Assembly (NCBI GenBank): GCA_977017645.1 | Contig: OZ360222.1 | Location: 209,374,001 to 209,438,000, forward strand | Direction of reading: 5' to 3' | DNA length: 64,000 nt | Origin: Torpedo marmorata | Lineage: Eukaryota | In this document: piece by piece, positions 1-64,000 of the stretch | How positions within the stretch are numbered: position 1 is the stretch's first letter | How the letters are laid out: each line of letters begins with the position of its first letter | Notes under the pieces: generated by a model | What the model saw: only the letters and a program-made list of their open reading frames with translations | Told to the model about the DNA's origin: nothing | The model's database searches: none | Position numbers and translations under genes: made by a program

Positions 1-561
1 GCTCCCTTTGTGGCTTTCTCTACATCGGAGAGACCGGTCGTAGATTGGGAGATCGCTTTGCTGAGCACCTCCTCTCCGTCCGCAACAACAGCGACCTCCC
101 AGTAGCCAACCATTTCAATTCCGGGTCACACTCCCACACTCACATATCTGTCCATGGCCTTATGTACTATCCCACCCAGACTACCCGCAAATTGGAGGAA
201 CAACATCTCATTTTCCGTCTGGGCACTCTCCAGCCAGATGGCATTAACATTGACTTTTCTGCTTTCCACTAAACCTGCTTGTCTTTTCCTTCCCCTCCCC
301 CCTCACCTGTCCTTCCTGTTTTTTTCCACCCACCCAGCCATCCCTCCTCCCCCTCTTTGCTGCTGTCCCCTCCCTCCTTTCTCCACCTATCATCTCCTGA
401 CTTTGCCACCCCCCCTTCCCCCCCTCACTCTTTTGTTTGGACGTCTGCCGGCGTACTTTGATGAAGGGCTCAAGCCCGAAACGTCGGTTATGTATATCTA
501 CCTTTGCTACATAAAAGACACTGTTTGACCTGCTGAGTTTCTCCAGTATTTGTGTTTTTTA
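1..561 (+). mobile_element. Penelope-like retroelement (PLE), 3' fragment: GIY-YIG endonuclease C-terminus and 3' tail; runs off the window start
   Basis: Frame reads CGFLYIGETGRRLGDRFAEH...VANHFN...RKLEEQHLIFRLGTLQPDGIN, stop at 272. A pyrimidine-rich tail follows, near-identical to the copies at 1734-2349 and 7667-9089. Confidence 0.92.
452..492 (+). ncRNA. Minimal type I hammerhead ribozyme motif in PLE tail (copy 1)
   Basis: TTGATGA(458-464)-A-GGGC-TCAA-GCCC-GAAA-CGTC(485): CUGANGA-like box, stem II, GAAA box, palindromic ACGT stem III, GUC cleavage triplet. Confidence 0.75.
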
Positions 562-668
562 CAATACTCTAAATGTGGTCTCACCAGAAATTTGTGGAGT
601 TGCAACATGACCTCTCGACTCTTGAACTCAATCCCCCTATTAATGAAGTACAACATCCCATAGGCCTT
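562..668 (-). mobile_element. CR1 LINE ORF2 fragment, 3' part of the CR1 split by the L1 insertion
   Basis: Minus strand resembles the CR1 AYGMLYFINRGIEFKSREVMLQL...LVRPHLEYC region and is collinear with 9955-10604 across the TSD. Confidence 0.85.
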
Positions 669-1733
669 TTTTTTAATTTAAATTTTATTGAGTTCTTTAA
701 AAAAAAGTTTCTCCAAACCCTTGAGTCATTGTTAAAGTTATGTAAATCATAAGTTACAAAACATAAACTTATCCATAAAATATAAACAAACATGGCAGCA
801 AAAAATATCAATATAATAACCATATGTGTCTACTTAGACCTCTAATAACAGAAAAAAAATGCTGTTCATTAATATGCTTCACCACAACATCCACCACTAT
901 TCCCCCCCCCCACCTAGGAAACCTAGATATTTGCCCCATTTTTGTCCAATTTATCAAACTGTTTGTAAGACATGCATTCAAACGCTGCCACTTTGGCCAT
1001 TTCTGAGGCTCACTTCTGAAATGATGGTTCCCCCCAAATTCTTCCAACCTCTAAGTATAATTTGTCTTCCTACCATTATACTTGTCTGAATCCAATTTTG
1101 AGAGTATTTATCCCCAAATAACTCAAGTGTGTCTCCCAAGACAAAGAGTCTGGGGCAAAAAGGAATTTGAATGCCTGAAACTTCACCAATATTCTTATGT
1201 ATCATAATCCAAAATTCTTGAATTCTGGGACAAGACCAAAGCGCATGTACTAAGTCCCCTTTATCCACCTCACAGCGCCAGCATTCAGTGGTATTTTTCA
1301 ACCCTAATCTATATAACCTGGCTGGAGTCCAATAAAAACAGTGCATATTCTTAAACTGAATTAGGCGCACTCTCAGGTCTCTTGACATTATTTTGATATT
1401 TTTACAAATTTTGTCCCATTCTTCCATCTCAAAAACAACACTCAGGTCTATTTCCCATGCTCTTTTAAGACCCAACAGAAGTTTATCCCCTAAGATTCGT
1501 ATTAAGGCTGAATAATAAAATGAGGCTTTGTGACCTTTGCCATATGCAGCCAGTACAGTAGACAGTATCGTAGCAACTTGTGGGGGTTGCTGTGTAGAAC
1601 CAAAAGTTGTGTGTAGCATATGACACAGTTGAAGATATCTCCAAAATTGAGACCTAAAGATATCATACTGTTGGATTAGTTGATTAAAAGATTTTAAACT
1701 GCCACCATTATAAAGGTCTCCTAATTTAATTAT

Positions 1734-2349
1734 GAAAATCTGTAGACAAAGGGAGCATCCGGTGCTCCCTTTGTGGCGTTCTCTACATCGGAGAGACTGG
1801 TCGCAGATTTGGAGATTGCTTCGCCGAGCACCTCGTCTTCGTCCGCAACCACAGCGACCTCCCAGTAGCCAAACATTTCAATTCTGGGTCACACTCCCAC
1901 ACTCACATGTCTGTCCATGGCCTTTTGTACTATCCTACCCTGACCACCCGCAGATTGAAGGAACAACACCTTATCTTCTGTCTGGGCACTCTCCAGCCAA
2001 ATGGCATTAACATTGATTTCTCTGCCTTCTACTAAACTTGCTTGCCATTTCTTTCCCCTCCCCTTTTCCTGTCTTTCCAGGTTTCCCCTCCCTTCTCCCT
2101 TACCCACCCAGCTATCCCTCCTCCCCCTCATTACTGCTGTCCCCTCCCTCCCCTCATCCACCTATCATCTCCTGCCTTTGCCAACCACCCCCCTCACCCC
2201 TCCCCTTTTGTTCGGATGCCTGCCGGCATTCTCTCATACCTTGATGAAGGGCTCAGGCCTGAAACGTTGGTTATGTATTTCTACCTTTGCAACATAAAGG
2301 ACACTGTTTGACCTGCTGATCTTCTCCAGCATTTTGTGTTTTTTACTTA
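1734..2349 (+). mobile_element. 5'-truncated PLE inserted in L1 ORF2
   Basis: Degenerate GIY-YIG C-terminus plus the same tail as copy 1. Flanked by TCCTAATTTAATTAT (1719-1733) and TCCCAATTTAATTAT (2350-2364). Removing it restores the L1 frame GIIKLG-DLYNGG. Confidence 0.9.
2235..2275 (+). ncRNA. Minimal hammerhead ribozyme motif in PLE tail (copy 2, GUU at cleavage site)
   Basis: CATACC-TTGATGA-A-GGGC-TCAG-GCCT-GAAA-CGTT-GGTTATG; stem I CATACC/GGT(T)ATG. Confidence 0.65.
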
Positions 2350-4459
2350 TCCCAATTTAATTATACCTTTCCCTTGCCATTCCCTCCAGAAAAAAGGAGA
2401 CTTATCAATACACAACTTTGGATTCATCCAAATACTCGAGGCTTCATTCAAATATGAATTAAATTTAAATAATCTGGCTAATTTATTCCAGAACAAATGC
2501 ATATGCGATGTAATTGGGTGAGATCTTGCCTCAGGAGGTAACTTGATAGACAAACATTGTAATAGAGGGATAGGAGGAAGAGCAGAACACTCAATATGAT
2601 ACCAAGGAGGAGTTCTCTCCGGAGGGAGAGACCAATGTGCTAAATGCTTAAGAGTAAAAGCATAATAATAGTACATTAACTTTGGCAAACTTACCCCCCT
2701 CCCCTTTCAACTGGCAATTGTAATTTATCAAGTTTCAAGCATGAGCATTTACCATTCCAAATAAAAGCCTTAATTATTTTATCAAATTGCTTAAAATATG
2801 TTAATGGGATTTGCACTGGTAACAATTGAAACAGGTAATTAACCTTTGGAATACTATTCATCTTCAAGGCATTTACTTTTCCCGACATTGACAAATACAA
2901 TGATGACCATCTATCTACATCACATGAAATTTTCTGCAATAATGGATCAAAATTTACCTTTACTAAATCCTCCAGTTGGGGGGGAAAAATTTATACCTAA
3001 ATATCGTATTGGAATTAGGGAAATTGGTCTATAATTCTTACATTCACACGGGTCTTTACCCTCTTTCAGAATCAATGTAATTAGCGCTTGTGATAAAGTA
3101 GGGGGTAAATTACCCTGCTCTTCAGACTCATTATACATATTCAACAGTAGTGGGGCTAGCTCCTCCGCATAGCATTTAAAAAATTCTGCAGTAAATCCAT
3201 CTGGACCAGGAGCTTTCCCAGTAGGTAACATCTTAATCACTGATATAATTTCTTCCAATGTTATAGCGGAATCAAGGTATTGTTGTTCTTTCGTCAATTT
3301 AGGTAACCCTAATGGCCTCAGTAAACTATCAATTTCATCCTCACTAGAGTTGGAGGTAGACGTATGTAGGTCCTTATAAAACTCTTGAAATGCATCATTA
3401 ATATCTTTAGGTGTCGTCAAAATATCACCAGTTGCTGATCTAATAACTGGGATGATACGCATTGATTCTCTCTTTTTTATACACCTTGCCAGAAGCTTGC
3501 CAGCTTTCTCCCCCGATTCAAATTGCCTTTGTCTTGCCCTAAAAAGCCAAAATTCTACTTTCTGGGATAATATTAGATTGTATTGATATTTCAGCCATGT
3601 TAATTCTCTCAAGTCTTTGGATAACATCTGCTGCTTCAATTTTGTCTCACTCTCTTAGATTTTATTTTCTAAATTTGTAATTTTCTGATTATTCTGTTTT
3701 TGTTATATAAGAAGTATGTTGAATAGTATATCCCCTCAGAACTGCCTTCAGGGCTTCCCAATTAATCCCTGCCGAAGAGGCCGTAGGTGTATTTAACTCT
3801 AAATACTCCTTGATTTGTTGTCTCATAGCTTGCCTAAATATTGAATCTTGTAACAAGGATGAATTAAATCTCCATCTATGTGACTGCATTCTCTTATATA
3901 CTGAGGTATTGTCTCTCGACAAACCCAAACATGATCTGATATTATAATATTACCAATTGCACATTGAAACACCGACTGTAAGTGACTTAGATATAAGAAA
4001 TAAATCAATCCTTGCATATGTTTTATGAACTGCAGAAAGAAAAGTGTAATCCCTCCCACTGGGATTCATAAGGCTCCAAACATCTACAAGCCCGAGGGCC
4101 TTACACATTTTTTGTACCATCACAGTGGGCTTTGAGGTTCTAGATAATATTTTACTACGGTCAATGATTGGATCCATTACCAAATTAAAATCTCCCCCAA
4201 GTATGATGTCATAAGCTCCAATAGAGTGTAGTTTTCTTTCAAGATCCACAAAAAGCCTGCATCTTCTATATTAGGTGCATATATGTTTGCTAAAATAATA
4301 TGTTGCTTCTGTATTTCTGCCAAAATAATAAGAATTCTCCCTGCTTCATCTTTGATTTGTTTCTCACATCTAAACTGCAGCTGTCTATTGATAAATGTTA
4401 TAACACCCCTGCTCTTAGTTGACCCTGCACTGTAAAAAAAACATGATCTGTAAAACCAC

Positions 4460-5524
4460 TGTTACGTACCAGACAGCAGCAATAGAAATTAGCCCAGGCA
4501 GTGTTATATTTAAAATAATATTTTTAATTATTAATTAACAATGATATAACACCTTAACTAATTTATCTAAACTTATCTAAACTTATCCCCCAACTATGCT
4601 TGTGTGTGTGGAATACCCCAAGCCACTACAGCTCAAGGCACAATTCTCGAAAGGCAGTTCAAAGTTCAGTCTCAGAAAATCCCAATGCTGACACGCAGGT
4701 TTTAAATCGATGCGACACGTAGGCTTTAGATGGATGCGACAGAAGTTCACGAAGTAGGTGAGAGAGAGACCGGGGTGACAGAGTGTTTATAAACTCACAA
4801 AATCCTTGTTGAGGTGCTTCCAGACCAATGTCTTTTTCAGACAAGTGGCAACCAAAACTCCCCTCTTCCTTGGCGTAGGGGACACGAAGCGAGTGATCTT
4901 CACAAAGCTTCCAGAAATCCTTTCCGTGGGTCAGCCGTTCCAAGTGACACTCACAATGGTCACAATCAAAACGCAGTATTTCTCTGCTTCCAGAACCCTT
5001 TTCCGTGGGTCAGCCGATCAAAGTGACCTTCACTTTTTGGTCACAGAGTGGTATTCTCATTCCCCTCTAACATGGAGAAATCTGACACTGTCTATCACCA
5101 CGCGAGGCCACATTCAGCACAGTATCCCTTCAAAGGATGCTTCTCCAAGTGCTGTCTCCCTAAAATGGCCACTACTCATTCCCGTATAACATGGGGAAAT
5201 CAGACAGATTGTCTATAACCACACACGAGGTCACTTCAGTACTATATTACTTCCAAGAGCTCTGCTCCACAGCACTGCCTCCTCAAAATGGCCCCTGAGC
5301 AAACTGTGTACTCAGTCTTGAATCTGTTGGTCACATGGTCTCTGCACCTGGGTTTTACAGGGCCCCTTCTTCTCCAGGTGTATCCAATTTAGGAACACGC
5401 TGTCCTCGGCCTGCTGTCAGTTCACAGTCACTCTCCAGAGCCTGCAGGGTTTTGTTAAATGTGTTCTCTTAAAGTGACAGACACACACAAATGAAAATGA
5501 ACTGAAAAATGGGAGCACGTAATA
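4460..5524 (-). repeat. 3' LTR (~1065 bp) of a Gypsy element
   Basis: Ends TGTTACGT...ACGTAATA (imperfect terminal inverted repeat). Polypurine tract GGTGGGAGG on the minus strand at 5525-5533. Confidence 0.8.
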
Positions 5525-7660
5525 CCTCCCACCAACAAAGAAAATTTTGAGCTCTAAGAGCAAAGTTTTAACTGAAACCTACAATGTTTGAAATAATACA
5601 TTCACTATTTACATGACATAATACAGACAAATCTAACATTTTTCAGTAATGCTGCGAACTTAACATCTTGAAAGGCAATCAGCAAAAATTTTACAGAACT
5701 TTCTGTAATACCCAACCATTCCCAAAAACTTCCTAATAGCTTTCTTACCTGTGGGTATAGGAAACTCAGAAATCGTCTGAACTTTCGCCTGAACAGGCGC
5801 CAACTTGCCCTGACCAACAACATAACCATGATAAGTCACAGTAGCATGGCCAAATTCACTTTTAGCTAAATTGACAGTAAGGTTTGCTTTTGAAAGTTTG
5901 TCAAACAATTTCTCTAACTCAGAGATATGTGCTTCCCATGTGTCATTTCCTATAACCAAATCATCAATATAAGCATCCGTATGCTCTAAACCTTGAGTTA
6001 TAGAATTAATCATTCTTTGGAATGTCCCTGGAGCATTCTTCATTCCAAATGGCAAAACATTATTTTCATATAAACCTGACGAGGTCACAAACGCAGAAAT
6101 TTCCCTACCTCTCTTTCTGTTTAGGGAACACACCAATAACCTTTCAATAAGTCCATCTTTGTAAGAATCTTAGCCTTTCCAACCTTGTCCACACAATCAT
6201 CCACCCTAGGGAGAGGATAAGCACCTGTCTTTGTTTCATCAATGACTGGCTTGGCAGTCAACTGCACCGCAGGGACAACTTTACCCTCTGCAAGGTCATT
6301 TTCTAATAGCAATGAGACCCCCTCTACTGGTAAACCTGATCGGATCCCTATCGCAACAGGTCCATTAACTAATTCTGATTCCAATATTATACTGTGCAGA
6401 GGTATCGACTCTGGGTCACCCCCCAAACCTCGAACCAAATTTAGGTCACCCGTGGCAGTCTCATCGCCAAACTCCAAAACACTGTCCAACATGAGTGATG
6501 GGGCAGCCCCAGTATCTCGAAGGATTTCCACTGTCACTTGTGGTGACCCATCCTCCAATGAAACCAAACCCTCGGACACAAAATTTTTGAACTATTAATA
6601 TTACCAGCAGGTCTGGAACTCTCTTGGTTTCCATGTTTTCCAACTTTTTGAATACAGGCAACTGGCGCTGCCTCCCTTTCTCTCTTTTTCCTCAACACGG
6701 GACAATATGCTATCACATGACTAGGTTTCTTACAATAGTAGCAAAGGGGACCCGAAGGCTTTTCCTTTACTTGCTTTACTTCATCTTTACCCCGAGCACT
6801 ACTTCCCGATTTGTTTTCTAACATGTGGATATTCCACATAAACACTCTGGAGGTTTTACTTGGCACAAATTCAACCCTTTGGAAGGCTCCACTTGGCACC
6901 AACTCAACCCTGTGGGTTAAAGCACACTCATCTGCTATCTTAGCAGATTCCTGCCAAGTTTCCATTTCTCTTTCAAACTGTCTTTGCCTCTCAGCTTTCT
7001 CCCTTCTAAGTTTTCCTTATTCTAGCTGCCTTTGTCTCTTGGCTTCCTCCCATTGCTTTTGGGCTTCCTCCCTCCGCTTCTGGGCTTCCTCAGCCTCAAA
7101 TCTCCTTTGCTTCTCTTCAAACCTAAGTTTTTCTCGCTCAAACTCCAATCAAAGTTTTGCTAATTCAATTTGTTCCCCTTGTGACTGCTGCTCACGGGAT
7201 TCACTCTGGAGAAATTGTTTTACCTTCTCCTCTCCAAACTTCCCTACTGATTCCTCTGCTGATAAATGTGTTTCCTGTAGAAATACCACATCCCATTTTT
7301 GTCTCTTAAGCTTATTCATTACTTTTCTCTTTTTTATAGGATTCCCTTAGTCCGTTAACATTCCATGTGGTGAAACATATTTTGTCTAAATTAAGAGAAG
7401 TCATAATTAAGACAAACAAACAAATACATCACAATATTTTGACACTGACTCATCAATCCCCATTTAAATGGAAAAGTAACAAAATGGCACATAAATCTCT
7501 CCCGCACACCACAGTGGCCACAAAACACGGCCAAACGATCCTTCCACAAAGGATTATGGTCCATGAACACCCCGACCAGTTAACTGCACAGAAACGATGC
7601 CGGTGCAATTTTAGAGTCAACATAGCACACTTAACAGCATGTCAGCCCTAGTGAGGATAA
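4460..7660 (-). mobile_element. Gypsy/Ty3 LTR retrotransposon, internally deleted, 5' LTR missing
   Basis: Gag coiled coil and CCHC knuckle CYYCKKPSHVIAYC; protease LRDTGA; RT motifs YPLPRVDD, DLLKGYW, LPFGMKNAP, YIDD, FLGMVGYYRKF. No integrase before the PPT. Confidence 0.9.
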
Positions 7661-7737
7661 GGTAGTAGTAAAAAACACAAATGCTGGAGAAACTCAGCAG
7701 GTCAAACAGTGTCTTTTATGTAGCAAAGGTAGAAATA

Positions 7738-7778
7738 CATAACCGACGTTTCGGGCTTGAGCCCTTCATCAAAGTATG
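7738..7778 (-). ncRNA. Minimal hammerhead ribozyme motif in PLE tail (copy 3)
   Basis: Minus strand: CATACT-TTGATGA-A-GGGC-TCAA-GCCC-GAAA-CGTC-GGTTATG. Confidence 0.75.
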
Positions 7779-7964
7779 AGAAAATGCCGGCAGGCGTCCA
7801 AACAAAAGAGTGAGGTGGGAAGGGGGGGTGGCAAAGGCAGGAGATGATAGGTGGAGAAAGGAGGGAAGGGACAGCAGCAAAGAGGGGGAGGAGGGATGGC
7901 TGGGTGGGTGGGAAAAAACAGGAAGGACAGGTGAGGGGGAAGGGGAAGGAAACGACAAGCAGGT

Positions 7965-9086
7965 TTAGTGGAAAGCAGAAAAGTCAATGTTAATGCCATC
8001 TGGCTGGAGAATGCCGAGACGGAAAATGAGATGTTGTTCCTCCAATTTGCGGATAGTCTGGGTGGGATAGTACATAAGGCCATGGACAGACATGTGAGTG
8101 TGGAAGTGTGACCCGGAATTGAAATGGTTGGCTAGTGGGAGGTCGCTGTTGTTGCAGGCGGAGAGGAGGTGTTCAGTAAAGCGATCTCCCAATCTACGAC
8201 AGGTCTCTCCAATGTAGAGAAAGCAACAGAGGGAGCACCGGATGCAGTAAGTAAGTTCTCTGGATGTACAAGTGAAGTGTAGTTTCACTTGGATGTCCTG
8301 TTTGGGGCCCTGGACCGTGGTGAGGGGGGAGGTGTGGGCGCAGGTGTTGCACCTCCTGCGGGCACAGGGGAAGGTGCCGGGGGTGCGATGGGTGGGGAGG
8401 GATGAGTGCACAAATGAATCGCGGAGGGAGCTGTCCCTACAGAAGGCCGAGAGGGGAGGAGAAGGAAAACTGTGTCTGGTGGTGGGATCCTGTAGTAAGT
8501 GCCGGAAATTCCGGCGGATAATGTGTTGGATGCGGAGGCTGGTGGGGTGGTAGGTGAGGATGAGGGGGATTTTTTGTTTGTTGTGTCTGGGGGCAGAGGG
8601 GGCCAGGGCAGATGAGCGGAAAATGGAGGAGATGCGGGTGAGGGCTGAGTTGATGGTGGTGGAGGGGAAGCCACGTTTGTGGAAAAAGGCAGACATTTCA
8701 GAAGATCTGGACTGGAAGACCTCATCTTGGGAACAGATGCGGCGGAGACGGAGAAATTGAGAGAAGGGGATGGAATCCTTGCAGGGGACAGGGTGTGAGG
8801 AAGTGTAGTCCAGATAGTTGTGGGAGTTGGAGGGTTTGCAGTAAATGTCGGTGGAAAGCTTGTCTCCTGAGATGGAGACCGAGAGATCCAGGAAGGGGAG
8901 AGTGTTATCGGAGATGGACCAGGTTAGTTTGAGATCGTGGTGGAAGTTGGATGCGAAGTGGATGAAGTTGACAAGCTCATCGCGTGTGCATGAGGCAGCC
9001 CCGATGTAGTCATCGATATAACGGAGGAAGAGATGAGGGGTCTTGCCTGTGTAGGCTTGCAGCATGGATTGCTCCACAAAGCCCAC
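7965..9086 (-). CDS. Partial PLE polyprotein (RT plus GIY-YIG endonuclease), 373 codons open
   Basis: FLRYIDD, LPFLDL, SQFLRLRRICS, PLILTYHP, C..RRCNTC, TYCIRC..C.FLYIGET. 5'-truncated, so unlikely to be a functional gene. Confidence 0.8.
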   Translation of the reverse strand: MGFVEQSMLQAYTGKTPHLFLRYIDDYIGAASCTRDELVNFIHFASNFHHDLKLTWSISDNTLPFLDLSVSISGDKLSTDIYCKPSNSHNYLDYTSSHPVPCKDSIPFSQFLRLRRICSQDEVFQSRSSEMSAFFHKRGFPSTTINSALTRISSIFRSSALAPSAPRHNKQKIPLILTYHPTSLRIQHIIRRNFRHLLQDPTTRHSFPSPPLSAFCRDSSLRDSFVHSSLPTHRTPGTFPCARRRCNTCAHTSPLTTVQGPKQDIQVKLHFTCTSRELTYCIRCSLCCFLYIGETCRRLGDRFTEHLLSACNNSDLPLANHFNSGSHFHTHMSVHGLMYYPTQTIRKLEEQHLIFRLGILQPDGINIDFSAFH

Positions 9087-9139
9087 AATCAGGTAGCCTG
9101 GACCCCGGCCGCCGTCTCACCGGAGCTCCCAACGCGACG

Positions 9140-9329
9140 ACCACGATCTCAAACTCACCTGGTCCATCTCTGATAACACTCCCCCCTTCCTGAATCTCTC
9201 TGTCTCCATCTCAGGAGACAAGTTTCCACCGACATTTACAACAAACCCTCCAACTCCCACAATTATCTGGACTACACTTCCTCACACCCTGTCCCCTGCA
9301 AGGATTCCATCCCCTTCTCTCAATTTCTC
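9140..9329 (+). repeat. Inverted duplicate of PLE RT segment 8751-8941
   Basis: CCACGATCTCAAAC...CCCCTTCTCTCAATTTCTC is the reverse complement of 8751-8941 with a few differences. Confidence 0.9.
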
Positions 9330-9816
9330 TCCCAATCGCCGACAAGCTCCGAGACTAGTTTATCCATGAACGTGATGATATCCTGCTCCTCCTTTCCCTC
9401 TTGAATGCCGATGAATCGGAGATGGTTGTGTCGATTACAGTTCTCCAAGTCCTCCAATTTATCTGTTAGCTGTTCAATATCCACTTTGGTAACCAATGGG
9501 TTAACTTTTCGTTCACTATCCACCCATTCTAGATAGTGAACGCGCTTCTCGACCTCTGCAAGCCTATTTATCAGCGATGACAACTTTGACTCCACTGACC
9601 ATATAGAACAGTGTATATCTTCAAGGCCTACCAGGTCGTCTGAGATTTTTTTCAAAGCCACATTTATATGCCAACAAAGTCATGATTTGCCTCCTTCTGC
9701 ACTCCCCCAGACGATGGCCCTCCGAAATTTTGATCCAACGCCTCCTGCCAGCAGCACTGTGACTTCAAATGTCTCTTAATATCTCCTGAAGCCGTCACCT
9801 TAAGTTGTTTTGACAT
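9330..9816 (-). pseudogene. L1 ORF1p N-terminal half (coiled coil plus start of RRM)
   Basis: RLAEVEKRV...KLEDLENCNRHNHLRFIGIQEG matches the L1 ORF1 LEDLENRSRRNNLRIIGIPEG pattern; likely ATG at 9816. Confidence 0.85.
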
Positions 9817-9954
9817 CTTACATGAACAGTAACACTTTAGAGCTGCAACCGTAATAATATAGACTGTAACAGTGAATTTTTAAAGGATAATTATATACCA
9901 CCAGCGTGGAGCATTGTTCTAAGCAGCCATCTCAGCCATTGCATCACGTGACTC

Positions 9955-10604
9955 TCCCATAGGCCTTCTTAACTATCCTATCAACCTGTGCACCGATCTT
10001 TAGGGATGTATGGATTTGAACCCCAAGGTCCCTCTGTTCATCCACACTCTTAAGTTACCGACCATTAACCCTGTACTCAGCCTTCTGGTTTGTCCTTCCA
10101 AAATGCATCACCTCACACTTATCCGGATTGAACTCCATCTGCCACTTTTCCGCCCAACTCTGCATCCTGTCTATATCCTTTTGTAACCTACGACAAACTT
10201 CAGCTCCATCCACAACTCCTCCAACCTTCGTATCATCCGCAAACTTACTGACCCATTCTTCCACCTCTTCATCCAGGTCATTTATAAAAATCACAAAGAG
10301 CAGTGGTCCCAGAACAGATCGCTGCAGAACTCCACTAGTCACTAACCTCTAGGCAGAATACTTTCCTTCCACCACTACTCTCTGTTTTCTACACGCAAGC
10401 CAATTTTTTATCCACACAGCCAAGGTTCCGTGGATCCCATGCCTCATGACTTTCTGGATGAGTCTCTCATGGGGGACCTTGTCAAATGCCTTACTAAAAT
10501 CTATATAGACCACATCTACCACCCTATCCTCACCAATTTCTTTTGTTACCTCCTCAAAAAACTCAATTAGGCTCATGAGGTACGACCTTCCCTTCACAAA
10601 GCCA
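9955..10604 (-). mobile_element. CR1 LINE RT fragment (host of the L1 insertion)
   Basis: GFVKGRS, YIDFSKAFDKVPH, SVLGPLLFVIFINDL, KFADDTK, WQMEFNPDKCEVMHFG. Confidence 0.92.
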
Positions 10605-11215
10605 AAATAGAATGGGCTAGGATAACATTGATGTGAAGATTGGTGCTTGATGAGCAATGAGGACTCAATGAGGCAAGGGGATTGTGTGTGTGCAGGGTTA
10701 GGAATGAGATGACACTGAAAGCTTCATATTAGCATCAACAACTTGCTCACATCCTCGGCTTTAATGGTCACTGCTATGGAACCTGCATCAGAGTACTCCC
10801 TTCATTGATCGTAGTTTTGTCAGATGCATCAGCCTGAGTTGCATGTTATGATCAATGGTGTTGCAATCTACACATGAGACCACGTGCAGCATGGGGCTCA
10901 ATTGGACCTGAACACAGGACAGTATCATGTTCCCATTCCCCCTCCTCCATGGCAGTCTCTTCTGCTGTTACTGATGATGGCATGACGGATATTGTTTAAC
11001 TCTGACTTACTTCCCAGTGGCCAGAAGGACAATAATGCACCGGTTCCAAGCCTTGTATGCTGCTCCCTCAGAAAATGCACATGTCCCAGATTAAAGCATG
11101 ATTCTGTGAAAAATACTACAGATTTCCACTCAATTTCATGAATCCTTGTGAGAGATCCAAGTAGTCATTGTTGCTACATGCAGCAGATGTATTATGCACC
11201 AGAGTGAAATCCAAC

Positions 11216-11450
11216 TTTTTTAGAGATAGAGCATGGTAACAGGCTCATGTTACACCCATGTGACCAATTAATCTACCAACCCCGTACGTCTTTGGAACTT
11301 GGGAGGAAACCAGAGCACCGGGAGAAAACCGAAGCACCCGGAGGAAACTCACTCAGACACGGGGAGAACTCCTTGCTGACTGCAGTGGATTCGAACCCAG
11401 GTCACTGGTGCTGTAATAGTGTTGCACTAGCTGTTACGCTAACCGTGCTG
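11216..11450 (-). mobile_element. tRNA-derived V-type SINE with a short internal duplication
   Basis: B-box-like GGTTCGAATCC and V-domain-like GTTCTCCCCGTGTCTG...TTTCCTCCGGGTGC on the minus strand; GGAAACCAGAGCACC unit duplicated. Confidence 0.85.
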
Positions 11451-12659
11451 GCCAAAGTATTTTTTAAGCAAGTATTTATTGACATCTCAGCATCAGCCAA
11501 TGTAATCAATCTGGCTGGGTATGGATGTGCAGCTATTTTATGTATTATAGTTAGAACACCGAGAGATGGATTCAGGGTAAGGGAAATGAATGGATGTGTA
11601 GGAATGCAGGGAAGATGCACAGTCTGATCCTTTCCATGTTAATCAGCAGTTAAAGAAAATGTTTTTTTCTTCAGATGTTCAAATTCTTCATTGGAAACCA
11701 AGCGTAATCTATTAATGTGTTGAATCACACAGACACTGTGGGGTTCTATTTTTTTCCTCTCTGCCTGTTCAAAGTAAGAGAATGCAGAGCAATATGTAAA
11801 TGGTTCAGGGAAGGAAGCAGCAGAGAGACGGGGCTGCGGCATTTCGTATTCAGGTGCTGTTACCAGAAGCCAATTAATCAGCCTAGTGGCAGGAGCGATG
11901 CAGAGAGGATGAGTTCAGCCTTCACGTTGATGAGCCTGGTCCAGGGCAAGTGGTGCTGCACCTGAGCTCACGGTTAGAGATGCAGAATATGGGATCATGG
12001 GAATAGCTTCAATCCTTTGTCTTCTTATGGAGGATGTAAAATGTCAGGCGGCGAGGGCTGGGTGTGTAATATCTTCTTTAAACAATTCAAGCAGCGCGTT
12101 CCCTGCTTAACTCTTTCAAGCACACACACCGTGTAAGATTTCTAATTTCATTATTGAAGTCCATTTAAATACATGTTAAATTTGTACCATTTCTAAACAC
12201 TGGCATTCAAAAGACTGCAAATTGATATGGATTGTTTGAATGTTTAATGTTCATAACATCACTTGCTCTGGTATTTTAACAAAGGCAATTATTTTCAAAG
12301 GGTTAATGCATTTGTTAAAATACTGGGCAAATTAACTGAAAGCAAGCAGGTTATGATCTCTTAATGTATTTTCCAGACTTGTATCTTTAAACATATCCAG
12401 ACAGAATTCGAGATTTTCCCTCATCCCTACTTCTGCTAAAATTGCAAACACAATGTCCCACGAAAATCGTCCTCCTCTCTGAGGAAAGGTTGGGAACATG
12501 ATATTTTCCAAGTGAGGCAGTTTTCACTGAGAGAAAAAAATATACAGTAGTCAGCAGCAACAGAAAGGGTAAAAGCAGTTCTATCCTTCAGGTAGCAAGG
12601 CATGGACTACATTCAAGTAGGTGAGCAGGAATTCCTGCACCACAAAGGTAGCAAGCAAA

Positions 12660-13275
12660 AATATCTGAACACTCACCCTTAACATTCATTGGCACAACCA
12701 TCATCATTAGTAACATGGGGATTTTCGCTGAGCAGAAATTAACTGGACAATGGACATAAATTGAATAGATACATGAGCAGGTCAGAGTCCAAGTGTCACA
12801 TCCTGATACCCATCACCCTTGCTCCACCTATGTTAGGAGTCAGGAACTTGATAGTATACAACGTGCTTGGATGAGTGCAGCTCCAACAGCAGTCCAGAAT
12901 GTAGATACCAGCTGGAAAATCCATCCATTTGTTGAACAGCCTGCTTGATTGGCACCCAATCCACTGTCTTTCCCTCCAATACTAGTACACTGTTGTGACT
13001 GTGTTCACCACATGCATGATGCTTTGCAGCAACATGCTGAGCCTTCTTCCTCCTGAACACAGAAACTCCAAGCAGAAGGACAAGGGAGGCAGATCATGGC
13101 AATGGTAATACAGAACCTCCCAGCTTCACATCCACTTGACAAGGAGGGAGCACAATGATCCTTCTGGTCTAGAATCCAGCCATTCCCTGCCCAGCAGCAA
13201 TGTAGAAACCCCTTTACCATATGAACACCCCATGACTGAATAAAGAAAAGCAACAGTGCATGGATACCACTTTTA
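12660..13275 (+). mobile_element. Old, decayed LINE 3' end (CR1/L2 group)
   Basis: TGGATGAGTGCAGCTCCAACA...GCCTGCTTGATTGGCACCC...AGAAGGACAAGGG resembles a LINE tail I recall as abundant in elasmobranchs; related piece at 19985-20140. Confidence 0.6.
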
Positions 13276-13699
13276 CAGAAACTGTCCAAACTTTTGGAAC
13301 ACTGTGAGAGATGAGATCAAATCAATGTTGAGATGTTTGAAGCTTGGCCAGACTGCTGGAATGAAGATCACTTTGCCTGAGGTAAATGCATCTCTGCTCC
13401 CACAGGCATGGACCCTAAACTCAGATTCTGCAGCAAACTGACCACATTTGCTTCTACGGAGAGTGGCTACAAATGTCACACAACCCTCTCCTGATATTTT
13501 AATTGAGGTACTGAGGCCACAGGGAATAACTTTGACCGTGCCAGAGCACAGACCTCTTATGGAGGGCCTTAGGAGAAGTTCTTTTATTTTCCTGTTTGCC
13601 AGTAGGACATTACCAATAGTTAAAAGTATTTGGCCACTTTCTCACGTATCTGACTCTTGATATAATTTTTCCAACATAATTGCATTTCTAAATCTTCCC

Positions 13700-14040
13700 C
13701 ACTCTACCCTTCATCTAACCTGTTGCTCTTCTTGACAGAGCAGTGCACAGAAAGCTTCACTCCATATCCAACTTGCCCAGGAATTGATCTGTGAATTCTC
13801 ACATGTATTCTGCAGTGGGAGTTTTACTCAGTAGCACTTGTGGTACCCTAATAATCTGGCAGTGTTGAATTGGACAGCGTAAAGCAACCTTTATTCTACA
13901 TCTAACTTGCATAGTTTTTTACTTGAGTCTGTTTCCATGAGAGAGTTTTACACCTTCTTAAAGTGATTCCATTCGCCAACCTGATGGTGCTTAGATTTTG
14001 CAGAAGGAGCTTTACCTTGCATCTAATCTGTCCAGTGTTG
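13700..14040 (+). repeat. Degenerate ~60-65-bp minisatellite
   Basis: Recurring variants of CAGTGYAGARRGAGCTTTACTCYRYATCTAAC. Confidence 0.5.
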
Positions 14041-14419
14041 GTCCCAGAAATTCTCAGTGGTGTAGCCCTGAGAGATCTCTGTGAATAAACTGTGCACTGC
14101 AGTTGACCTCAAGAGTTCATTTTTGAGTTGTACATCATTTCCAATCCATAATGAATGACCTGAAAATTTCTGACACTGACATTGGCTGCTTGGGGTGAAA
14201 ATTCTTGTTAGCTGCAGCATGTTCCTCCTTCCCTTTGATCACACAAAGTACACTAAAATGTGATACAGGGTGTGTTGGGGATTGTGTTGCTAGGGGGATC
14301 CTTCTGGAACACTGACATTACAAGAGAATCCTGAGATTATAGTACTCTGATTTAAAAATTTTAGAATTTATAAAATGTAGAAACAAGCAAGGGAGGAAGT
14401 ATTGCTTTATTAAAAGACA

Positions 14420-14545
14420 TTTAGATGGAAGTGGGCCGAACCCAGGCAAATTGGACTAGCTCAGGTAGACAACTTGGTCAACATGGTCGAGTTGGGCCGA
14501 AGGGCCTGTTTCCACGCTGTATAGCTCTACAATTCTATGACTTAT
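14420..14545 (+). mobile_element. CR1-type 3' tail fragment
   Basis: GAGTTGGGCCGAAGGGCCTGTTTCCACGCTGTATAGCTCTA. Confidence 0.7.
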
Positions 14546-15258
14546 TCTCTGGCTACAGACATTGGAAGAAAATATATTAATGTACAATCCATTAATGTAC
14601 AATGAATACATGGCAGTTTCAACAATTATTCAGTGATGCCATCAACAGTGCAAGTAAATATATCACCTGATACCAGCCCCACCCCCACCCACTCCTAAAA
14701 TAAATGTGTAATTTCCAGCCCAGTATTAAATTGGGTTCAATTAGCTTCCTCGGAGCTGAATTCTACAAGTTCCTAAAGACAGCAATTAATTTCTCTTTAT
14801 ATTATTGCGTGTAAAGTAGAGGCTCTGAGATGACAGCAAATGTGAGTTTATCAATCACATGTCTGATGGAAGGTTATTACAAGGTTATTTGTTACAGTGA
14901 AGGATCAGATTATTCACTACGCTGTGTGTATTATAATGTACTTGTTGTTGCATGCGACATTTATTTAGTTGCAAGTCCCACAGGGGCTTTGGAAAGCCAT
15001 TAAGGTATACAGGATTATGTATATCCATGGCTAGTTTACGTCCTTGCTCGTTACCATGGCGCCAATGGATTCCGATTTGGAGTGCTGGCAGCTCAGGTGT
15101 CAAAGCTTAAAAAATGGGAAAGGGCTTGTTTCCAAAATGAAATAATTTTGTTGTGGAAATTCTGAGCGATTTTGTAATTTCATGCTTGTGTATGATAATT
15201 TTATGCTACCCTGCTTCACGTAACTCAATGCTGCCAGACACTGACAGCTAATAAATAC

Positions 15259-15413
15259 NNNNNNNNNNNNNNNNNNNNNNNNNNNNNNNNNNNNNNNNNN
15301 NNNNNNNNNNNNNNNNNNNNNNNNNNNNNNNNNNNNNNNNNNNNNNNNNNNNNNNNNNNNNNNNNNNNNNNNNNNNNNNNNNNNNNNNNNNNNNNNNNNN
15401 NNNNNNNNNNNNN
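15259..15413. other. Assembly gap (N run), followed by degenerate (TG)n microsatellite to ~15505
   Basis: N run followed by TG/CG repeats. Confidence 0.98.
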
Positions 15414-15682
15414 ATGTGCATTTGTGTGTACATGTAGGCACGGGTGTGTGCGTGTGCCTGTGCGCATGTGCGTGCGTGTGCACGCGTGTGTATATGTGTG
15501 CACATTTTATATATGTTATGTGCAGACTTGTCCCACCTTGACCATAAGGTCACATCCCCTGCTGACCCCTGCAATATCAGAGTTGGTACCTTGTCATTTC
15601 ACTTCCTGTCCAAGCCCTCTGGCTTATAGTGCTGGGCCTACAAGGGTTGCAAAAGACTGTCCTGAAGGCAGAGAAAAGGAGA

Positions 15683-16152
15683 TTAACAAGGATGCTGCTT
15701 GGATTGGAGAGCATGCCTCCTGAGGATAGGTTGAGTGAACTTGGTCTTTTCTCCTTGGAGCAACAGAGGATGAGGGGTGACCAAATAGAGGTGTACAAGA
15801 TGATGTGAGGCATTAATTGTGTGGATAGCCAGAGGCTTTTTCCCAGGGCTGAAATGGCTAACACCAGGGGGCATAGTTTTAAGGTGCTTGGGAGTTTGTA
15901 CGGGGGAGGGGGGGGATGTAAGAGGCAGATTTTTCACATAGAGAGTGGTGGGTGCATGGAATGCGCTGCCGGCAACAGTGGAGGCTGGTACAACAGGATG
16001 TTTTAAGAGACTATTAGATAGATATATGGAACTGAGAAAAATGGAAGGTTATGCAGTGGGGAAATTCTAGGCAGTTTTTAGAATAGGTAATTAGGTCGGC
16101 ACAACACTGTGGGCCGAAGGGCCTGCACTCTGCTGCAGATTTCTATGTTCTA
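15683..16152 (+). mobile_element. CR1 LINE 3' end
   Basis: LGLFSLEQQRMRGDQIEVYKMM...TRGHSFKV; tail GGGCCGAAGGGCCTG...TTCTATGTTCTA. Confidence 0.88.
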
Positions 16153-17715
16153 AAGTCACCAGATGCCCTCGATGTCTGATGGAAGGATAACTGAGAGGCC
16201 AACTGCCTGGAGTTGTAGCACCTGCTGCAGTGATAACAAAACCATACAAGCCTGCACTTGGAGATAAAATAAACTTTTTAGATCTTAGTGTAAATTAAGA
16301 TGAATTCTTCATTTCAACTGACCTTTTGAGCATTCAGCAATGAAAATGAATGGCAAATCATTTTGCTGGGCAGTGAATTATGGAGTGTATATTTTTGAAA
16401 ATTGCATTTTATCATCAGAGCATTTAATTGTTTGAGAGTGGCGACAGACACTGCAAGATTCAAACGAAACACTTCAGATGCTGGAAATTGCTGGAAATAA
16501 ACAGGTCAGGGAGCATCCATGGAGAGAGACAAATTCAACATCCGAGCTTTGGACAAGTGTGTCCGGCATCTTCTGCTTTTGTTCCACAAGATTTGACTTG
16601 TACATGTTTCGTTCATCAAAGTTCAGGCACAATGACCTGGAAATCTCTTGGAACGGCTTCACCTTTATGGGCCATAACAGCGATGGCAGAAATAAATGAC
16701 TAATCATGTTGGTTTGGGCTTGTGCAGACATTATATCCTTCACAGCTGCCAGTTGTAGCCCCGCGCCTGAAATTGAGCACGAAGGCCATTACATTTGAGA
16801 AAATTACATTTGTATGAAGTCCAATAAGGAAGCTTCAGAGATACTGTCGATGTCACCACCAAAATGGCAAATTTGAAGAGAAAATATTCTATTTATTGGT
16901 GGAGTTGAGCAAAGAGGGAATATTGCTTTAGGTCCCACAGTTGGAAAGACCTCTCTCATACATGTTTCTCATTGCTCACTCCTGATCACCCTCTTTAGGC
17001 TAGGTGGTAGCTGATCAAAGTTGACCCTCATGAAATTGCTCAATTATCATCCAGAACTTGCAATCAACACACCTATACTTGTGGGACCTGTCCTATCAGA
17101 TCACCAGCAGCATGCTGACAATGACCATTCCTTTTATTCTTGAAATTGGGCGAAGACTTACATCTGCTTTTGACTAATTCCATCTCACATTGCTTGAAGC
17201 TTGCAAACTAAAGATAGAAAACTTGTGTTTCTTGTGTTTCAGTTGTCTTTCTCTCCTTTCTCCACAGATTTCTTCCTTTTTTGCCTCAGGGGCCTAGTAG
17301 TTAAATCGGCACAGCTCCTAGGTCGTCAGTATCACTGTGGCATCATGCTATGCATCCGTCTTCATGTGGGATGAAATCCAGTGAACAGCGGCACCCAAAT
17401 CCACCATGGTGACATTACTTGTCTGTGGCTGGCATATCCATGTGGACATATTCCAACAAGGATCACTGGGTGGTCATAAAGATATGGAATATCAGTGAAG
17501 GTTTCCACTCCAACAGCCACAAATGTTAATGACATTTAATATTAATCCTATAGTATAGTTTCAAAATTGAATCTCCGATAGGTCAGATGTCAAATTTCAG
17601 ATTTATTGTCAGAGTACATACATGACATCACATACAACCCTGAGATTCTTTTTCCTGAGGGCGAGTAAGAATGACCACTTATTGGTAGTGTACAAAAACT
17701 GTACTCAAGAAGATA

Positions 17716-18248
17716 GCTTTAGCTATTTTAAAGAAATGTATTGCTATTACATGGAAATCTGATGTAGATTTAAAGTTAGAGAGATGGCATGCAGAACTTC
17801 GTTCAGCTATACCACTTGAAAAAATTACTTATAATTTATGTAACAAATATCAGTTCTTTTTGAAAATATGGAGCACATATATAAAAACTGTAGGTTTAAG
17901 GATTTGAAGATCTCTGGATATCAGATCTGACTGGCGAACCTGTGTTTCACAATAAAATTAGCTTATACTTGTTCTTTTNNNNNNNNNNNNNNNNNNNNNN
18001 NNNNNNNNNNNNNNNNNNNNNNNNNNNNNNNNNNNNNNNNNNNNNNNNNNNNNNNNNNNNNNNNNNNNNNNNNNNNNNNNNNNNNNNNNNNNNNNNNNNN
18101 NNNNNNNNNNNAAGGGTGGGAGGGTTAGGGAGGGAGGGGGGTGAAAATATATCATAAGTATTTTGATAATTTTGCATTTTATAATATGTATTATTGAGTG
18201 ATTTAAAATTTTAAATAAAATATTTTTTTAAAAATTAAAAAAAAAAAG
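17716..18248 (+). mobile_element. L1-clade LINE 3' fragment (contains assembly gap 17979-18111)
   Basis: KKCIAITWKS...WHAELRSAIPLEKITY..W matches an L1 ORF2 C-terminus; AATAAA and A-tail; AAGATA occurs on both sides. Confidence 0.75.
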
Positions 18249-18779
18249 ATATGTATACATGTAAACAATTAAAGAAATGTAAACCAACTGTGCAATACAG
18301 AGAGAAAAAATATCAAAAAGTGCAAAAGTAAGAGTCCTTAAATGAGTCTCTGATTGAGTTTGTTGTTTAGGAGTCTGATGGTGGAGGGGTAGTAACTGTT
18401 CCTGAACCTGGTGATATGAGTCCTGTGGCACCTATACCTCTTTCCTGATGGTAGCAGCGAGAACAGAGCGCGTGCTGAGTGGTGCGGGTCCTTGATCATT
18501 GCTGCTGTTCTCCGACGGCAGCGTTCCACGTAGATGTTCTTGATGGTGGGGAGGGTTTTACCCGTGATGTCCTGGGCTGTGTCCATTATCTTTTGCAGGG
18601 CTTTACGCTCAGGCGTGTTGGTGTCCCCATACCAGACCGTGATGCAGCCGGTCAGCACACTTTCCACCACACATCTGTATAAATTTGCCAGAGTTTCCGA
18701 TGTCATACCAAACCTCTGCTAACTCCTGAGGAAGTAGAGGCATTGACGTGCTTTCTTCATGATGCCATTCGTGTGTTGG

Positions 18780-19624
18780 AAGATGGCAGCACTGGTGGAG
18801 CCGCTGTAACGGAAGCGCTGCCTCTGGTGCAGACCTGCGGGGAGTGAGGGAGTGGAGATACAGCGCTCCCATGGGGTCCAACCGCCCAGTCGACTGCCGT
18901 CGGTTCCGCACGGGCTTTGAACGGTCCGTTGAGGGAGCCGACAGTGGTTTTGTTTATGATCCTGCGACCACAGGATCTGCTCCCAAGATGGCAGCGCCTT
19001 TTAACCAGCAGCAGCCACGAGGGACTGCAGACTCCGGGGAAGCGGAGGACTGAAGCAGGGCACCAGAGGACGGGAAGATCACCCCCCATCTGAGAAGGAG
19101 AAGCGGAGGAGACGACCCACGGGACGGTGACCACGGCGGCGGACCAGTGAGGAGCTCTGAGGCTGAAGGACCAGTGCATGCGGCGGGCTGCTGGCAACTC
19201 GAGGCGAGGAACCCGCAGAGGCTGTGGGCTGCTGGAGACTGCTGTCGGGGGACTCAAGCCGGGCTGCGGACTGCTGGAGGCTGGCTCGAACTGGCTGGAG
19301 GAGTACCAGGTATCGGAACCGGGATGCGAGGGGGTGCTGAGGGCGCCATGACCGTGTTGGAGGTTTGGATCTGGAGCTCCGGTTGCCATGGTTTGGACTG
19401 GACTCTGTGTGGCTGCAGAGGCTGCGGAAGCACTGGAGGCGAATCTACGGAGACTCGGTGACTCTGGGGGAACTCTCTTTTGCTTCTCTTTCTCTGACTG
19501 TAAGGAATGTTAGAGGCGCTTAGGCAATTTCTGCCGGTGGCGAATCTGTCTGCCTTACAGCAGGCAAAAAGAAATTTCATGGATTATGACACTGTTTTAT
19601 TACTATGACAATAACTTGAATCTC
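18780..19624 (+). mobile_element. GC/CpG-rich non-coding retroelement with Rex1-type 3' tail (putative non-autonomous)
   Basis: Starts AAGATGGC (again at ~18985); no RT similarity seen; ends TCTGTCTGCCTTAC...AATTTCATG...ATGACAATAA-CTTGAATCT. Confidence 0.7.
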
Positions 19625-19984
19625 TGAAATAATGACTCCCAAGAACTTAAATTTTCTCACCCTCTCCATCTCTGATCCCCCAATCATTACTGGATCATCA
19701 GTCTATGTTAATGGGTAAAATAGCTGACCATCTATTCATCCACTGACAGAGACATGTTTTTTCGTAAAAATAAATAAATGTTCTTTGATTGTGAAAAGAA
19801 GAATACAGAGAATCACATCCCTTCCTTATGACACTCTCACTCCTGCTCTAAATGCCAGAAGGTCAAGTCTGTAGCGGCAATGAGCTGACATCACAGGAAG
19901 CAATGGATTGTTTGCATTGATGTGCCCCAGTCATTATATAGGTCATCGCTGGGATTATGTGATTAACCCCAAAATATGCAGCTT

Positions 19985-20140
19985 TTTAAAAATTCATCTT
20001 TGGACTCTGAACAATGCTGGCAAGGCCATCCCTTATTACCCTTGAGAAAGTCAGTGGCTGTGAGCCTCCTGCTAGAACCAGTGTTGTCTTTCTGATGAGG
20101 GTACTCCCACTGTGCTGCTGGGAGGGTGTTCTTGACCCAG
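19985..20140 (-). mobile_element. Old LINE 3' tail, same family as 12660-13275
   Basis: GCTGGCAAGGCCA...CCCTTGAGAA...ACTGTGCTGCTGGGAGGG. Confidence 0.55.
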
Positions 20141-20144
20141 AACT

Positions 20145-20400
20145 GGCATGGTTAGCATAGCAGTTGGCGCAACACTGTTACAGCGCCAGCGACCGGGACT
20201 GGGGTTCGAATCCGGCAATGTCTTTAAGGAGTTTGTACATTCTCCCCGTGTCTGCGTGGGTTTTCCCCGGCGGCTCCGGTTTCCTCCCACCCTTTTAAAC
20301 GTACCGGGGATTATAGGTCAATTGGCTGTAATTGGGCGGCACAGGCTTGTGGGCCGAAAGGGCCTGTTATCATGCTGTATGTCTACATTTTAAATTTAAA
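20145..20400 (+). mobile_element. tRNA-derived V-type SINE (young copy)
   Basis: GGCATGGTTAGC..., GGTTCGAATCC, V domain, CR1-like tail GGGCCGAAAGGGCCTG, AT-rich end. Confidence 0.9.
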
Positions 20401-23400
20401 TTTTTTTAAATTTTAAACATTTAAAATTTAACCAGTGCATATAGTCAGATCCTATAGGTCTTAATTTGGGAGGCCACACTCTCTAATATTCCTTCCACCT
20501 CTTCTCAAAACCTGCTCTCCCTGCTTTTAAAGTTCTGAATGGCCAGTGAAACAGCCATGTGGCCCAGAATTCTATCTCAACCATGGCTGATTGCTATCCT
20601 CTGGACATCATCATAGCTGAGCCGAATCCTCTCCCTTTGAATGTCTACCTACTTTTCGGTTTTCCCCAGTGACCTTGGGCATGAACCTGAACCAATACTT
20701 TTTTGAACCAAAATATACTTCATTCACAATAAATTCTTCTACGTCCAGGTACCCTAAGGTCAATTGTAGGTTGTAAAATCAGTTGAGGTTGAGGATTGGA
20801 GCAAAGAGAACCCCCTTACACTATAAGAGATTAGGCTTCATGATTCTTGGGTGCGGTGCATTTATTTGGAGAAATATATGCAGCATTCGCTGCCAGTGAC
20901 CATTTGAATAGTTCAAAATTAATTCTTGGGATATAATATTAGTAAAGGAAAAATGAGTACAGAAAGTTTTGGTTATTTGTTGCTTCCTTCCAGAAGTGTT
21001 AACGTGAGCTGCATTCAAAGATAACTGCTAGACATAAAACATCACTAGGAACAGAATTCTGTGGAAATCAGATTAAAAGTATTAGCATTTGATTTCACAA
21101 AGGTGTCTTCTATTCGTCGTCAATTTCTTTCTTTTCATGGTTAGAAGACAGTTGGATCTGTAACCTATGGGATTATTCTAGGTGTTGCTTTAAATAAAGA
21201 TGTTCAGGATATATGCTGGTGTCCGCCATTTGAATTGTCTCTGAGAGCAGAGCTGGATAAAACTGATCTTCCACTGACGTCTTGTAAGCATTCTGTGAGC
21301 TGAAACTCTATATTCTGGCTGGAAATGAGTTTACCGGAGTCTGATTGGCTGTTGTCATGACTACTCTGCTCCAATACTGCCATTTGTCTGTTTTAAAGCT
21401 TGAGTACATTACATTGACTACATTTTTCATTTTACCACCCAGGACAAGGCTCCTGTTACTTCATTGTATAAGATTTAACAATCAGTTACATTCCTTGTCT
21501 GAGTATTATAGAGGTTTATCACAGGGGAGGGAAAGAGCAAACAGCTTAAAGGGGCACTGACTTCATTAAAATGGCAGTGGTTGGCAATCATTTATTATGA
21601 AGCTGTCAGACTTATTAATTGACAAATATTTGGGCTAAAACCTAATACTCCCAGGAGTAAACGGATTGTCAGTGTATTTGCACCAACATGTTAAGGAAAA
21701 GGCCATCCACTTACTGATACTGTGATTTTTATTTGGACTTTCAGGACGTCTATTCCTTCCTCTGCCACTCCTCATATAGAACTGGCAGCACAGGAAGAAG
21801 CCATTCAGCCCAACAGCATCATGCTGGTCTCCGTGGTCCACCTGAACCTGCTTCCAACCTCTTTCATCTCACCCTAAAGTAACTTCATATGTGGCACAGG
21901 GAATGAGAATGAATTTATTTATTTTTAAGCAGAGGGCAACAACATGGTTTGTAAACAAGCCCACGCTATTAGCCACTTCCCTCTTCAAAGGATAGCAATG
22001 TACATTGCCTGCCAGGAGGTGACGGTCAGGCTCAAGACTTGAGTTGCTCAGGGGAAACTCGCCAAGCTGGGGAACTCTGTCCCGTGGGTTCTCAACCTTG
22101 TGCATCTGAAGCCTCCCTTCCTCAGAAAGAGTGATGAACATGTAACCTTTTGTGAGAAAAGCCTCTCACTGTGAGCTGCCGGCTGATGGATTTGGCATTT
22201 GGTTGCCTGTAAGTGGCTTGAAAGACTGAAGGCCGTGTAATATTTTACACAATAGTGACTTTAACAGACACTGGAAAAGAATTAACAACATAGCAGTCTC
22301 TGGGAGATGTCACAGGTAGCTGGTAGCGCCAAAGACATATCGGCTGAGATGCTGGGAAGGACCGACAGGGTTGGTGATTGCAGATCCTTGATAATTGATG
22401 GGCGACTTCATGACTATTGCAAATGAATCCCCTGATAAACTTGCCTTGCTCACCTGAATCAGTGGAGTGAGAAGGGGCCAGAGGGTGGGGAGGGGAATGA
22501 AAAGTCTCAAAGTGTAATTAAAGTCACCTTCTCAGCAGCTGATGAGAGGACAAAAGACTAGCAATGCAACTTCAAATAAGCTCCAAGCTTTGCAGCAATG
22601 TTTCCACCTGAATGTCTGCATTATACTGGGTGAAATTAGCACCAGAGAGCAGGTTAGTTCAAGAGCATAATATAGGGAGCTGATCCAAATAATAATATAA
22701 TAGATGAATAGATAAGGCTTATGTCAGGCATCACTGCAGCCTATGATGGCTTAGTCGTTCTCCTCCTTCTGAAGTTAATGCGATAAGTATGTGAACGGCT
22801 CCGTGCCTAGTTCATGATCTGCGTCCTCATCCACTGCTACAACTCTATGATCATTCCTGTTTGAGGTCCTCAGCAGCTGCTCCACATTCATGCCTGGTAG
22901 CTGAACTACCCACAATGAGGGCTAGATAGTCCCATTCACACATAGGACAACTTAGGCTCTTTGTCACATCCTTCAATGCCATAGACTTCTGTGGCATTCC
23001 TCAACGCTGAGACATCCGCCCACCTGAGCTGTTACCTTCAGGCAAAAATATAAATGTTAATAAGAAATAATTTGCACTTCCTTTGCTTCAGGAGGGCCCA
23101 TGGTGTTTTACCACAAAGGAAGAACTTTTGTAGCTGAGTCATGGTTGTGAGAAGTATGCTGATGCCCCGTTTATGATTTATCACCAGCTTAATGGTCCAA
23201 CATGTCCATGTCATTACAATGAAGTAGATGTGAGAAATAACTGGTGTGTGTTGGACCTATCACAAAGCAGTGTAGTGTGACCTCCAACTGAACACCTGGG
23301 CAAAGATGAGAGAAGGTTACTGTGATCCCACTGGATATTTACAACAGGCCTGTACTGTAGCTGTCCACAATCGCACCATTATAGAAAACGTGTTAGAACA

Positions 23401-24244
23401 ACATTGACTTCATTAAATTCCATGTACAACCTTTCCCCTCAGAGAAACTGCTCTGTTTGAAGGAGAGTTTGACTGCTTACTGTGGGTGGCCGAAGGTCAC
23501 CTGCGTAAAACAGTTCACAGCTGGGAAACAACTTGTGGGACAGCCTGGCACTGGTTGGAGGGAACACTGCACCAGCTACATCGTCTCCCACCCCCACTCT
23601 TAATCTCCCCAAACCACCACCGTTCCACCTCCTCCTCCACCACTGTCTCAGTGTCAGGAATGTTAATTGAAGATTCCATTCCGTTAGGAGGCTCCAGTGT
23701 CTGGCAAAACTGCAACTGTGACCTCTGCACAGGTTCCCCCACTAAAAAAGAACCTGGGTCCAGCTCAGTAAGAAAAGGGAGCCAGTGACAAAAAGTAAGA
23801 GGTAAAATGAGAATCACATTGGTGTTATCCCCAAAGGATTTTTAACCATTCTAATAAATTATCCAGGAATTTTCTGCAACAGTTTTGAATTAGTAAAAGT
23901 GAGCTTGAATTCACTGGAGTGAAATTTTTGCGTTGCATCCTGAATGATTAAGGAAACGCCAGGGAGTGTTAGAAATGTGTCTAACTTGAACTGTACCCTT
24001 GACAGGTTGAACGGGGAGTAAATTTCATGGTGCAGCTTTCCCTTTCATTTGCTGGGCTGAGCCTCCCTTCAGGTACATAGTTCAGATTGTGATGCCCCAG
24101 ACACCGGTATCTTGGTACCATTTTCAATTGCTGCAAATATCATCCATGCTCAAGGTATCAACCGTCTGACGGGTGTTCCCTGTTGTTGAACGGTTCAATG
24201 TCTTTGCCAGCTGACTATGGGTGTGAGCAAGTGCAACATTCTCC

Positions 24245-24350
24245 CATCCAAGTTCAAGTTCAAGTTTATCATCATCTTACTGTACATATACAACCAGACA
24301 AAACAACATTTTCTCCGAACCACGGTGCACACACATACACACACAATAAT
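24245..24350 (-). mobile_element. Rex1-type 3' tail only
   Basis: (AAGTTC)n followed by TTTATCATC...ACAACCAGAC...; related to 50905-51120 and 60760-60920. Confidence 0.6.
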
Positions 24351-26244
24351 GCACCCATTATCATCTCCTCCTCATCATATCCTCCCTTCCCTTTTACCTC
24401 AAACTTGCACTCCCTGGAGATGTATAGACCTGGCATGGGGCCAAAGAAGGCTACCTGATTCTGCTTCCTGTGAAGTACCTAGGGCTGCACATTATAAATT
24501 TGGCGCAACAATTTCGGAGAGAAAAATAAATTGGGCTTTCTGGCCCTTGGCCAAACTTCAAAGTGAAATATCACCAAGTCCTTCCCACTCACTCTTGCCT
24601 CCCCCTCACCCCACCATTCATATCAATTGATGTGGAGAACGGTCACTCTGGCAGAGATATACCAACAGGACAGTGAATCATTCAGTATTTTCAGGAGAGT
24701 CAAAAGAGTGGTAGGAGGAAAACAATGGTGGGGGGGGGGGTGGGGGTTATTTCTCCATGATGATCAAAGCGAAAATTTAAGGAAGGAGGTGAGGAGATCT
24801 GTAAGGCAGAACTGGGGACCATAATTCTCATCTTGGGGGAGGGGGAGTTGGTACCTCGTCTGATGTTGTTGCTGCTCTTTGCTGGGTCCCTGTTGGAATG
24901 AAGCTCAGTAACAGCCTGTCAGTGTGAGGAAGCCTGGAGTGTGAGGATGAAAGTCCCTCATTAACGATAACTGTGCTCAGTTCCCCAGGGATCCCTGGTA
25001 TTTGGTGGGAATGTCTGCGTTAAACATTGTTTTCACAGAAAGCATAATGCAAGGGGAATTCTGGGTACAGCCAAGCAATAAAATGAAACAAAATCTAAAT
25101 AAACAGCTTCTGATATTTGTCAGGTTTTTATTTTACACAGTGAAGCCACCCTAGCTCATCCAGCACCAGAATCCCAGTGGAAATATCATGTGTCCTACAG
25201 GATCCCAGAGGATAAAGCCTGTGGGAGACAAGATATCTTGCGGGGTGATTGATGAAACGTCTACTGCTCCTGAAGATACTGAACATCCCTGTGATTTGGT
25301 GTCTCCCCTTCTCCATGCCCTAACTCAAGTGACCTTTCCCCAAGTGTGGGTAAACTGCAGACGCCATCATAAGCCAACCGCACGGACGTACCTCCAGGAG
25401 TAGGAGTAGGAGCATCAACTGAATATGTTGCCCTGGATCTTCCTTCCTTTTCATTTTCCTCTGACCTCATTATGTCTTCCTTTCTCACCCAGTGTCAAGG
25501 TTGTCCCATCCCTTCTAACCTTCCCCTCTCTGCCCCCAATTCGGTCTCAACTGTGGTACTTCCTGCTATCTTGAGAATTCTCAACCCTTTCGTTTTGCAC
25601 TGCCATTTCTTTTCCCATTTAATTTCATGCCTTTTATTCTTTCAGACATTTTCCTAATTTTTTTCTTTCCTTTCCTCTCTCCTCTCTCCTAACTTGTTCC
25701 ATTGCCAGCATTTTGATCATCTCAAAATATTAACTCTGTTTCTCTCTCCATATATCTCTCTGCCCTGCTGAGGACTTCCAGCAATTCTCTGTTTTTAATC
25801 CAGCAGGATAACTTGTTGGCTTCAGAGGTTTTGTAGTAGAAAAGGGAAAGTAATTCAGTTTTCTTGATCTCAACCTCCTTCTCTTGCAAAATTCTCAGAT
25901 ATGAAGGTTTGTTTGGGGAAAGGACTGTATCCGACAGTGATTTGTGCCATGGAACCGTTAGTCAGGACACAGTCACTCTTCCATCTCCCCTTACTCTGTT
26001 ATGACAGATCACTCTGAAATCTTCACAGAAAAGTAGCATTGGAAAGTCTGTCTGGAATTTCACCTGAGTATCCTTATTCATTCATGCTCGAGTTTACTCA
26101 ATATACTTTTAATATTATATGCCTGCAGCCCCTGTTAGGTTCAGTGAAAGGATTCACTAACAACTGCCTTTGCAGACAAGAGCAACTTGGATAGCATGAT
26201 TTTGTTAACATGAATGAGACCTAGGGAATTTAATATTTTTTTAA

Positions 26245-26491
26245 ATTTTTAATTTAGACATACAACATGGTAACAGGCCCTTCCAGCCCATGAGCTTGTG
26301 CTGCCCAAATACCCCTATTAACCTATAATCCCCCTATGTTTTGAAAGGTGGGAAGAAACCAGAGCACCCGGAGGAAACCCACGTAGACACGGCGAGAATG
26401 TACGAACTCCTTACCGACAGTGCCGGATTCAAATCCAGGTCGCTGGCACTGCAATAGCATTGTGCTAACCACTTTGCTAACTGTGCTGCCC
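26245..26491 (-). mobile_element. tRNA-derived V-type SINE
   Basis: Reverse complement of the 20145 and 33779 family. Confidence 0.88.
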
Positions 26492-27134
26492 TAGTACATA
26501 CAGGAATGAATGATGGTTTCAACAAAAAAAAGGAGCCTATAAAGATAAATTATCTCCAAGCTACAGTTAGCCGGCTCAATGATAATTCCAGCAATAACCG
26601 AGGCTTCGGCCTGTCACTATGTCAAACTAAGGTGCAGGCAAACTAAAAAGTGATGACCTTTCTTCAGGAGCTTGATTTGTCAGCAGACGTCATGTCAGCA
26701 CTGACACAGGTTTGCACATCAACCGGGAGACACACATGGGCCAGCTGTGTGTACTGTACATGAACTGAAACTTACATGAAATATGCCTATCAGCACCATG
26801 GCACAAGATTGAGTCAATGCCTTTAGCCATGTGCTCTCTGTCCAGGAGCTGACACTGAAGCACACACATATCAACATCATTCATGTACACAAATGAAAAT
26901 GAAAATAAAAATGGTTTCAATCTACCAGGCTGAAGTTCACTTTCACTTTTTCCCATTCTACCTGAACATATGTACGAGATGCCCTTGTGTCATGCAGTTC
27001 CAAATGTGGGTAAACTGTGCAAATGCATTTGCACTGGTCTACAGGATCCGTGGCTGAGAAAAACACTCTCCATGCATTATCAGAGAGAATATCCCAGAGG
27101 TGTATCATTATATGAAGAATCACAAAAGGAGGCT

Positions 27135-27430
27135 TAGATTCAGACAGCACAGAAACAGGCCCTTCAGTTCATCGATTCCATGGCAACCATCAAGTACCTG
27201 TAGAAACTAACAACATTAATCCCATTTTATTCACCAACATCTCCTCCCCTCCACCTCCACCCACCCCCCCCCCAACCCATCCACATTCCACCCCTCACCA
27301 GGAGCAATTTACAGTGGCAAATTAACCTGCCAGCCTGCACATCTTTGAAATGTGGGAGGAAACTGGAGCATCTGAAGGAAACCCACACAGTCACCGAACA
27401 AAGGTGCAAATTTCATATAAACCATACCTG
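27135..27430 (-). mobile_element. Older V-type SINE
   Basis: TGTGGGAGGAAACTGGAGCATCTGAAGGAAACCCACACAGTCAC (V domain, reverse) plus CR1-like tail. Confidence 0.7.
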
Positions 27431-27924
27431 TGCAGTGGTGCTGTGCTGTCTATTAAGTTACAGTTCCTGTTTGTTGTTGTTGAGTTGCATGGTTCACCTG
27501 CCTCAAAGTTTATCTGTATGTCTAATGGCCCATTATTTGTACATCTGTCTGCCATGTGGAAATTGAGTTGCTGCTAACTTGGTATCGCAAAAGGTAAGGC
27601 CTTTCCTTTAGTTCCAGTGCATGATGTCTATTGGTAAATCCACAGGCTAGGTCAGATCAGGTTGTATCAGGAGAAAGAGACTGCAAGGAAGGAGGAGGAA
27701 CATGAACTGGAAATGGAGTCAGGGCATGGAGCAATTGTCAAAGGGTGGTGGGTTGGGAGCCAGTTGCTGCCAGAAGCAGGTGGATCATTGAGCTGGAGGG
27801 GGGGGGGAGGGGGGTGGCGGGGGTGGTCATGTTGGGAAATTAGTAACAGGGCAGTGAACAATGGATGTGGGAATCGGTGCCATCTGTGTGAGGGGTTAGA
27901 CGTCCTGAAAGGAATCTGGTGAAT

Positions 27925-28640
27925 GCCTTCTTGATAGCTTGCTGCACCTGCAAACCAACCTTTTGCGATTCATGCACAAGCACTCCCAAGTCCTTCTGCA
28001 CGTCAGCATGCTGCAATCACATGCCATTTAAATATATATTCTGATCTTCCATTTTACCTTCCAAAGTGGATAACCTCACATTTGCCAACATTGTACTCGA
28101 TCTGCCAGACCTTTGCCCACTCACTTAACCTATCTATATCTCTGTGCAGACTCTCTGTATCCTCTGCACAATTTAGTGTCATCAGCAAACTTAGATACAA
28201 CATACCCTGTCCCCTCTTCCAGATCGTTTATGTATTTCGTGAACAGTTGCAGACCCAGCACCTACCCCTGCGGCACCCCGCTCACCACCGATTGCCAACC
28301 AAAAAAACTCCCCTGTATCCCAACTCTCTGCTTTCTATTAGTTAACCACTCCTCTATCCACGCTAATACATCACCCCCAACATTATTCATACTTTTCTTC
28401 TGTATAAGTCTTTTATGCAGCACCTTATTGAATGCCTTCTGGAAATCCAGGTTAACAATGTCCACCTGCTCCCCTCTATCTACTACGTTCATTATATCCT
28501 CAAAGAATTCCAGTAAATTTTTCAAACAGGACCTGCCTTGAAATCCATGCTGCCTCTGCCTGATGGATCCATTTCATTCTAGATGCATCGCTAATTTTTC
28601 TTTAATGATAGCTTGAAGCATTTTTCCAACTACAGACATA
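27925..28640 (-). mobile_element. CR1 LINE RT fragment
   Basis: NLLEFFED...LDFQKAFNKVLH...SGVPQG. Confidence 0.88.
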
Positions 28641-28990
28641 AATGGAAATGAAATGTTTTAAACAAGTAATCTACCTGCCCCTTTTGTCCCCTAATGTTCA
28701 GACAAAAAAACCCATTGAAGTCAATAACCACTGTTGATCCAGTACCAGCTCTAGCCTGGCACAGGATCCAAGAGACAATTCCCAAGTGAATTGCCAGGGA
28801 ATCTCTTCAAGAATGCACTTGGCCCTGGAGGGTTGTATGGTGCAAGTATGACCTTCAAAGGCTGTCAGTAAATCCAGGACTTCAATGTGTGTGTGAGACA
28901 GTGTGTAAGCACAGGTCGTAGAAGTGGTGCTGCTGAAAGAGCTAAACGCGAGCATTTCCATTCAAAACAGCTATCATTAGCTGTCATGGA

Positions 28991-29210
28991 GCAGCATGGT
29001 TAGCATAGCAGTTAGCACAACACAGTTGCAGCGCCAGCGACCGGGACTGGGGTTTGAATCCTGCGCTGTCTGTAAAGAGTTTGTACGTTCTCCCCATGTC
29101 TCCCACCATTCAAAATGTACCAGGAATGTAAGTCAATTGGGTGTAATTGGGTGGCACGGGCTTGTGGGCCGAAAGGGCCAGTTACCGTGCTGAATGTCTA
29201 AATTAAAAAA
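28991..29210 (+). mobile_element. tRNA-derived V-type SINE with part of the V domain deleted
   Basis: Same head and tail as the 20145 copy. Confidence 0.85.
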
Positions 29211-31039
29211 GAAAAAATAGCAAGCACGTTTCAGTCCATGATCTTCATAACTGAAAAAATGCAGCTTGGCCTGAGCAACTATGATGGAAGATTTTCCTAA
29301 ATTTGCCTTGAGTGACCTTAGAATAGCAGAAGTGAAGAGACATGCAGGAACCCCCGTGACCAGACAGATCCATACCAAAATCTGTCACACCGCATATCAG
29401 TGTTATCAGCCAGTGGGGGAGGATGAGGAGGGGACCGATTGGTCTCTTGTACTCTGAGCACCTCCACAACCTACAGCTCCTGAAGGAGCCAGATTCCTGG
29501 GTCACAGAAAAATATCATACAGAGATTTAAAAAAACAACAGATTAAAGTGACGAGAAAGAACCACAGAAGCTTTGAAAAAAGCAAATGATATTTTAAAAA
29601 TTGTAATTGGGTACACGATACAGCTCCTTGCCAGAGTAATGAGACATCACAGTAACAGTAGGATTTAATGATGATTCCTTACAGGTTCTATCAGACTGCT
29701 CTACTGTTCTAATTAAATACACTAATGACTCAGAAAGGAACAAACAGCCTCCAATTCAAAGATATGCGTGATTTTTCTGTATTTTTTCAGAAGGAAGAAA
29801 TTTTTGGGCCATAGAATTTTCACATGGTTTTGCTTTGATCAGTTGCCTTGGTCTCATTTATGCTTTTCCTTCTCTCTCACACAGCTCGCTGGGACATTTT
29901 AAGGGAAGTGAAGACATCTTTGGGGCTTTTAAGCTCCACGGTGCAATTTGTCAACGACAAGTTGTTTTACAAAGGGGTGAAGAAGATGGACGGGCTGAGT
30001 GGTGATTCCTTATTACTTCAGATTAAGGACTCCCCTCTGGCCGATAATGAGCTGTGATTTACTGTGTTCTCACACTGGATTGAGTTCTGAAAAGCTAACT
30101 GCTTCCAGAGTGACTCTTGTCAAGGCAACTGTCAGATGCAGCTGTATGCTTTCAGCAGGAAAACATCTTCAGATCCCGATTCTTATGGGCGGATCACTAT
30201 TCACAAGACAATCACTGTGATTGCCCTTGATGATGCATCCTGAGATCCCTCTGGGTTCAGAATTGACATGTGGAATTGTAATAAACTTTAAAACTTGGAC
30301 TTGTTGTGATGCGATTATTTAACCCCCTCTAGTGGTTGGATGATGAAATGAAAACAAAATGGCTTCGCAGCGATAAAGCACGTGGTGAGCTCTTCAGGAG
30401 TGGAAGTGTTTACTCACACTGAACGGAGCTGTTATAATAATTGATGACAGAAAAAGAAAGGAGGTCCAGCTAATTTCGCTGGGGTAACAGCTGGATTTTG
30501 CAGAGACAGTTTTTATGCGTGTAGCTCAAGTCAAGGAGACCATAACTGGTACTTTGGATTCGTTCAGCAGTTTAATTGAAATATGTGTAAAGGAGGGAAC
30601 AATTTTTTATGCTGCAAATTAGATTGCAAAGGGAAGAAGACCATTCTTCCTCACATTGTAGATGCTAATTGACAAACACTGAATGGTTCTCTCCAAAGAG
30701 GTGTACACTGAAGAATCAGTTAAATTATTTGAACAGCGAAAATGTCCACTACCAGTCCTGGGTTGCAATGGCATAGTTTAACATCCAGAGTCAGCATCCA
30801 TTCCCACTCTCAGAATTCGATGCAACCAATCCATACATCTGTAGACATTGAACAGAAAGGGGAATCAAAGGAACTTGATAATGGCATTGAAGTATCAATG
30901 ATGTATGAGCAACAACATTGGCTAGATAGTACAGTGAAACTCATGGACTCATTTCCCTTTCTTCAAACCTGCAGTCAATGTACTAAGGATGTATGAAGTT
31001 AGAGTGATAATCAATGAAAGTGAAGCAAAGTTACTTTGT

Positions 31040-32905
31040 CTGATTGTTCCAGACCAAGAATCCATTTCTTTCGGTCTGAACTATCTATCATGGTAGATTT
31101 GGGAGAATTAAGTGCATAAAGAAAGTGTCGGCATCAGGGCAGTATGACTAAACTCCAGACATGTATGGTAGTGAACTTGCATATATTCAATGAAATCAAA
31201 ATCAAGGTTCATTTAAAAGACAATGTTCCATCTTGATTCATCATGGTGCGACCTACACCTGACAATTGGAAGGAGAAGGTTGAGGAAGAGCTGAAGAATC
31301 CACAGGGGACCAGGTATCATTGAAATGGTTCAACATTCTGATTGGACAGCTCTACATGTTGCTGTAGTGAATGTAAATGCACTGAATTGGATTTATGGGG
31401 ATTATATGATCAGAATCAAAATCAGAATCAGAATCAGAATCAGAATCAGAATTTATTGTCATGAACAAGTCATGAAATTCGGTGTTTTGCGGCAGCATCA
31501 TAGTGCAATTAACATTCATATTAACCATGTAACGACATTACTATACAAAATTATAAACAATAGTGCACGAAAAGTAAGGTAGTGTCTTTGGTTCATTGAT
31601 TATTCAGGAATCTGATGGCAGCGGGGAAGAAGCTGTCCTTGTGCCGTTGAGTTCTCGTCTTTAGGCTCCTGTACCTTTTCCCCGATAGAAGCAGAGTGAA
31701 GAGGGCATGGCCTGGGTGGTGGGGATCCTTGAGGATAGAGGCTGCTTTTTTAAGACACCGCCTCATGTAGATGTCCTCGATGGAGTGAAGTTTGGTGCAT
31801 GTGATGTCACAGGCTGAGTTAACAACCTTCTGGAGTTTACTCTTGTCCTGGGAGTTGGCGCCTCCATACCAGGCAGTGATGCAACCAGCCAGAATGCTCT
31901 CCACGGTACACCTGTAGAAGTTTACGAGAGTCTTTGGTGACATACCGAATCTCCGCAAACACCTCACGAAGTATAGCCGCTGATGTGCCTTCTTTGTGAT
32001 TGCATCCACGTGGATGCTCCAGGACAGATCCTCGGAGATGTTGACACCCAGGAATTTGAAGTTCTTGACCCTCTCCACTACTGAGCCCTCGATGAGGACT
32101 GGGTCGTGTTCCCCTGACTTCCTCCGGAAGTCCACAATCATCTCCTTGGTTTTGCTGACGTTGAGCTCAAGGTCGTTGTCATTACACCATTCAACGAGCT
32201 GATCTATCTCCCTCCTGTACACTTCCTCATTGCCGTTTGTGATTCTGCCGACAACTGTGGTGTCATCGGCAAACTTGTATATGGCATTGGAATTGTGCCT
32301 GGCCACACAGTCCTGGGTGTATAACGAGTAGAGCAGTGGACTAAGCACGCATCCTTGGGGTGCGCCTGTGTTGATAATCAGTGAGGAGGAGACATTGTTT
32401 CCAATTCGTACTGACTGTGGTCTTCCAATGAGAAAGTGAAGGATCCAGTTGCAGAGTTGATAGCAACCAATGGAGAAGTGGATGCTCCTTATGTCTGTGT
32501 GATGATTTGTTTGATCACCTGGGTGTAGAGACCATCATGTAGTTACCAGCAGACAGGGTTAGATAAACATTCAATCAATGATAAATACTGTGCTTGGCCT
32601 ATTCCCTTACATTTGTGACAGCATCAGCTTCACGTATTGTCCAGGGTATAATTTGATTCAAGATCATAATATATCTAGGTGTGTGGAAGGGCAGAGTTAG
32701 AACACAAGGAGAATCTAGAAGGTGGACCCTAGACAATTCTGAAAAGCAGCTGAGGAGAAACAAATATGTTTCCACTGCATCAGAAGTAACCCACCTTGGT
32801 AATGAATATTGATGGAGTCCACCCACCTAGGGACAAGGTCGGATCAGTGTTGGATGCAATGAATACAACCAACCTGACAAAGTGGAAGGCCTATTTGAGT
32901 GCTTG
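31040..32905 (+). pseudogene. Heavily decayed Gypsy pol relic, split by a Rex1 insertion
   Basis: RPTPDNWKEKVEEEL..GIIEMVQHSDW...IYGDY (31240-31410) and EVTHLG..DGVHPPRDKV...NLTKWKAYL (32780-32900) match Gypsy RT patterns. Confidence 0.65.
31410..32456 (-). mobile_element. Rex1/Babar LINE, 5'-truncated, young
   Basis: Open RT frame [18 protein letters not shown]...KFADDT...[11 protein letters not shown] (31593-32450); tail GAATTTCATG...TGACAATAAA(TTCTGA)n. Confidence 0.93.
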
Positions 32906-33125
32906 AGACCCAGAGACCCAGGTTTAATCCTGACCTGGGCAGCTGTGTGGAGCTTTCTGTGGCTGCATAGGTTTCCTTTGGGTGCTCGGGTTTCCTCCCA
33001 TAACCCAAAGATATGTGGGTTGATAGGCTAATTAGCCAGTCAAAATGCCTCTAGCATGTAAGTGCATGATAGAATTTGGGGGGATGAGAATGTATGAGGA
33101 ATAAAAAAAAAACAGGATTATTGTG
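32905..33125 (+). mobile_element. Older V-type SINE
   Basis: AGAGACCCAGGTTTAATCCTGACC...GGTTTCCTTTGGGTGCTCGGGTTTCCTCCCA. Confidence 0.7.
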
Positions 33126-33131
33126 GGATTA

Positions 33132-33370
33132 TTTATCTGTGGAATTCACTGCCCATTGAAGCAGTGGAGACTACCTCAATAAATATATTTAAGACAATGT
33201 TGGATAGATTTTTACATTGTAGGGGATAAACGTAAGGGATATGGGGAAAAGGCAGGTAGGTGGAGATGAGCCTATCATCAGGTCAGCCATGATCTCATTG
33301 AATGGCGGAGCAGGCTTGACGGGCCAGATGGCCTACTCCTGCTCCTATTTCTTATGTTCTTATGTTCTTA
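33132..33370 (+). mobile_element. CR1 3' tail, same family as the 45.3-49.8 kb element
   Basis: TTGAATGGCGGAGCAGGCT...CCTACTCCTG...(TTCTTATG)n. Confidence 0.88.
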
Positions 33371-33778
33371 TTAGTGTAAAAAGTGCATGCTTTCCCCAGG
33401 CTAAATGCGTGTATGTATTATAATATGTTTACCTGTGCACTCCTCTGTGAAATGTAATGCAGCGTGGAACATCACATTATTATTCTCTCTATCCACTTGC
33501 TTTTGCACTGGAGTTTGTTTACTTTCATTTTCAAAACATTAGAAATGGTTTCTCTGTTTCTGGCATTTGTCCAACTAAATCAGCTTCCTTCATCATAGTT
33601 TTGCTAAAGGTCCTTGTCTACTTACTGTGGAAAGGAGTTGAATTTAGTAACGTGATTATTGGAAGTCCATTCTGGAATCCCATTTAAAACAAGGTAACTA
33701 TAAAAAGAATTGGGTGGCAGGGATTGAGATAAATGATCAACTCGTGCCTGTTTGTTAACACATGGTGAAGCTAAAGCA

Positions 33779-34037
33779 GGGCGGCATGGTTAGCGTGACG
33801 GTTAGCGCAATGCTGTTACAGCGCCAGCAACCCAGGTTCGAATCCAGCACTGTCTGTAAGGAGTTTGTATGTTCTCCCCTTGTCTGCGTGGGTTTCCTCC
33901 GGGTGCTCCGGTTTCCTCCCACCCTTCAAAACGTACCGGGGGTGTAGGTTAATTGGGTGCAATTTGGTGGCACGGGCTAATGGGGCGAAAGGCCCTGTTA
34001 CCGTGCTGTACGTCTAAACTAAAATTTAAAAATTAAA
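33779..34037 (+). mobile_element. tRNA-derived V-type SINE (young copy)
   Basis: A/B-box head, complete V domain, CR1-like tail. Confidence 0.9.
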
Positions 34038-35225
34038 TCATTGGACCCAATATGGTATAGCTGGTATCAAATCAATATTGCATCAGAGTATTCCTCTTTG
34101 ATACTGTGCAATACTTTCTTTACAATGTATTCCAGTTGTGACTCTCTTGAATCATGACTTAGCAAACAATGTCATGAGTTCGTCAAACTCTAGGATTCTC
34201 TCACACACTGCTTGGACAAACATTGAACTCAATATTCTTGAAATTGGCTCAGCAGTAAGATTTGCCTGATATCTAGATTCAACCTGTGCTTTCAATGACA
34301 CACAATCTATTGGGCAGTTGTCACATCTTGTATGGCACACAAGTACCTTCTCTGTCCTGTTCCTTTTTTAAAGGTATAATCAATATTTCTTCTCTTCTAA
34401 ACTATCAGTCACATCCTGTGATATATTTCTGATTTGGTGATTTTGCCCTTTTGTTCTTCACCTGCTGCTCTCCTTCCATCTCAGCTCTTTGTTCTTTTAT
34501 TATACTAGTTGCCCATGAGTGCCAGAGGTGCCAGGAATGATTTATTTCCCCTGGAGCCAGCTGTTCTCGCTTCACTCTAGGTTGGTGCCATTGCTTTCAT
34601 TCTCTCAACCTACATTCTCAGAGTTGTACCTCAATGCTAGATCAGCTGCCTTATTTATGTACAAACAGTGACCCAAAATGTCCCCTTTATTTCACTGAGC
34701 CCAGTGATAGACACGTGCTACAAAATGCAAGGGGACATTTTATGAGGCTCAAATGAATGTTGGGGTCATGCATACAGGCAATTCATGTTGGAAATACCCA
34801 GTCACAGTATATCTATGGATTGGATTAAGATTATTATACGTGTTAAAATCTGGACCCTAAGATTGTTGTGGAACCCCTTCAAATTGACCATATTTTGTAG
34901 TTTTCCCATGTGTATGAATCAATACAATGCAAGCTGATAATTGTAATGATTTTCTTTCATCTTGGCCCTCTGCCTCCTCGACATACTCTCTCTCGAATGT
35001 AGCTCGCAGAGACTTGAGTCGGCAACCACTGGTCGACTGGTGATACACAGCCACCCTTAGTTATGGTCATTCCACAGTCTCCGTGTTGTCAGAATACAAA
35101 TATGACAGAGCGACGGTTTCACGACATTGTTCAGTGCCATTATTTTCACTCTTGGCAGCAACCTTATCCCAACCAGTATATTTATAACATGGTTTTTAAA
35201 TGCAATGGATAGAAAAAGATGGGTA

Positions 35226-35446
35226 CAGTAAAACTCCTGGTATCTGCCACCTATGGGGATTGGTAGAATCCAGATAAGTGAATTTTCCGGTTGCTTGAGA
35301 TTGTGTGTTGCGTGATTGACGAACTAACGGCGAGGTGCGCCAATTTTAAACTTCCATATTTTTTACATATTTATTTTCCGCAATTTTTTTTGCCGGTTGC
35401 TTAAGGCTGCCAGTTGCTTGAATTTCGGATAACAGGGGTTTTACTA
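35226..35446. mobile_element. MITE, Tc1/mariner superfamily (pogo/Tigger-like)
   Basis: TA-CAGTAAAACTCCTGGTATC ... GATAACAGGGGTTTTACTA-TA terminal inverted repeats; second copy in opposite orientation at 53024-53243. Confidence 0.8.
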
Positions 35447-35805
35447 TATTTCCAAGATGAGTGTGCTGTATGCACTTAACCTCACAAAATCTAACCTTGT
35501 CTGTATCCATCCCATTTCTTCCTACATTTCTGCTTTGTGCCTCTGTAGTCAGTGTGAAGAGGCATGTGTATCCGATGTGATTAGCAATCATTATCTGATA
35601 TTGTCCCTATGAAATTGTAAGCTCTCTTTCTTCCTCTTGGGCAGGTCCAAACTTCTGGTGGAAGGATGCAATGTGTGGCTACAGACAGAGTGGTGAATGG
35701 TACACTGGGGAAAAAAGTGAGAAGAAATAAGATGATTAAGATTTTATTTGAAGCTGATGGATGGAATGGGTTATTGTTTGAGGTGATGTAGTTTTTGGGA
35801 GAGCA

Positions 35806-35844
<39 letters not shown>

Positions 35845-35846
35845 TT
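35806..35846. repeat. (CT)n microsatellite
   Basis: Direct reading. Confidence 0.95.
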
Positions 35847-36499
35847 CCCATACCTTTGATGAAAGAGATTCATTTTCAATTACATCAAACGGCATCAAAA
35901 CTGGCATCTGAATCATCAATTAAAGAACCTGATGATTTTTCAATTTAAACCTGATGCAACAACAGCTTGAAATTATATACACCCTTTGACCTGGACTCTG
36001 AACCAGCAGTTTGACAGGGAAAAGTTAACACAGAGATGCATGATATGTTAAGACAGATGACCAAAACACTTGGCCAGAAAAGTTGGTTTTAATGAGTAAC
36101 TTGGAAAAAGGTAGAGGTGGTGGAAGGTGGTGATGGTGGGGACATTCCAAAGCTTCAGCCCCGAACATGGCCAGCTCTGGTGGTGTCAGGAAAGCACTAG
36201 AGACTGGAACAGAAAAAACACTGTTATCCTATATGATTGGAGGAGGTTACACAGTAAAGGTAAGAAGTTGAAAACTGAGGCATGGTCAGACTCACTACCA
36301 TTTATCCATTCCCAGGCTAGGATGTGACATCACGATTAGACCTTGTTTATCACAGACAGGTATTGTAGATGCTGACCCTCCCCCTAATTAGATTGTTAAG
36401 AGGTCAGATTAAAGAAGAAAAAATATTTTTTGAAATAACATAAATGCTGACACATTATCTTTGACACTTGTACTGCGATTGTTAAAACTGCCCCAAAAC

Positions 36500-36920
36500 A
36501 AGCTTCGGCTTCACTGATTAGACTAGAGTTGTGGTCCCTAGAACTAAGAATGTTAAGGGATCATTTTATTGAAGTTTCCAAGAAAGTACAGGAAACCATT
36601 AAAATGGAGAGAAGGAGAAAGTGCCTGCTGTCATTGGGGACCAGAACAAGAGAGCGTGGCAGGAAAACTGGAGGCATGTGCTCGAGCAATGAAGTGAGGA
36701 AGCACTTTACACACAGAAAATGATCGAAATTTGGAACCCTCTTCCACAAAAAAAACAACCGATGGTAGGTTAATTGATCATTTTAAACATGTGATAAATT
36801 TTTGCTCACTAATACTTTTAATGGGTCTGAGGTAAAGGTAGCCATTTGGAGTTATGTCACATTTCAGCCACGACCTCATTGATTGTTGGAACAGGCCCAA
36901 AGAACTAAAAAAAACTCTTG
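36500..36920 (+). mobile_element. Old CR1 3' end
   Basis: LWSLELRMLRDHFIEVSK...RKHFTHR resembles the CR1 ORF2 C-terminus; degenerate tail. Confidence 0.6.
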
Positions 36921-39900
36921 CTTTCATAATGCTGTTTTCAGTTCTCCTCTGCAATTTAGAGGAATTCTCTTCCTATTTTCCAATGGTGATGTCCAGGAAA
37001 AAAAAAGGTAAAGTGAAGAAAAGGAAATTAAGACGTGTGGAAAAAGTGCAAGAGAAGTAGGCTGGCAGCATTTCCAGTCTCTGACTGGTGCCCTGCACAG
37101 TGCGGGGGAGGATGTTGGGTTCGCTTCAAGGTCTGCGCTCTGCATGAGTGATCAGCATCATTTCCATACTGTAATTACCTTCCCCTGATCCTCTCTCTTG
37201 ATTTTACTGCTATCTGGTAGAGGCGCATTGGGTGTGAGTAATTTAAGGCTGCATTAGATGTCAGAGCCCATGAAACAATCAGCCACCGAAGAAATATGGG
37301 TGCAGATAATAATTGATCAGTCCCATTAGCGGCAAGAGGCCTGTTATTTCCTGCTCGGGCCTCTCCGCAATGGTCCTTGTTGATTCTTTTAATGTAGATT
37401 TTTTCACTTGAGGGAGCAGCTGCCTCATTGAAGGTATAAGCTGCCAGCACTGCACATGCAGAACGGCAGTGTATTATAACAAGACAATCTCCTGCCTGTC
37501 AGTAAAGGCAATGAGAATGAGAGAGCAGGCTTGCTGATGATCTGAGCAGGACGTGTTGCTCAAATACCATTACTATCCGATTTCACATAGAGAGCACAAT
37601 TTACATTTGATTCTGTGCTAAATTAATTTTGCTGTCATCGCAACCCCATGCTCTTTTACCCTCTCCCTATTTCCTTTTTTTCCTATTTTTTTAACTGATT
37701 CTTTTTTATCTCACTTTATTGCTTCGAGGGGGGAGGGTTAAAGTGAAAAGGAATGGGAAATAGATGATAATGGAAATTAAACTGCAGCCCATAAGTGAAT
37801 CCGATTTCATTGATTCAGATGTAACGACTATTAAAATGTGTCTAATCCCACACTGCGATGAGTTTCAATTTGGTCGTCGGATCATGCAGGATAAGTGACA
37901 ATGAATTCCATCCCCCCTCCCCCGCACCCCACCCCCATTGGAAGCCGACCACTATTGCTCCACAGTTGTACATATGAGAGAACTGTAGGGATATCTGATT
38001 GATGGAGCTTGAGCAGATTACAGAGAGAGTTCAGTGCTGAATTCATTATTTCCATTGTAGCTAGAGGTGAGAGTGGAATAATGTTTTCTTGCTCCCTTTT
38101 CATATCCTTCCAGATGGGTTTGTTGTCCTGGCTTGGGCATTGAACCTACAGGTGCTCTCCCCCCTCCCCCACCCTAGGCAAGCTCCCATTCCTTGTGTGT
38201 GAGTTCACCACCAAGGCTCTACAATTCCCTTGTTTCTCTTTGTGTTAAAAAAAAGGGATCTGACCAAGAAATTGGGGATTGAACCAAGGATGGTGAGCCA
38301 CCCAGCCTTGCCCCTTTTCTCCCTCACTCTCTCTCTCTCTGCCTCTCACTGCCAACTCCTTACAGCCCCATCCACATATAGGTCAACACAAGAAGACAAC
38401 AGAGATTTATTTTACAAGGCAGAAGAGTCGGTGGCAGGAACCTGGACAATTCTAAAGTCTGGGCTTCTGAGACCGAAACAGAAAATGGCCATTTATAAAA
38501 AAAAAGTAATTGTTTAATATGGTTTTGAAGATCTTCAGGCTGCAGCAGGGCCCTGGTCAGATCCTCATTTTCCAGCTGATGTGTGTGCTCTGAAGAGGGT
38601 AAATGGCTGCAAAGGAATGTTTGAAATCAAATGAACTTTTGAATTGGGTTACAGCCAAATGACAACAATGATCATGACCAGTGGCTACCCAACTCTTGTG
38701 AGTGGTCTATCCTGGGAAAGGTGATGCACCAGACCATGTCCTCATCCAGTTCCTTCACTGTAGAAGAGGCAGGAGCCCAGCTGACAATTCCTCACCAGTA
38801 TCTGGGACTTCTGGGCCAAGTACAGCCAAGAGTTGAAACTGAACTCATCATAGACCACTGAGTGATGTTTCATTCCCTTTCATTATGTTGCTCGATTATT
38901 AGGTTAAAGTACTGACAACGTCAGCAGTCTTTCCTTCCATCTGCTCTTGCACATGGATATGTGAAAATAGTCAAGATTAGTGTGACTGGATCACTGTTCG
39001 AGCAAGGTGACGGAGACTCAATGAGCCAAACATTCTTATGATCTGCACTGTTTTGTGACCCCCTGATTCTGTAAGGTGTGACGTTGAGTTCAGGAGTACA
39101 GACTTGCAGTTGACATGATTACATTCTTGGTCATGCCAACAGGAGGCTACTGCTGAAAATGGTCCCTCCCCGGGATGGATCTGCTTGTTGGTTTGCAGAA
39201 AACAGTGGTCCCACAGTCCCTGATTTCTCACATATTTGTTCAAATGAATACGAGTGTTTTTCTGTGCTCAGTGTTCCCTATTAGTAAATAATTTCTGTGT
39301 TCTAGTGAGAACGGTTCCAAAGCAGATCCAAACCTCATTGGGCATCCAGTGACTACTACCTGTAGCTCAGCATCATGCTGGGCACCAAGACCATTGCTGA
39401 GAACACTAAGAAAACAAAGAAAGCCTTTTTACAGAAGGTTGTCATGACAGGTGATCATCTGTGTTGATGAAAGTTAGGGAATGGTCGATGATGTTGATTA
39501 TGCCACAGATTACAAGAGAGTTCCTTCATTCCAAACTATTGGGACTACTCACACCACCAGGGCAAGCTCTGCTGCACTCAAATCCTAATGATGACGAGGG
39601 ACAATAGGAGTTTGCAGCAGTTTGGAGCAGAATGTGTGGGGATGGAGCGATGGAGAGCAATGCCTCTTCTGTTCATCTAATTACTCCTGAGGCTACTCAT
39701 TCGCTTTTGAACTTCACTCATTCTCTTTATCTCATAGAACCATAGAACACTACAGCACAGAAAACAGGCCATTTGGCCCTTGTAGTCTGTGCCGAAAACA
39801 GTCTCACGTAAATACTAAAGACAATCAGACTTGATCTGTTCAAGAAAGCCATGTGCCTTAGTTCGATTTTAAGTATTTTGAACTAATCAACAACCGGAAT

Positions 39901-40094
39901 GAAACAGAGAACTGAATGGTTATACCCAGTGCTTCAATAATGCTTCATATATGGGAATTGGAAAACAGAGGATAAAGAGTCTGGAATCAAAGGAAATGCT
40001 ATTTATAAAAACAGGGAATTCTGAGCAGAATTTCCATGTTGAAGGAGCCTGGGATTTCTTTTAAAACACAAAATTTAGGCAAATGCTGTTTCTA

Positions 40095-40355
40095 TAGATA
40101 GAAAATAGAACAGGACAGGAACAGACCCTTCAGCCACTTGTCTGCACCGAACATGATGCCCAATTTAAACTAAAAACATTGCTGCTTGCACATGATACAT
40201 ATCCCTCTATTCCCTGCATATTCATGTGACAGTCAAGAAGCCTCTTAAATGCTACTGTTGTGTCTGCTTCCACCACTAACCCTGGCAGCCCATTCCAGGC
40301 GCCCACCACTCTGTAAAAATCTTGCCCTGCACATCTCCTTTAAGCTTTTCCTCCA
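40095..40355 (-). mobile_element. CR1 3' end fragment (a shorter tail is at 39733-39796)
   Basis: TTCCAGGCGCCCACCACTCTGTAAAAATCTTGCCCTGCACATCTCC. Confidence 0.75.
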
Positions 40356-42599
40356 AATGTGGTTGGAACTTAGGAAACATATTTTGGAGGTGTTTTATAA
40401 AAACAAAGACATGAAAGGCAAATATCAGAGACAAGGCCGGGGCAAGTATTCCGAGAATATCTCCCGAACTACCGAACAAATCATTTTAATCATGCCTTTA
40501 CGACTTTAAATGTGGGCCCACAATTCTGTGATGATGCTTCATATCCATCCCTGGGAACAGTTGATACTTCACCTGGGTTTCATTCCAGCAAGCACTTTAG
40601 TGGAGGAAGCAAGACTGAGCCTAGGAGAGCTAACCTGAGACTGCCCTTCGTCCAGACAGAAAAATGCTCTCAATGCCTTTCCCTCATCATCCCCTGTTCT
40701 GTCTTTTAACTTTCTAGTTCTATGACTTCATTAAGAGAATAAAAATGAACCTTCTATCTTCTGCGGCAACAGATACTAAATAAAGCAGAACCGTGAACTA
40801 ATCGGGTTATGTATTAAACATTAAACACGCTGTCTGCTGTGTACTTAACAGTAAAGGTCTATTAGAAATCTATTAGTGATGGTTAGAAGCACTGGCTGCT
40901 CATTACCCTCCTACTGACTACAGCAAACACACATTATTTGGGATTAAAGGCAGATTTAATGAGATTTAAACCTTTCTGGTTACCAATACCTGAATTTATT
41001 GATAACCAATTTATGAAATATTTACTGGTCTCAGAAGCCCCATAGCTGCCCTCAGATTTTCAGGTTATCCCATTAAAGATTTAAAAAACAGTACCTCTAG
41101 GTGGCCATTTGACCCATCAAATCAATGCATGCTCATTCAACGAAAAGTCAAGTTTCTCACACTCTTTCTTCATATCCTACAATTTTCTTTTCAAGTTTAG
41201 ATCCAATTCTCGCTTTGACTGACTTTCTTTAAGGAGCACATTACCATGATGACTCAACCTGTAACATTTTCTGTAAACTTTTTTACATTGTGTTTGTTTG
41301 CAACAGGTAACAGATTCTGCTGGCCTGCATGCTCACCTCCAAGTATCAATCACCAGGATCCCACAACCCCTCCGGTTGTCAGTGATCCATCACACTGTTG
41401 TTTGCGGGATTGTGCTATTTGCATATCGGCCAGAGTATTTCCTGCTTTCTACATTTTTAAAACTAGAATAAATACATGTGCACGATGCAGACATTATTAC
41501 AATTGCAAGTGCTTCTAAAAAGATTGAATGGTTCTGTTTGAGTGCAAGGAATTGGTGTGCATATAAAGGATGACCTACCCTGGACCCATAACACCTCCTC
41601 ATTAGTCAGGAAGGCACAACTGCACCTACATGTCCTAAAAAGGTTGAGGAGGGCAAGGCGACTGGACCCAACTTGACAACTTTTTACATGAGCACAATAG
41701 CTGACAAAGGGTCATTGGTACAATGATAAATGATAGGCATAGCCACCTGCAACCACCTCTGATGTCCAGACTGTGCTCTATTCTAACCTTCGGTCAGGTT
41801 TGCTGGGCACTGTCTTCACTAGAAAGCCCTCGAGCAAATAATATTTGGACTATAGTTGGAAAATGGAATACTTGTGACAGTAATCCTGGATGTTTGGAAT
41901 TTCCTGGTGCAAAATCCCTTGCTTGGAACCACCAGAGTGATCAGAAGCACAGAGTGATTGGAAAATCAAGTGTGTTCTTCGTTTTTTAATGTGCACTGTG
42001 TAGTGAATGATTAAGCGGTGCAGTTGGCAGTGCATATTCCTGTCTGAAAACTGTGAGCAAAATAGACACAATCAGAAGAAAATACAGTCCAGAGGCAGAC
42101 AATCATGCAAACAAGAGCTAATAAGTGATAACAAAGAGAGACAGACACAATTATATGTGGAATCAGACAGAAACAGCTAACAGCAAACATGACAGTCAGG
42201 AAAGAGATGCAGACAATTGCACAGGAAATAGCTGAGGAGCTGACACCATGAGAGGCAAGCACTCAGAGAGAGAGACTTAGACAAATCAAAGCAGAAAGTC
42301 ACATGCCCAATGACATCAAAATGATTTGACACAGACTGAGAAAGAGAGAGAGATAAAAATGAGTAACGGAGAAAATGAGAAAGTGTCAAAGGTCATGATG
42401 TTATCTGTCCCAATCAATTGTTAATTTAAAAAGACATTCGGCAGCACTTTGAATTTGATCAGAGCTGTAAAATGCATGATATCAGATTAACTGCCACTTA
42501 CATCCATCTTAACAGAGGGATAAGGATGATGGAGCAGCAACCTTAGGGATCAGAGGAGAATTGGATGGTCAAGACCAACAAGATGAATGCAACAGCATT

Positions 42600-43040
42600 G
42601 CAATACCCAAGTCCAGCGATGGAACCTGTCGATTTGCCTGTTGCTCAAGCATGTGCCAGTTTGGGATCTTGTCAATGCCAACTCATGAGATTCACATTGC
42701 ACCCATCAACAGGAAGATCTTTGAATAGTGAATGGACATGAAGAAGACCTTGCCCCACCAATGTATAACACATACAGTAGCTAATTCAACTTCTGCCTAG
42801 CAGTAGCAAGAAGTGCTTTTAATAGCTGATATCAAGTGTTTGTGACGTGGAAGACTGGCTTTTAATAACTTTATGAGATGTTCTGGGGCATATAGCCTAC
42901 TGTGCTGGACTTTCTAAAATGTATATGGAACAGCCCACTTATGATGAGATTCCATGTCTGCAAGGATCCTGAATAAGAGACTTGGCACAATTCATCCCCT
43001 AAGTGGCTGCTCAGGATGCTTCGGGTCAGCACAATGGACT
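42600..43040 (+). pseudogene. Possible Harbinger transposase relic
   Basis: Faint, collinear echoes of the (ID)xTH, INRK, MRF and HN motifs; very decayed. Confidence 0.3.
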
Positions 43041-43229
43041 AATTTTATTAACCAATCAATAGTTATCTAATTTTATTACAGAGGCTATCAGTTATTAGGA
43101 TGAGTACATCAGACATAATGCACTGCACCCAGAATATCAACAACCTTGTAACATGGAGCCTGTTTAGTTATTCTGGATACCCCAACCCACATACCTCGAG
43201 TGGCATACATACAGCATGGACAGGGTATT

Positions 43230-44100
43230 TCACAGTGAGTGTATATCAAAGAATGAAATGTGAGAGATAGAAGAGAACGTGCGAGTGTGAATGACGTGGG
43301 GCTTGACCCAGAGTGACCAGAGTCAATTGTTCCAGAGGGGTGCCAAGGTTGTGGGCATGGAACATATTAGTCTGTTAGATTGAGGATTATGGGATATGGA
43401 AGGGCGTGGAGCTATAAAAGAGTGTCAGAATAAAAGATGAGAAATTCATGTATATCAGAATGTAATAAAATGGGTAAAGATTATGGAGCATATCAGAAAG
43501 TGTTAGATTGGGAAAAATGGGATACATCAGAGAATTATTTCATAGAGGGTGTGGGATACAAAATGGTTGGTGTGCAGGGTGTGGGAAATATTAAACAATG
43601 TCCTAAAGTTAAAAAAAACTACCTGATATAATGGACTGAATGAAAGGAGTGGGATAAATTGGAATATTAGAGAAGGAGTGTGAAATATTAATGTTAGAGT
43701 AAAGGGTGTGATTATATCAGAGTGTGATAATGATGATGGGATATATCATGGTGCGAGACTAGAGTGAAGTATGGGATATATTAAAGAGTGTTTAGAGTGA
43801 AGGGCTTGGGGTGCACCATTAAAGTAAAGAGTATGTGATATTATCAGAATATTTAAAAGAGGGTTGTGGGGAATATCTAGCAGTGTTACAGTTGGTATTG
43901 TAGGGCACATCAGAGAATGTTACAGTATGTCAAAGAGTGTTACAATGTTGGATGCAGGATGTATCAGATGTTACAGTAGGAGGAGTGGATTTGTCAGACA
44001 GGATCATGAGTGCATTGGACAGGGTTATAGTGAGTAGAGTATCAAAAATTGAACTGTGAAGGGATGTAGGGTTTCTAAAAGAGTTGTTAGAATCATTGAT
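43230..44100. repeat. Degenerate ~30-35-bp tandem repeat array
   Basis: Repeated variants of GGGATATATCAGAGTGTGTTAGAGTGAAGGGTGT. Confidence 0.65.
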
Positions 44101-44789
44101 TGTGTAGGACAGATCAGGGGAGGGTGGAGGTTGACCTGAAAGTATTCATCCACTGCAAACTCTTCTTGATTTTGCATTCCTTTGAACAAATGAAGTTCCG
44201 GGAATGTGGAGCCATAGCAATTGCTCCAGGGGACACATCAGAAGACAACCCAATATATTCTAATTGTCTCTTGCTTCTGCAGAGTCTGAACACAGTAAAG
44301 TGTTTAAAACCAGTTGCTAAGTTAGAAATATAGGGTTGCCAACCATCCACTTCTCAAACTGACGCCACCCCCTTGTGGCAAAGATGCTGGAAACAGCTGG
44401 CTGATGTATTCTTTAGTAATCCACTGGTATATTGAGCAGATTCATTAACCAGCAGTTTTCCAGGAACAGAGACCAAAAATCCATTGGCGTCTGTGCTTGC
44501 TAAACAATTCAAAATAACGTAAATTTTGTTTCAAGGGGAAGGGCGGTCCCAACAGTTCTTGATGAAGAGCAGTGGAATTTTTCTTTGGTGTCCAAGGCAA
44601 AATTTATCCATCAAAACAGATGATACATTCATCAGCACATCCCAGGTTGTGAGATCTTGCTGTTCCCATATTGGCTTCCACTTTTCCATGCTATATCCAT
44701 GATTATTGTGGTTTGGTTGTAAGATGCTTGAGGATAACTGGCAGAGCTGCTCCTTCACAGTTCCAGCCACCTGGTTTCTATTATAACTT

Positions 44790-45045
44790 TGTGGAGTTGG
44801 CCCATTCATCCTGTGATAGTATGGGTTTCCTCCAGGTGCTCTGATTTCTTCACACATTCCCAAAGACTTGTGAGTGAGTAGCTTAGTTGGCCACTGTTCA
44901 TTGCGCCAGTGTAGGCGGTGATGGAATCTGGAGGGAGGTGATGAGACAGTGGGGAAACAGGTCACTGGGAAAATTGGTCAGGTATTGGGATGGCTTCATG
45001 AGCTGAATGTAGACTTGATGGGCCCAACAACCCCCTTTTATATTG
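44790..45045 (+). mobile_element. Older V-type SINE
   Basis: GGGTTTCCTCCAGGTGCTCTGATTTCTTCACACATTCCCAAAGAC. Confidence 0.65.
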
Positions 45046-45314
45046 TAAGGCAAGAAGAGGAAGGTCATTGTCCAACAAGTCTACGTTCAGCTCACAAACA
45101 AATCCCAATAAAAAGGCATTTGAGAAATTCAAGTCTTGTTTGGAAGGCACCGACCGCTCAGATACTGTTGGATAAATATTAAGGACATGACCTGGCCTCA
45201 AGCTTTTTTCAGACAAAGTGACAACTGCTGTAACTGAGACCTAACAATTGACTCCAGCTACAACACGACCTGCCCTCATGCTTTGAGGAACTCCACACCT
45301 GGGAACCCTTTGGG

Positions 45315-45644
45315 TTTCAGTTCCAGTCGAGGGAGAGTCAGAGGAGGAGGAGCGACTGGTGTTTGGTGAGTGCTAGATTTTCAGGAGTTTAAAAAGGGTG
45401 CGCAGTTGGGACTCGGGCCTTTTCAGTTTCAGTTCCAGTCGAGGGAGAGTCGGAGGAGGAGGAGGAGGAGGAGGAGGAGGAGGAGCGACTGGTGGTTGGT
45501 GAGTGCTAGATTTTCGGGAGTTTAAAAAGGGCGCACAGTTGGGACTCGGGCCTTTTCAGTTTCAGTTCCAGTCGAGGGAGAGTCGGAGGAGGAGGAGCGA
45601 CTGGTGGTTGGTGAGTGCTAGATTTTCGGGAGTTTAAAAAGGGC
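45315..45644 (+). repeat. Tandem ~112-133-bp monomers (about 2.7 copies) at the CR1 5' end
   Basis: Units start at 45315, 45427 and 45560: TTTCAGTTCCAGTCGAGGGAGAGTC-(GAG)n-CGACTGG...TTTAAAAAGGG. Confidence 0.9.
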
Positions 45645-45862
45645 ATGGAGGGCAAAGGGTTAAGTTAAGGGTTGATTTGTAGGAGTGAGAAATTGGGTCA
45701 TTGATTCGATTGGCAGGGACTAATAAAAGGAGGGGAAGCTAAGGGAGCGGCCAGCGAGGAGTGGCACAGGGAAGGAGTGGAGCACTGAGGCTTTGGTGCA
45801 GAGAGGTTGAGGCACTTTAAAAGGGGTAAGTTTCTTCTTTCTAATTTGACCACGTTTCAGAC

Positions 45863-46802
45863 ATGGCAGGTGAGCTCCAACCCGTGTCATGTTCCTCCTG
45901 TGCCATGTGGGAACTCAGGACGACTGATAGTGTCCCTGAGGTTTACGTGTGCACAAAGTGCGTACAGCTACAACTGCTGATAGACCGCATGACGGCACTG
46001 GAGCTGCGGATGGACTCACTTTGGAGCATCCGGGATGCGGAGATGATGGTGGATAGGACATTTAGTGAGTTGGTCACGCCGCAGTTTAAGAGAGCAGAAG
46101 TAGATAAGGACTGGATGACCAGCAGCAAGAGCAGAAACAGAAAGGTAGTGCAGGAGTCTCCTGTGGTCATCACACTCCATAACTGATATACCGCTTTAGA
46201 TATGGTTGGGGGAGATGGCCCACCAGGAGTAGAAGCCAGGATCATGGCTCTGTGAGTGGCTCAGCTATGAAAGAGGGAAGGAAAAAGACAGGTAGAGCAA
46301 TAGTTATAGGGGACTCTATGGTGAGAGGAACAGACAGGAGCTTCTGCGGCCGCAAAAAGGACTCCCGGATGGTGTGCTGCCTCCCGAGTGCAAGGGTCAA
46401 GGATGTCTCAGAGCAGCTGCAGGACATTCTGGAAGGAGAGGGTGAACAGCCAGCTGTCGTGGTCCATATTGGTACCAACGATATAGGAAAAATGAGAGAT
46501 GAGCTGCTACAAGCTGAATTTAGGGAGCTAGGAAATAGATTAAGGAGTAGGACCTCAAAAGTAATAATCTCAGGATTATTACCTGTACCACGAGCTAGTG
46601 AGAATACAAATAACAGAATTGTCAGAATGAATATGTGGCTTGAAAAGTGGTGCTGGAGGGAAGGTTTCAGTTTCTTGAAACATTGGAACCGGTTCTGGGG
46701 CAGATGGACCAATACAGGCCAGACGGTCTACATCTGGGCAGGGGTGGGATAAATGTACTTGGGAGTTCTTTTGCTAGTGCTGTTGGGGAAGGTTTAAACT
46801 AG
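45863..46802 (+). pseudogene. CR1 ORF1: N-terminal zinc finger plus SGNH/GDSL esterase domain, disrupted
   Basis: CSSC...CTKC; IVIGDSMVRG, VVHIGTND; stop at 46184-46186 and frameshifts. Confidence 0.85.
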
Positions 46803-46948
46803 TGGAGCAGGGGAATGGGAACCTACACAGAAAAAACGAAGAAGGTGGTACAGAGACCAAAGAAAGTGTTAGGAAAAAGACAAAGAAAAATAGAGGGCAG
46901 AAAAATCAAAAGCAAAGGATACAGAAGTCATTAGATTCTAAAAGATCA

Positions 46949-49749
46949 ATGAGCATAAGAGCGCTTTATCTAAATGCCCGCAGTATTAGAAACAAGGTTA
47001 GTGAACTTGAGGTGCAAATCGGTACCCAGGCATATGATTTAGTGGCCATCACAGAAACAAGGCCACAAGATAACCATGATTGGGAATTAAACTTTCAAGG
47101 GTATCAGGTAGTACAAAAGGATAGACAGGACGGTAAGGGAGGAGGTGTAGCGCTCTTAATCAAGGATGAGTTCAAGGCAATAGTGAGAGATGATATAAGA
47201 TCTAATGAACATAATGTTGAGTCCATCTGGGTGGAGATTAAAAATAACAAAAGGAAAAAAATCACTGGTAGGTGTTGTCTATCGCCCACCAAATAACAAT
47301 AGTACAGTGGCACAGACAATAAACAGAGAGATAAGTGAGGCATGTAAGAATGGAACGGCAGTTGTCGTGGGGGACTTTAACTACTACATAGATTGGGAAA
47401 ATCAAGTTGGTCGCGGGAGTCTGGAAGAAGACTTCATAGAATGCATCCGTGATAGCTTTCTTGAGCAGCACGTTAAGGAACCAACAAGAGTGAATGCTAT
47501 TTTGGATCTAGTATTGTGCAATGAGATAGGTAAAGTAAATGATGTAATAGTTAGGGACCCTCTTGGAAACAGCGATCATAGTATGATTGAATTTCTCATA
47601 CAGATGGAGGGGGAAATAGTTAGATCTAAAACTAATGTATTATGCTTAAACAGGGGAGACTATCACAGGATGAGGGAGGAATTGGTCAGCGTGGACTGGG
47701 AGCACAGGCTAGTTGGTAGAACAGTTGAGGAACAGTGGAAGATTTTCAAGATTTTTCACAATGCTCAACAAAAATATATTCCAGTTAAGAATAAGGGCAG
47801 CAAGAGAGGGAAGAGTCAGCTGTGGTTAACTAAGGAAATAAAGGAGAGTATAAAATTAAAAGCTCAGGTGTACAAAGTTGCAAAGAGTAGTGGGAAACTG
47901 GAAGATTGGGAAAACTTTAAAAGACAACAAGGGACAACAAAGCGGGTAATAAGAAAGGGGAGAAAGGATTATGAAGGTAAATTGGCAAAAAATATAAAAA
48001 CAGATAGTAAAAATTTTTATAAATATATAAAACGGAAGAGGGTGGCTAGAGTTAACATAGGACCCTTGGAAGATGAGAAGGGGAAATTGATATTGAATAA
48101 TGAGGAAATGGCCGAGGCCTTGAACAAATAATTTGTGTCAGTCTTCACGGTGGAAGACACGTCCAGCATGCCAAAGAGTGGAGATAGGGATGCTAATGTT
48201 GGTGAAGGCCTTGATAAAATAGTTGTCACAAAGGAGATAGTGATGAACAAACTAATGGGACTAAAGCCGGACAAATCCCCTGGTCCTGATGAAATGCATC
48301 CCAGGGTTCTGAGGGAAATGGCAGACGTTATAGTCGATGCATTGGTGGTAATATACCAAAATTCTCTAGATTCTGGGCAGGTCCCGGCAGATTGGAGGAC
48401 AGCAAATGTCGCGCCACTTTTTAAGAAGGGATGTAGGCAGAAGACTGGGAACTATCGGCCAATTAGCTTAACGTATGTAGTTGGGAAAATGCTTGAAGCT
48501 GTCATTAAGGATGAAATAGTGAGACATTTAGAACGAAGGGGTTCAATCAGGCAGACGCAGCATGGGTTTAGGAAGGGCAGATCTTGTTTGACAAACTTGT
48601 TAGAGTTCTTTGAGGACATAATGGGTGTGGTAGATAGAGGGGAACAGGTTGATGTTGTATATTTGGATTTCCAGAAAGCATTTTGATAAAGTGCCGCACA
48701 AGAGACTTATCATTAAATTACAGGTGAATGGAGTCCAGGGAAGTATATTGGCATGGTCTGACAGGAGGCAGAGAGTCGGGATAAATGGGTGTTTTTCTGA
48801 TTGGCAGACAGTGGTAAGTGGGGTGCCGCAGGGGTCGGTGCTGGGCCCACAACTGTTCATCATTTACATTGATGATTTGAGGAGGGGACAAAATGTGGTG
48901 TAGCCAAGTTTGCGGATGATACTAAATTGAGTGAAAGAGCAAATTGTACTGAGGATGTGGAGAGGCTGCAGAGGGATATTTAGTTAAGTTAGGTGAGTGG
49001 GCAAAGTCTGGCAGATGGAGTACAATGTTAGTAAGTGCGAGGTTATCCACTTTGGCAAGAAAAATAAAAGAGCAGAGTATTATTTAAATGGTGAAAATTT
49101 GCAGCATGCTGTTGTGCAGAAGGACTTGGGAGTGCTTGTGCACAAATCACAAAAAGTTGGGTTGCAGGTGTAGCAGGCTATTAAGAAGGCAAATGGAATG
49201 TTGGCCTTCATCGCTAGAGGAATTGAATTCAGGAGCAAGGAGGTAATGTTGCAACTGTACAAGGTACTGGTGAGACCGCACCTGGAGTACTGTGTGCAGT
49301 TCTGGTCTCCATATTTGAGGAAGGATATACTGTCCTTGGAGGCAGTCCAGAGGAGGTTTACTAGGTTGATCCCTGAGATGAAGGGGTTGACTTATGATGA
49401 AAGATTAAATCGTCTGGGATTATACTCGCTCGAGTTCAGAAGAATGAGAGGAGATCTTATAGAAACATATAGAATTATGAAGGGGATGGATAGGATAGAG
49501 GTAGGAAGGTTTTTTTCACTGGCGGGTGAGACCAAAACTAGGGGACACAGCCTCAAGATTCAGGGGAGTAGATTTAGGACAGAGATGAGAAAAAACAGTT
49601 TTTCCCAGAGAGTGGTGAATTTGTGGAATTCTCTACCCAGGGAAGCGGTTGAGGCTGCTTCAATGAACATATTTAAGGTTCAGTTGGATAGATTTTTACA
49701 TAAAAAAGGAATTAGGGGATATGGGGAAAGGGCAGGTAGGTGGAGTTAG
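46949..49749 (+). pseudogene. CR1 ORF2 (APE endonuclease plus RT), disrupted
   Basis: [59 protein letters not shown]; several stops and frameshifts. Confidence 0.92.
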
Positions 49750-50293
49750 GTCATTGATCAGATCAGCCATGATCTTATTGAATGGCGGAGCAGGCTCGAT
49801 GGTCCGGTTGGCCTACTCCTGTTCCTAATTTCTTATGTTCTTATGATGCCTTTGAGCTTCATTATGAATTCTGAGTAACCTGAACTTGGACCTACACAGA
49901 AGCATCACATTTATTGTGTGGAGACCCAATGTATGGTGACTAATTGGAGCCTGCAACCTGCAGTGTGAAAGATCTCAAGATCAGTTCCATGAGAAATTTC
50001 CCAGGCATGCACATCAATGAACCAAAATAATGTTTGTAATGAAACAATAAAGGTCCCCTCAGGATTCTGATTGGTTGCTATTGTAACTTCTAATGCATCC
50101 GAAGCTAGTCCTTAGGCTTCAGGCTTGGCCACTGCTTGGGCTCAAACACACAGCTCAATTGTTCTCCAAACTGCATGGTCATGGTTAAATTTACTCATGT
50201 TTTAGACAGAAACAGCCAACTATGATTTTAAAGGAATTAACGAACAGTCACTTGGTGCCTTGGATGTATGTTTTTATTCAGGGCTGTTTCGCA

Positions 50294-50534
50294 AGCCCTT
50301 TTTACACTGAAAATCTGCGTTATTACCGAATACACAACCCGTCTCTGGAAGCTGGCTTGCTTGTTCACACAGAACCGAAAAAAGCCGGCTCCGTGAGTCA
50401 AATACGCTCCACCGCTGAGACTACCTACCTAGGTGATCGAAGAGAGATAAGTCCGGACTCCCCAATCCACCTTGCGATTCTTTCACACAGCACTCGAAAG
50501 GCAGATAAAACCCGGCTTTTGTGTAAAAGTGGCT
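50294..50534. mobile_element. Putative PIF/Harbinger-type MITE
   Basis: Terminal inverted repeats AGCCCTTTTTACAC ... GTGTAAAAGTGGCT around a CpG-rich 241-bp body; TSD not clean. Confidence 0.55.
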
Positions 50535-50904
50535 ACACTTAGATGATTTTTTTGAATTGTCAACTTTTTTCTGACTGTATCAGTTTAAAAAAAAATGATT
50601 CATTAACTCCTCTGAGCTTTGTAAGATGATATATGCGCAGAAATAGAATGCCGGCTAATTACCACATCGCAGTCCAATGGGCAAAGTAACTTGAAAGATT
50701 CTCCATGCCAGCCCAAGGCCATAGTCATAGCTAAACGTGGCCATAGGCTTTATTGGAATGGCAGCAGTGGTGTGTAATACCAGATACCTTGCCACAGAGT
50801 GCCATTTAGAGGGGGGTGAGATGTCACCTTGATTTTGCCCTGAGATAGCTGGTAGGCTGAACTGGGGAACAGGATGTTTCAAGAGAACCCCTTGATAGTG
50901 CTGT

Positions 50905-51120
50905 GAGTTCAATTTCAAGTTTAAGTTCAAGTTCAAGTTTATTTACCATCCGATTGTCCAAGTACAACCCAACGAAACAGCGTTCACCGGTCCTCGGTGC
51001 TAAACACTGCAAACACACAGACAGACAAATGCAACATATGCACAGTACGTATATACAAATATTAAAATAAATAAATATTATTGTTAAATAAATAGTAGAG
51101 TCACGCAGAGTTAGAGTGGG
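50905..51120 (-). mobile_element. Rex1-type 3' tail
   Basis: (AAGTTC)n-TTTATT...AAGTACAACCC...GGTCCTCGGTGC, nearly the same as the tail of the Rex1 at 60760-61345. Confidence 0.75.
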
Positions 51121-53023
51121 AGGAACATTAGCATTTCTTGGATTTTTTTTGCGTGCTCCTCTGCATTGGCTGTTGGGTGTCTGCCTGACAAGCCTTCCTC
51201 TTTTGCTCTTGAAATTCCCATTCTGTGTCCCACAACTGAAACAGTACCTGTTCTGGGGCATCTTAGGGAAGTGAAGATTTCATATTTATCTAAGATGCTT
51301 CATGTCTATTTCAACCTGGCATAATCGATGATAAAAGAACCCATCAAGACAGTGTTCGGGGCTGAAGTTGAAATCTGAAGCAGGGTAAGAAGCAGGGAAC
51401 CAGGCAACTTGAGTTGAATTTCTGTCCTAATTTCTGTTTTAATTTGAAAAAAAAACTCAGCAAAAATGCCTATGTTTTCTCATGAAACAAAACTCAAAAC
51501 ATTCTGCAGCCTGTATTTGTCTTTGTGACTTGTTTGAGTAGGTTCACAGTAGGCTGCCAGGTGATTTATTGTATGTCAGAGGATTAGATTTTGAAGTGAA
51601 ACATAGGCTTCTGGGTGTTCGTTTTTTCTTTGATGTGTTTAGCTGAAATTTGGCCTTTGCTCAGCAGCTGCCTTGGGTACAGAGCCAGTTGGAGTGGAAC
51701 GCGTTGTGGGCAACGAGTTGCGGTGCCAGCTGAAAGAACAAACTCCATAATTATCAGACTGGAGCTTTAACACCAGCATGTCATCTGGGCAGGGGCACTG
51801 GAGACTGGTGGAGACGGTGCCCAGAGATGCCAGCTGGCTGGAGAGCCTCATTGATCTGAATCCACATGGCACGGTCTCACCAGGAGTCAGACAACATGGC
51901 CATGCCAAGTGAAGCATCCTTTCAAAGGAGGAGATTGTTCTGATCTTGCGGGGGGTGATGGGTTAAGTTCATGAAACTGCATGTGTTCGTTTTAGACACA
52001 GGATTCAAGTCTCAATGTCAGGAAAATACAACTGATAGATCTGGCACAGAGTGCTGAACAAAATGCATGGGGCGAGCAAAGCTGAATTCTTCTGTTGATA
52101 ATATTGGCCTGGATTGTTGCAGCATTCAGGAAGAGCTGGTCAGACCTGGAGCCATTTCTCTCCAGCTCCACTTTGTTTGTTTAGTTTCTGTCTCCTGTGG
52201 TGCCAGGTTTGTGAAATTGTCTTGTGTTTGTTTCTTGCTGCCCTTGGATCCCAGCTCTCTGGATTCTTTTCACTACAGATTTGTGGTATTAACCCTTTAA
52301 CACACTAATCTGCTCATGAGTACACACTAGCCAGCTCCGGGCATTGCTCTCAGCTTGTATACTTTCTTAAGTTCCAAAAAAAAGATGGAAACTCTTCCAG
52401 ATCCACCATAGCCCTGTGCTTGCCATGCCTCTGGGTACTGTTGGGTCTGAGAATGTAAACTTCCTGTCCTTGATACCGAGCGGGACATATGATGAAATAT
52501 CCTTGGCTGAAGGGGCATTGTTTGAATATATTTTAGCTATCTAAATATATTTTGGATATTAATGTTCAGGGTGATATCGATAATTTTCCATGTTGTAGCA
52601 AATCTAGGTAATGTAGTTGTATGTTTGGAAGGTTGTGAAAGAAGGCACAGAGGGGTTATAAGATCCCCTCTATTTCGGTCCCTCAACTGAGTTGATCTTC
52701 TCTGATGCCTCCCAACCTATTTGTGGTCAGATTTAGAACATGTTTCTGATCCTTCTTTGCTCATTGTCAAATGAAAAAAGGGACATAAAGGTAGCAATAA
52801 GACAGGAAAGATCAAACCCAGTGTCCTGTGTTCCCACCACAAACTGTTCCCTGGCCATTGATGCCATACCTCTCTCTGGCAATTATGAGTGAAACAGAAG
52901 ACATACAATCGTCCTGAACCAAGCTGTTCAAAACAGTGGGTTACAAGGAGCAAGTCATTATGTTGCTGAACAGGCAGAATAAGTTTTAAACAGTTGATTC
53001 AGACATCAGTTTGAATCCCACAA

Positions 53024-53243
53024 CAGTAAAAGCCCTGTTATCCAGAATTTAAGCAACTAGCAGCCTCAAGCAACCGGCAAAAATATTGTGGAAAATAAAT
53101 ATGTAAAAAATATGAAAGTTTAAAATTGCCGCAGCTCGCCATTAGTTCGCCTATCACGCAACACACAATCTCAAGCAACCAGAAAGTTCACTTATCCGGC
53201 ATCTACCAATTTGCATAGGTGCCGGATACCAGGGGTTTTACTG
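53024..53243. mobile_element. MITE, second copy of the 35226-35446 family in opposite orientation
   Basis: CAGTAAAAGCCCTGTTATCC ... GGATACCAGGGGTTTTACTG; the body is the reverse complement of the first copy. Confidence 0.8.
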
Positions 53244-53647
53244 CAGTTAAATGAACCTCTAATTTAAAAAAGAGATGTTACCCACAATTGTTGTGAAAAC
53301 CCATTTGTTTCATGAATCTGCCATCCATACCTGATCTGCTGACACATGACTTCAGACCCACTAACATTGTTGACTATAAACTTTACTCTCAGTTGAGGAA
53401 CAATTATGGACAGACAATAAACGTCATATTCACATTCTGTGGAGAGATAAAGAGATCTGTTCTGTTTGACTTTGACTTAAGCCTCTACCCACAAACCTGC
53501 ACACTCGCTAAGACCGCTACCTCTTCCTCTGTCCCTTCACCCACCTCTATCCCTGCCTCAGTTCATCAGCTTTTCTAACATCTCATCCTCTCAGTTTCCA
53601 TCCTCTTTAAATTTAAGATCGTCCACTGAGGTTACACAATCAGAGAG

Positions 53648-53962
53648 ATGCAGTGGGATGGATGGCAGAGCTGCTACTTCACAGCACCAGAATTCCAGGT
53701 TCAATCCTGACCTCTAGTTCTAACTGTGTGTAATTTGCACATTCTCTCTGTGGCCACATGGATTTCCTTTGGGTGCTCCAGTTTCCTCTCACATCCAAAA
53801 TGTTGCAGGTCAGCCATGTGTAGATGAACAGTAGGAATTGATGGGGACATGAGGAGATTTACATGGGAATTAGTGTAACATTGGTACAGATAGGTGTCTG
53901 ATGGTCGACGCGGACTCAATAGACCAGAAGACTGCTTCAGATGCAGTATGACTCTGTGACTC
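53648..53962 (+). mobile_element. Older V-type SINE
   Basis: AGAGCTGCTACTTCACAGCACCAG...GGTTCAATCCTGACC, V domain, CR1-like tail TATGACTCTGTGACTCT. Confidence 0.75.
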
Positions 53963-54004
53963 TAAAACTCTGCTGTATATATCCCAATTCCAAAATGTGC
54001 ACCG

Positions 54005-54382
54005 GTTCACCCCATGGTGCTTTCTGACCCAGACTGATCCCAGTAAAGCAGTCCCTTAAAATACCCATCCTTGTTATCAAATCTCTCCATGAGGTTCCTA
54101 TTACTATAATCTCCTGGTCTTGGCTTTCCTCTAATCTTATCCCTTTGGACAGCTCTGATTTAAATCACTCCACCACTCTCAGGCATGCTCTCAGCTACCT
54201 GGGTCCAAAGCTCTGGAACTCTCTAAATCTCACCACTTTTCTGCCATTAAGCTCCACCTCCTCAACCAAGCTTCATTTCATCTGCCCCAATGCATCCTCA
54301 GATTGTGTTTGAAAATACTCCTGTGTAACATCATGGGACATGCTGCTCTGTTAAAGTTGCTACCTAAATACAAGTTGTTGAT
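54005..54382 (+). mobile_element. Old L2-type LINE 3' end
   Basis: AAGCTCTGGAACTCTCT...CTCCTGTGTAACATCATGGGAC...GTTAAAGTTGCTACCTAAATACAAGTTGTTG resembles an L2 terminal motif. Confidence 0.6.
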
Positions 54383-56486
54383 GTTTGAAGCAGGGCTGTA
54401 CTAACAACCACAAAGGCAATAAAAGGGTTATTTTAGAACTATAGATTTAATAGAACCATCAGTCCTGGAGACATTCTTCTACCTGCAGGGAATTGCTTAA
54501 CAACTGCCCACAAATTAGGAGTGCACAGGATTTGGAATCAGAGGCAAAGATTTAGTGGTTTAAAAATCAATAAAAGTGCCAGAAAGTCTTGTATACTTGT
54601 GTTATTTGTAAACTATAAATAAAATATTCTCAAAGGGATACCATTTTCCAAAACATTGAATACGTAGTGCATGAAGTTCTTTATAATTTACAAAATGTGC
54701 ATGAAATACCATCTGATCATAAAAAAGTACTCCAGGTATATTGCTTTAATGTTCATGCTGTTACATGGACTAAGGTGGCAGCCAATTTACACATAGCAAG
54801 ATGTAACAAACAACAATAGAACAAATGACTTGTTCATTTCATTTGAAGGTGTTGGTTGAATGATGTACCAAGCAATGCAAGACAAACAGGAACTTCTAAA
54901 CGTTCCGCACATTTGGATAATTTCCTCAGCTGTCCTCCAGGCTAGCACCAGCACACCCACACACCACCTCCACAGCCAACCCCCATAAATGCATTGCCCC
55001 CAGGTAGCTGAGGCAGAAGTCCTCAGGGAGCTTCAGGGTCATCCTCATTTCATCTCTCTCTGAGATCTCTCTCTGTCCCAAACTACCTCAGAGAGATCTG
55101 CTGGGGATTGATCACGGAGAGCACAGGTTCTCCTAAAGTTACTTGGCATGGAAGGGAAACAGGCCAATACCTCGTAGTTTGTTTCATCGTTAAGTTTTGA
55201 ACTGGAATGTAACAGTTTGGGAAAGGCTAAGAAAAAAGATATTGTGACCTGAGACAGATATCCTATTTTTAGGAATATTGGTGACATATAGGCCTTTTTT
55301 ACACAGCCATCTCCCACATTCACTTGGAGATGCCTATGAACTATGCAAGCTTCAATAATAGTGCCATAACTAACAAAAGAGTGTTTGAGTTCGTAAGAGA
55401 GTACAGGTGAATTTCACGCATTGTAAAGGGACATGTTGTCAGGGAAGGATGGGTAATTTGAAGGGTGCTTAAGAATGTGTTTATGATGTTGGTGCTTTTA
55501 GTGGCTCAGAAGAATGGAAGTCTATACATGGTTGGTTACTACAGAGACCATCTCAGCATTACCATTCAGTCTGCAGTGCATTTGTTATCAGAATTCAGAC
55601 ATGTGTAGCTAGCTATCCCATTCTCTCAGTACAGGAGAATAACCTGTTTACAAACTGCTGTCACTTCTAAATAACATGGATTCCTAATACATTCTTTCAT
55701 TTTGTAATCCTCTATTAGTTTCCATTTTATCCAATTCTGTGTCATTTTCCCATTTTGCTTTGGCCCATTATTATCCCACACCTCTCTCTCTCTCTCTCTC
55801 CCTCTCTTCCACACTCCTTTCTTTCTCTCTCTCTGTCTATCATCCTGCTTGTTGCTTACACTGAGAAGCAATGGATATTAATCATCCCAGCTCCAGTAGA
55901 AGCATTTATCAGCTGCGACAGTGCAGTTTGGACAATTAAACAGAAGAACAAATCATTTTTTTAAATTGCTACATGTGGGAGCTAGTGGCAAACATACAAA
56001 GTATCGGTGGCTGTTGGAAATTAAACATAAACAGATAATAAAAAGGAGTTACCCGTTGGGAAAGATAGAGTATTTACAAGAGAAGATCTGCCTAACTGGA
56101 CCACTAATTGGTGTTCATTATCTCACATTGATTTAATTACGTGCTGCGCATCAATATAAATTGCCTGCCGCCCACAACAGGGATCAGGATTGGGGCTCTC
56201 ATCTGGTGAAATGGGAGAAACAAATGTCTCACACCTTTTATTTTGAACATGAGGGTCACCGATCAATGTGGTGCATCCTGCGATGGCGAAGCGATGCACT
56301 TAGTCATGCACCTGCTGGGCATCCCCTCCTGTTTCCTCTGGTGAAGCTGCAAACTGCCAATTAACTGGAGTGTAATTAGTGAGAGTAACATCATAATATG
56401 AGGGCCAGGCACATGCACCTTTTCCACACTTTAATAAGCCTCCGTTGGATTCTTGTTGTCTTTATGCCTGTTCATTTGGCCCCTTG

Positions 56487-56759
56487 NNNNNNNNNNNNNN
56501 NNNNNNNNNNNNNNNNNNNNNNNNNNNNNNNNNNNNNNNNNNNNNNNNNNNNNNNNNNNNNNNNNNNNNNNNNNNNNNNNNNNNNNNNNNNNNNNNNNNN
56601 NNNNNNNNNNNNNNNNNNNNNNNNNNNNNNNNNNNNNNNNNNNNNNNNNNNNNNNNNNNNNNNNNNNNNNNNNNNNNNNNNNNNNNNNNNNNNNNNNNNN
56701 NNNNNNNNNNNNNNNNNNNNNNNNNNNNNNNNNNNNNNNNNNNNNNNNNNNNNNNNNNN
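56487..56759. other. Assembly gap
   Basis: N run. Confidence 0.98.
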
Positions 56760-58509
56760 TGTGCTTATATTTGTAAGTACCTTTGTTCCATGTGCAAGTG
56801 TATATGTGTGCAGCTGCGTCTGCAAGACAATGTGACCACCTCTATCTTGAATATGTTTGTGTTTGTTTTCCTGGTTGTGTGTTTGTTTTACTGTGCTTCT
56901 TGGAATATTTGTTGTCCTATGTATATTTCTAAGGGTTCAGATTATATTATTCAGATTCAACTTTATGAATATTGAAACTTAATTTAAATATTTGCCAAAT
57001 ATCACTACTGTTTCACAGACAAATTCTCAGTGTGGCCCTTAAAGAGACTCAAATGGAGGGTATTCAGTAAAGCAGTCTCTGTCATTCACTTGCTCCTTCC
57101 TGTCACTAAAATAGCTGAAGTGCTCACGTCATTAACTAAAGATCTACCAATATCTGTGCGATGGAAAAAAGCAGCATTTAACAAAAATATAGGGTTAATG
57201 ATCTGTCAGGAAGCAACTGGAAGATGTTCCCGGCATTTTCTCAGGCACTGTTAACCTTTATAACAATGCATGCATTTTCGCAGCATTTGACAGCAAAGCA
57301 AGATTTTCAATTTGGTGACTAAACAATGATGATTAACTAATTAGTTGGATTTGAAGAGGATCATCTTAGCTAATTTTTATCAGACAATAATGATCCGAGT
57401 ATTGTCTGGCATTTTATTTGATTTAGTCAGTTGTTGGGCAGTAAGTAAACTAAGTAGCACCCTGAATAGAGTTAGCATTCCAATCTACATTAAAGGAATA
57501 TACTGGATTTTTTTTTATTGTGAATCATATCAAGAGATACAAGAACATATGATCAGAAAAGTGGATGAAGGTGATTTGCAAATAAAACAAGTCTAACACA
57601 AAGACAATCATTACGATAAGGCAAGTATTTAGGGTCTGGAATGCATCGCCAGTCGCAGTAATTGAAGCACTTTCAATTGCAGGGTCCAAAAAGATCTGAG
57701 TGAGCTTCTGAAAAGAAAGAACATGCAGGACAAGGAGGGAGAGAGGTGTGACCAGTTGAATTGATCTGAAAAGAGTCAGTCGAGATTCAACAGGCTAAAC
57801 AGCTTCCTTCGATGCTGTAAACATTCTGTAAGATTGATTAGGGAATATCTGAAAAGGAAAAAAATAGAGGTGCGGAGGTGGGGAGCTTAGGCTCTTGGCA
57901 GCTGAAGGCATTGTTACCAGTAGCGGGGTGACTGAAATCAAGGACGGTCAAGTTACAGAATTCAATGAGCACAGATATCTTGTAAAATTATAGGGTTGGA
58001 AGAGATTACAGGGATTAGAAGGGGTACAACATGGAGGAACTTGAAAACGACCAATTCTCAATTTAACACTGTCACCTCATAATAAGATTTGATTTACATC
58101 ATGATTTGGAATCAAATTAATGAAAATAGCTGTACTGAACTGGTCCACAGAAAGACATCAATGTCAATATGCAGGATGAACAAACGTATTTAAACATTGC
58201 CTTCAATGCTTTTAATCAGCCTGTGGCAGCACATTATTTTGAATGTAAGGTTATTGAACAATCCTCATCTATTTGTACAATCTAATTGTACCATGAGCCC
58301 AAGACCCTCCATACAAGGGTTGTTAGGTTCACAGAAGGCCGTAGAAATAGTGTGAAAATAACAGTCCATTCTGACTGGGTAAAGGACAGTACAGAATGTC
58401 TCCTCTTGATTTGTGATTGTAATCTGAAAGAAGCTGCAGTGTAGAGGATGGGAGAAGGGGAGATGGAAGTAAACATTCCAGATTGGGAAGCATCTCCAGA
58501 GGCTTGAGC

Positions 58510-58761
58510 ACATACAGCACCAATAGCCTGAATACGACTGGGATTGTCTGATCTCGGAAGCTAAGCAGGCACAGGACCGGTCAGTACTTGAAGGGGAGAC
58601 CGCCTAGGAACACCAGATGCTGTAGGTTTCTATGAGGGGCGCTGGACAAAGTAGTGACTCTCTGTCTGCCTTACGGTAGACAAAAATTAAAGAATTTCAT
58701 GTATGTTACATTCTAAATGTAGTATTACGTGACAATAATGGAACCTTTAACCTTTAACCTT
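58510..58761 (+). mobile_element. 5S rRNA-derived SINE (SINE3 type) with Rex1-like tail
   Basis: 58510-58629 is collinear with vertebrate 5S rRNA (GTCTGATCTCGGAAGCTAAGCAGG...AGTACTTG..GGGAGACCGCCT.GGAA.ACC...TGCTGTAGG). A ~130-bp tail follows, ending TGACAATAA and (AACCTTT)n. Confidence 0.82.
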
Positions 58762-59483
58762 ATGCTGAAGCTTCATTGTTGTCTGCAGGGAGTGCTGGCC
58801 AATGGGACTCCCATCGTTCAGTTAATGTGAGAGGCTGCCTGTTCTCTCAGGTAGTACCATGGGACTATTTTGAAGCTGTCCTGCCCAATACTAAAGCCGG
58901 GTATAGGGGATGTATTGGTGCAGGTGAATCCACTTGCCAAACTGAATTATGCCTGATTTGACCTCTGGCAAGAGGCTCAGCAATAACTCCACGACTGTTT
59001 GAGAGGGTTTGCCCTCTGGAAAGGTAATGACTGATTTATTGCAGGAAATTTATCCCCAAATTGTGTGATAGTTGCAGGTAAAATTGAACATTAGGTTACA
59101 AAAATCATGGGCTTTGTCACACAATTTCATGTACTTTGACAAATCAGTCATCTTAATCATATGTGAAGAACTCCCTGGGATATTTCAACCAATGAGTAGT
59201 AACTGTCTAAGAATAACTGGGCCGATTTTATTTTAATAGATGGAGAGAGGTACATGGGATGCATCAAACAGTTGGCAGATTGAAGCAGAGGTGAACCTGT
59301 CAGCTCCTGGACTCACACTCATGATCTAAATTGGGGTTGGTTGCAAACATGAGAAAACACTTAACTTTTGAAATTTACACACTGAGTTGATGAGGTGATG
59401 TTCCAAAATATTTATCAACTAGCAACAGCAGTAGGGTAAAGTGTCAACAAGTTTGCAGGAATCTAGGCAATAGATTTAGCGTC

Positions 59484-59980
59484 TTGGACATGGCTGTGGA
59501 TGTTTTGGAGAAGAGGCCCATTCCCAGAGCTCAGGAGAACTCCGTGCCATTTGCTTGGAGAGAGGTTGCAGACCACGTAAACACAAATGGAATGGATACA
59601 ATTTGGCTGCAATGTGGAAAGAATTTCAATGATCTTGCCAGATCAGCTATGATAATAAACCACTCCCTCCTGCAACACTGCAGGATTTGATGTCTTCCTA
59701 TCTGCCATTTTCCTAATTAATTCAGATAGTATACCGTTAAGGAAGGGTAAAACATTATTGAATACCATAACCAAGCTGGATATTTATACTGGTTACAGTG
59801 CAGCCTTTGATTATCAAGCAGAAACTGAGGAATTGTAACAAGTTATTAGTAGCCCCTTCTCCCCACCCCTGTCTCATCCACTCTTCTTTCAGGATAAGAA
59901 TCTCAACAGCAAATTGGAGGCAATCGACATGGAGATTGGAATGCTCCACGGTCCAGGGAGAAACCGGAGAGGAGGAACCA
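59484..59980 (+). pseudogene. Myb/SANT-like DNA-binding gene relic, probably the Harbinger accessory gene
   Basis: AWREVADHVN...TIWLQCGKNFNDLAR fits the trihelix W..VA..VN...W.QC.K.FNDL pattern; acceptor-like CTTTCAG at 59886-59892. Confidence 0.55.
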
Positions 59981-60759
59981 ACAGGTTCAAATTTTTGCAC
60001 TGTATTTCCTACCATTCACTCCTTGGGCACTATCCCCTTTCACAACCTGATCTTCAGCTGACAAACATGCAAACTTTGTCCTCATGCTCAAAATGGCATA
60101 TTATGTCCTTGTTGTCCTGCAACCTGTAATTGTTGTCAATTTTCTTATTCCTCACCCAGATAGCTGGACCATCAGAGAACGTGATGGGGATGTGTGATTC
60201 AGATGCAATCTTAATGCGATAAGCACCAGCTTTGAAACAGGACTCCTCGGGTAACTCAGTGAAGGGGGGGGGGGAGGTTGGTAGGGAACATACCAGTAAG
60301 TAGGAGACAGGTGGCAGTGAGAAGATGTGCAGAAAGGCAGCGGATGCCCTTGTTATGCAGGAGACAGCAGGGATGTACAGCTCAGCCAACCACAGTGTGA
60401 AAGAAAGATGTTTTCTGAATATGATAGATTACTGGAGGCATTGGCTGTCTGCCAAAGAACTTTCACCACATCAGCTAATGTGGACTACTAGCCTCAGGAG
60501 GGTTCTAACACAAGGCACTGATGCTCTGCAACTCACCCTTCAACATGTGATCAGACCACAATGTCCTGCAGTTAAGTTGTCTATAAAAGAGCTGGTGAAA
60601 CCAGAAATAATATCTCACAGGAGTAATCATGAAGTAAGCAAGGGCCTGAGTATCTACTCCGTCTATCGCAGGACAAGACATCATGTTGATGAGAGGAGCT
60701 TCATTCATTTCAATAGCCTCCTCCATATGGGTGGGGTACACATCACTGGGAGTGCTGTC

Positions 60760-61345
60760 AAGTCACGTCAAGTCAAGTTTATTGTTATCCAATTGCACAA
60801 GTACAACCCGACTAAACAGCGTTCTCCGGTCCTCGGTGCAAAACACGCAGACACAGAACCAGACATAACACACATACATACAAACAGTACATCTGCAGGA
60901 CAAGTATTCATATATACAAATAAATAAATAAATATTGTTTCATGAATATGAGAGTCTCGTATCCTTAGTGTGAGCAGTTCCTTTGGTCGTTCAGCATTCT
61001 CACTGTCCGTGGGAAGAAGCTGTTCCTCATCCTGGTGGTACTGGCTCTGATACTCCTGTATCTCTTTCCCGATGGGAGTAGCTGAACGATGCTGTGCGGA
61101 GGGTGGAAGGGGTCCTCAATGATTTTGCGCGCCCTCTTCAGACAACGATCCCAGTAGATCACATCTATAGGGGGTGGGAGGGAGACTCCAGTGATCCTCT
61201 CTGCCACTCTTATGGTCCTGTGGATTGACCTCTGATCCATTTCTCTGCAGCAACCATAGCACACTGTGATGCAGCCGGCCAGGATGCTCTCGATAGAGCT
61301 CCTGTAGATGGTTGACATAATGGTGGCCGGTAGCCTTGCCCGCTG
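60760..61345 (-). mobile_element. Rex1/Babar LINE 3' fragment
   Basis: [18 protein letters not shown]...LLPSGKRYRSI...NSFFP; (GTCAA)n tail on the plus strand. Confidence 0.9.
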
Positions 61346-62059
61346 AGGCAGGGCTTTAAGGTATCAATGGATTTGAGAGACTTTGCTGTCTCTGGGCATT
61401 GATAATTCTGTTCGCTTTGTCCCCCACTTCGATCAATATCTGCACCATGGACAGATCTCCCAGTTGTACAATGGCATGGAGCAACTTGATGTTCAGTGTT
61501 CAAACTACTGGACTAGACTCACCAGCAGCCCAGGTGTAAGCAGTCAATCTGAAAATAACTCTGACTGAAGAAGCAGTGAAAAAAAAAAAGTATGACATAG
61601 AAGGGAGCAAGCTCCAAGTTTATCAAGCCTTCAGAAGGAGGTAAAGGGTAGAAGAGTTGTGACGAACTGTATGAGACCAAGAGTTCCTCTGGCCACACAT
61701 TAGAGTGTATTTGGCCTGATGGATCAATATCAGGATCGAACACACATAGTACAGTGCTACATGAAGTTCAGTGGCTTTTTCTCAGCTGCTGAACCACCAG
61801 CCTGAGACCCTGCTCAATGCACCACATCGCAGCACCTACCTCCCCAGGACTCATACCCCACATTCATATGCTCAACTTCATCTCAAGCATTTAGCACAGC
61901 TACAGGCCTCACTCTCATAGCTTTCACTCACTGCTCGACATCCTGACAGCCATGTCACCCAAAAAGGATGAGCCATGCTCACTAATAATGTCATCCTTCT
62001 TACAGGACTGGGTGGCACAGAAATGCTGCGCTGGGAACAACAGCTGTGCAAAGCTCCAT

Positions 62060-62340
62060 GACGGAAACAGGCCCTTCACTAACCATCGATTTTACACTCA
62101 TCCACCATTATCTCTTTTCTTCATTCTACCCACATTCTCACAACTTCACATAGATTCCACCACTCACTTGGAAACCAGGGACAATTTTCAGAGGCCAATT
62201 AACCAACCAACCCACACATCTTCTGGATGTGGGAGCAAACCAGAACAAAACAAATGTGCATACTCCATACAGACAGTCCCTGTGGTCAGGATTGAACCTG
62301 GGTCTATGACACAGTGAAGCAGCTGCCTATTAGCTGCTTC
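62060..62340 (-). mobile_element. Older V-type SINE
   Basis: GGTCAGGATTGAACCTGGG (B box, reverse) and TGTGGGAGCAAACCAGA. Confidence 0.65.
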
Positions 62341-63844
62341 ATCAATGTCGTCCATAAAACATTGGATTTTTTTTTGCACCTCTCTGGCTATAATCCACTT
62401 GAACCCTTCACCTAAGCCATTAATATAAATTCTAAATACTTGTAGCCCTAGCAGTGATTACACTGACACCTTACTAGTTGCAGATTGCCAAGCCAAAAAT
62501 GACTTAGTTACCCTGTTTTCCGTTAGCCAATTGTTCAGAGATCGATAAAGTAGTGGGTTATCGGAGTAAAATGTTTGAAACTTAGCAAAGAAAGATATCT
62601 GGAATAAAAGTGGAAAATGTTTTACAGATTTATCTTACAGATTTGTCCTCCATGTTTAGCTCTTTTCAACTGCAGCCGGCATTCGACACAGGTTTGAAGA
62701 CATTAAAAAAATGGACATTATCAGATTAAACACCATTCATCTATGAATCTGTGATCCTTTTGTGACATGCTTTTGTTGGCTGGTCTGCTCTCATTGTGAC
62801 ATTTGAGGAAATAAAATTCTGTTTCAGAAAATGTCTGGGCAATCTGCAGCTCCAGCAGAAATTCAATACTTCAAAGGTTGAAGTATCATAGAAACTATTT
62901 AGCTACAAAGCTAAATTTCCCCTCGGGCTGATGTCCTACACTGGAGTAGCAGAGGCAATTACAACTATTCTTTTCTGCTTGCTTCTCAGTTCAGATCAAT
63001 AATTTTCTAACAACATCTTGAATCAAGATGTGGTTTGAGAGTGAGTGGAGAGCTGCAAAGCAAAACAGTCAGAATGTTGTTGCTTCCTGGCTAACCCTCT
63101 CCATCTCTCCTTTTCCTTTTGCAAAGGAAATGTTGAACTTTCTCATGAGAGAAATGAGAGACAAAGCATTGCTGAATGAATAGATCATTCATTTTTTTCA
63201 TTCCCTTTCTCCTCGTATTGTGCAATCATCAGTGAGTGATGTTCTTCTGTAATTTTAAAGATTTGCATCGAAGAGCTGCTGTTTACCTTGGGGGTCGGTA
63301 AACATTGAAATAGTGATGAAGGAAAGACAATTTATTTGGAAATAAGCCCAGTTCTAATTTCATGGGCCTGTTTTTTTTTGGGGGGGGGGGGTTTCTGTGT
63401 ACTGGAAGGTACTGAAGACAATCAGCTAATATGAGAAAAGATAGACGTGAAAGTCTGATTAAATGATTTGATTGGTGAAATGATCCATGCTCTGTGTACG
63501 GTTGAACCCAGGTGGAAAACAGTTTAAAATGGATAATGCATTATTATTCTCTGTTACTGACCATCAATCTGCAGAATTTAATGGGCAGATGAAGTATCAA
63601 TAGGACCCAAAGTTGTTTAACAGAGCCTGATCAGTTAAGTCATAATCATTTCAATGTTTCAGGACAATGACCCATGTTACTTTCTCCACAGACGCTGCAA
63701 AGGGCAGCTTTGATGCTGTCTACTTTGCTTTATTTCAGTAATTCAAGAATGAAAATTTTGGAAAATGATCACAATGGATGGGGATTTTGACTCAGAACTT
63801 CAGCTGCAATCACGTGACACCCCCATTTAAGACCTCAGTACCAG

Positions 63845-63990
63845 GAGCAGGCCATTCAGCCCTGCGCCAACTCCACAATTCAACAGGATCCTAGGTGATC
63901 CAACATTCCTCAATCCACTTTTCTGACCTTTGTCCATAACTTTTCAGCCATTTACTGACTAAAAATTCATCTTTCTCAGTCTAAAATATG
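63845..63990 (-). mobile_element. Old CR1 3' tail
   Basis: CAGGAGCAGGCCATTCAGCCC...CAATTCAA is the reverse of a CR1 tail. Confidence 0.55.
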
Positions 63991-64000
63991 CACAAGAACT

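What the first reader, a model, noticed from the sequence alone, without database searches (positions are those of the whole stretch)
452..492. Minimal hammerhead ribozyme with a U3 variant core in all three Penelope tails
Seen: the same motif YTTGATGA-A-GGGC-TCAR-GCCY-GAAA-CGTY-GGTTATG occurs at 458-485 (+), 2241-2268 (+) and 7745-7772 (-). Stem II pairing is kept in all copies (G-U in copy 2). Established: PLE pseudo-LTRs carry minimal type I hammerheads whose palindromic stem III (ACGT) favours dimeric cleavage. Unusual: all copies read UUGAUGA rather than CUGAUGA and have an extra A before stem II, so the variant is a family trait rather than decay. Inference: a lineage-specific variant ribozyme that processes PLE RNA.
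Basis: partly seen in the sequence, partly recalled or inferred. Interest (0 to 1): 0.7.

Follow-up and report, generated by a model that had tools for sequence, protein, structure and literature searches.

The report
Wobble-core hammerhead in active Penelope family
The three motifs are tail ends of a very abundant, recently active Penelope-type jumping gene whose small hammerhead RNA motif carries an inherited U in place of a normally fixed C; the variant has a published precedent, it likely cuts only weakly or with help, and inserted copies show no excess of breaks at the predicted cut site.

Summary
The motif is real at all three places (3 hits, 0.01 expected). It lies in the pseudo-LTR of a Neptune-like Penelope element, 193 nt after the ORF stop and 152 nt before the next ATG in tandems. 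U3 is inherited: 465 of 69,910 otherwise identical copies have C3. The youngest subfamily has an intact 1,158-aa ORF and also carries U3. Neither oddity is new: the extra A is a published trait of these ribozymes, and a U3·G8 core is listed for Saccoglossus (Cervera and De la Peña 2014, Fig. S3). Constraint shows at position 7 (four states between fixed core letters) and in two compensated stem I pairs, not in stem II. Inserted copies do not pile up at the cut site (1 of 75 at risk, 0.9 expected), so templates were uncut or resealed. Side result: tandem copies share private variants, and short HHR-containing units repeat with exact, locus-unique junctions, which suggests rolling or jumping reverse transcription. 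Best reading: a slow, dimer- or protein-dependent ribozyme; cleavage is untested. This scan noted the same U3 variant before, in this genome and in another.

The parts
1..562 (+). Copy 1: 3' end of a 5'-truncated Neptune-like PLE (end of GIY-YIG domain, 3' UTR, HHR, ends at +76 from the cut site). It starts about 580 nt before the window, behind a short inverted piece.
   Evidence: 91.6% to the young unit; L396
452..492 (+). HHR copy 1: stem I 5' strand 452-457, core U3-A9 458-464, extra A 465, stem II 466-469/474-477, GAAA 478-481, CGU 482-484, C17 485, stem I 3' strand 486-492
1755..2347 (+). Copy 2: older 5'-truncated PLE end (83.9% to the young unit), ends at +77
2235..2275 (+). HHR copy 2: U3 at 2241, stem I closed by C-G, G10.1·U11.1, U17 at 2268
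7665..9096 (-). Copy 3: 5'-truncated PLE with a 383-aa open frame (RT end, CX4CXXC linker, GIY-YIG; 7965-9116), ends at +79
7738..7778 (-). HHR copy 3: U3 at 7772, C17 at 7745; the commonest form in the genome
9097..9329 (+). Inverted PLE pieces at the 5' end of copy 3 (typical head-to-head inversion)
   Evidence: (I7, I11)

Best explanation
This is a minimal type I hammerhead motif in the pseudo-LTR of a Neptune-like Penelope retrotransposon, with an inherited U3·G8 wobble core, that likely works as a slow ribozyme needing a second copy and probably the element's protein, so that most RNAs are likely reverse-transcribed before or without being cut. Shown: the anatomy, the position in the element, inheritance of U3 in successive subfamilies including the youngest, free change at position 7, compensated changes in stem I, and no excess of insertion ends at the cut site. 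Inferred: two motifs pair through ACGU to build stem III; U3·G8 keeps the tertiary 3-8 contact in a weaker form; U3 was likely tolerated because it also weakens a competing helix between the core and the cut-site strand once position 1.2 became G. The three window copies are single, truncated and likely inert.
For: Fixation: 465 of 69,910 exact copies have C3; U3 patterns gave 83,256 and 20,353 matches, a looser C3 pattern 7,765 with 968 in its control. All 10 long loci fetched have a 1,159-1,161-codon open frame and U3; the L121 tandem copies are 99.9% identical. Constraint: in groups defined by letters outside the core, position 7 is A, C, G or U and position 3 is C or U, while U4 G5 A6 G8 A9, the extra A, G12 A13 A14 A15.1 and U16.1 keep one majority letter. 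Stem I pair 2.2-1.2 runs U-A, U·G, C-G and pair 2.1-1.1 runs C-G, U·G, U-A (2 pairs with two-sided change in 18 hand-picked rows). Competing helix: in 15 of 15 rows with G1.2, U3 gives a lower predicted cost of freeing the core than C3; in 3 of 3 rows with A1.2 it does not. Uncut templates: 3' ends lie at +65 to +89 (48 of 106) or +110 to +129 (49 of 106), beyond an intact HHR; 5' ends show no excess at the cut. Literature: metazoan min-HHRs cleave poorly and only as dimers; the Anolis PLE HHR needs protein and is not needed for insertion in vitro.
Against: No cleavage data exist for this RNA. In one mutational scan of a hammerhead, single mutants of the CUGA turn region had low activity (the C3U value itself was not seen). 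The youngest subfamily adds G10.1·U11.1 to U3·G8. Stem II and its loop are nearly invariant in sequence, so they give no two-sided covariation. The G1.1-to-A change is a CpG-type transition and may be chance. For pairs with two-sided change, 51 of 500 shuffles reached the observed value. The C3 groups also show no clear cut-site excess (2 of 13 loci at +1), so the junction test does not separate weak from normal activity. U3 does not map to one clade on a short-alignment tree (13 changes against 24 shuffled).
Confidence: 0.5

Rival explanations
1. The motif no longer cuts. It is kept as a structure or sequence signal (protein binding, reverse-transcription start, promoter) or is slowly decaying, and the family spreads without cleavage.
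For: U3·G8 plus G10.1·U11.1 in the subfamily that is spreading now. No excess of ends at the cut site, and 0 of 81 core-selected copies end at C17. HHR mutants do not affect insertion in vitro. Naiad PLEs reach high copy numbers without canonical HHRs. The monomer's best fold pairs the core with the cut-site strand.
Against: The one position the hammerhead core leaves free (7) is the one that changed most, position 3 only takes letters that pair with G8, and stem I changes keep pairing. A signal unrelated to catalysis would not be expected to follow this pattern.
Confidence: 0.25
2. The ribozyme cuts tandem transcripts at two successive motifs, the 3,849-nt unit is ligated into a circle, and the reverse transcriptase rolls around it. 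The cut leaves no mark because it is resealed.
For: Tandems have a seamless 3,849-bp period. In 25 adjacent pairs (33.7 kb of overlap), 15 locus-private variants are shared by both copies, 8 of them where the upstream copy is partial, one at -45. 62 of 92 independent anchors run more than 45 nt past the cut site. L174 holds 11 copies of a 363-bp unit within one target-site duplication. The model was proposed in 2014, and circles are shown for animal retrozymes.
Against: Homologous strand transfer gives the same seamless tandems, and L257 shows a switch between subfamilies. The visible short-unit junctions join +121..+294 to about -23..-136, not the cut site, and the two junctions of L146 differ. 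Unequal crossing-over can explain the full-unit arrays L124 and L214.
Confidence: 0.2
3. The register is misread (C3 is kept and one or two extra U are inserted before U4), or U3 is copy-level decay.
For: Group B (C3) and group C (U3) differ by one U in several copies, so U3 may have arisen by insertion (rows). Insertions next to C3 are known in saltern hammerheads.
Against: Only the U3 register gives a continuous stem I next to the cut site, and slid registers pair about half of the cells. Decay is excluded by 0.67% C3 and by U3 in intact young copies.
Confidence: 0.05

Closest known systems
Minimal type I hammerheads (min-HHR) in pLTRs of metazoan PLEs (Cervera and De la Peña 2014, PMC4209133; parts 1-2 of 4 of the text and all 3 parts of the supplement PDF read)
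   Same: Type I layout, no stem III loop, palindromic 15.1-16.1, extra base between 9 and 10.1, short stem I, place in the pLTR. Fig. S3 lists Saccoglossus kowalevskii (1) with a U3 and G8 core and the extra A, and several motifs with G10.1·U11.1.
   Different: The published descriptor demands C3, so this family would be missed by it. The U3 variant discussed in the text is the compensated U3-A8 of Schistosoma. Here U3·G8 dominates about 100,000 copies and the active subfamily. No cartilaginous fish is in Table S1 or Fig. S3.
PAc Poseidon element of Anolis carolinensis (PMC11167929; search passages and part 2 of the main text read)
   Same: Two reverse-transcription start sites downstream of the HHR that define a tail; unprocessed RNA is the main template; no read ends at the cut site.
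   Different: PAc has C3-G8 and its ORF starts inside the HHR. Here the ATG is 152 nt after the cut site and the protein has a Neptune-type linker.
Neptune-clade Penelope-like elements (features as given in Craig et al. 2021, PMC8557442; search passages read)
   Same: Single ORF with RT and C-terminal GIY-YIG, CX2-5CXXC linker, partial tandems, inverted 5' copies, optional tail, HHR near the 3' end.
   Different: Longer ORF (1,158 aa) with a repetitive, proline-rich N-terminal part; no phylogenetic placement was made.
Animal non-LTR retrozymes (PMC7229834, search passages; bioRxiv 10.64898/2026.07.22.740005, parts 1 and 3 of 5 and passages)
   Same: L174 and the other short arrays are HHR-containing tandem units of 160-430 bp derived from a pLTR.
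   Different: Each junction seen here is unique to one locus, so these look like one-off products rather than spreading families. They carry the minimal U3 motif.

Membership tests
PLE min-HHR, literal 2014 descriptor | First core strand begins C-U-G-A-N-G-A | tested here: not met
   U at position 3 in all three copies; descriptor text
PLE min-HHR as listed in Fig. S3 (core variants included) | Positions 3 and 8 can pair (C-G, U-A or U·G) | tested here: met
   U·G in 12 and C-G in 6 of 18 rows; U·G precedent
PLE min-HHR as listed in Fig. S3 (core variants included) | U4 G5 A6 G8 A9, G12 A13 A14, A15.1-U16.1, H17 | tested here: met
PLE min-HHR as listed in Fig. S3 (core variants included) | Extra base between 9 and 10.1; stem II of 3-7 bp with G10.1-C11.1 | tested here: met
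   Extra A and 4-bp stem; G·U at 10.1-11.1 in copy 2 and in the youngest subfamily
PLE min-HHR as listed in Fig. S3 (core variants included) | Palindromic 15.1-16.1 stretch without a loop; stem I of at least 3 bp | tested here: met
   ACGU; stem I of 3 bp, a bulge and 3 bp
PLE min-HHR as listed in Fig. S3 (core variants included) | Located in the pLTR of a PLE | tested here: met
   Both flanks of intact ORFs in 7 of 10 long loci
Hammerhead ribozyme (functional) | Site-specific self-cleavage after N17 | not testable with these tools
   Only contig-type runs were listed; the genomic junction test was negative
Rfam hammerhead families | Score at the gathering threshold | tested here: not met
   No match
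Neptune-clade PLE | RT followed by a C-terminal GIY-YIG domain | tested here: met
   RVT_1 E 3.3e-6 and GIY-YIG E 5.6e-4, both just under Pfam's cut-offs; motifs
Neptune-clade PLE | CX2-5CXXC linker between RT and EN | tested here: met
   C-x4-C-x2-C; feature as stated
Neptune-clade PLE | Partial tandems, inverted 5' copies, optional tail | tested here: met
Neptune-clade PLE | Placement in the Neptune clade on an RT tree | not tested
   No reference PLE proteins were at hand
Non-LTR retrozyme (for L174) | Expressed as circular RNA and spread to several loci | tested here: inconclusive
   The junction occurs only in this one array; RNA could not be tested

The most novel reading that the evidence does not exclude
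The young family records rolling reverse transcription of circular RNA in a vertebrate Penelope element. The wobble-core hammerhead cuts and reseals unit-length circles, which gives seamless tandems with shared private variants, while short transcripts closed at other ends give one-off retrozyme-like arrays. U3 is a trade-off that frees the core from a misfold at the cost of the C3-G8 pair.
Probability: 0.2. Interest if true: 0.7.

Novelty: new member of a known kind. Interest (0 to 1): 0.36.

Why it matters
What hammerheads do for Penelope elements is open: processing, circle formation and mere hitch-hiking have all been proposed. This genome offers a natural series from C3 to U3 subfamilies, ending in an intact, very young element with two weakened pairs. 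One set of assays on these natural sequences would show whether a PLE needs its ribozyme to cut. Searches that demand C3 miss most of these motifs here (about 100,000 U3 matches against about 7,800 C3 matches). The variant itself is a small addition to what is in print.

Tried and rejected
Rfam scans found no hammerhead. Pfam found nothing on the truncated window frames of the PLE. The lead that full-length copies start at the cut site came from one locus (L125) and failed on a larger sample: that same locus was the only one; genome-wide counts were 663 for the 12-nt window over the cut and 634 for the next window, not normalised for anchor copy number; 3 of the 30 loci fetched had the junction at +1, and about 10 of the 100 listed by my eye count. 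The C3 control search was diluted by intact copies with a longer spacer (17 of 30 skipped) and is inconclusive. No copy ended at C17 (0 of 81). The dimer energies are unreliable because the stem I constraint did not hold; only its monomer values and one search are used. The tree (78 rows, 214 columns, includes rearranged copies) cannot show one origin of U3. No RNA holder was listed. Four papers that bear on U3·G8 activity or on PLE hammerhead variants were not held (Lünse et al., Przybilski and Hammann 2007, Nelson and Uhlenbeck 2008, Weinberg et al. 2015), so measured rates for U3·G8 and further precedents may exist there. Text searches for U3-type core strings and for shark hammerheads gave nothing relevant in the rows listed. 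The bioRxiv supplements were not seen.

Full report
Observation. The pattern found 3 matches against 0.01 expected. Each copy follows the end of a Penelope ORF: an 89-aa and a 99-aa GIY-YIG end for copies 1 and 2, and a 383-aa frame for copy 3. Against an intact unit, the copies are 91.6%, 83.9% and 93.9% identical and end at +76, +77 and +79, counting from the predicted cut. Each is 5'-truncated and has one motif. Rfam does not recognise them.

The element. A protein search of the genome scored 150 of 118,746 candidates; many had open frames of about 1,159 codons, some 3,849 bp apart. I fetched 10 such loci. All 10 have an open frame of 1,159-1,161 codons, and 7 have a motif on both sides. 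The protein has RT and GIY-YIG domains (both just under Pfam's cut-offs) and a C-x4-C-x2-C linker, which Craig et al. give as a Neptune feature (passages). The cut site lies 152 nt before the ATG. Of 106 copies, 48 end at +65 to +89 and 49 at +110 to +129; this matches the two start sites and tail described for the Anolis element. The host was not determined; that it resembles a cartilaginous fish is my impression from memory and from earlier scan notes.

U3 is inherited. The 25-letter motif occurs 69,910 times, and 465 of these have C before it. Two U3 patterns gave 83,256 and 20,353 matches; a looser C3 pattern gave 7,765, with 968 in its reversed control. All motifs flanking the 10 intact ORFs have U3. 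In contigs from four coded runs, no T-to-C change at position 3 was listed at 1%, while position 7 varied; this is biased to close relatives, and one run may be the source of this genome.

Constraint. To avoid selecting on the core, I sampled by the downstream tail (31,492 matches; about 90 of the first 100 fetched). Groups defined by letters outside the core were: A (C3 in 16 of 18, A7), B (C3 in 11 of 16, C7), C (two sets, U3 in 22 of 26 and 23 of 28, A7 or G7), D (U3 in 54 of 59, U7), and 21 unassigned or misaligned (168 copies, part of them chosen by core patterns, all within 5 mismatches of a core pattern). The youngest form E has U3, A7 and G10.1·U11.1. Other core letters keep one majority state. 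Stem I pair 2.2-1.2 goes from U-A through U·G to C-G, and pair 2.1-1.1 from C-G through U·G to U-A. On 18 rows that I picked by hand, 93% of cells pair, against about 52% when slid by one column; 2 of 3 stem I pairs and 0 of 4 stem II pairs show two-sided change, and 51 of 500 shuffles reach that pair count.

Why U3. The best monomer fold pairs core positions 3-8 with the cut-site strand. With the core forced free, the predicted cost is lower for U3 than for C3 in 15 of 15 rows with G at 1.2, and not lower in 3 of 3 rows with A at 1.2. U3 is found in groups with G1.2. This is a nearest-neighbour estimate made after the fact, so it is a hypothesis.

Does it cut in the animal? One full-length copy starts at the cut site (L125). 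I tested this on the first 100 of 366 near-full-length anchors. After dropping two overlapping loci and counting the repeated unit of one array once, 92 remained: 17 stop downstream, 1 (the same locus) within 3 nt of the cut against 0.87 expected, 12 inside the motif and 62 further upstream (upper 95% bound 6%). Genome-wide junction counts were 663 over the cut site and 634 in the next window (not normalised), and 3 of 30 fetched loci had the junction at +1. None of 81 copies ends at C17. The C3 control was inconclusive. Templates were therefore uncut or resealed. An earlier scan note reports cut-site breaks in a U3-A8 family of another genome; I could not check it, and it does not hold here.

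How tandems are made. In 25 adjacent tandem pairs from 30 loci (33.7 kb of overlap), 15 variants private to a locus are shared by both copies; 33 are in one copy only, leaving aside 67 from one chimeric segment in L257. Both copies were thus usually read from one source sequence. In 15 of 83 loci, short head-to-tail junctions join +121..+294 to about -23..-136. Five loci repeat one junction exactly, four of them on both inverted arms; L146 repeats it inexactly; no two loci share one. L174 has 11 copies of a 363-bp unit, ends at +77 and +114 and has a 14-bp target duplication; its junction is found nowhere else in the assembly. This fits rolling or repeated jumping on a short RNA, but these units are not closed at the cut site. 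Circles and strand transfer cannot be told apart with these data.

Comparison with what is known. Cervera and De la Peña (PMC4209133; parts 1-2 of 4 and the supplement PDF read) name the base between 9 and 10.1 as a conserved trait, report U3-A8 in Schistosoma, find low activity and only in multimers, and propose circles. Their Fig. S3 lists a Saccoglossus PLE motif with U3 and G8, and their descriptor requires C3. The Anolis HHR needs protein and is not required for insertion in vitro. A U3·G8 core with a nearby insertion is also cited for a halophile hammerhead (passage). I found no paper on this family in 8 searches, but four relevant papers were not held, and bioRxiv supplements were not seen. 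The 2026 preprint gives a mean of 363 bp for retrozymes of its one chondrichthyan, so arrays like L174 may already be tabulated.

Verdict. It has the anatomy and the constraint pattern of a minimal PLE hammerhead and is a new member of that kind, with a core variant that has a printed precedent but no test that I could find. Most likely it is a slow, conditional ribozyme (0.5); a dead or structural motif (0.25) and cut-and-reseal circles (0.2) remain open. Earlier notes of this scan already describe the U3 variant in this genome and another. Interest 0.36.

Noticed in passing
L174:1799-5707 (G000:C5, about 20.31 Mb): One insertion made of 11 copies of a 363-bp HHR-containing unit with an inversion, ends at both reverse-transcription start sites, a 14-bp target duplication and a junction unique in the assembly; retrozyme-like.
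   Followed up: yes
L139, L146, L152, L154, L155, L161, L169, L173, L182, L183, L194, L195, L206, L213: Short head-to-tail junctions whose ends cluster near -99..-136 or -23..-36 and near +255..+294 or +180. They may mark transcription starts and early stops; unexplained.
   Followed up: partly
L257 (element positions -1090 to -745): The upstream tandem copy switches to an older subfamily at a homologous position, a likely template switch between different RNAs.
   Followed up: partly
element positions -45 to -4: 5' breaks are about twice as dense inside the motif (12 events, 0.42% per nt) as downstream (0.19%); many are inversion or short-unit junctions, with a recurrent inversion near +7.
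   Followed up: partly
L121:4669-6651 and like frames in L122-L130: A second long overlapping open frame (486-660 codons) on the same strand in the 5' half of the young element; it may reflect the repetitive, proline-rich region.
   Followed up: no
window 978-1877, 2691-4461 (-): Broken LINE with endonuclease- and RT-like frames (L1/Tx1-like by recalled motifs); PLE copies 1 and 2 lie in or beside it.
   Followed up: no
window 5660-7016 (-): Broken LTR-retrotransposon-like frames (zinc knuckle, protease-like, RVT_1 E 6.8e-19).
   Followed up: no
window 58510-58628 (+): Diverged 5S rRNA-like match (52 bits), probably a pseudogene or SINE head.
   Followed up: no
window 9980-10580 (-), 27924-28541, 46183-49830 (+), 31593-32534 (-), 60965-61363 (-): CR1/L2-like LINE fragments (family names from recalled motifs); no host exon was recognised among frames of 125 aa or more.
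   Followed up: no
window 11289-11453, 20145-20404, 26238-26492, 28993-29219, 32950-33011, 33778-34035, 44793-44864, 53670-53800: A dispersed SINE-like repeat family on both strands (D4-D7, D9, D11).
   Followed up: no

Follow-up and report, generated by a model that had tools for sequence, protein, structure and literature searches.

Background

Described partners of SINE3 elements come from the CR1, I and RTE clades of LINEs (PMC7245038, in the sections available). For Rex1, the accessible parts of the literature contain one described SINE pair, the tRNA-headed SINE2-5_NV and its LINE Rex1-24_NV from Nematostella (PMC3747384 Table 1; PMC3472496 Fig. S1). Bipartite LINE derivatives are, according to the excerpts of PMC5786205, made only by RTE, Ingi, Vingi and R2, and SINE middles come only from RTE and Vingi. 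Several 5S SINEs on a bipartite RTE-derived body are described in the same excerpts, i.e., Ped-1, CoeSINE5, HaSE3 and SINE-1_Pmo. The available parts of PMC5753468, PMC4698564, PMC10946416, PMC4635592, PMC6274825, PMC13034634, PMC3531059 and PMC5499810 contain no 5S-Rex1 pair. Neither such a pair nor a bipartite Rex1 nor pairing between Rex1 ends was found in the literature searched, which was covered in part and is separate from the Repbase, Dfam and SINEBase tables. As far as these sources go, a 5S-Rex1 pair would therefore extend the list of known partners, which holds CR1, RTE and I-clade LINEs for 5S SINEs and one tRNA-SINE for Rex1.

A 5S-headed SINE in the window

The window, i.e., the whole 64,000-nt stretch of the Torpedo marmorata genome analyzed here, contains at 58514-58750 one copy of a 5S-headed SINE of about 240 nt. 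Its 5S rRNA-derived head (58510..58628, + strand) was identified with Rfam and by alignment to the host 5S gene; copies of the family start at about 58512-58515. RF00001 matches over its full length at 58510-58628 (+) with 52.4 bits (cut-off 38), and 5S is the sole Rfam match at gathering score within the 64-kb window. In alignment with the host 5S gene, 93/119 positions of the head are identical; the count is 41/48 for nt 50-97 and 34/49 for nt 1-49. The head is complete but diverged, as the preliminary description had it. An element counts as a SINE3 when 60 nt or more of its 5′ end are at least 60% identical to 5S rRNA, and by these values the present one belongs to this class. The internal control region (5S nt 50-97), which is largely conserved, corresponds to about 58559-58606 (+) inside the head. 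Its boxes, which we take to be nt 50-64, 67-72 and 80-97, all lie in this part.

Downstream of the head follow the start of a shared module (58629..58660, +), which aligns to the 3′ end of the GC-2 subfamily discussed below, and a predicted hairpin of 8 bp with a TTAC loop, here called hairpin 1 (58663..58682, +). A terminal hairpin closed by TCA/TGA and followed by CAATAA (58697..58738, +) was delimited by folding and by covariation across families. The copy ends, as judged from copy alignments, in the tandem repeat (AACCTTT)n (58739..58761, +) without a target-site duplication. In most copies of the family the terminal repeat is (ACCTTT)n.

It had been proposed that the SINE shares motifs with a GC-rich element and with a Rex1 tail in the window, and all of them were found at the positions given. 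On the + strand, TCTGTCTGCCTTAC is present both in the SINE (58661-58674) and in the GC-rich element (19545-19558). AATTTCATG is located at 58693, 19573 and 31471-31479 (-), and TGACAATAA at 58730, 19606 and 31453-31461 (-). TGACAATAA alone is weakly enriched in the window, with 4 matches, a number reached by 4/100 shuffles. The fourth match at 17603-17611 (-), which had not been used before, represents the tail of another family of the Rex type. All three elements end in short repeats as described, (AACCTTT)n in the SINE, a decayed (AATCTTG)n in the GC-rich element and (ATTCTG)n in the Rex1 tail. A stem common to the three ends can also be folded in each of them as stated, but only the SINE end is clearly better than shuffled sequences (z-score -3.9, compared with -1.9 for the GC-rich element and +0.06 for the Rex1 tail at 31.4 kb).

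The T-run terminator of the host 5S gene is broken in the SINE, and four consecutive T are absent from its majority sequence. A run of at least four T was detected in 1/52 full SINE copies compared with 4/6 GC-2 copies, a count that leaves out a seventh, SINE-type row. In GC-2, the donor of the tail, the loop of the terminal hairpin has a T-run, which is broken in the SINE. This loss fits selection for Pol III read-through, and the internal 5S promoter is likely to direct transcription of the SINE by Pol III.

Copy number and age of the family

Tail words are very common in the searched genome of 6.2 Gb, and copies were hence counted by exact patterns. A 26-mer of the tail has 20,483 exact matches and a 26-mer of the head 5,940; reversed controls gave 0. 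All 40 scored family matches span about 245 nt at 96-100% identity with unrelated flanks, and the same ends and unrelated flanks were seen at 30 fetched loci. This disposes of the reservation that the 5S-tail fusion might be a chance chimera of a single copy. The first 30 tail matches in order of position comprise 21 elements of near full length, 8 truncated at the 5′ end and 1 with an internal deletion; 5S sequence is present in 28 of them, the other 2 begin within the tail, and none is a LINE. Copies that are 5S pseudogenes, or one chimera amplified at the DNA level, might be considered in view of the 22% divergence of the head from the host 5S gene. This explanation is refuted, and we assign it practically no probability: the element has a body of its own and substitutions common to its copies, the copies are dispersed between unrelated flanks, their terminal repeat varies, and some are truncated at the 5′ end. 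The tandem 5S rDNA array, located by the Rfam family search (C25:86.20-86.56 Mb, units about 3.2-3.8 kb apart), lacks the module in its spacers in 6/6 units checked.

SINE copies differ from the majority sequence by a median of 1.7%, and by 1.4% when CpG sites are left out (n = 23). The corresponding non-CpG values are 2.3% for GC-1 (n = 8) and 2.4% for the LINE family RexA (n = 15, lowest 1.8%). The ages of the three overlap, yet most of the RexA copies sampled are older than the SINE. In public sequencing runs of four organisms, one of which may be the window's own sample, the same SINE boundaries were found in 4/4, and among the contigs listed the head-tail joint is bridged in at least 2 runs. 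In one other organism (run X3), the summed contig depth of the last ~50 nt (window 58690-58740) is 4-5 times that of the head, which suggests more elements with this end.

Target-site duplications of at least 8 nt were detected in 0/64 SINE, 0/32 GC-rich and 0/41 RexA copies. Even duplications of at least 6 nt are absent from the SINE copies (0/64), unlike in SINEs mobilized by L1 or RTE. Where both flanks lie in one repeat (18 SINE, 11 GC-rich and 11 RexA cases), the junctions are mostly near-blunt or show loss of target sequence. Two further features were rejected. Extra 5′ head copies as a hallmark were unconvincing (5/52 vs. 2/64 controls), and for a headless family of ~125 nt, 3 incidental copies start near the joint, but 0/8 truncated copies of the positional set do. 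SINEBase, in the part of PMC3531059 available, asks of a SINE that it is under 1 kb, interspersed and present in at least 100 copies, all of which applies to this element. It is a real, young and abundant SINE3 family with at least 20,000 copies.

Origin of the shared tail

The GC-rich element in the window (18783..19621, +) is non-coding, about 845 nt long, belongs to the GC-1 subfamily and ends in the same module as the SINE. The first look revealed 10,986 candidates for its family; 40/40 scored at 92-100%, and the family also includes old, diverged members. No conserved long ORF was found in the majority sequence. The window copy was inserted into a copy of the LINE RexB, with about 25 nt of target lost. 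At this place (17589-19694) the elements form a nested stack, the GC-rich element lying within RexB, whose 3′ UTR also carries an AT-rich insertion (~17708-18228).

The 3′ half of the SINE corresponds to the last ~125 nt of the older GC-2 subfamily. SINE nt 125-251 align to the 3′ end of GC-2 with a score of 156, compared with 71 for GC-1. When the terminal TGACAATAA is left out, the similarity of the SINE tail has a z-score of 22.6 against GC-2, 3.8 against RexB, 0.1 against RexA and -0.1 against CR1. Because of the difference between GC-2 and RexA, the tail appears to have reached the SINE through the GC-rich lineage and not straight from RexA.

A sister SINE with the same module carries a tRNA-Thr(TGT) head. 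It has at least 1,796 exact 26-mers and is about 4% diverged (e.g., L151:3560-3780 (-); L265-L294). The first 30 matches of its 26-mer comprise 23 tRNA-headed, 5 5S-headed and 2 truncated elements. Since GC-rich, tRNA-Thr and 5S elements all carry the module, one module occurs under three heads. Its use with both a GC-rich and a 5S head had already been noticed in the preliminary description, and the tRNA-Thr head is new.

The leader of the GC-rich element (68% GC, CpG o/e 0.91) has internal T-runs and no small-RNA head, features from which transcription by Pol II may be assumed. A tRNA inside the element was considered and rejected; it appeared at relaxed thresholds only in GC-1, was absent in GC-2, and Rfam gave nothing near the cut-off. 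Two units starting with AA(G/A)ATGGCGGCG are located at ~nt 1-45 and 220-260 (window 18783-18830 and 18985-19030). The internal unit has its best matches at the 5′ ends of RexC, RexF and RexX, a score reached by 0/192, 0/199 and 0/356 other windows, respectively. In GC-2, this likeness of the second unit is a hint of serial capture of Rex 5′ ends.

Rex-type LINEs and the partner question

The partner proposed in the preliminary description is a 5′-truncated RexA copy (31436..32465, -), which consists of the RT C-terminus with RVT_1 and PF09004 matches, a short 3′ UTR and (ATTCTG)n. It is 97.5% identical to full-length RexA. RexB, the LINE whose tail is most like the module, is broken into pieces at 19694-19622, 18754-18229 and 17707-17589 (17589..19694, -). 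A RexC 3′ end with the same kind of hairpin and (ACTTG)n lies at 60763..61344 (-) and was included in the comparison of 3′ ends; another retroelement piece at 50927-51027 (-) is a short RexC tail.

RexA is 3.25 kb long with one open frame of 935 aa, which contains APE and RT domains plus PF09004. RVT_1 was found with E 2e-34, the endonuclease families with E ~1e-4, weaker than the curated cut-offs. PF09004 is presumably linked to Rex-Babar. In a tree of 51 RT rows, in which RexA was thinned to 4 near-identical rows and which includes no named Rex1 reference, the sampled Rex-type RTs form a clade with RVT_1+PF09004 proteins of teleosts, separated from CR1-like RTs at 100/100. One odd RT in this tree proved to be CR1-like. 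Among the 240 matches listed for the Rex-type RT there is no named Rex1 protein, and the top named relative of the window copy is from sawfish (75%). Published Rex1 primers have 6/21 and 11/24 mismatches to RexA DNA; at the peptide level, the equivalent sites are separated by 572 nt, close to the published ~550 bp. The Rex 3′ UTRs are followed by tandem repeats of the 5-7-nt type (ATTCTG, AATCTG, ACTTG and others), and such an end is described for Rex1/Babar in the available part of PMC4635592. The putative assignment to Rex1/Babar is based on domain layout, tail type and separation from CR1 in the tree.

The motif of the SINE end was found at 72/104 Rex-type ORF ends (380 nt searched) and at 2/73 CR1 ends (230 nt searched), with a background of 4.9%. 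Of the claimed SINE3-Rex1 partnership, a terminus of the Rex and not of the CR1 type is borne out, the motif and stem being shared at the level of the clade; the RexA copy named as partner, however, shows no similarity beyond the motif (z 0.1). An RT-encoding element ending in the same tail was not found: 0/119 module-like tails, mostly SINE copies, had a Rex ORF end within 400 nt in the 1.63 Mb fetched. RexA is abundant, with 49,629 exact tail 26-mers genome-wide. Its long copies are 96-98% alike, those of RexF 96-97%, of RexB 91-95% and of RexC 87-90%; RexA and RexF are the youngest Rex families seen, and RexB and RexC are older. Taken together, the z-score of 0.1, the 0/119 tails and the family ages and abundance point to recognition by structure at the level of the clade, with RexA as the likeliest motor.

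Mobilization by a CR1- or L2-clade LINE, with the Rex-like end as a relic, would agree with the vertebrate SINE3 families that are moved by the CR1 clade (PMC7245038, in part) and with the abundance of CR1 here (73 ends). We consider it improbable in view of the 2/73 CR1 ends with the motif, the tail similarity of z -0.1 and the terminal stem and CAATAA, which are kept in nearly all young SINE copies; the odd RT, moreover, turned out to belong on the CR1 side. The absence of target-site duplications does not separate Rex1 from CR1 or L2.

Several other elements were seen. The start AAGATGGCG was rejected as a mark of Rex1, as other elements, presumably L1-like, start alike. Two copies, which we take to be U6-like snRNA, were found at L143:2480-2660 (+) and at L107 just 3′ of a CR1 end; the L143 copy is located inside a Rex 5′ UTR, where it ends in an A-rich stretch and seems to be flanked by a target duplication. 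Further retroelement pieces in the window are a Penelope-like RT at 7968-9116 (-), so called by its likeness to L105, which itself has a weak GIY-YIG match, a CR1-like RT at 9950-10615 (-) and a distant RT at 47823-48683 (+). An open frame of 1,297 aa with a SAP domain was present in several sampled copies (L093:539-4429 (-), L133, L135, L129) and probably belongs to an LTR-type element.

The terminal hairpin and probable mobilization of the SINE by Rex1-type LINEs

The preliminary description suggested a covariation check on the terminal stem, and across families the arms do covary. At the base of the stem, T-A and C-G are kept in 9/9 families. Stem positions 4-6 are paired in 24/27 cells, compared with 15.4 when the arms are swapped between families; the arms were anchored by patterns specific to each family, and in two families n is 1 and 2. 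Collapsing the GC lineage leaves 15/18 paired cells compared with 8.8, a fraction of 0.0028 of 720 permutations. Within the SINE/GC lineage the stem changes are almost all to G-U, with 1/14 two-sided pairs, and 396/500 shuffles are as high.

We regard it as probable that this young 5S SINE, likely transcribed by Pol III, is copied by the endonuclease-reverse transcriptase of Rex1-type LINEs via its terminal hairpin, CAAUAA and repeat. The tail probably gives the tRNA-headed and the GC-rich elements access to the enzyme of such LINEs as well. In such a pathway a small RNA would have been joined to the GC-2 tail by template switching, with loss of the T-runs that stop Pol III, and the 5S and tRNA heads would then have been swapped on one module. 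The Rex1-type enzyme would recognize the terminal hairpin, CAAUAA and short repeat, with structure plus CAAUAA counting more than long sequence identity. If so, the present mobilizer need not be the donor of the tail, and by age and abundance RexA fits best as the current one.

A possible two-ended module and a predicted panhandle

In full-length copies of five Rex families, the 5′ end at ~nt 25-45 is complementary to the 3′ UTR directly before the terminal hairpin, and the complementary stretches differ in sequence from one family to the next. Under a fixed rule, which gave 10/11 elements a window and misplaced it in 3, matched 5′/3′ pairing across the 5 families takes ranks 1-3 among 120 family permutations in 9/9 window settings; the next 5′ UTR window, taken as a control, ranks 34-110 of 120. 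The pattern was first spotted by eye, and shuffles of single elements gave p values from 0.007 to 0.37.

The start of the GC-2 module matches RexA and RexB best in their first 55 nt, a score reached by 0/202-208 other windows, and it includes an exact 12-nt match to RexA. The SINE's own module start is weaker in this respect, as 5-19 of ~205 other windows reach its score. The likeness of the module to Rex 5′ ends is short (17-31 nt). Since the GC-2 version of 58629..58660 resembles the first ~35 nt of full-length RexA/RexB, we infer that this part may be a 5′-end remnant. Hairpin 1 occupies the place expected for the panhandle; 93.1% of its cells are paired across 20 SINE/GC-lineage copies, with one-sided changes only.

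The module could also be the ordinary 3′ tail of an extinct or unsampled Rex1 family, similar to RexB or RexD and acting as one specific partner, with the likeness to Rex 5′ ends due to chance. Against RexB tails, those of the SINE and of GC-1 reach z 3.8 and 5.0, single RexD tails align to the module over ~75 nt (RexD with n = 3 and RexE with n = 1 are too few for firm statistics), the 3′ UTR of RexB itself holds a stretch resembling hairpin 1, and the unbiased sample covers only ~0.65 Mb of 6.2 Gb. This reading is possible, and we lean against it: the start of the GC-2 module is best placed at the RexA/RexB 5′ ends, including the 12-nt match, no LINE was found with the tail among the 119, and the mover of more than 20,000 recent copies should be visible; RexA has 49,629 tail 26-mers.

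For a bipartite origin, in which the element would have lost its interior and the panhandle predicted in full-length Rex RNA would now be hairpin 1, we see the chances as about even. A more specific model is proposed tentatively. Rex1 RNAs would close a 5′-3′ panhandle next to the terminal hairpin, the protein would need both parts, and loss of ~3.1 kb of the interior would leave a mini-Rex1 of ~125 nt suitable for any promoter. On interior deletion the panhandle would turn into a tetraloop hairpin, and the module would be driven by a GC-rich leader of serial Rex1 5′ ends, by tRNA-Thr or by 5S rRNA. A standalone mini-element was searched for, and 0/30 RexA 5′ ends had a tail within 1,480 nt. 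Three RexA copies (L295, L311, L316) have internal deletions of 1.2-1.7 kb, with the 5′ end and later sequence kept. In RexB (L218, L227), the 5′ end and 3′ UTR also share a near-direct repeat, which could guide internal deletion.

Comparison with known systems

The closest relatives in design are Ped-1, CoeSINE5, HaSE3 and SINE-1_Pmo, in which, as here, a 5S head is joined to LINE-derived sequence (PMC5786205). The head exchange between CoeSINE4 (tRNA) and CoeSINE5 (5S) and between HaSE1 and HaSE3 is parallel to the tRNA-Thr/5S pair in this genome, and the SINE of Torpedo marmorata agrees with the model in which a bipartite non-autonomous LINE acquires a head. Unlike in the RTE-derived 5S SINEs, the donor here is probably of the Rex type, and the module came via a GC-rich intermediate of ~845 nt. 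These comparisons refer to the excerpts of PMC5786205.

SINE2-5_NV and Rex1-24_NV have the same short AATT-hairpin-CAAT end, as judged by eye from PMC3472496 Fig. S1, and the terminal short repeat of SINE2-5_NV differs from that of its LINE, as it does in the SINE described here. SINE2-5_NV differs in its tRNA head and cnidarian host, and the available descriptions mention neither a 5S head nor a GC-rich sister. SINE3-1, AmnSINE1 and OS-SINE1, which are 5S DeuSINEs of fish and amniotes, share with our element the vertebrate host, the 5S-derived head and the end in short tandem repeats (PMC3747384, PMC7245038, both in part). They have CR1-4_DR-like or RSg-1 partners and a Deu body. In the window SINE, no Deu domain was found between head and tail, as judged by alignment to GC-2; everything downstream of the head is accounted for by the GC-2 tail, which leaves no room for it. 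HE1/HER1, CmiSINE/L2-2_CM and SacSINE1 are SINEs of cartilaginous fishes, probably the same host group as here, but in the parts of PMC3747384 and PMC5499810 available each has a tRNA head and a tail of CR1 or L2 type.

The design, a small-RNA head on a LINE-derived module, is known, and the motor is likely of the Rex1 clade. What looks new are the complementary 5′ and 3′ ends of full-length Rex families and a module that looks as if these ends had been folded together into a hairpin. With its three types of promoter in a single genome, the module provides a natural head-swap series; it would also define a minimal signal in RNA that Rex1 proteins recognize, and the young insertions could be used as markers among related species. 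The predicted 5′-3′ pairing allows a direct test of a question left open in the excerpts of PMC5786205, namely why internally deleted derivatives are made by very few groups of LINEs. If the mini-Rex1 model is true, Rex1 would join the clades that make bipartite derivatives, and the restriction of such derivatives to some LINE clades would have a physical explanation.
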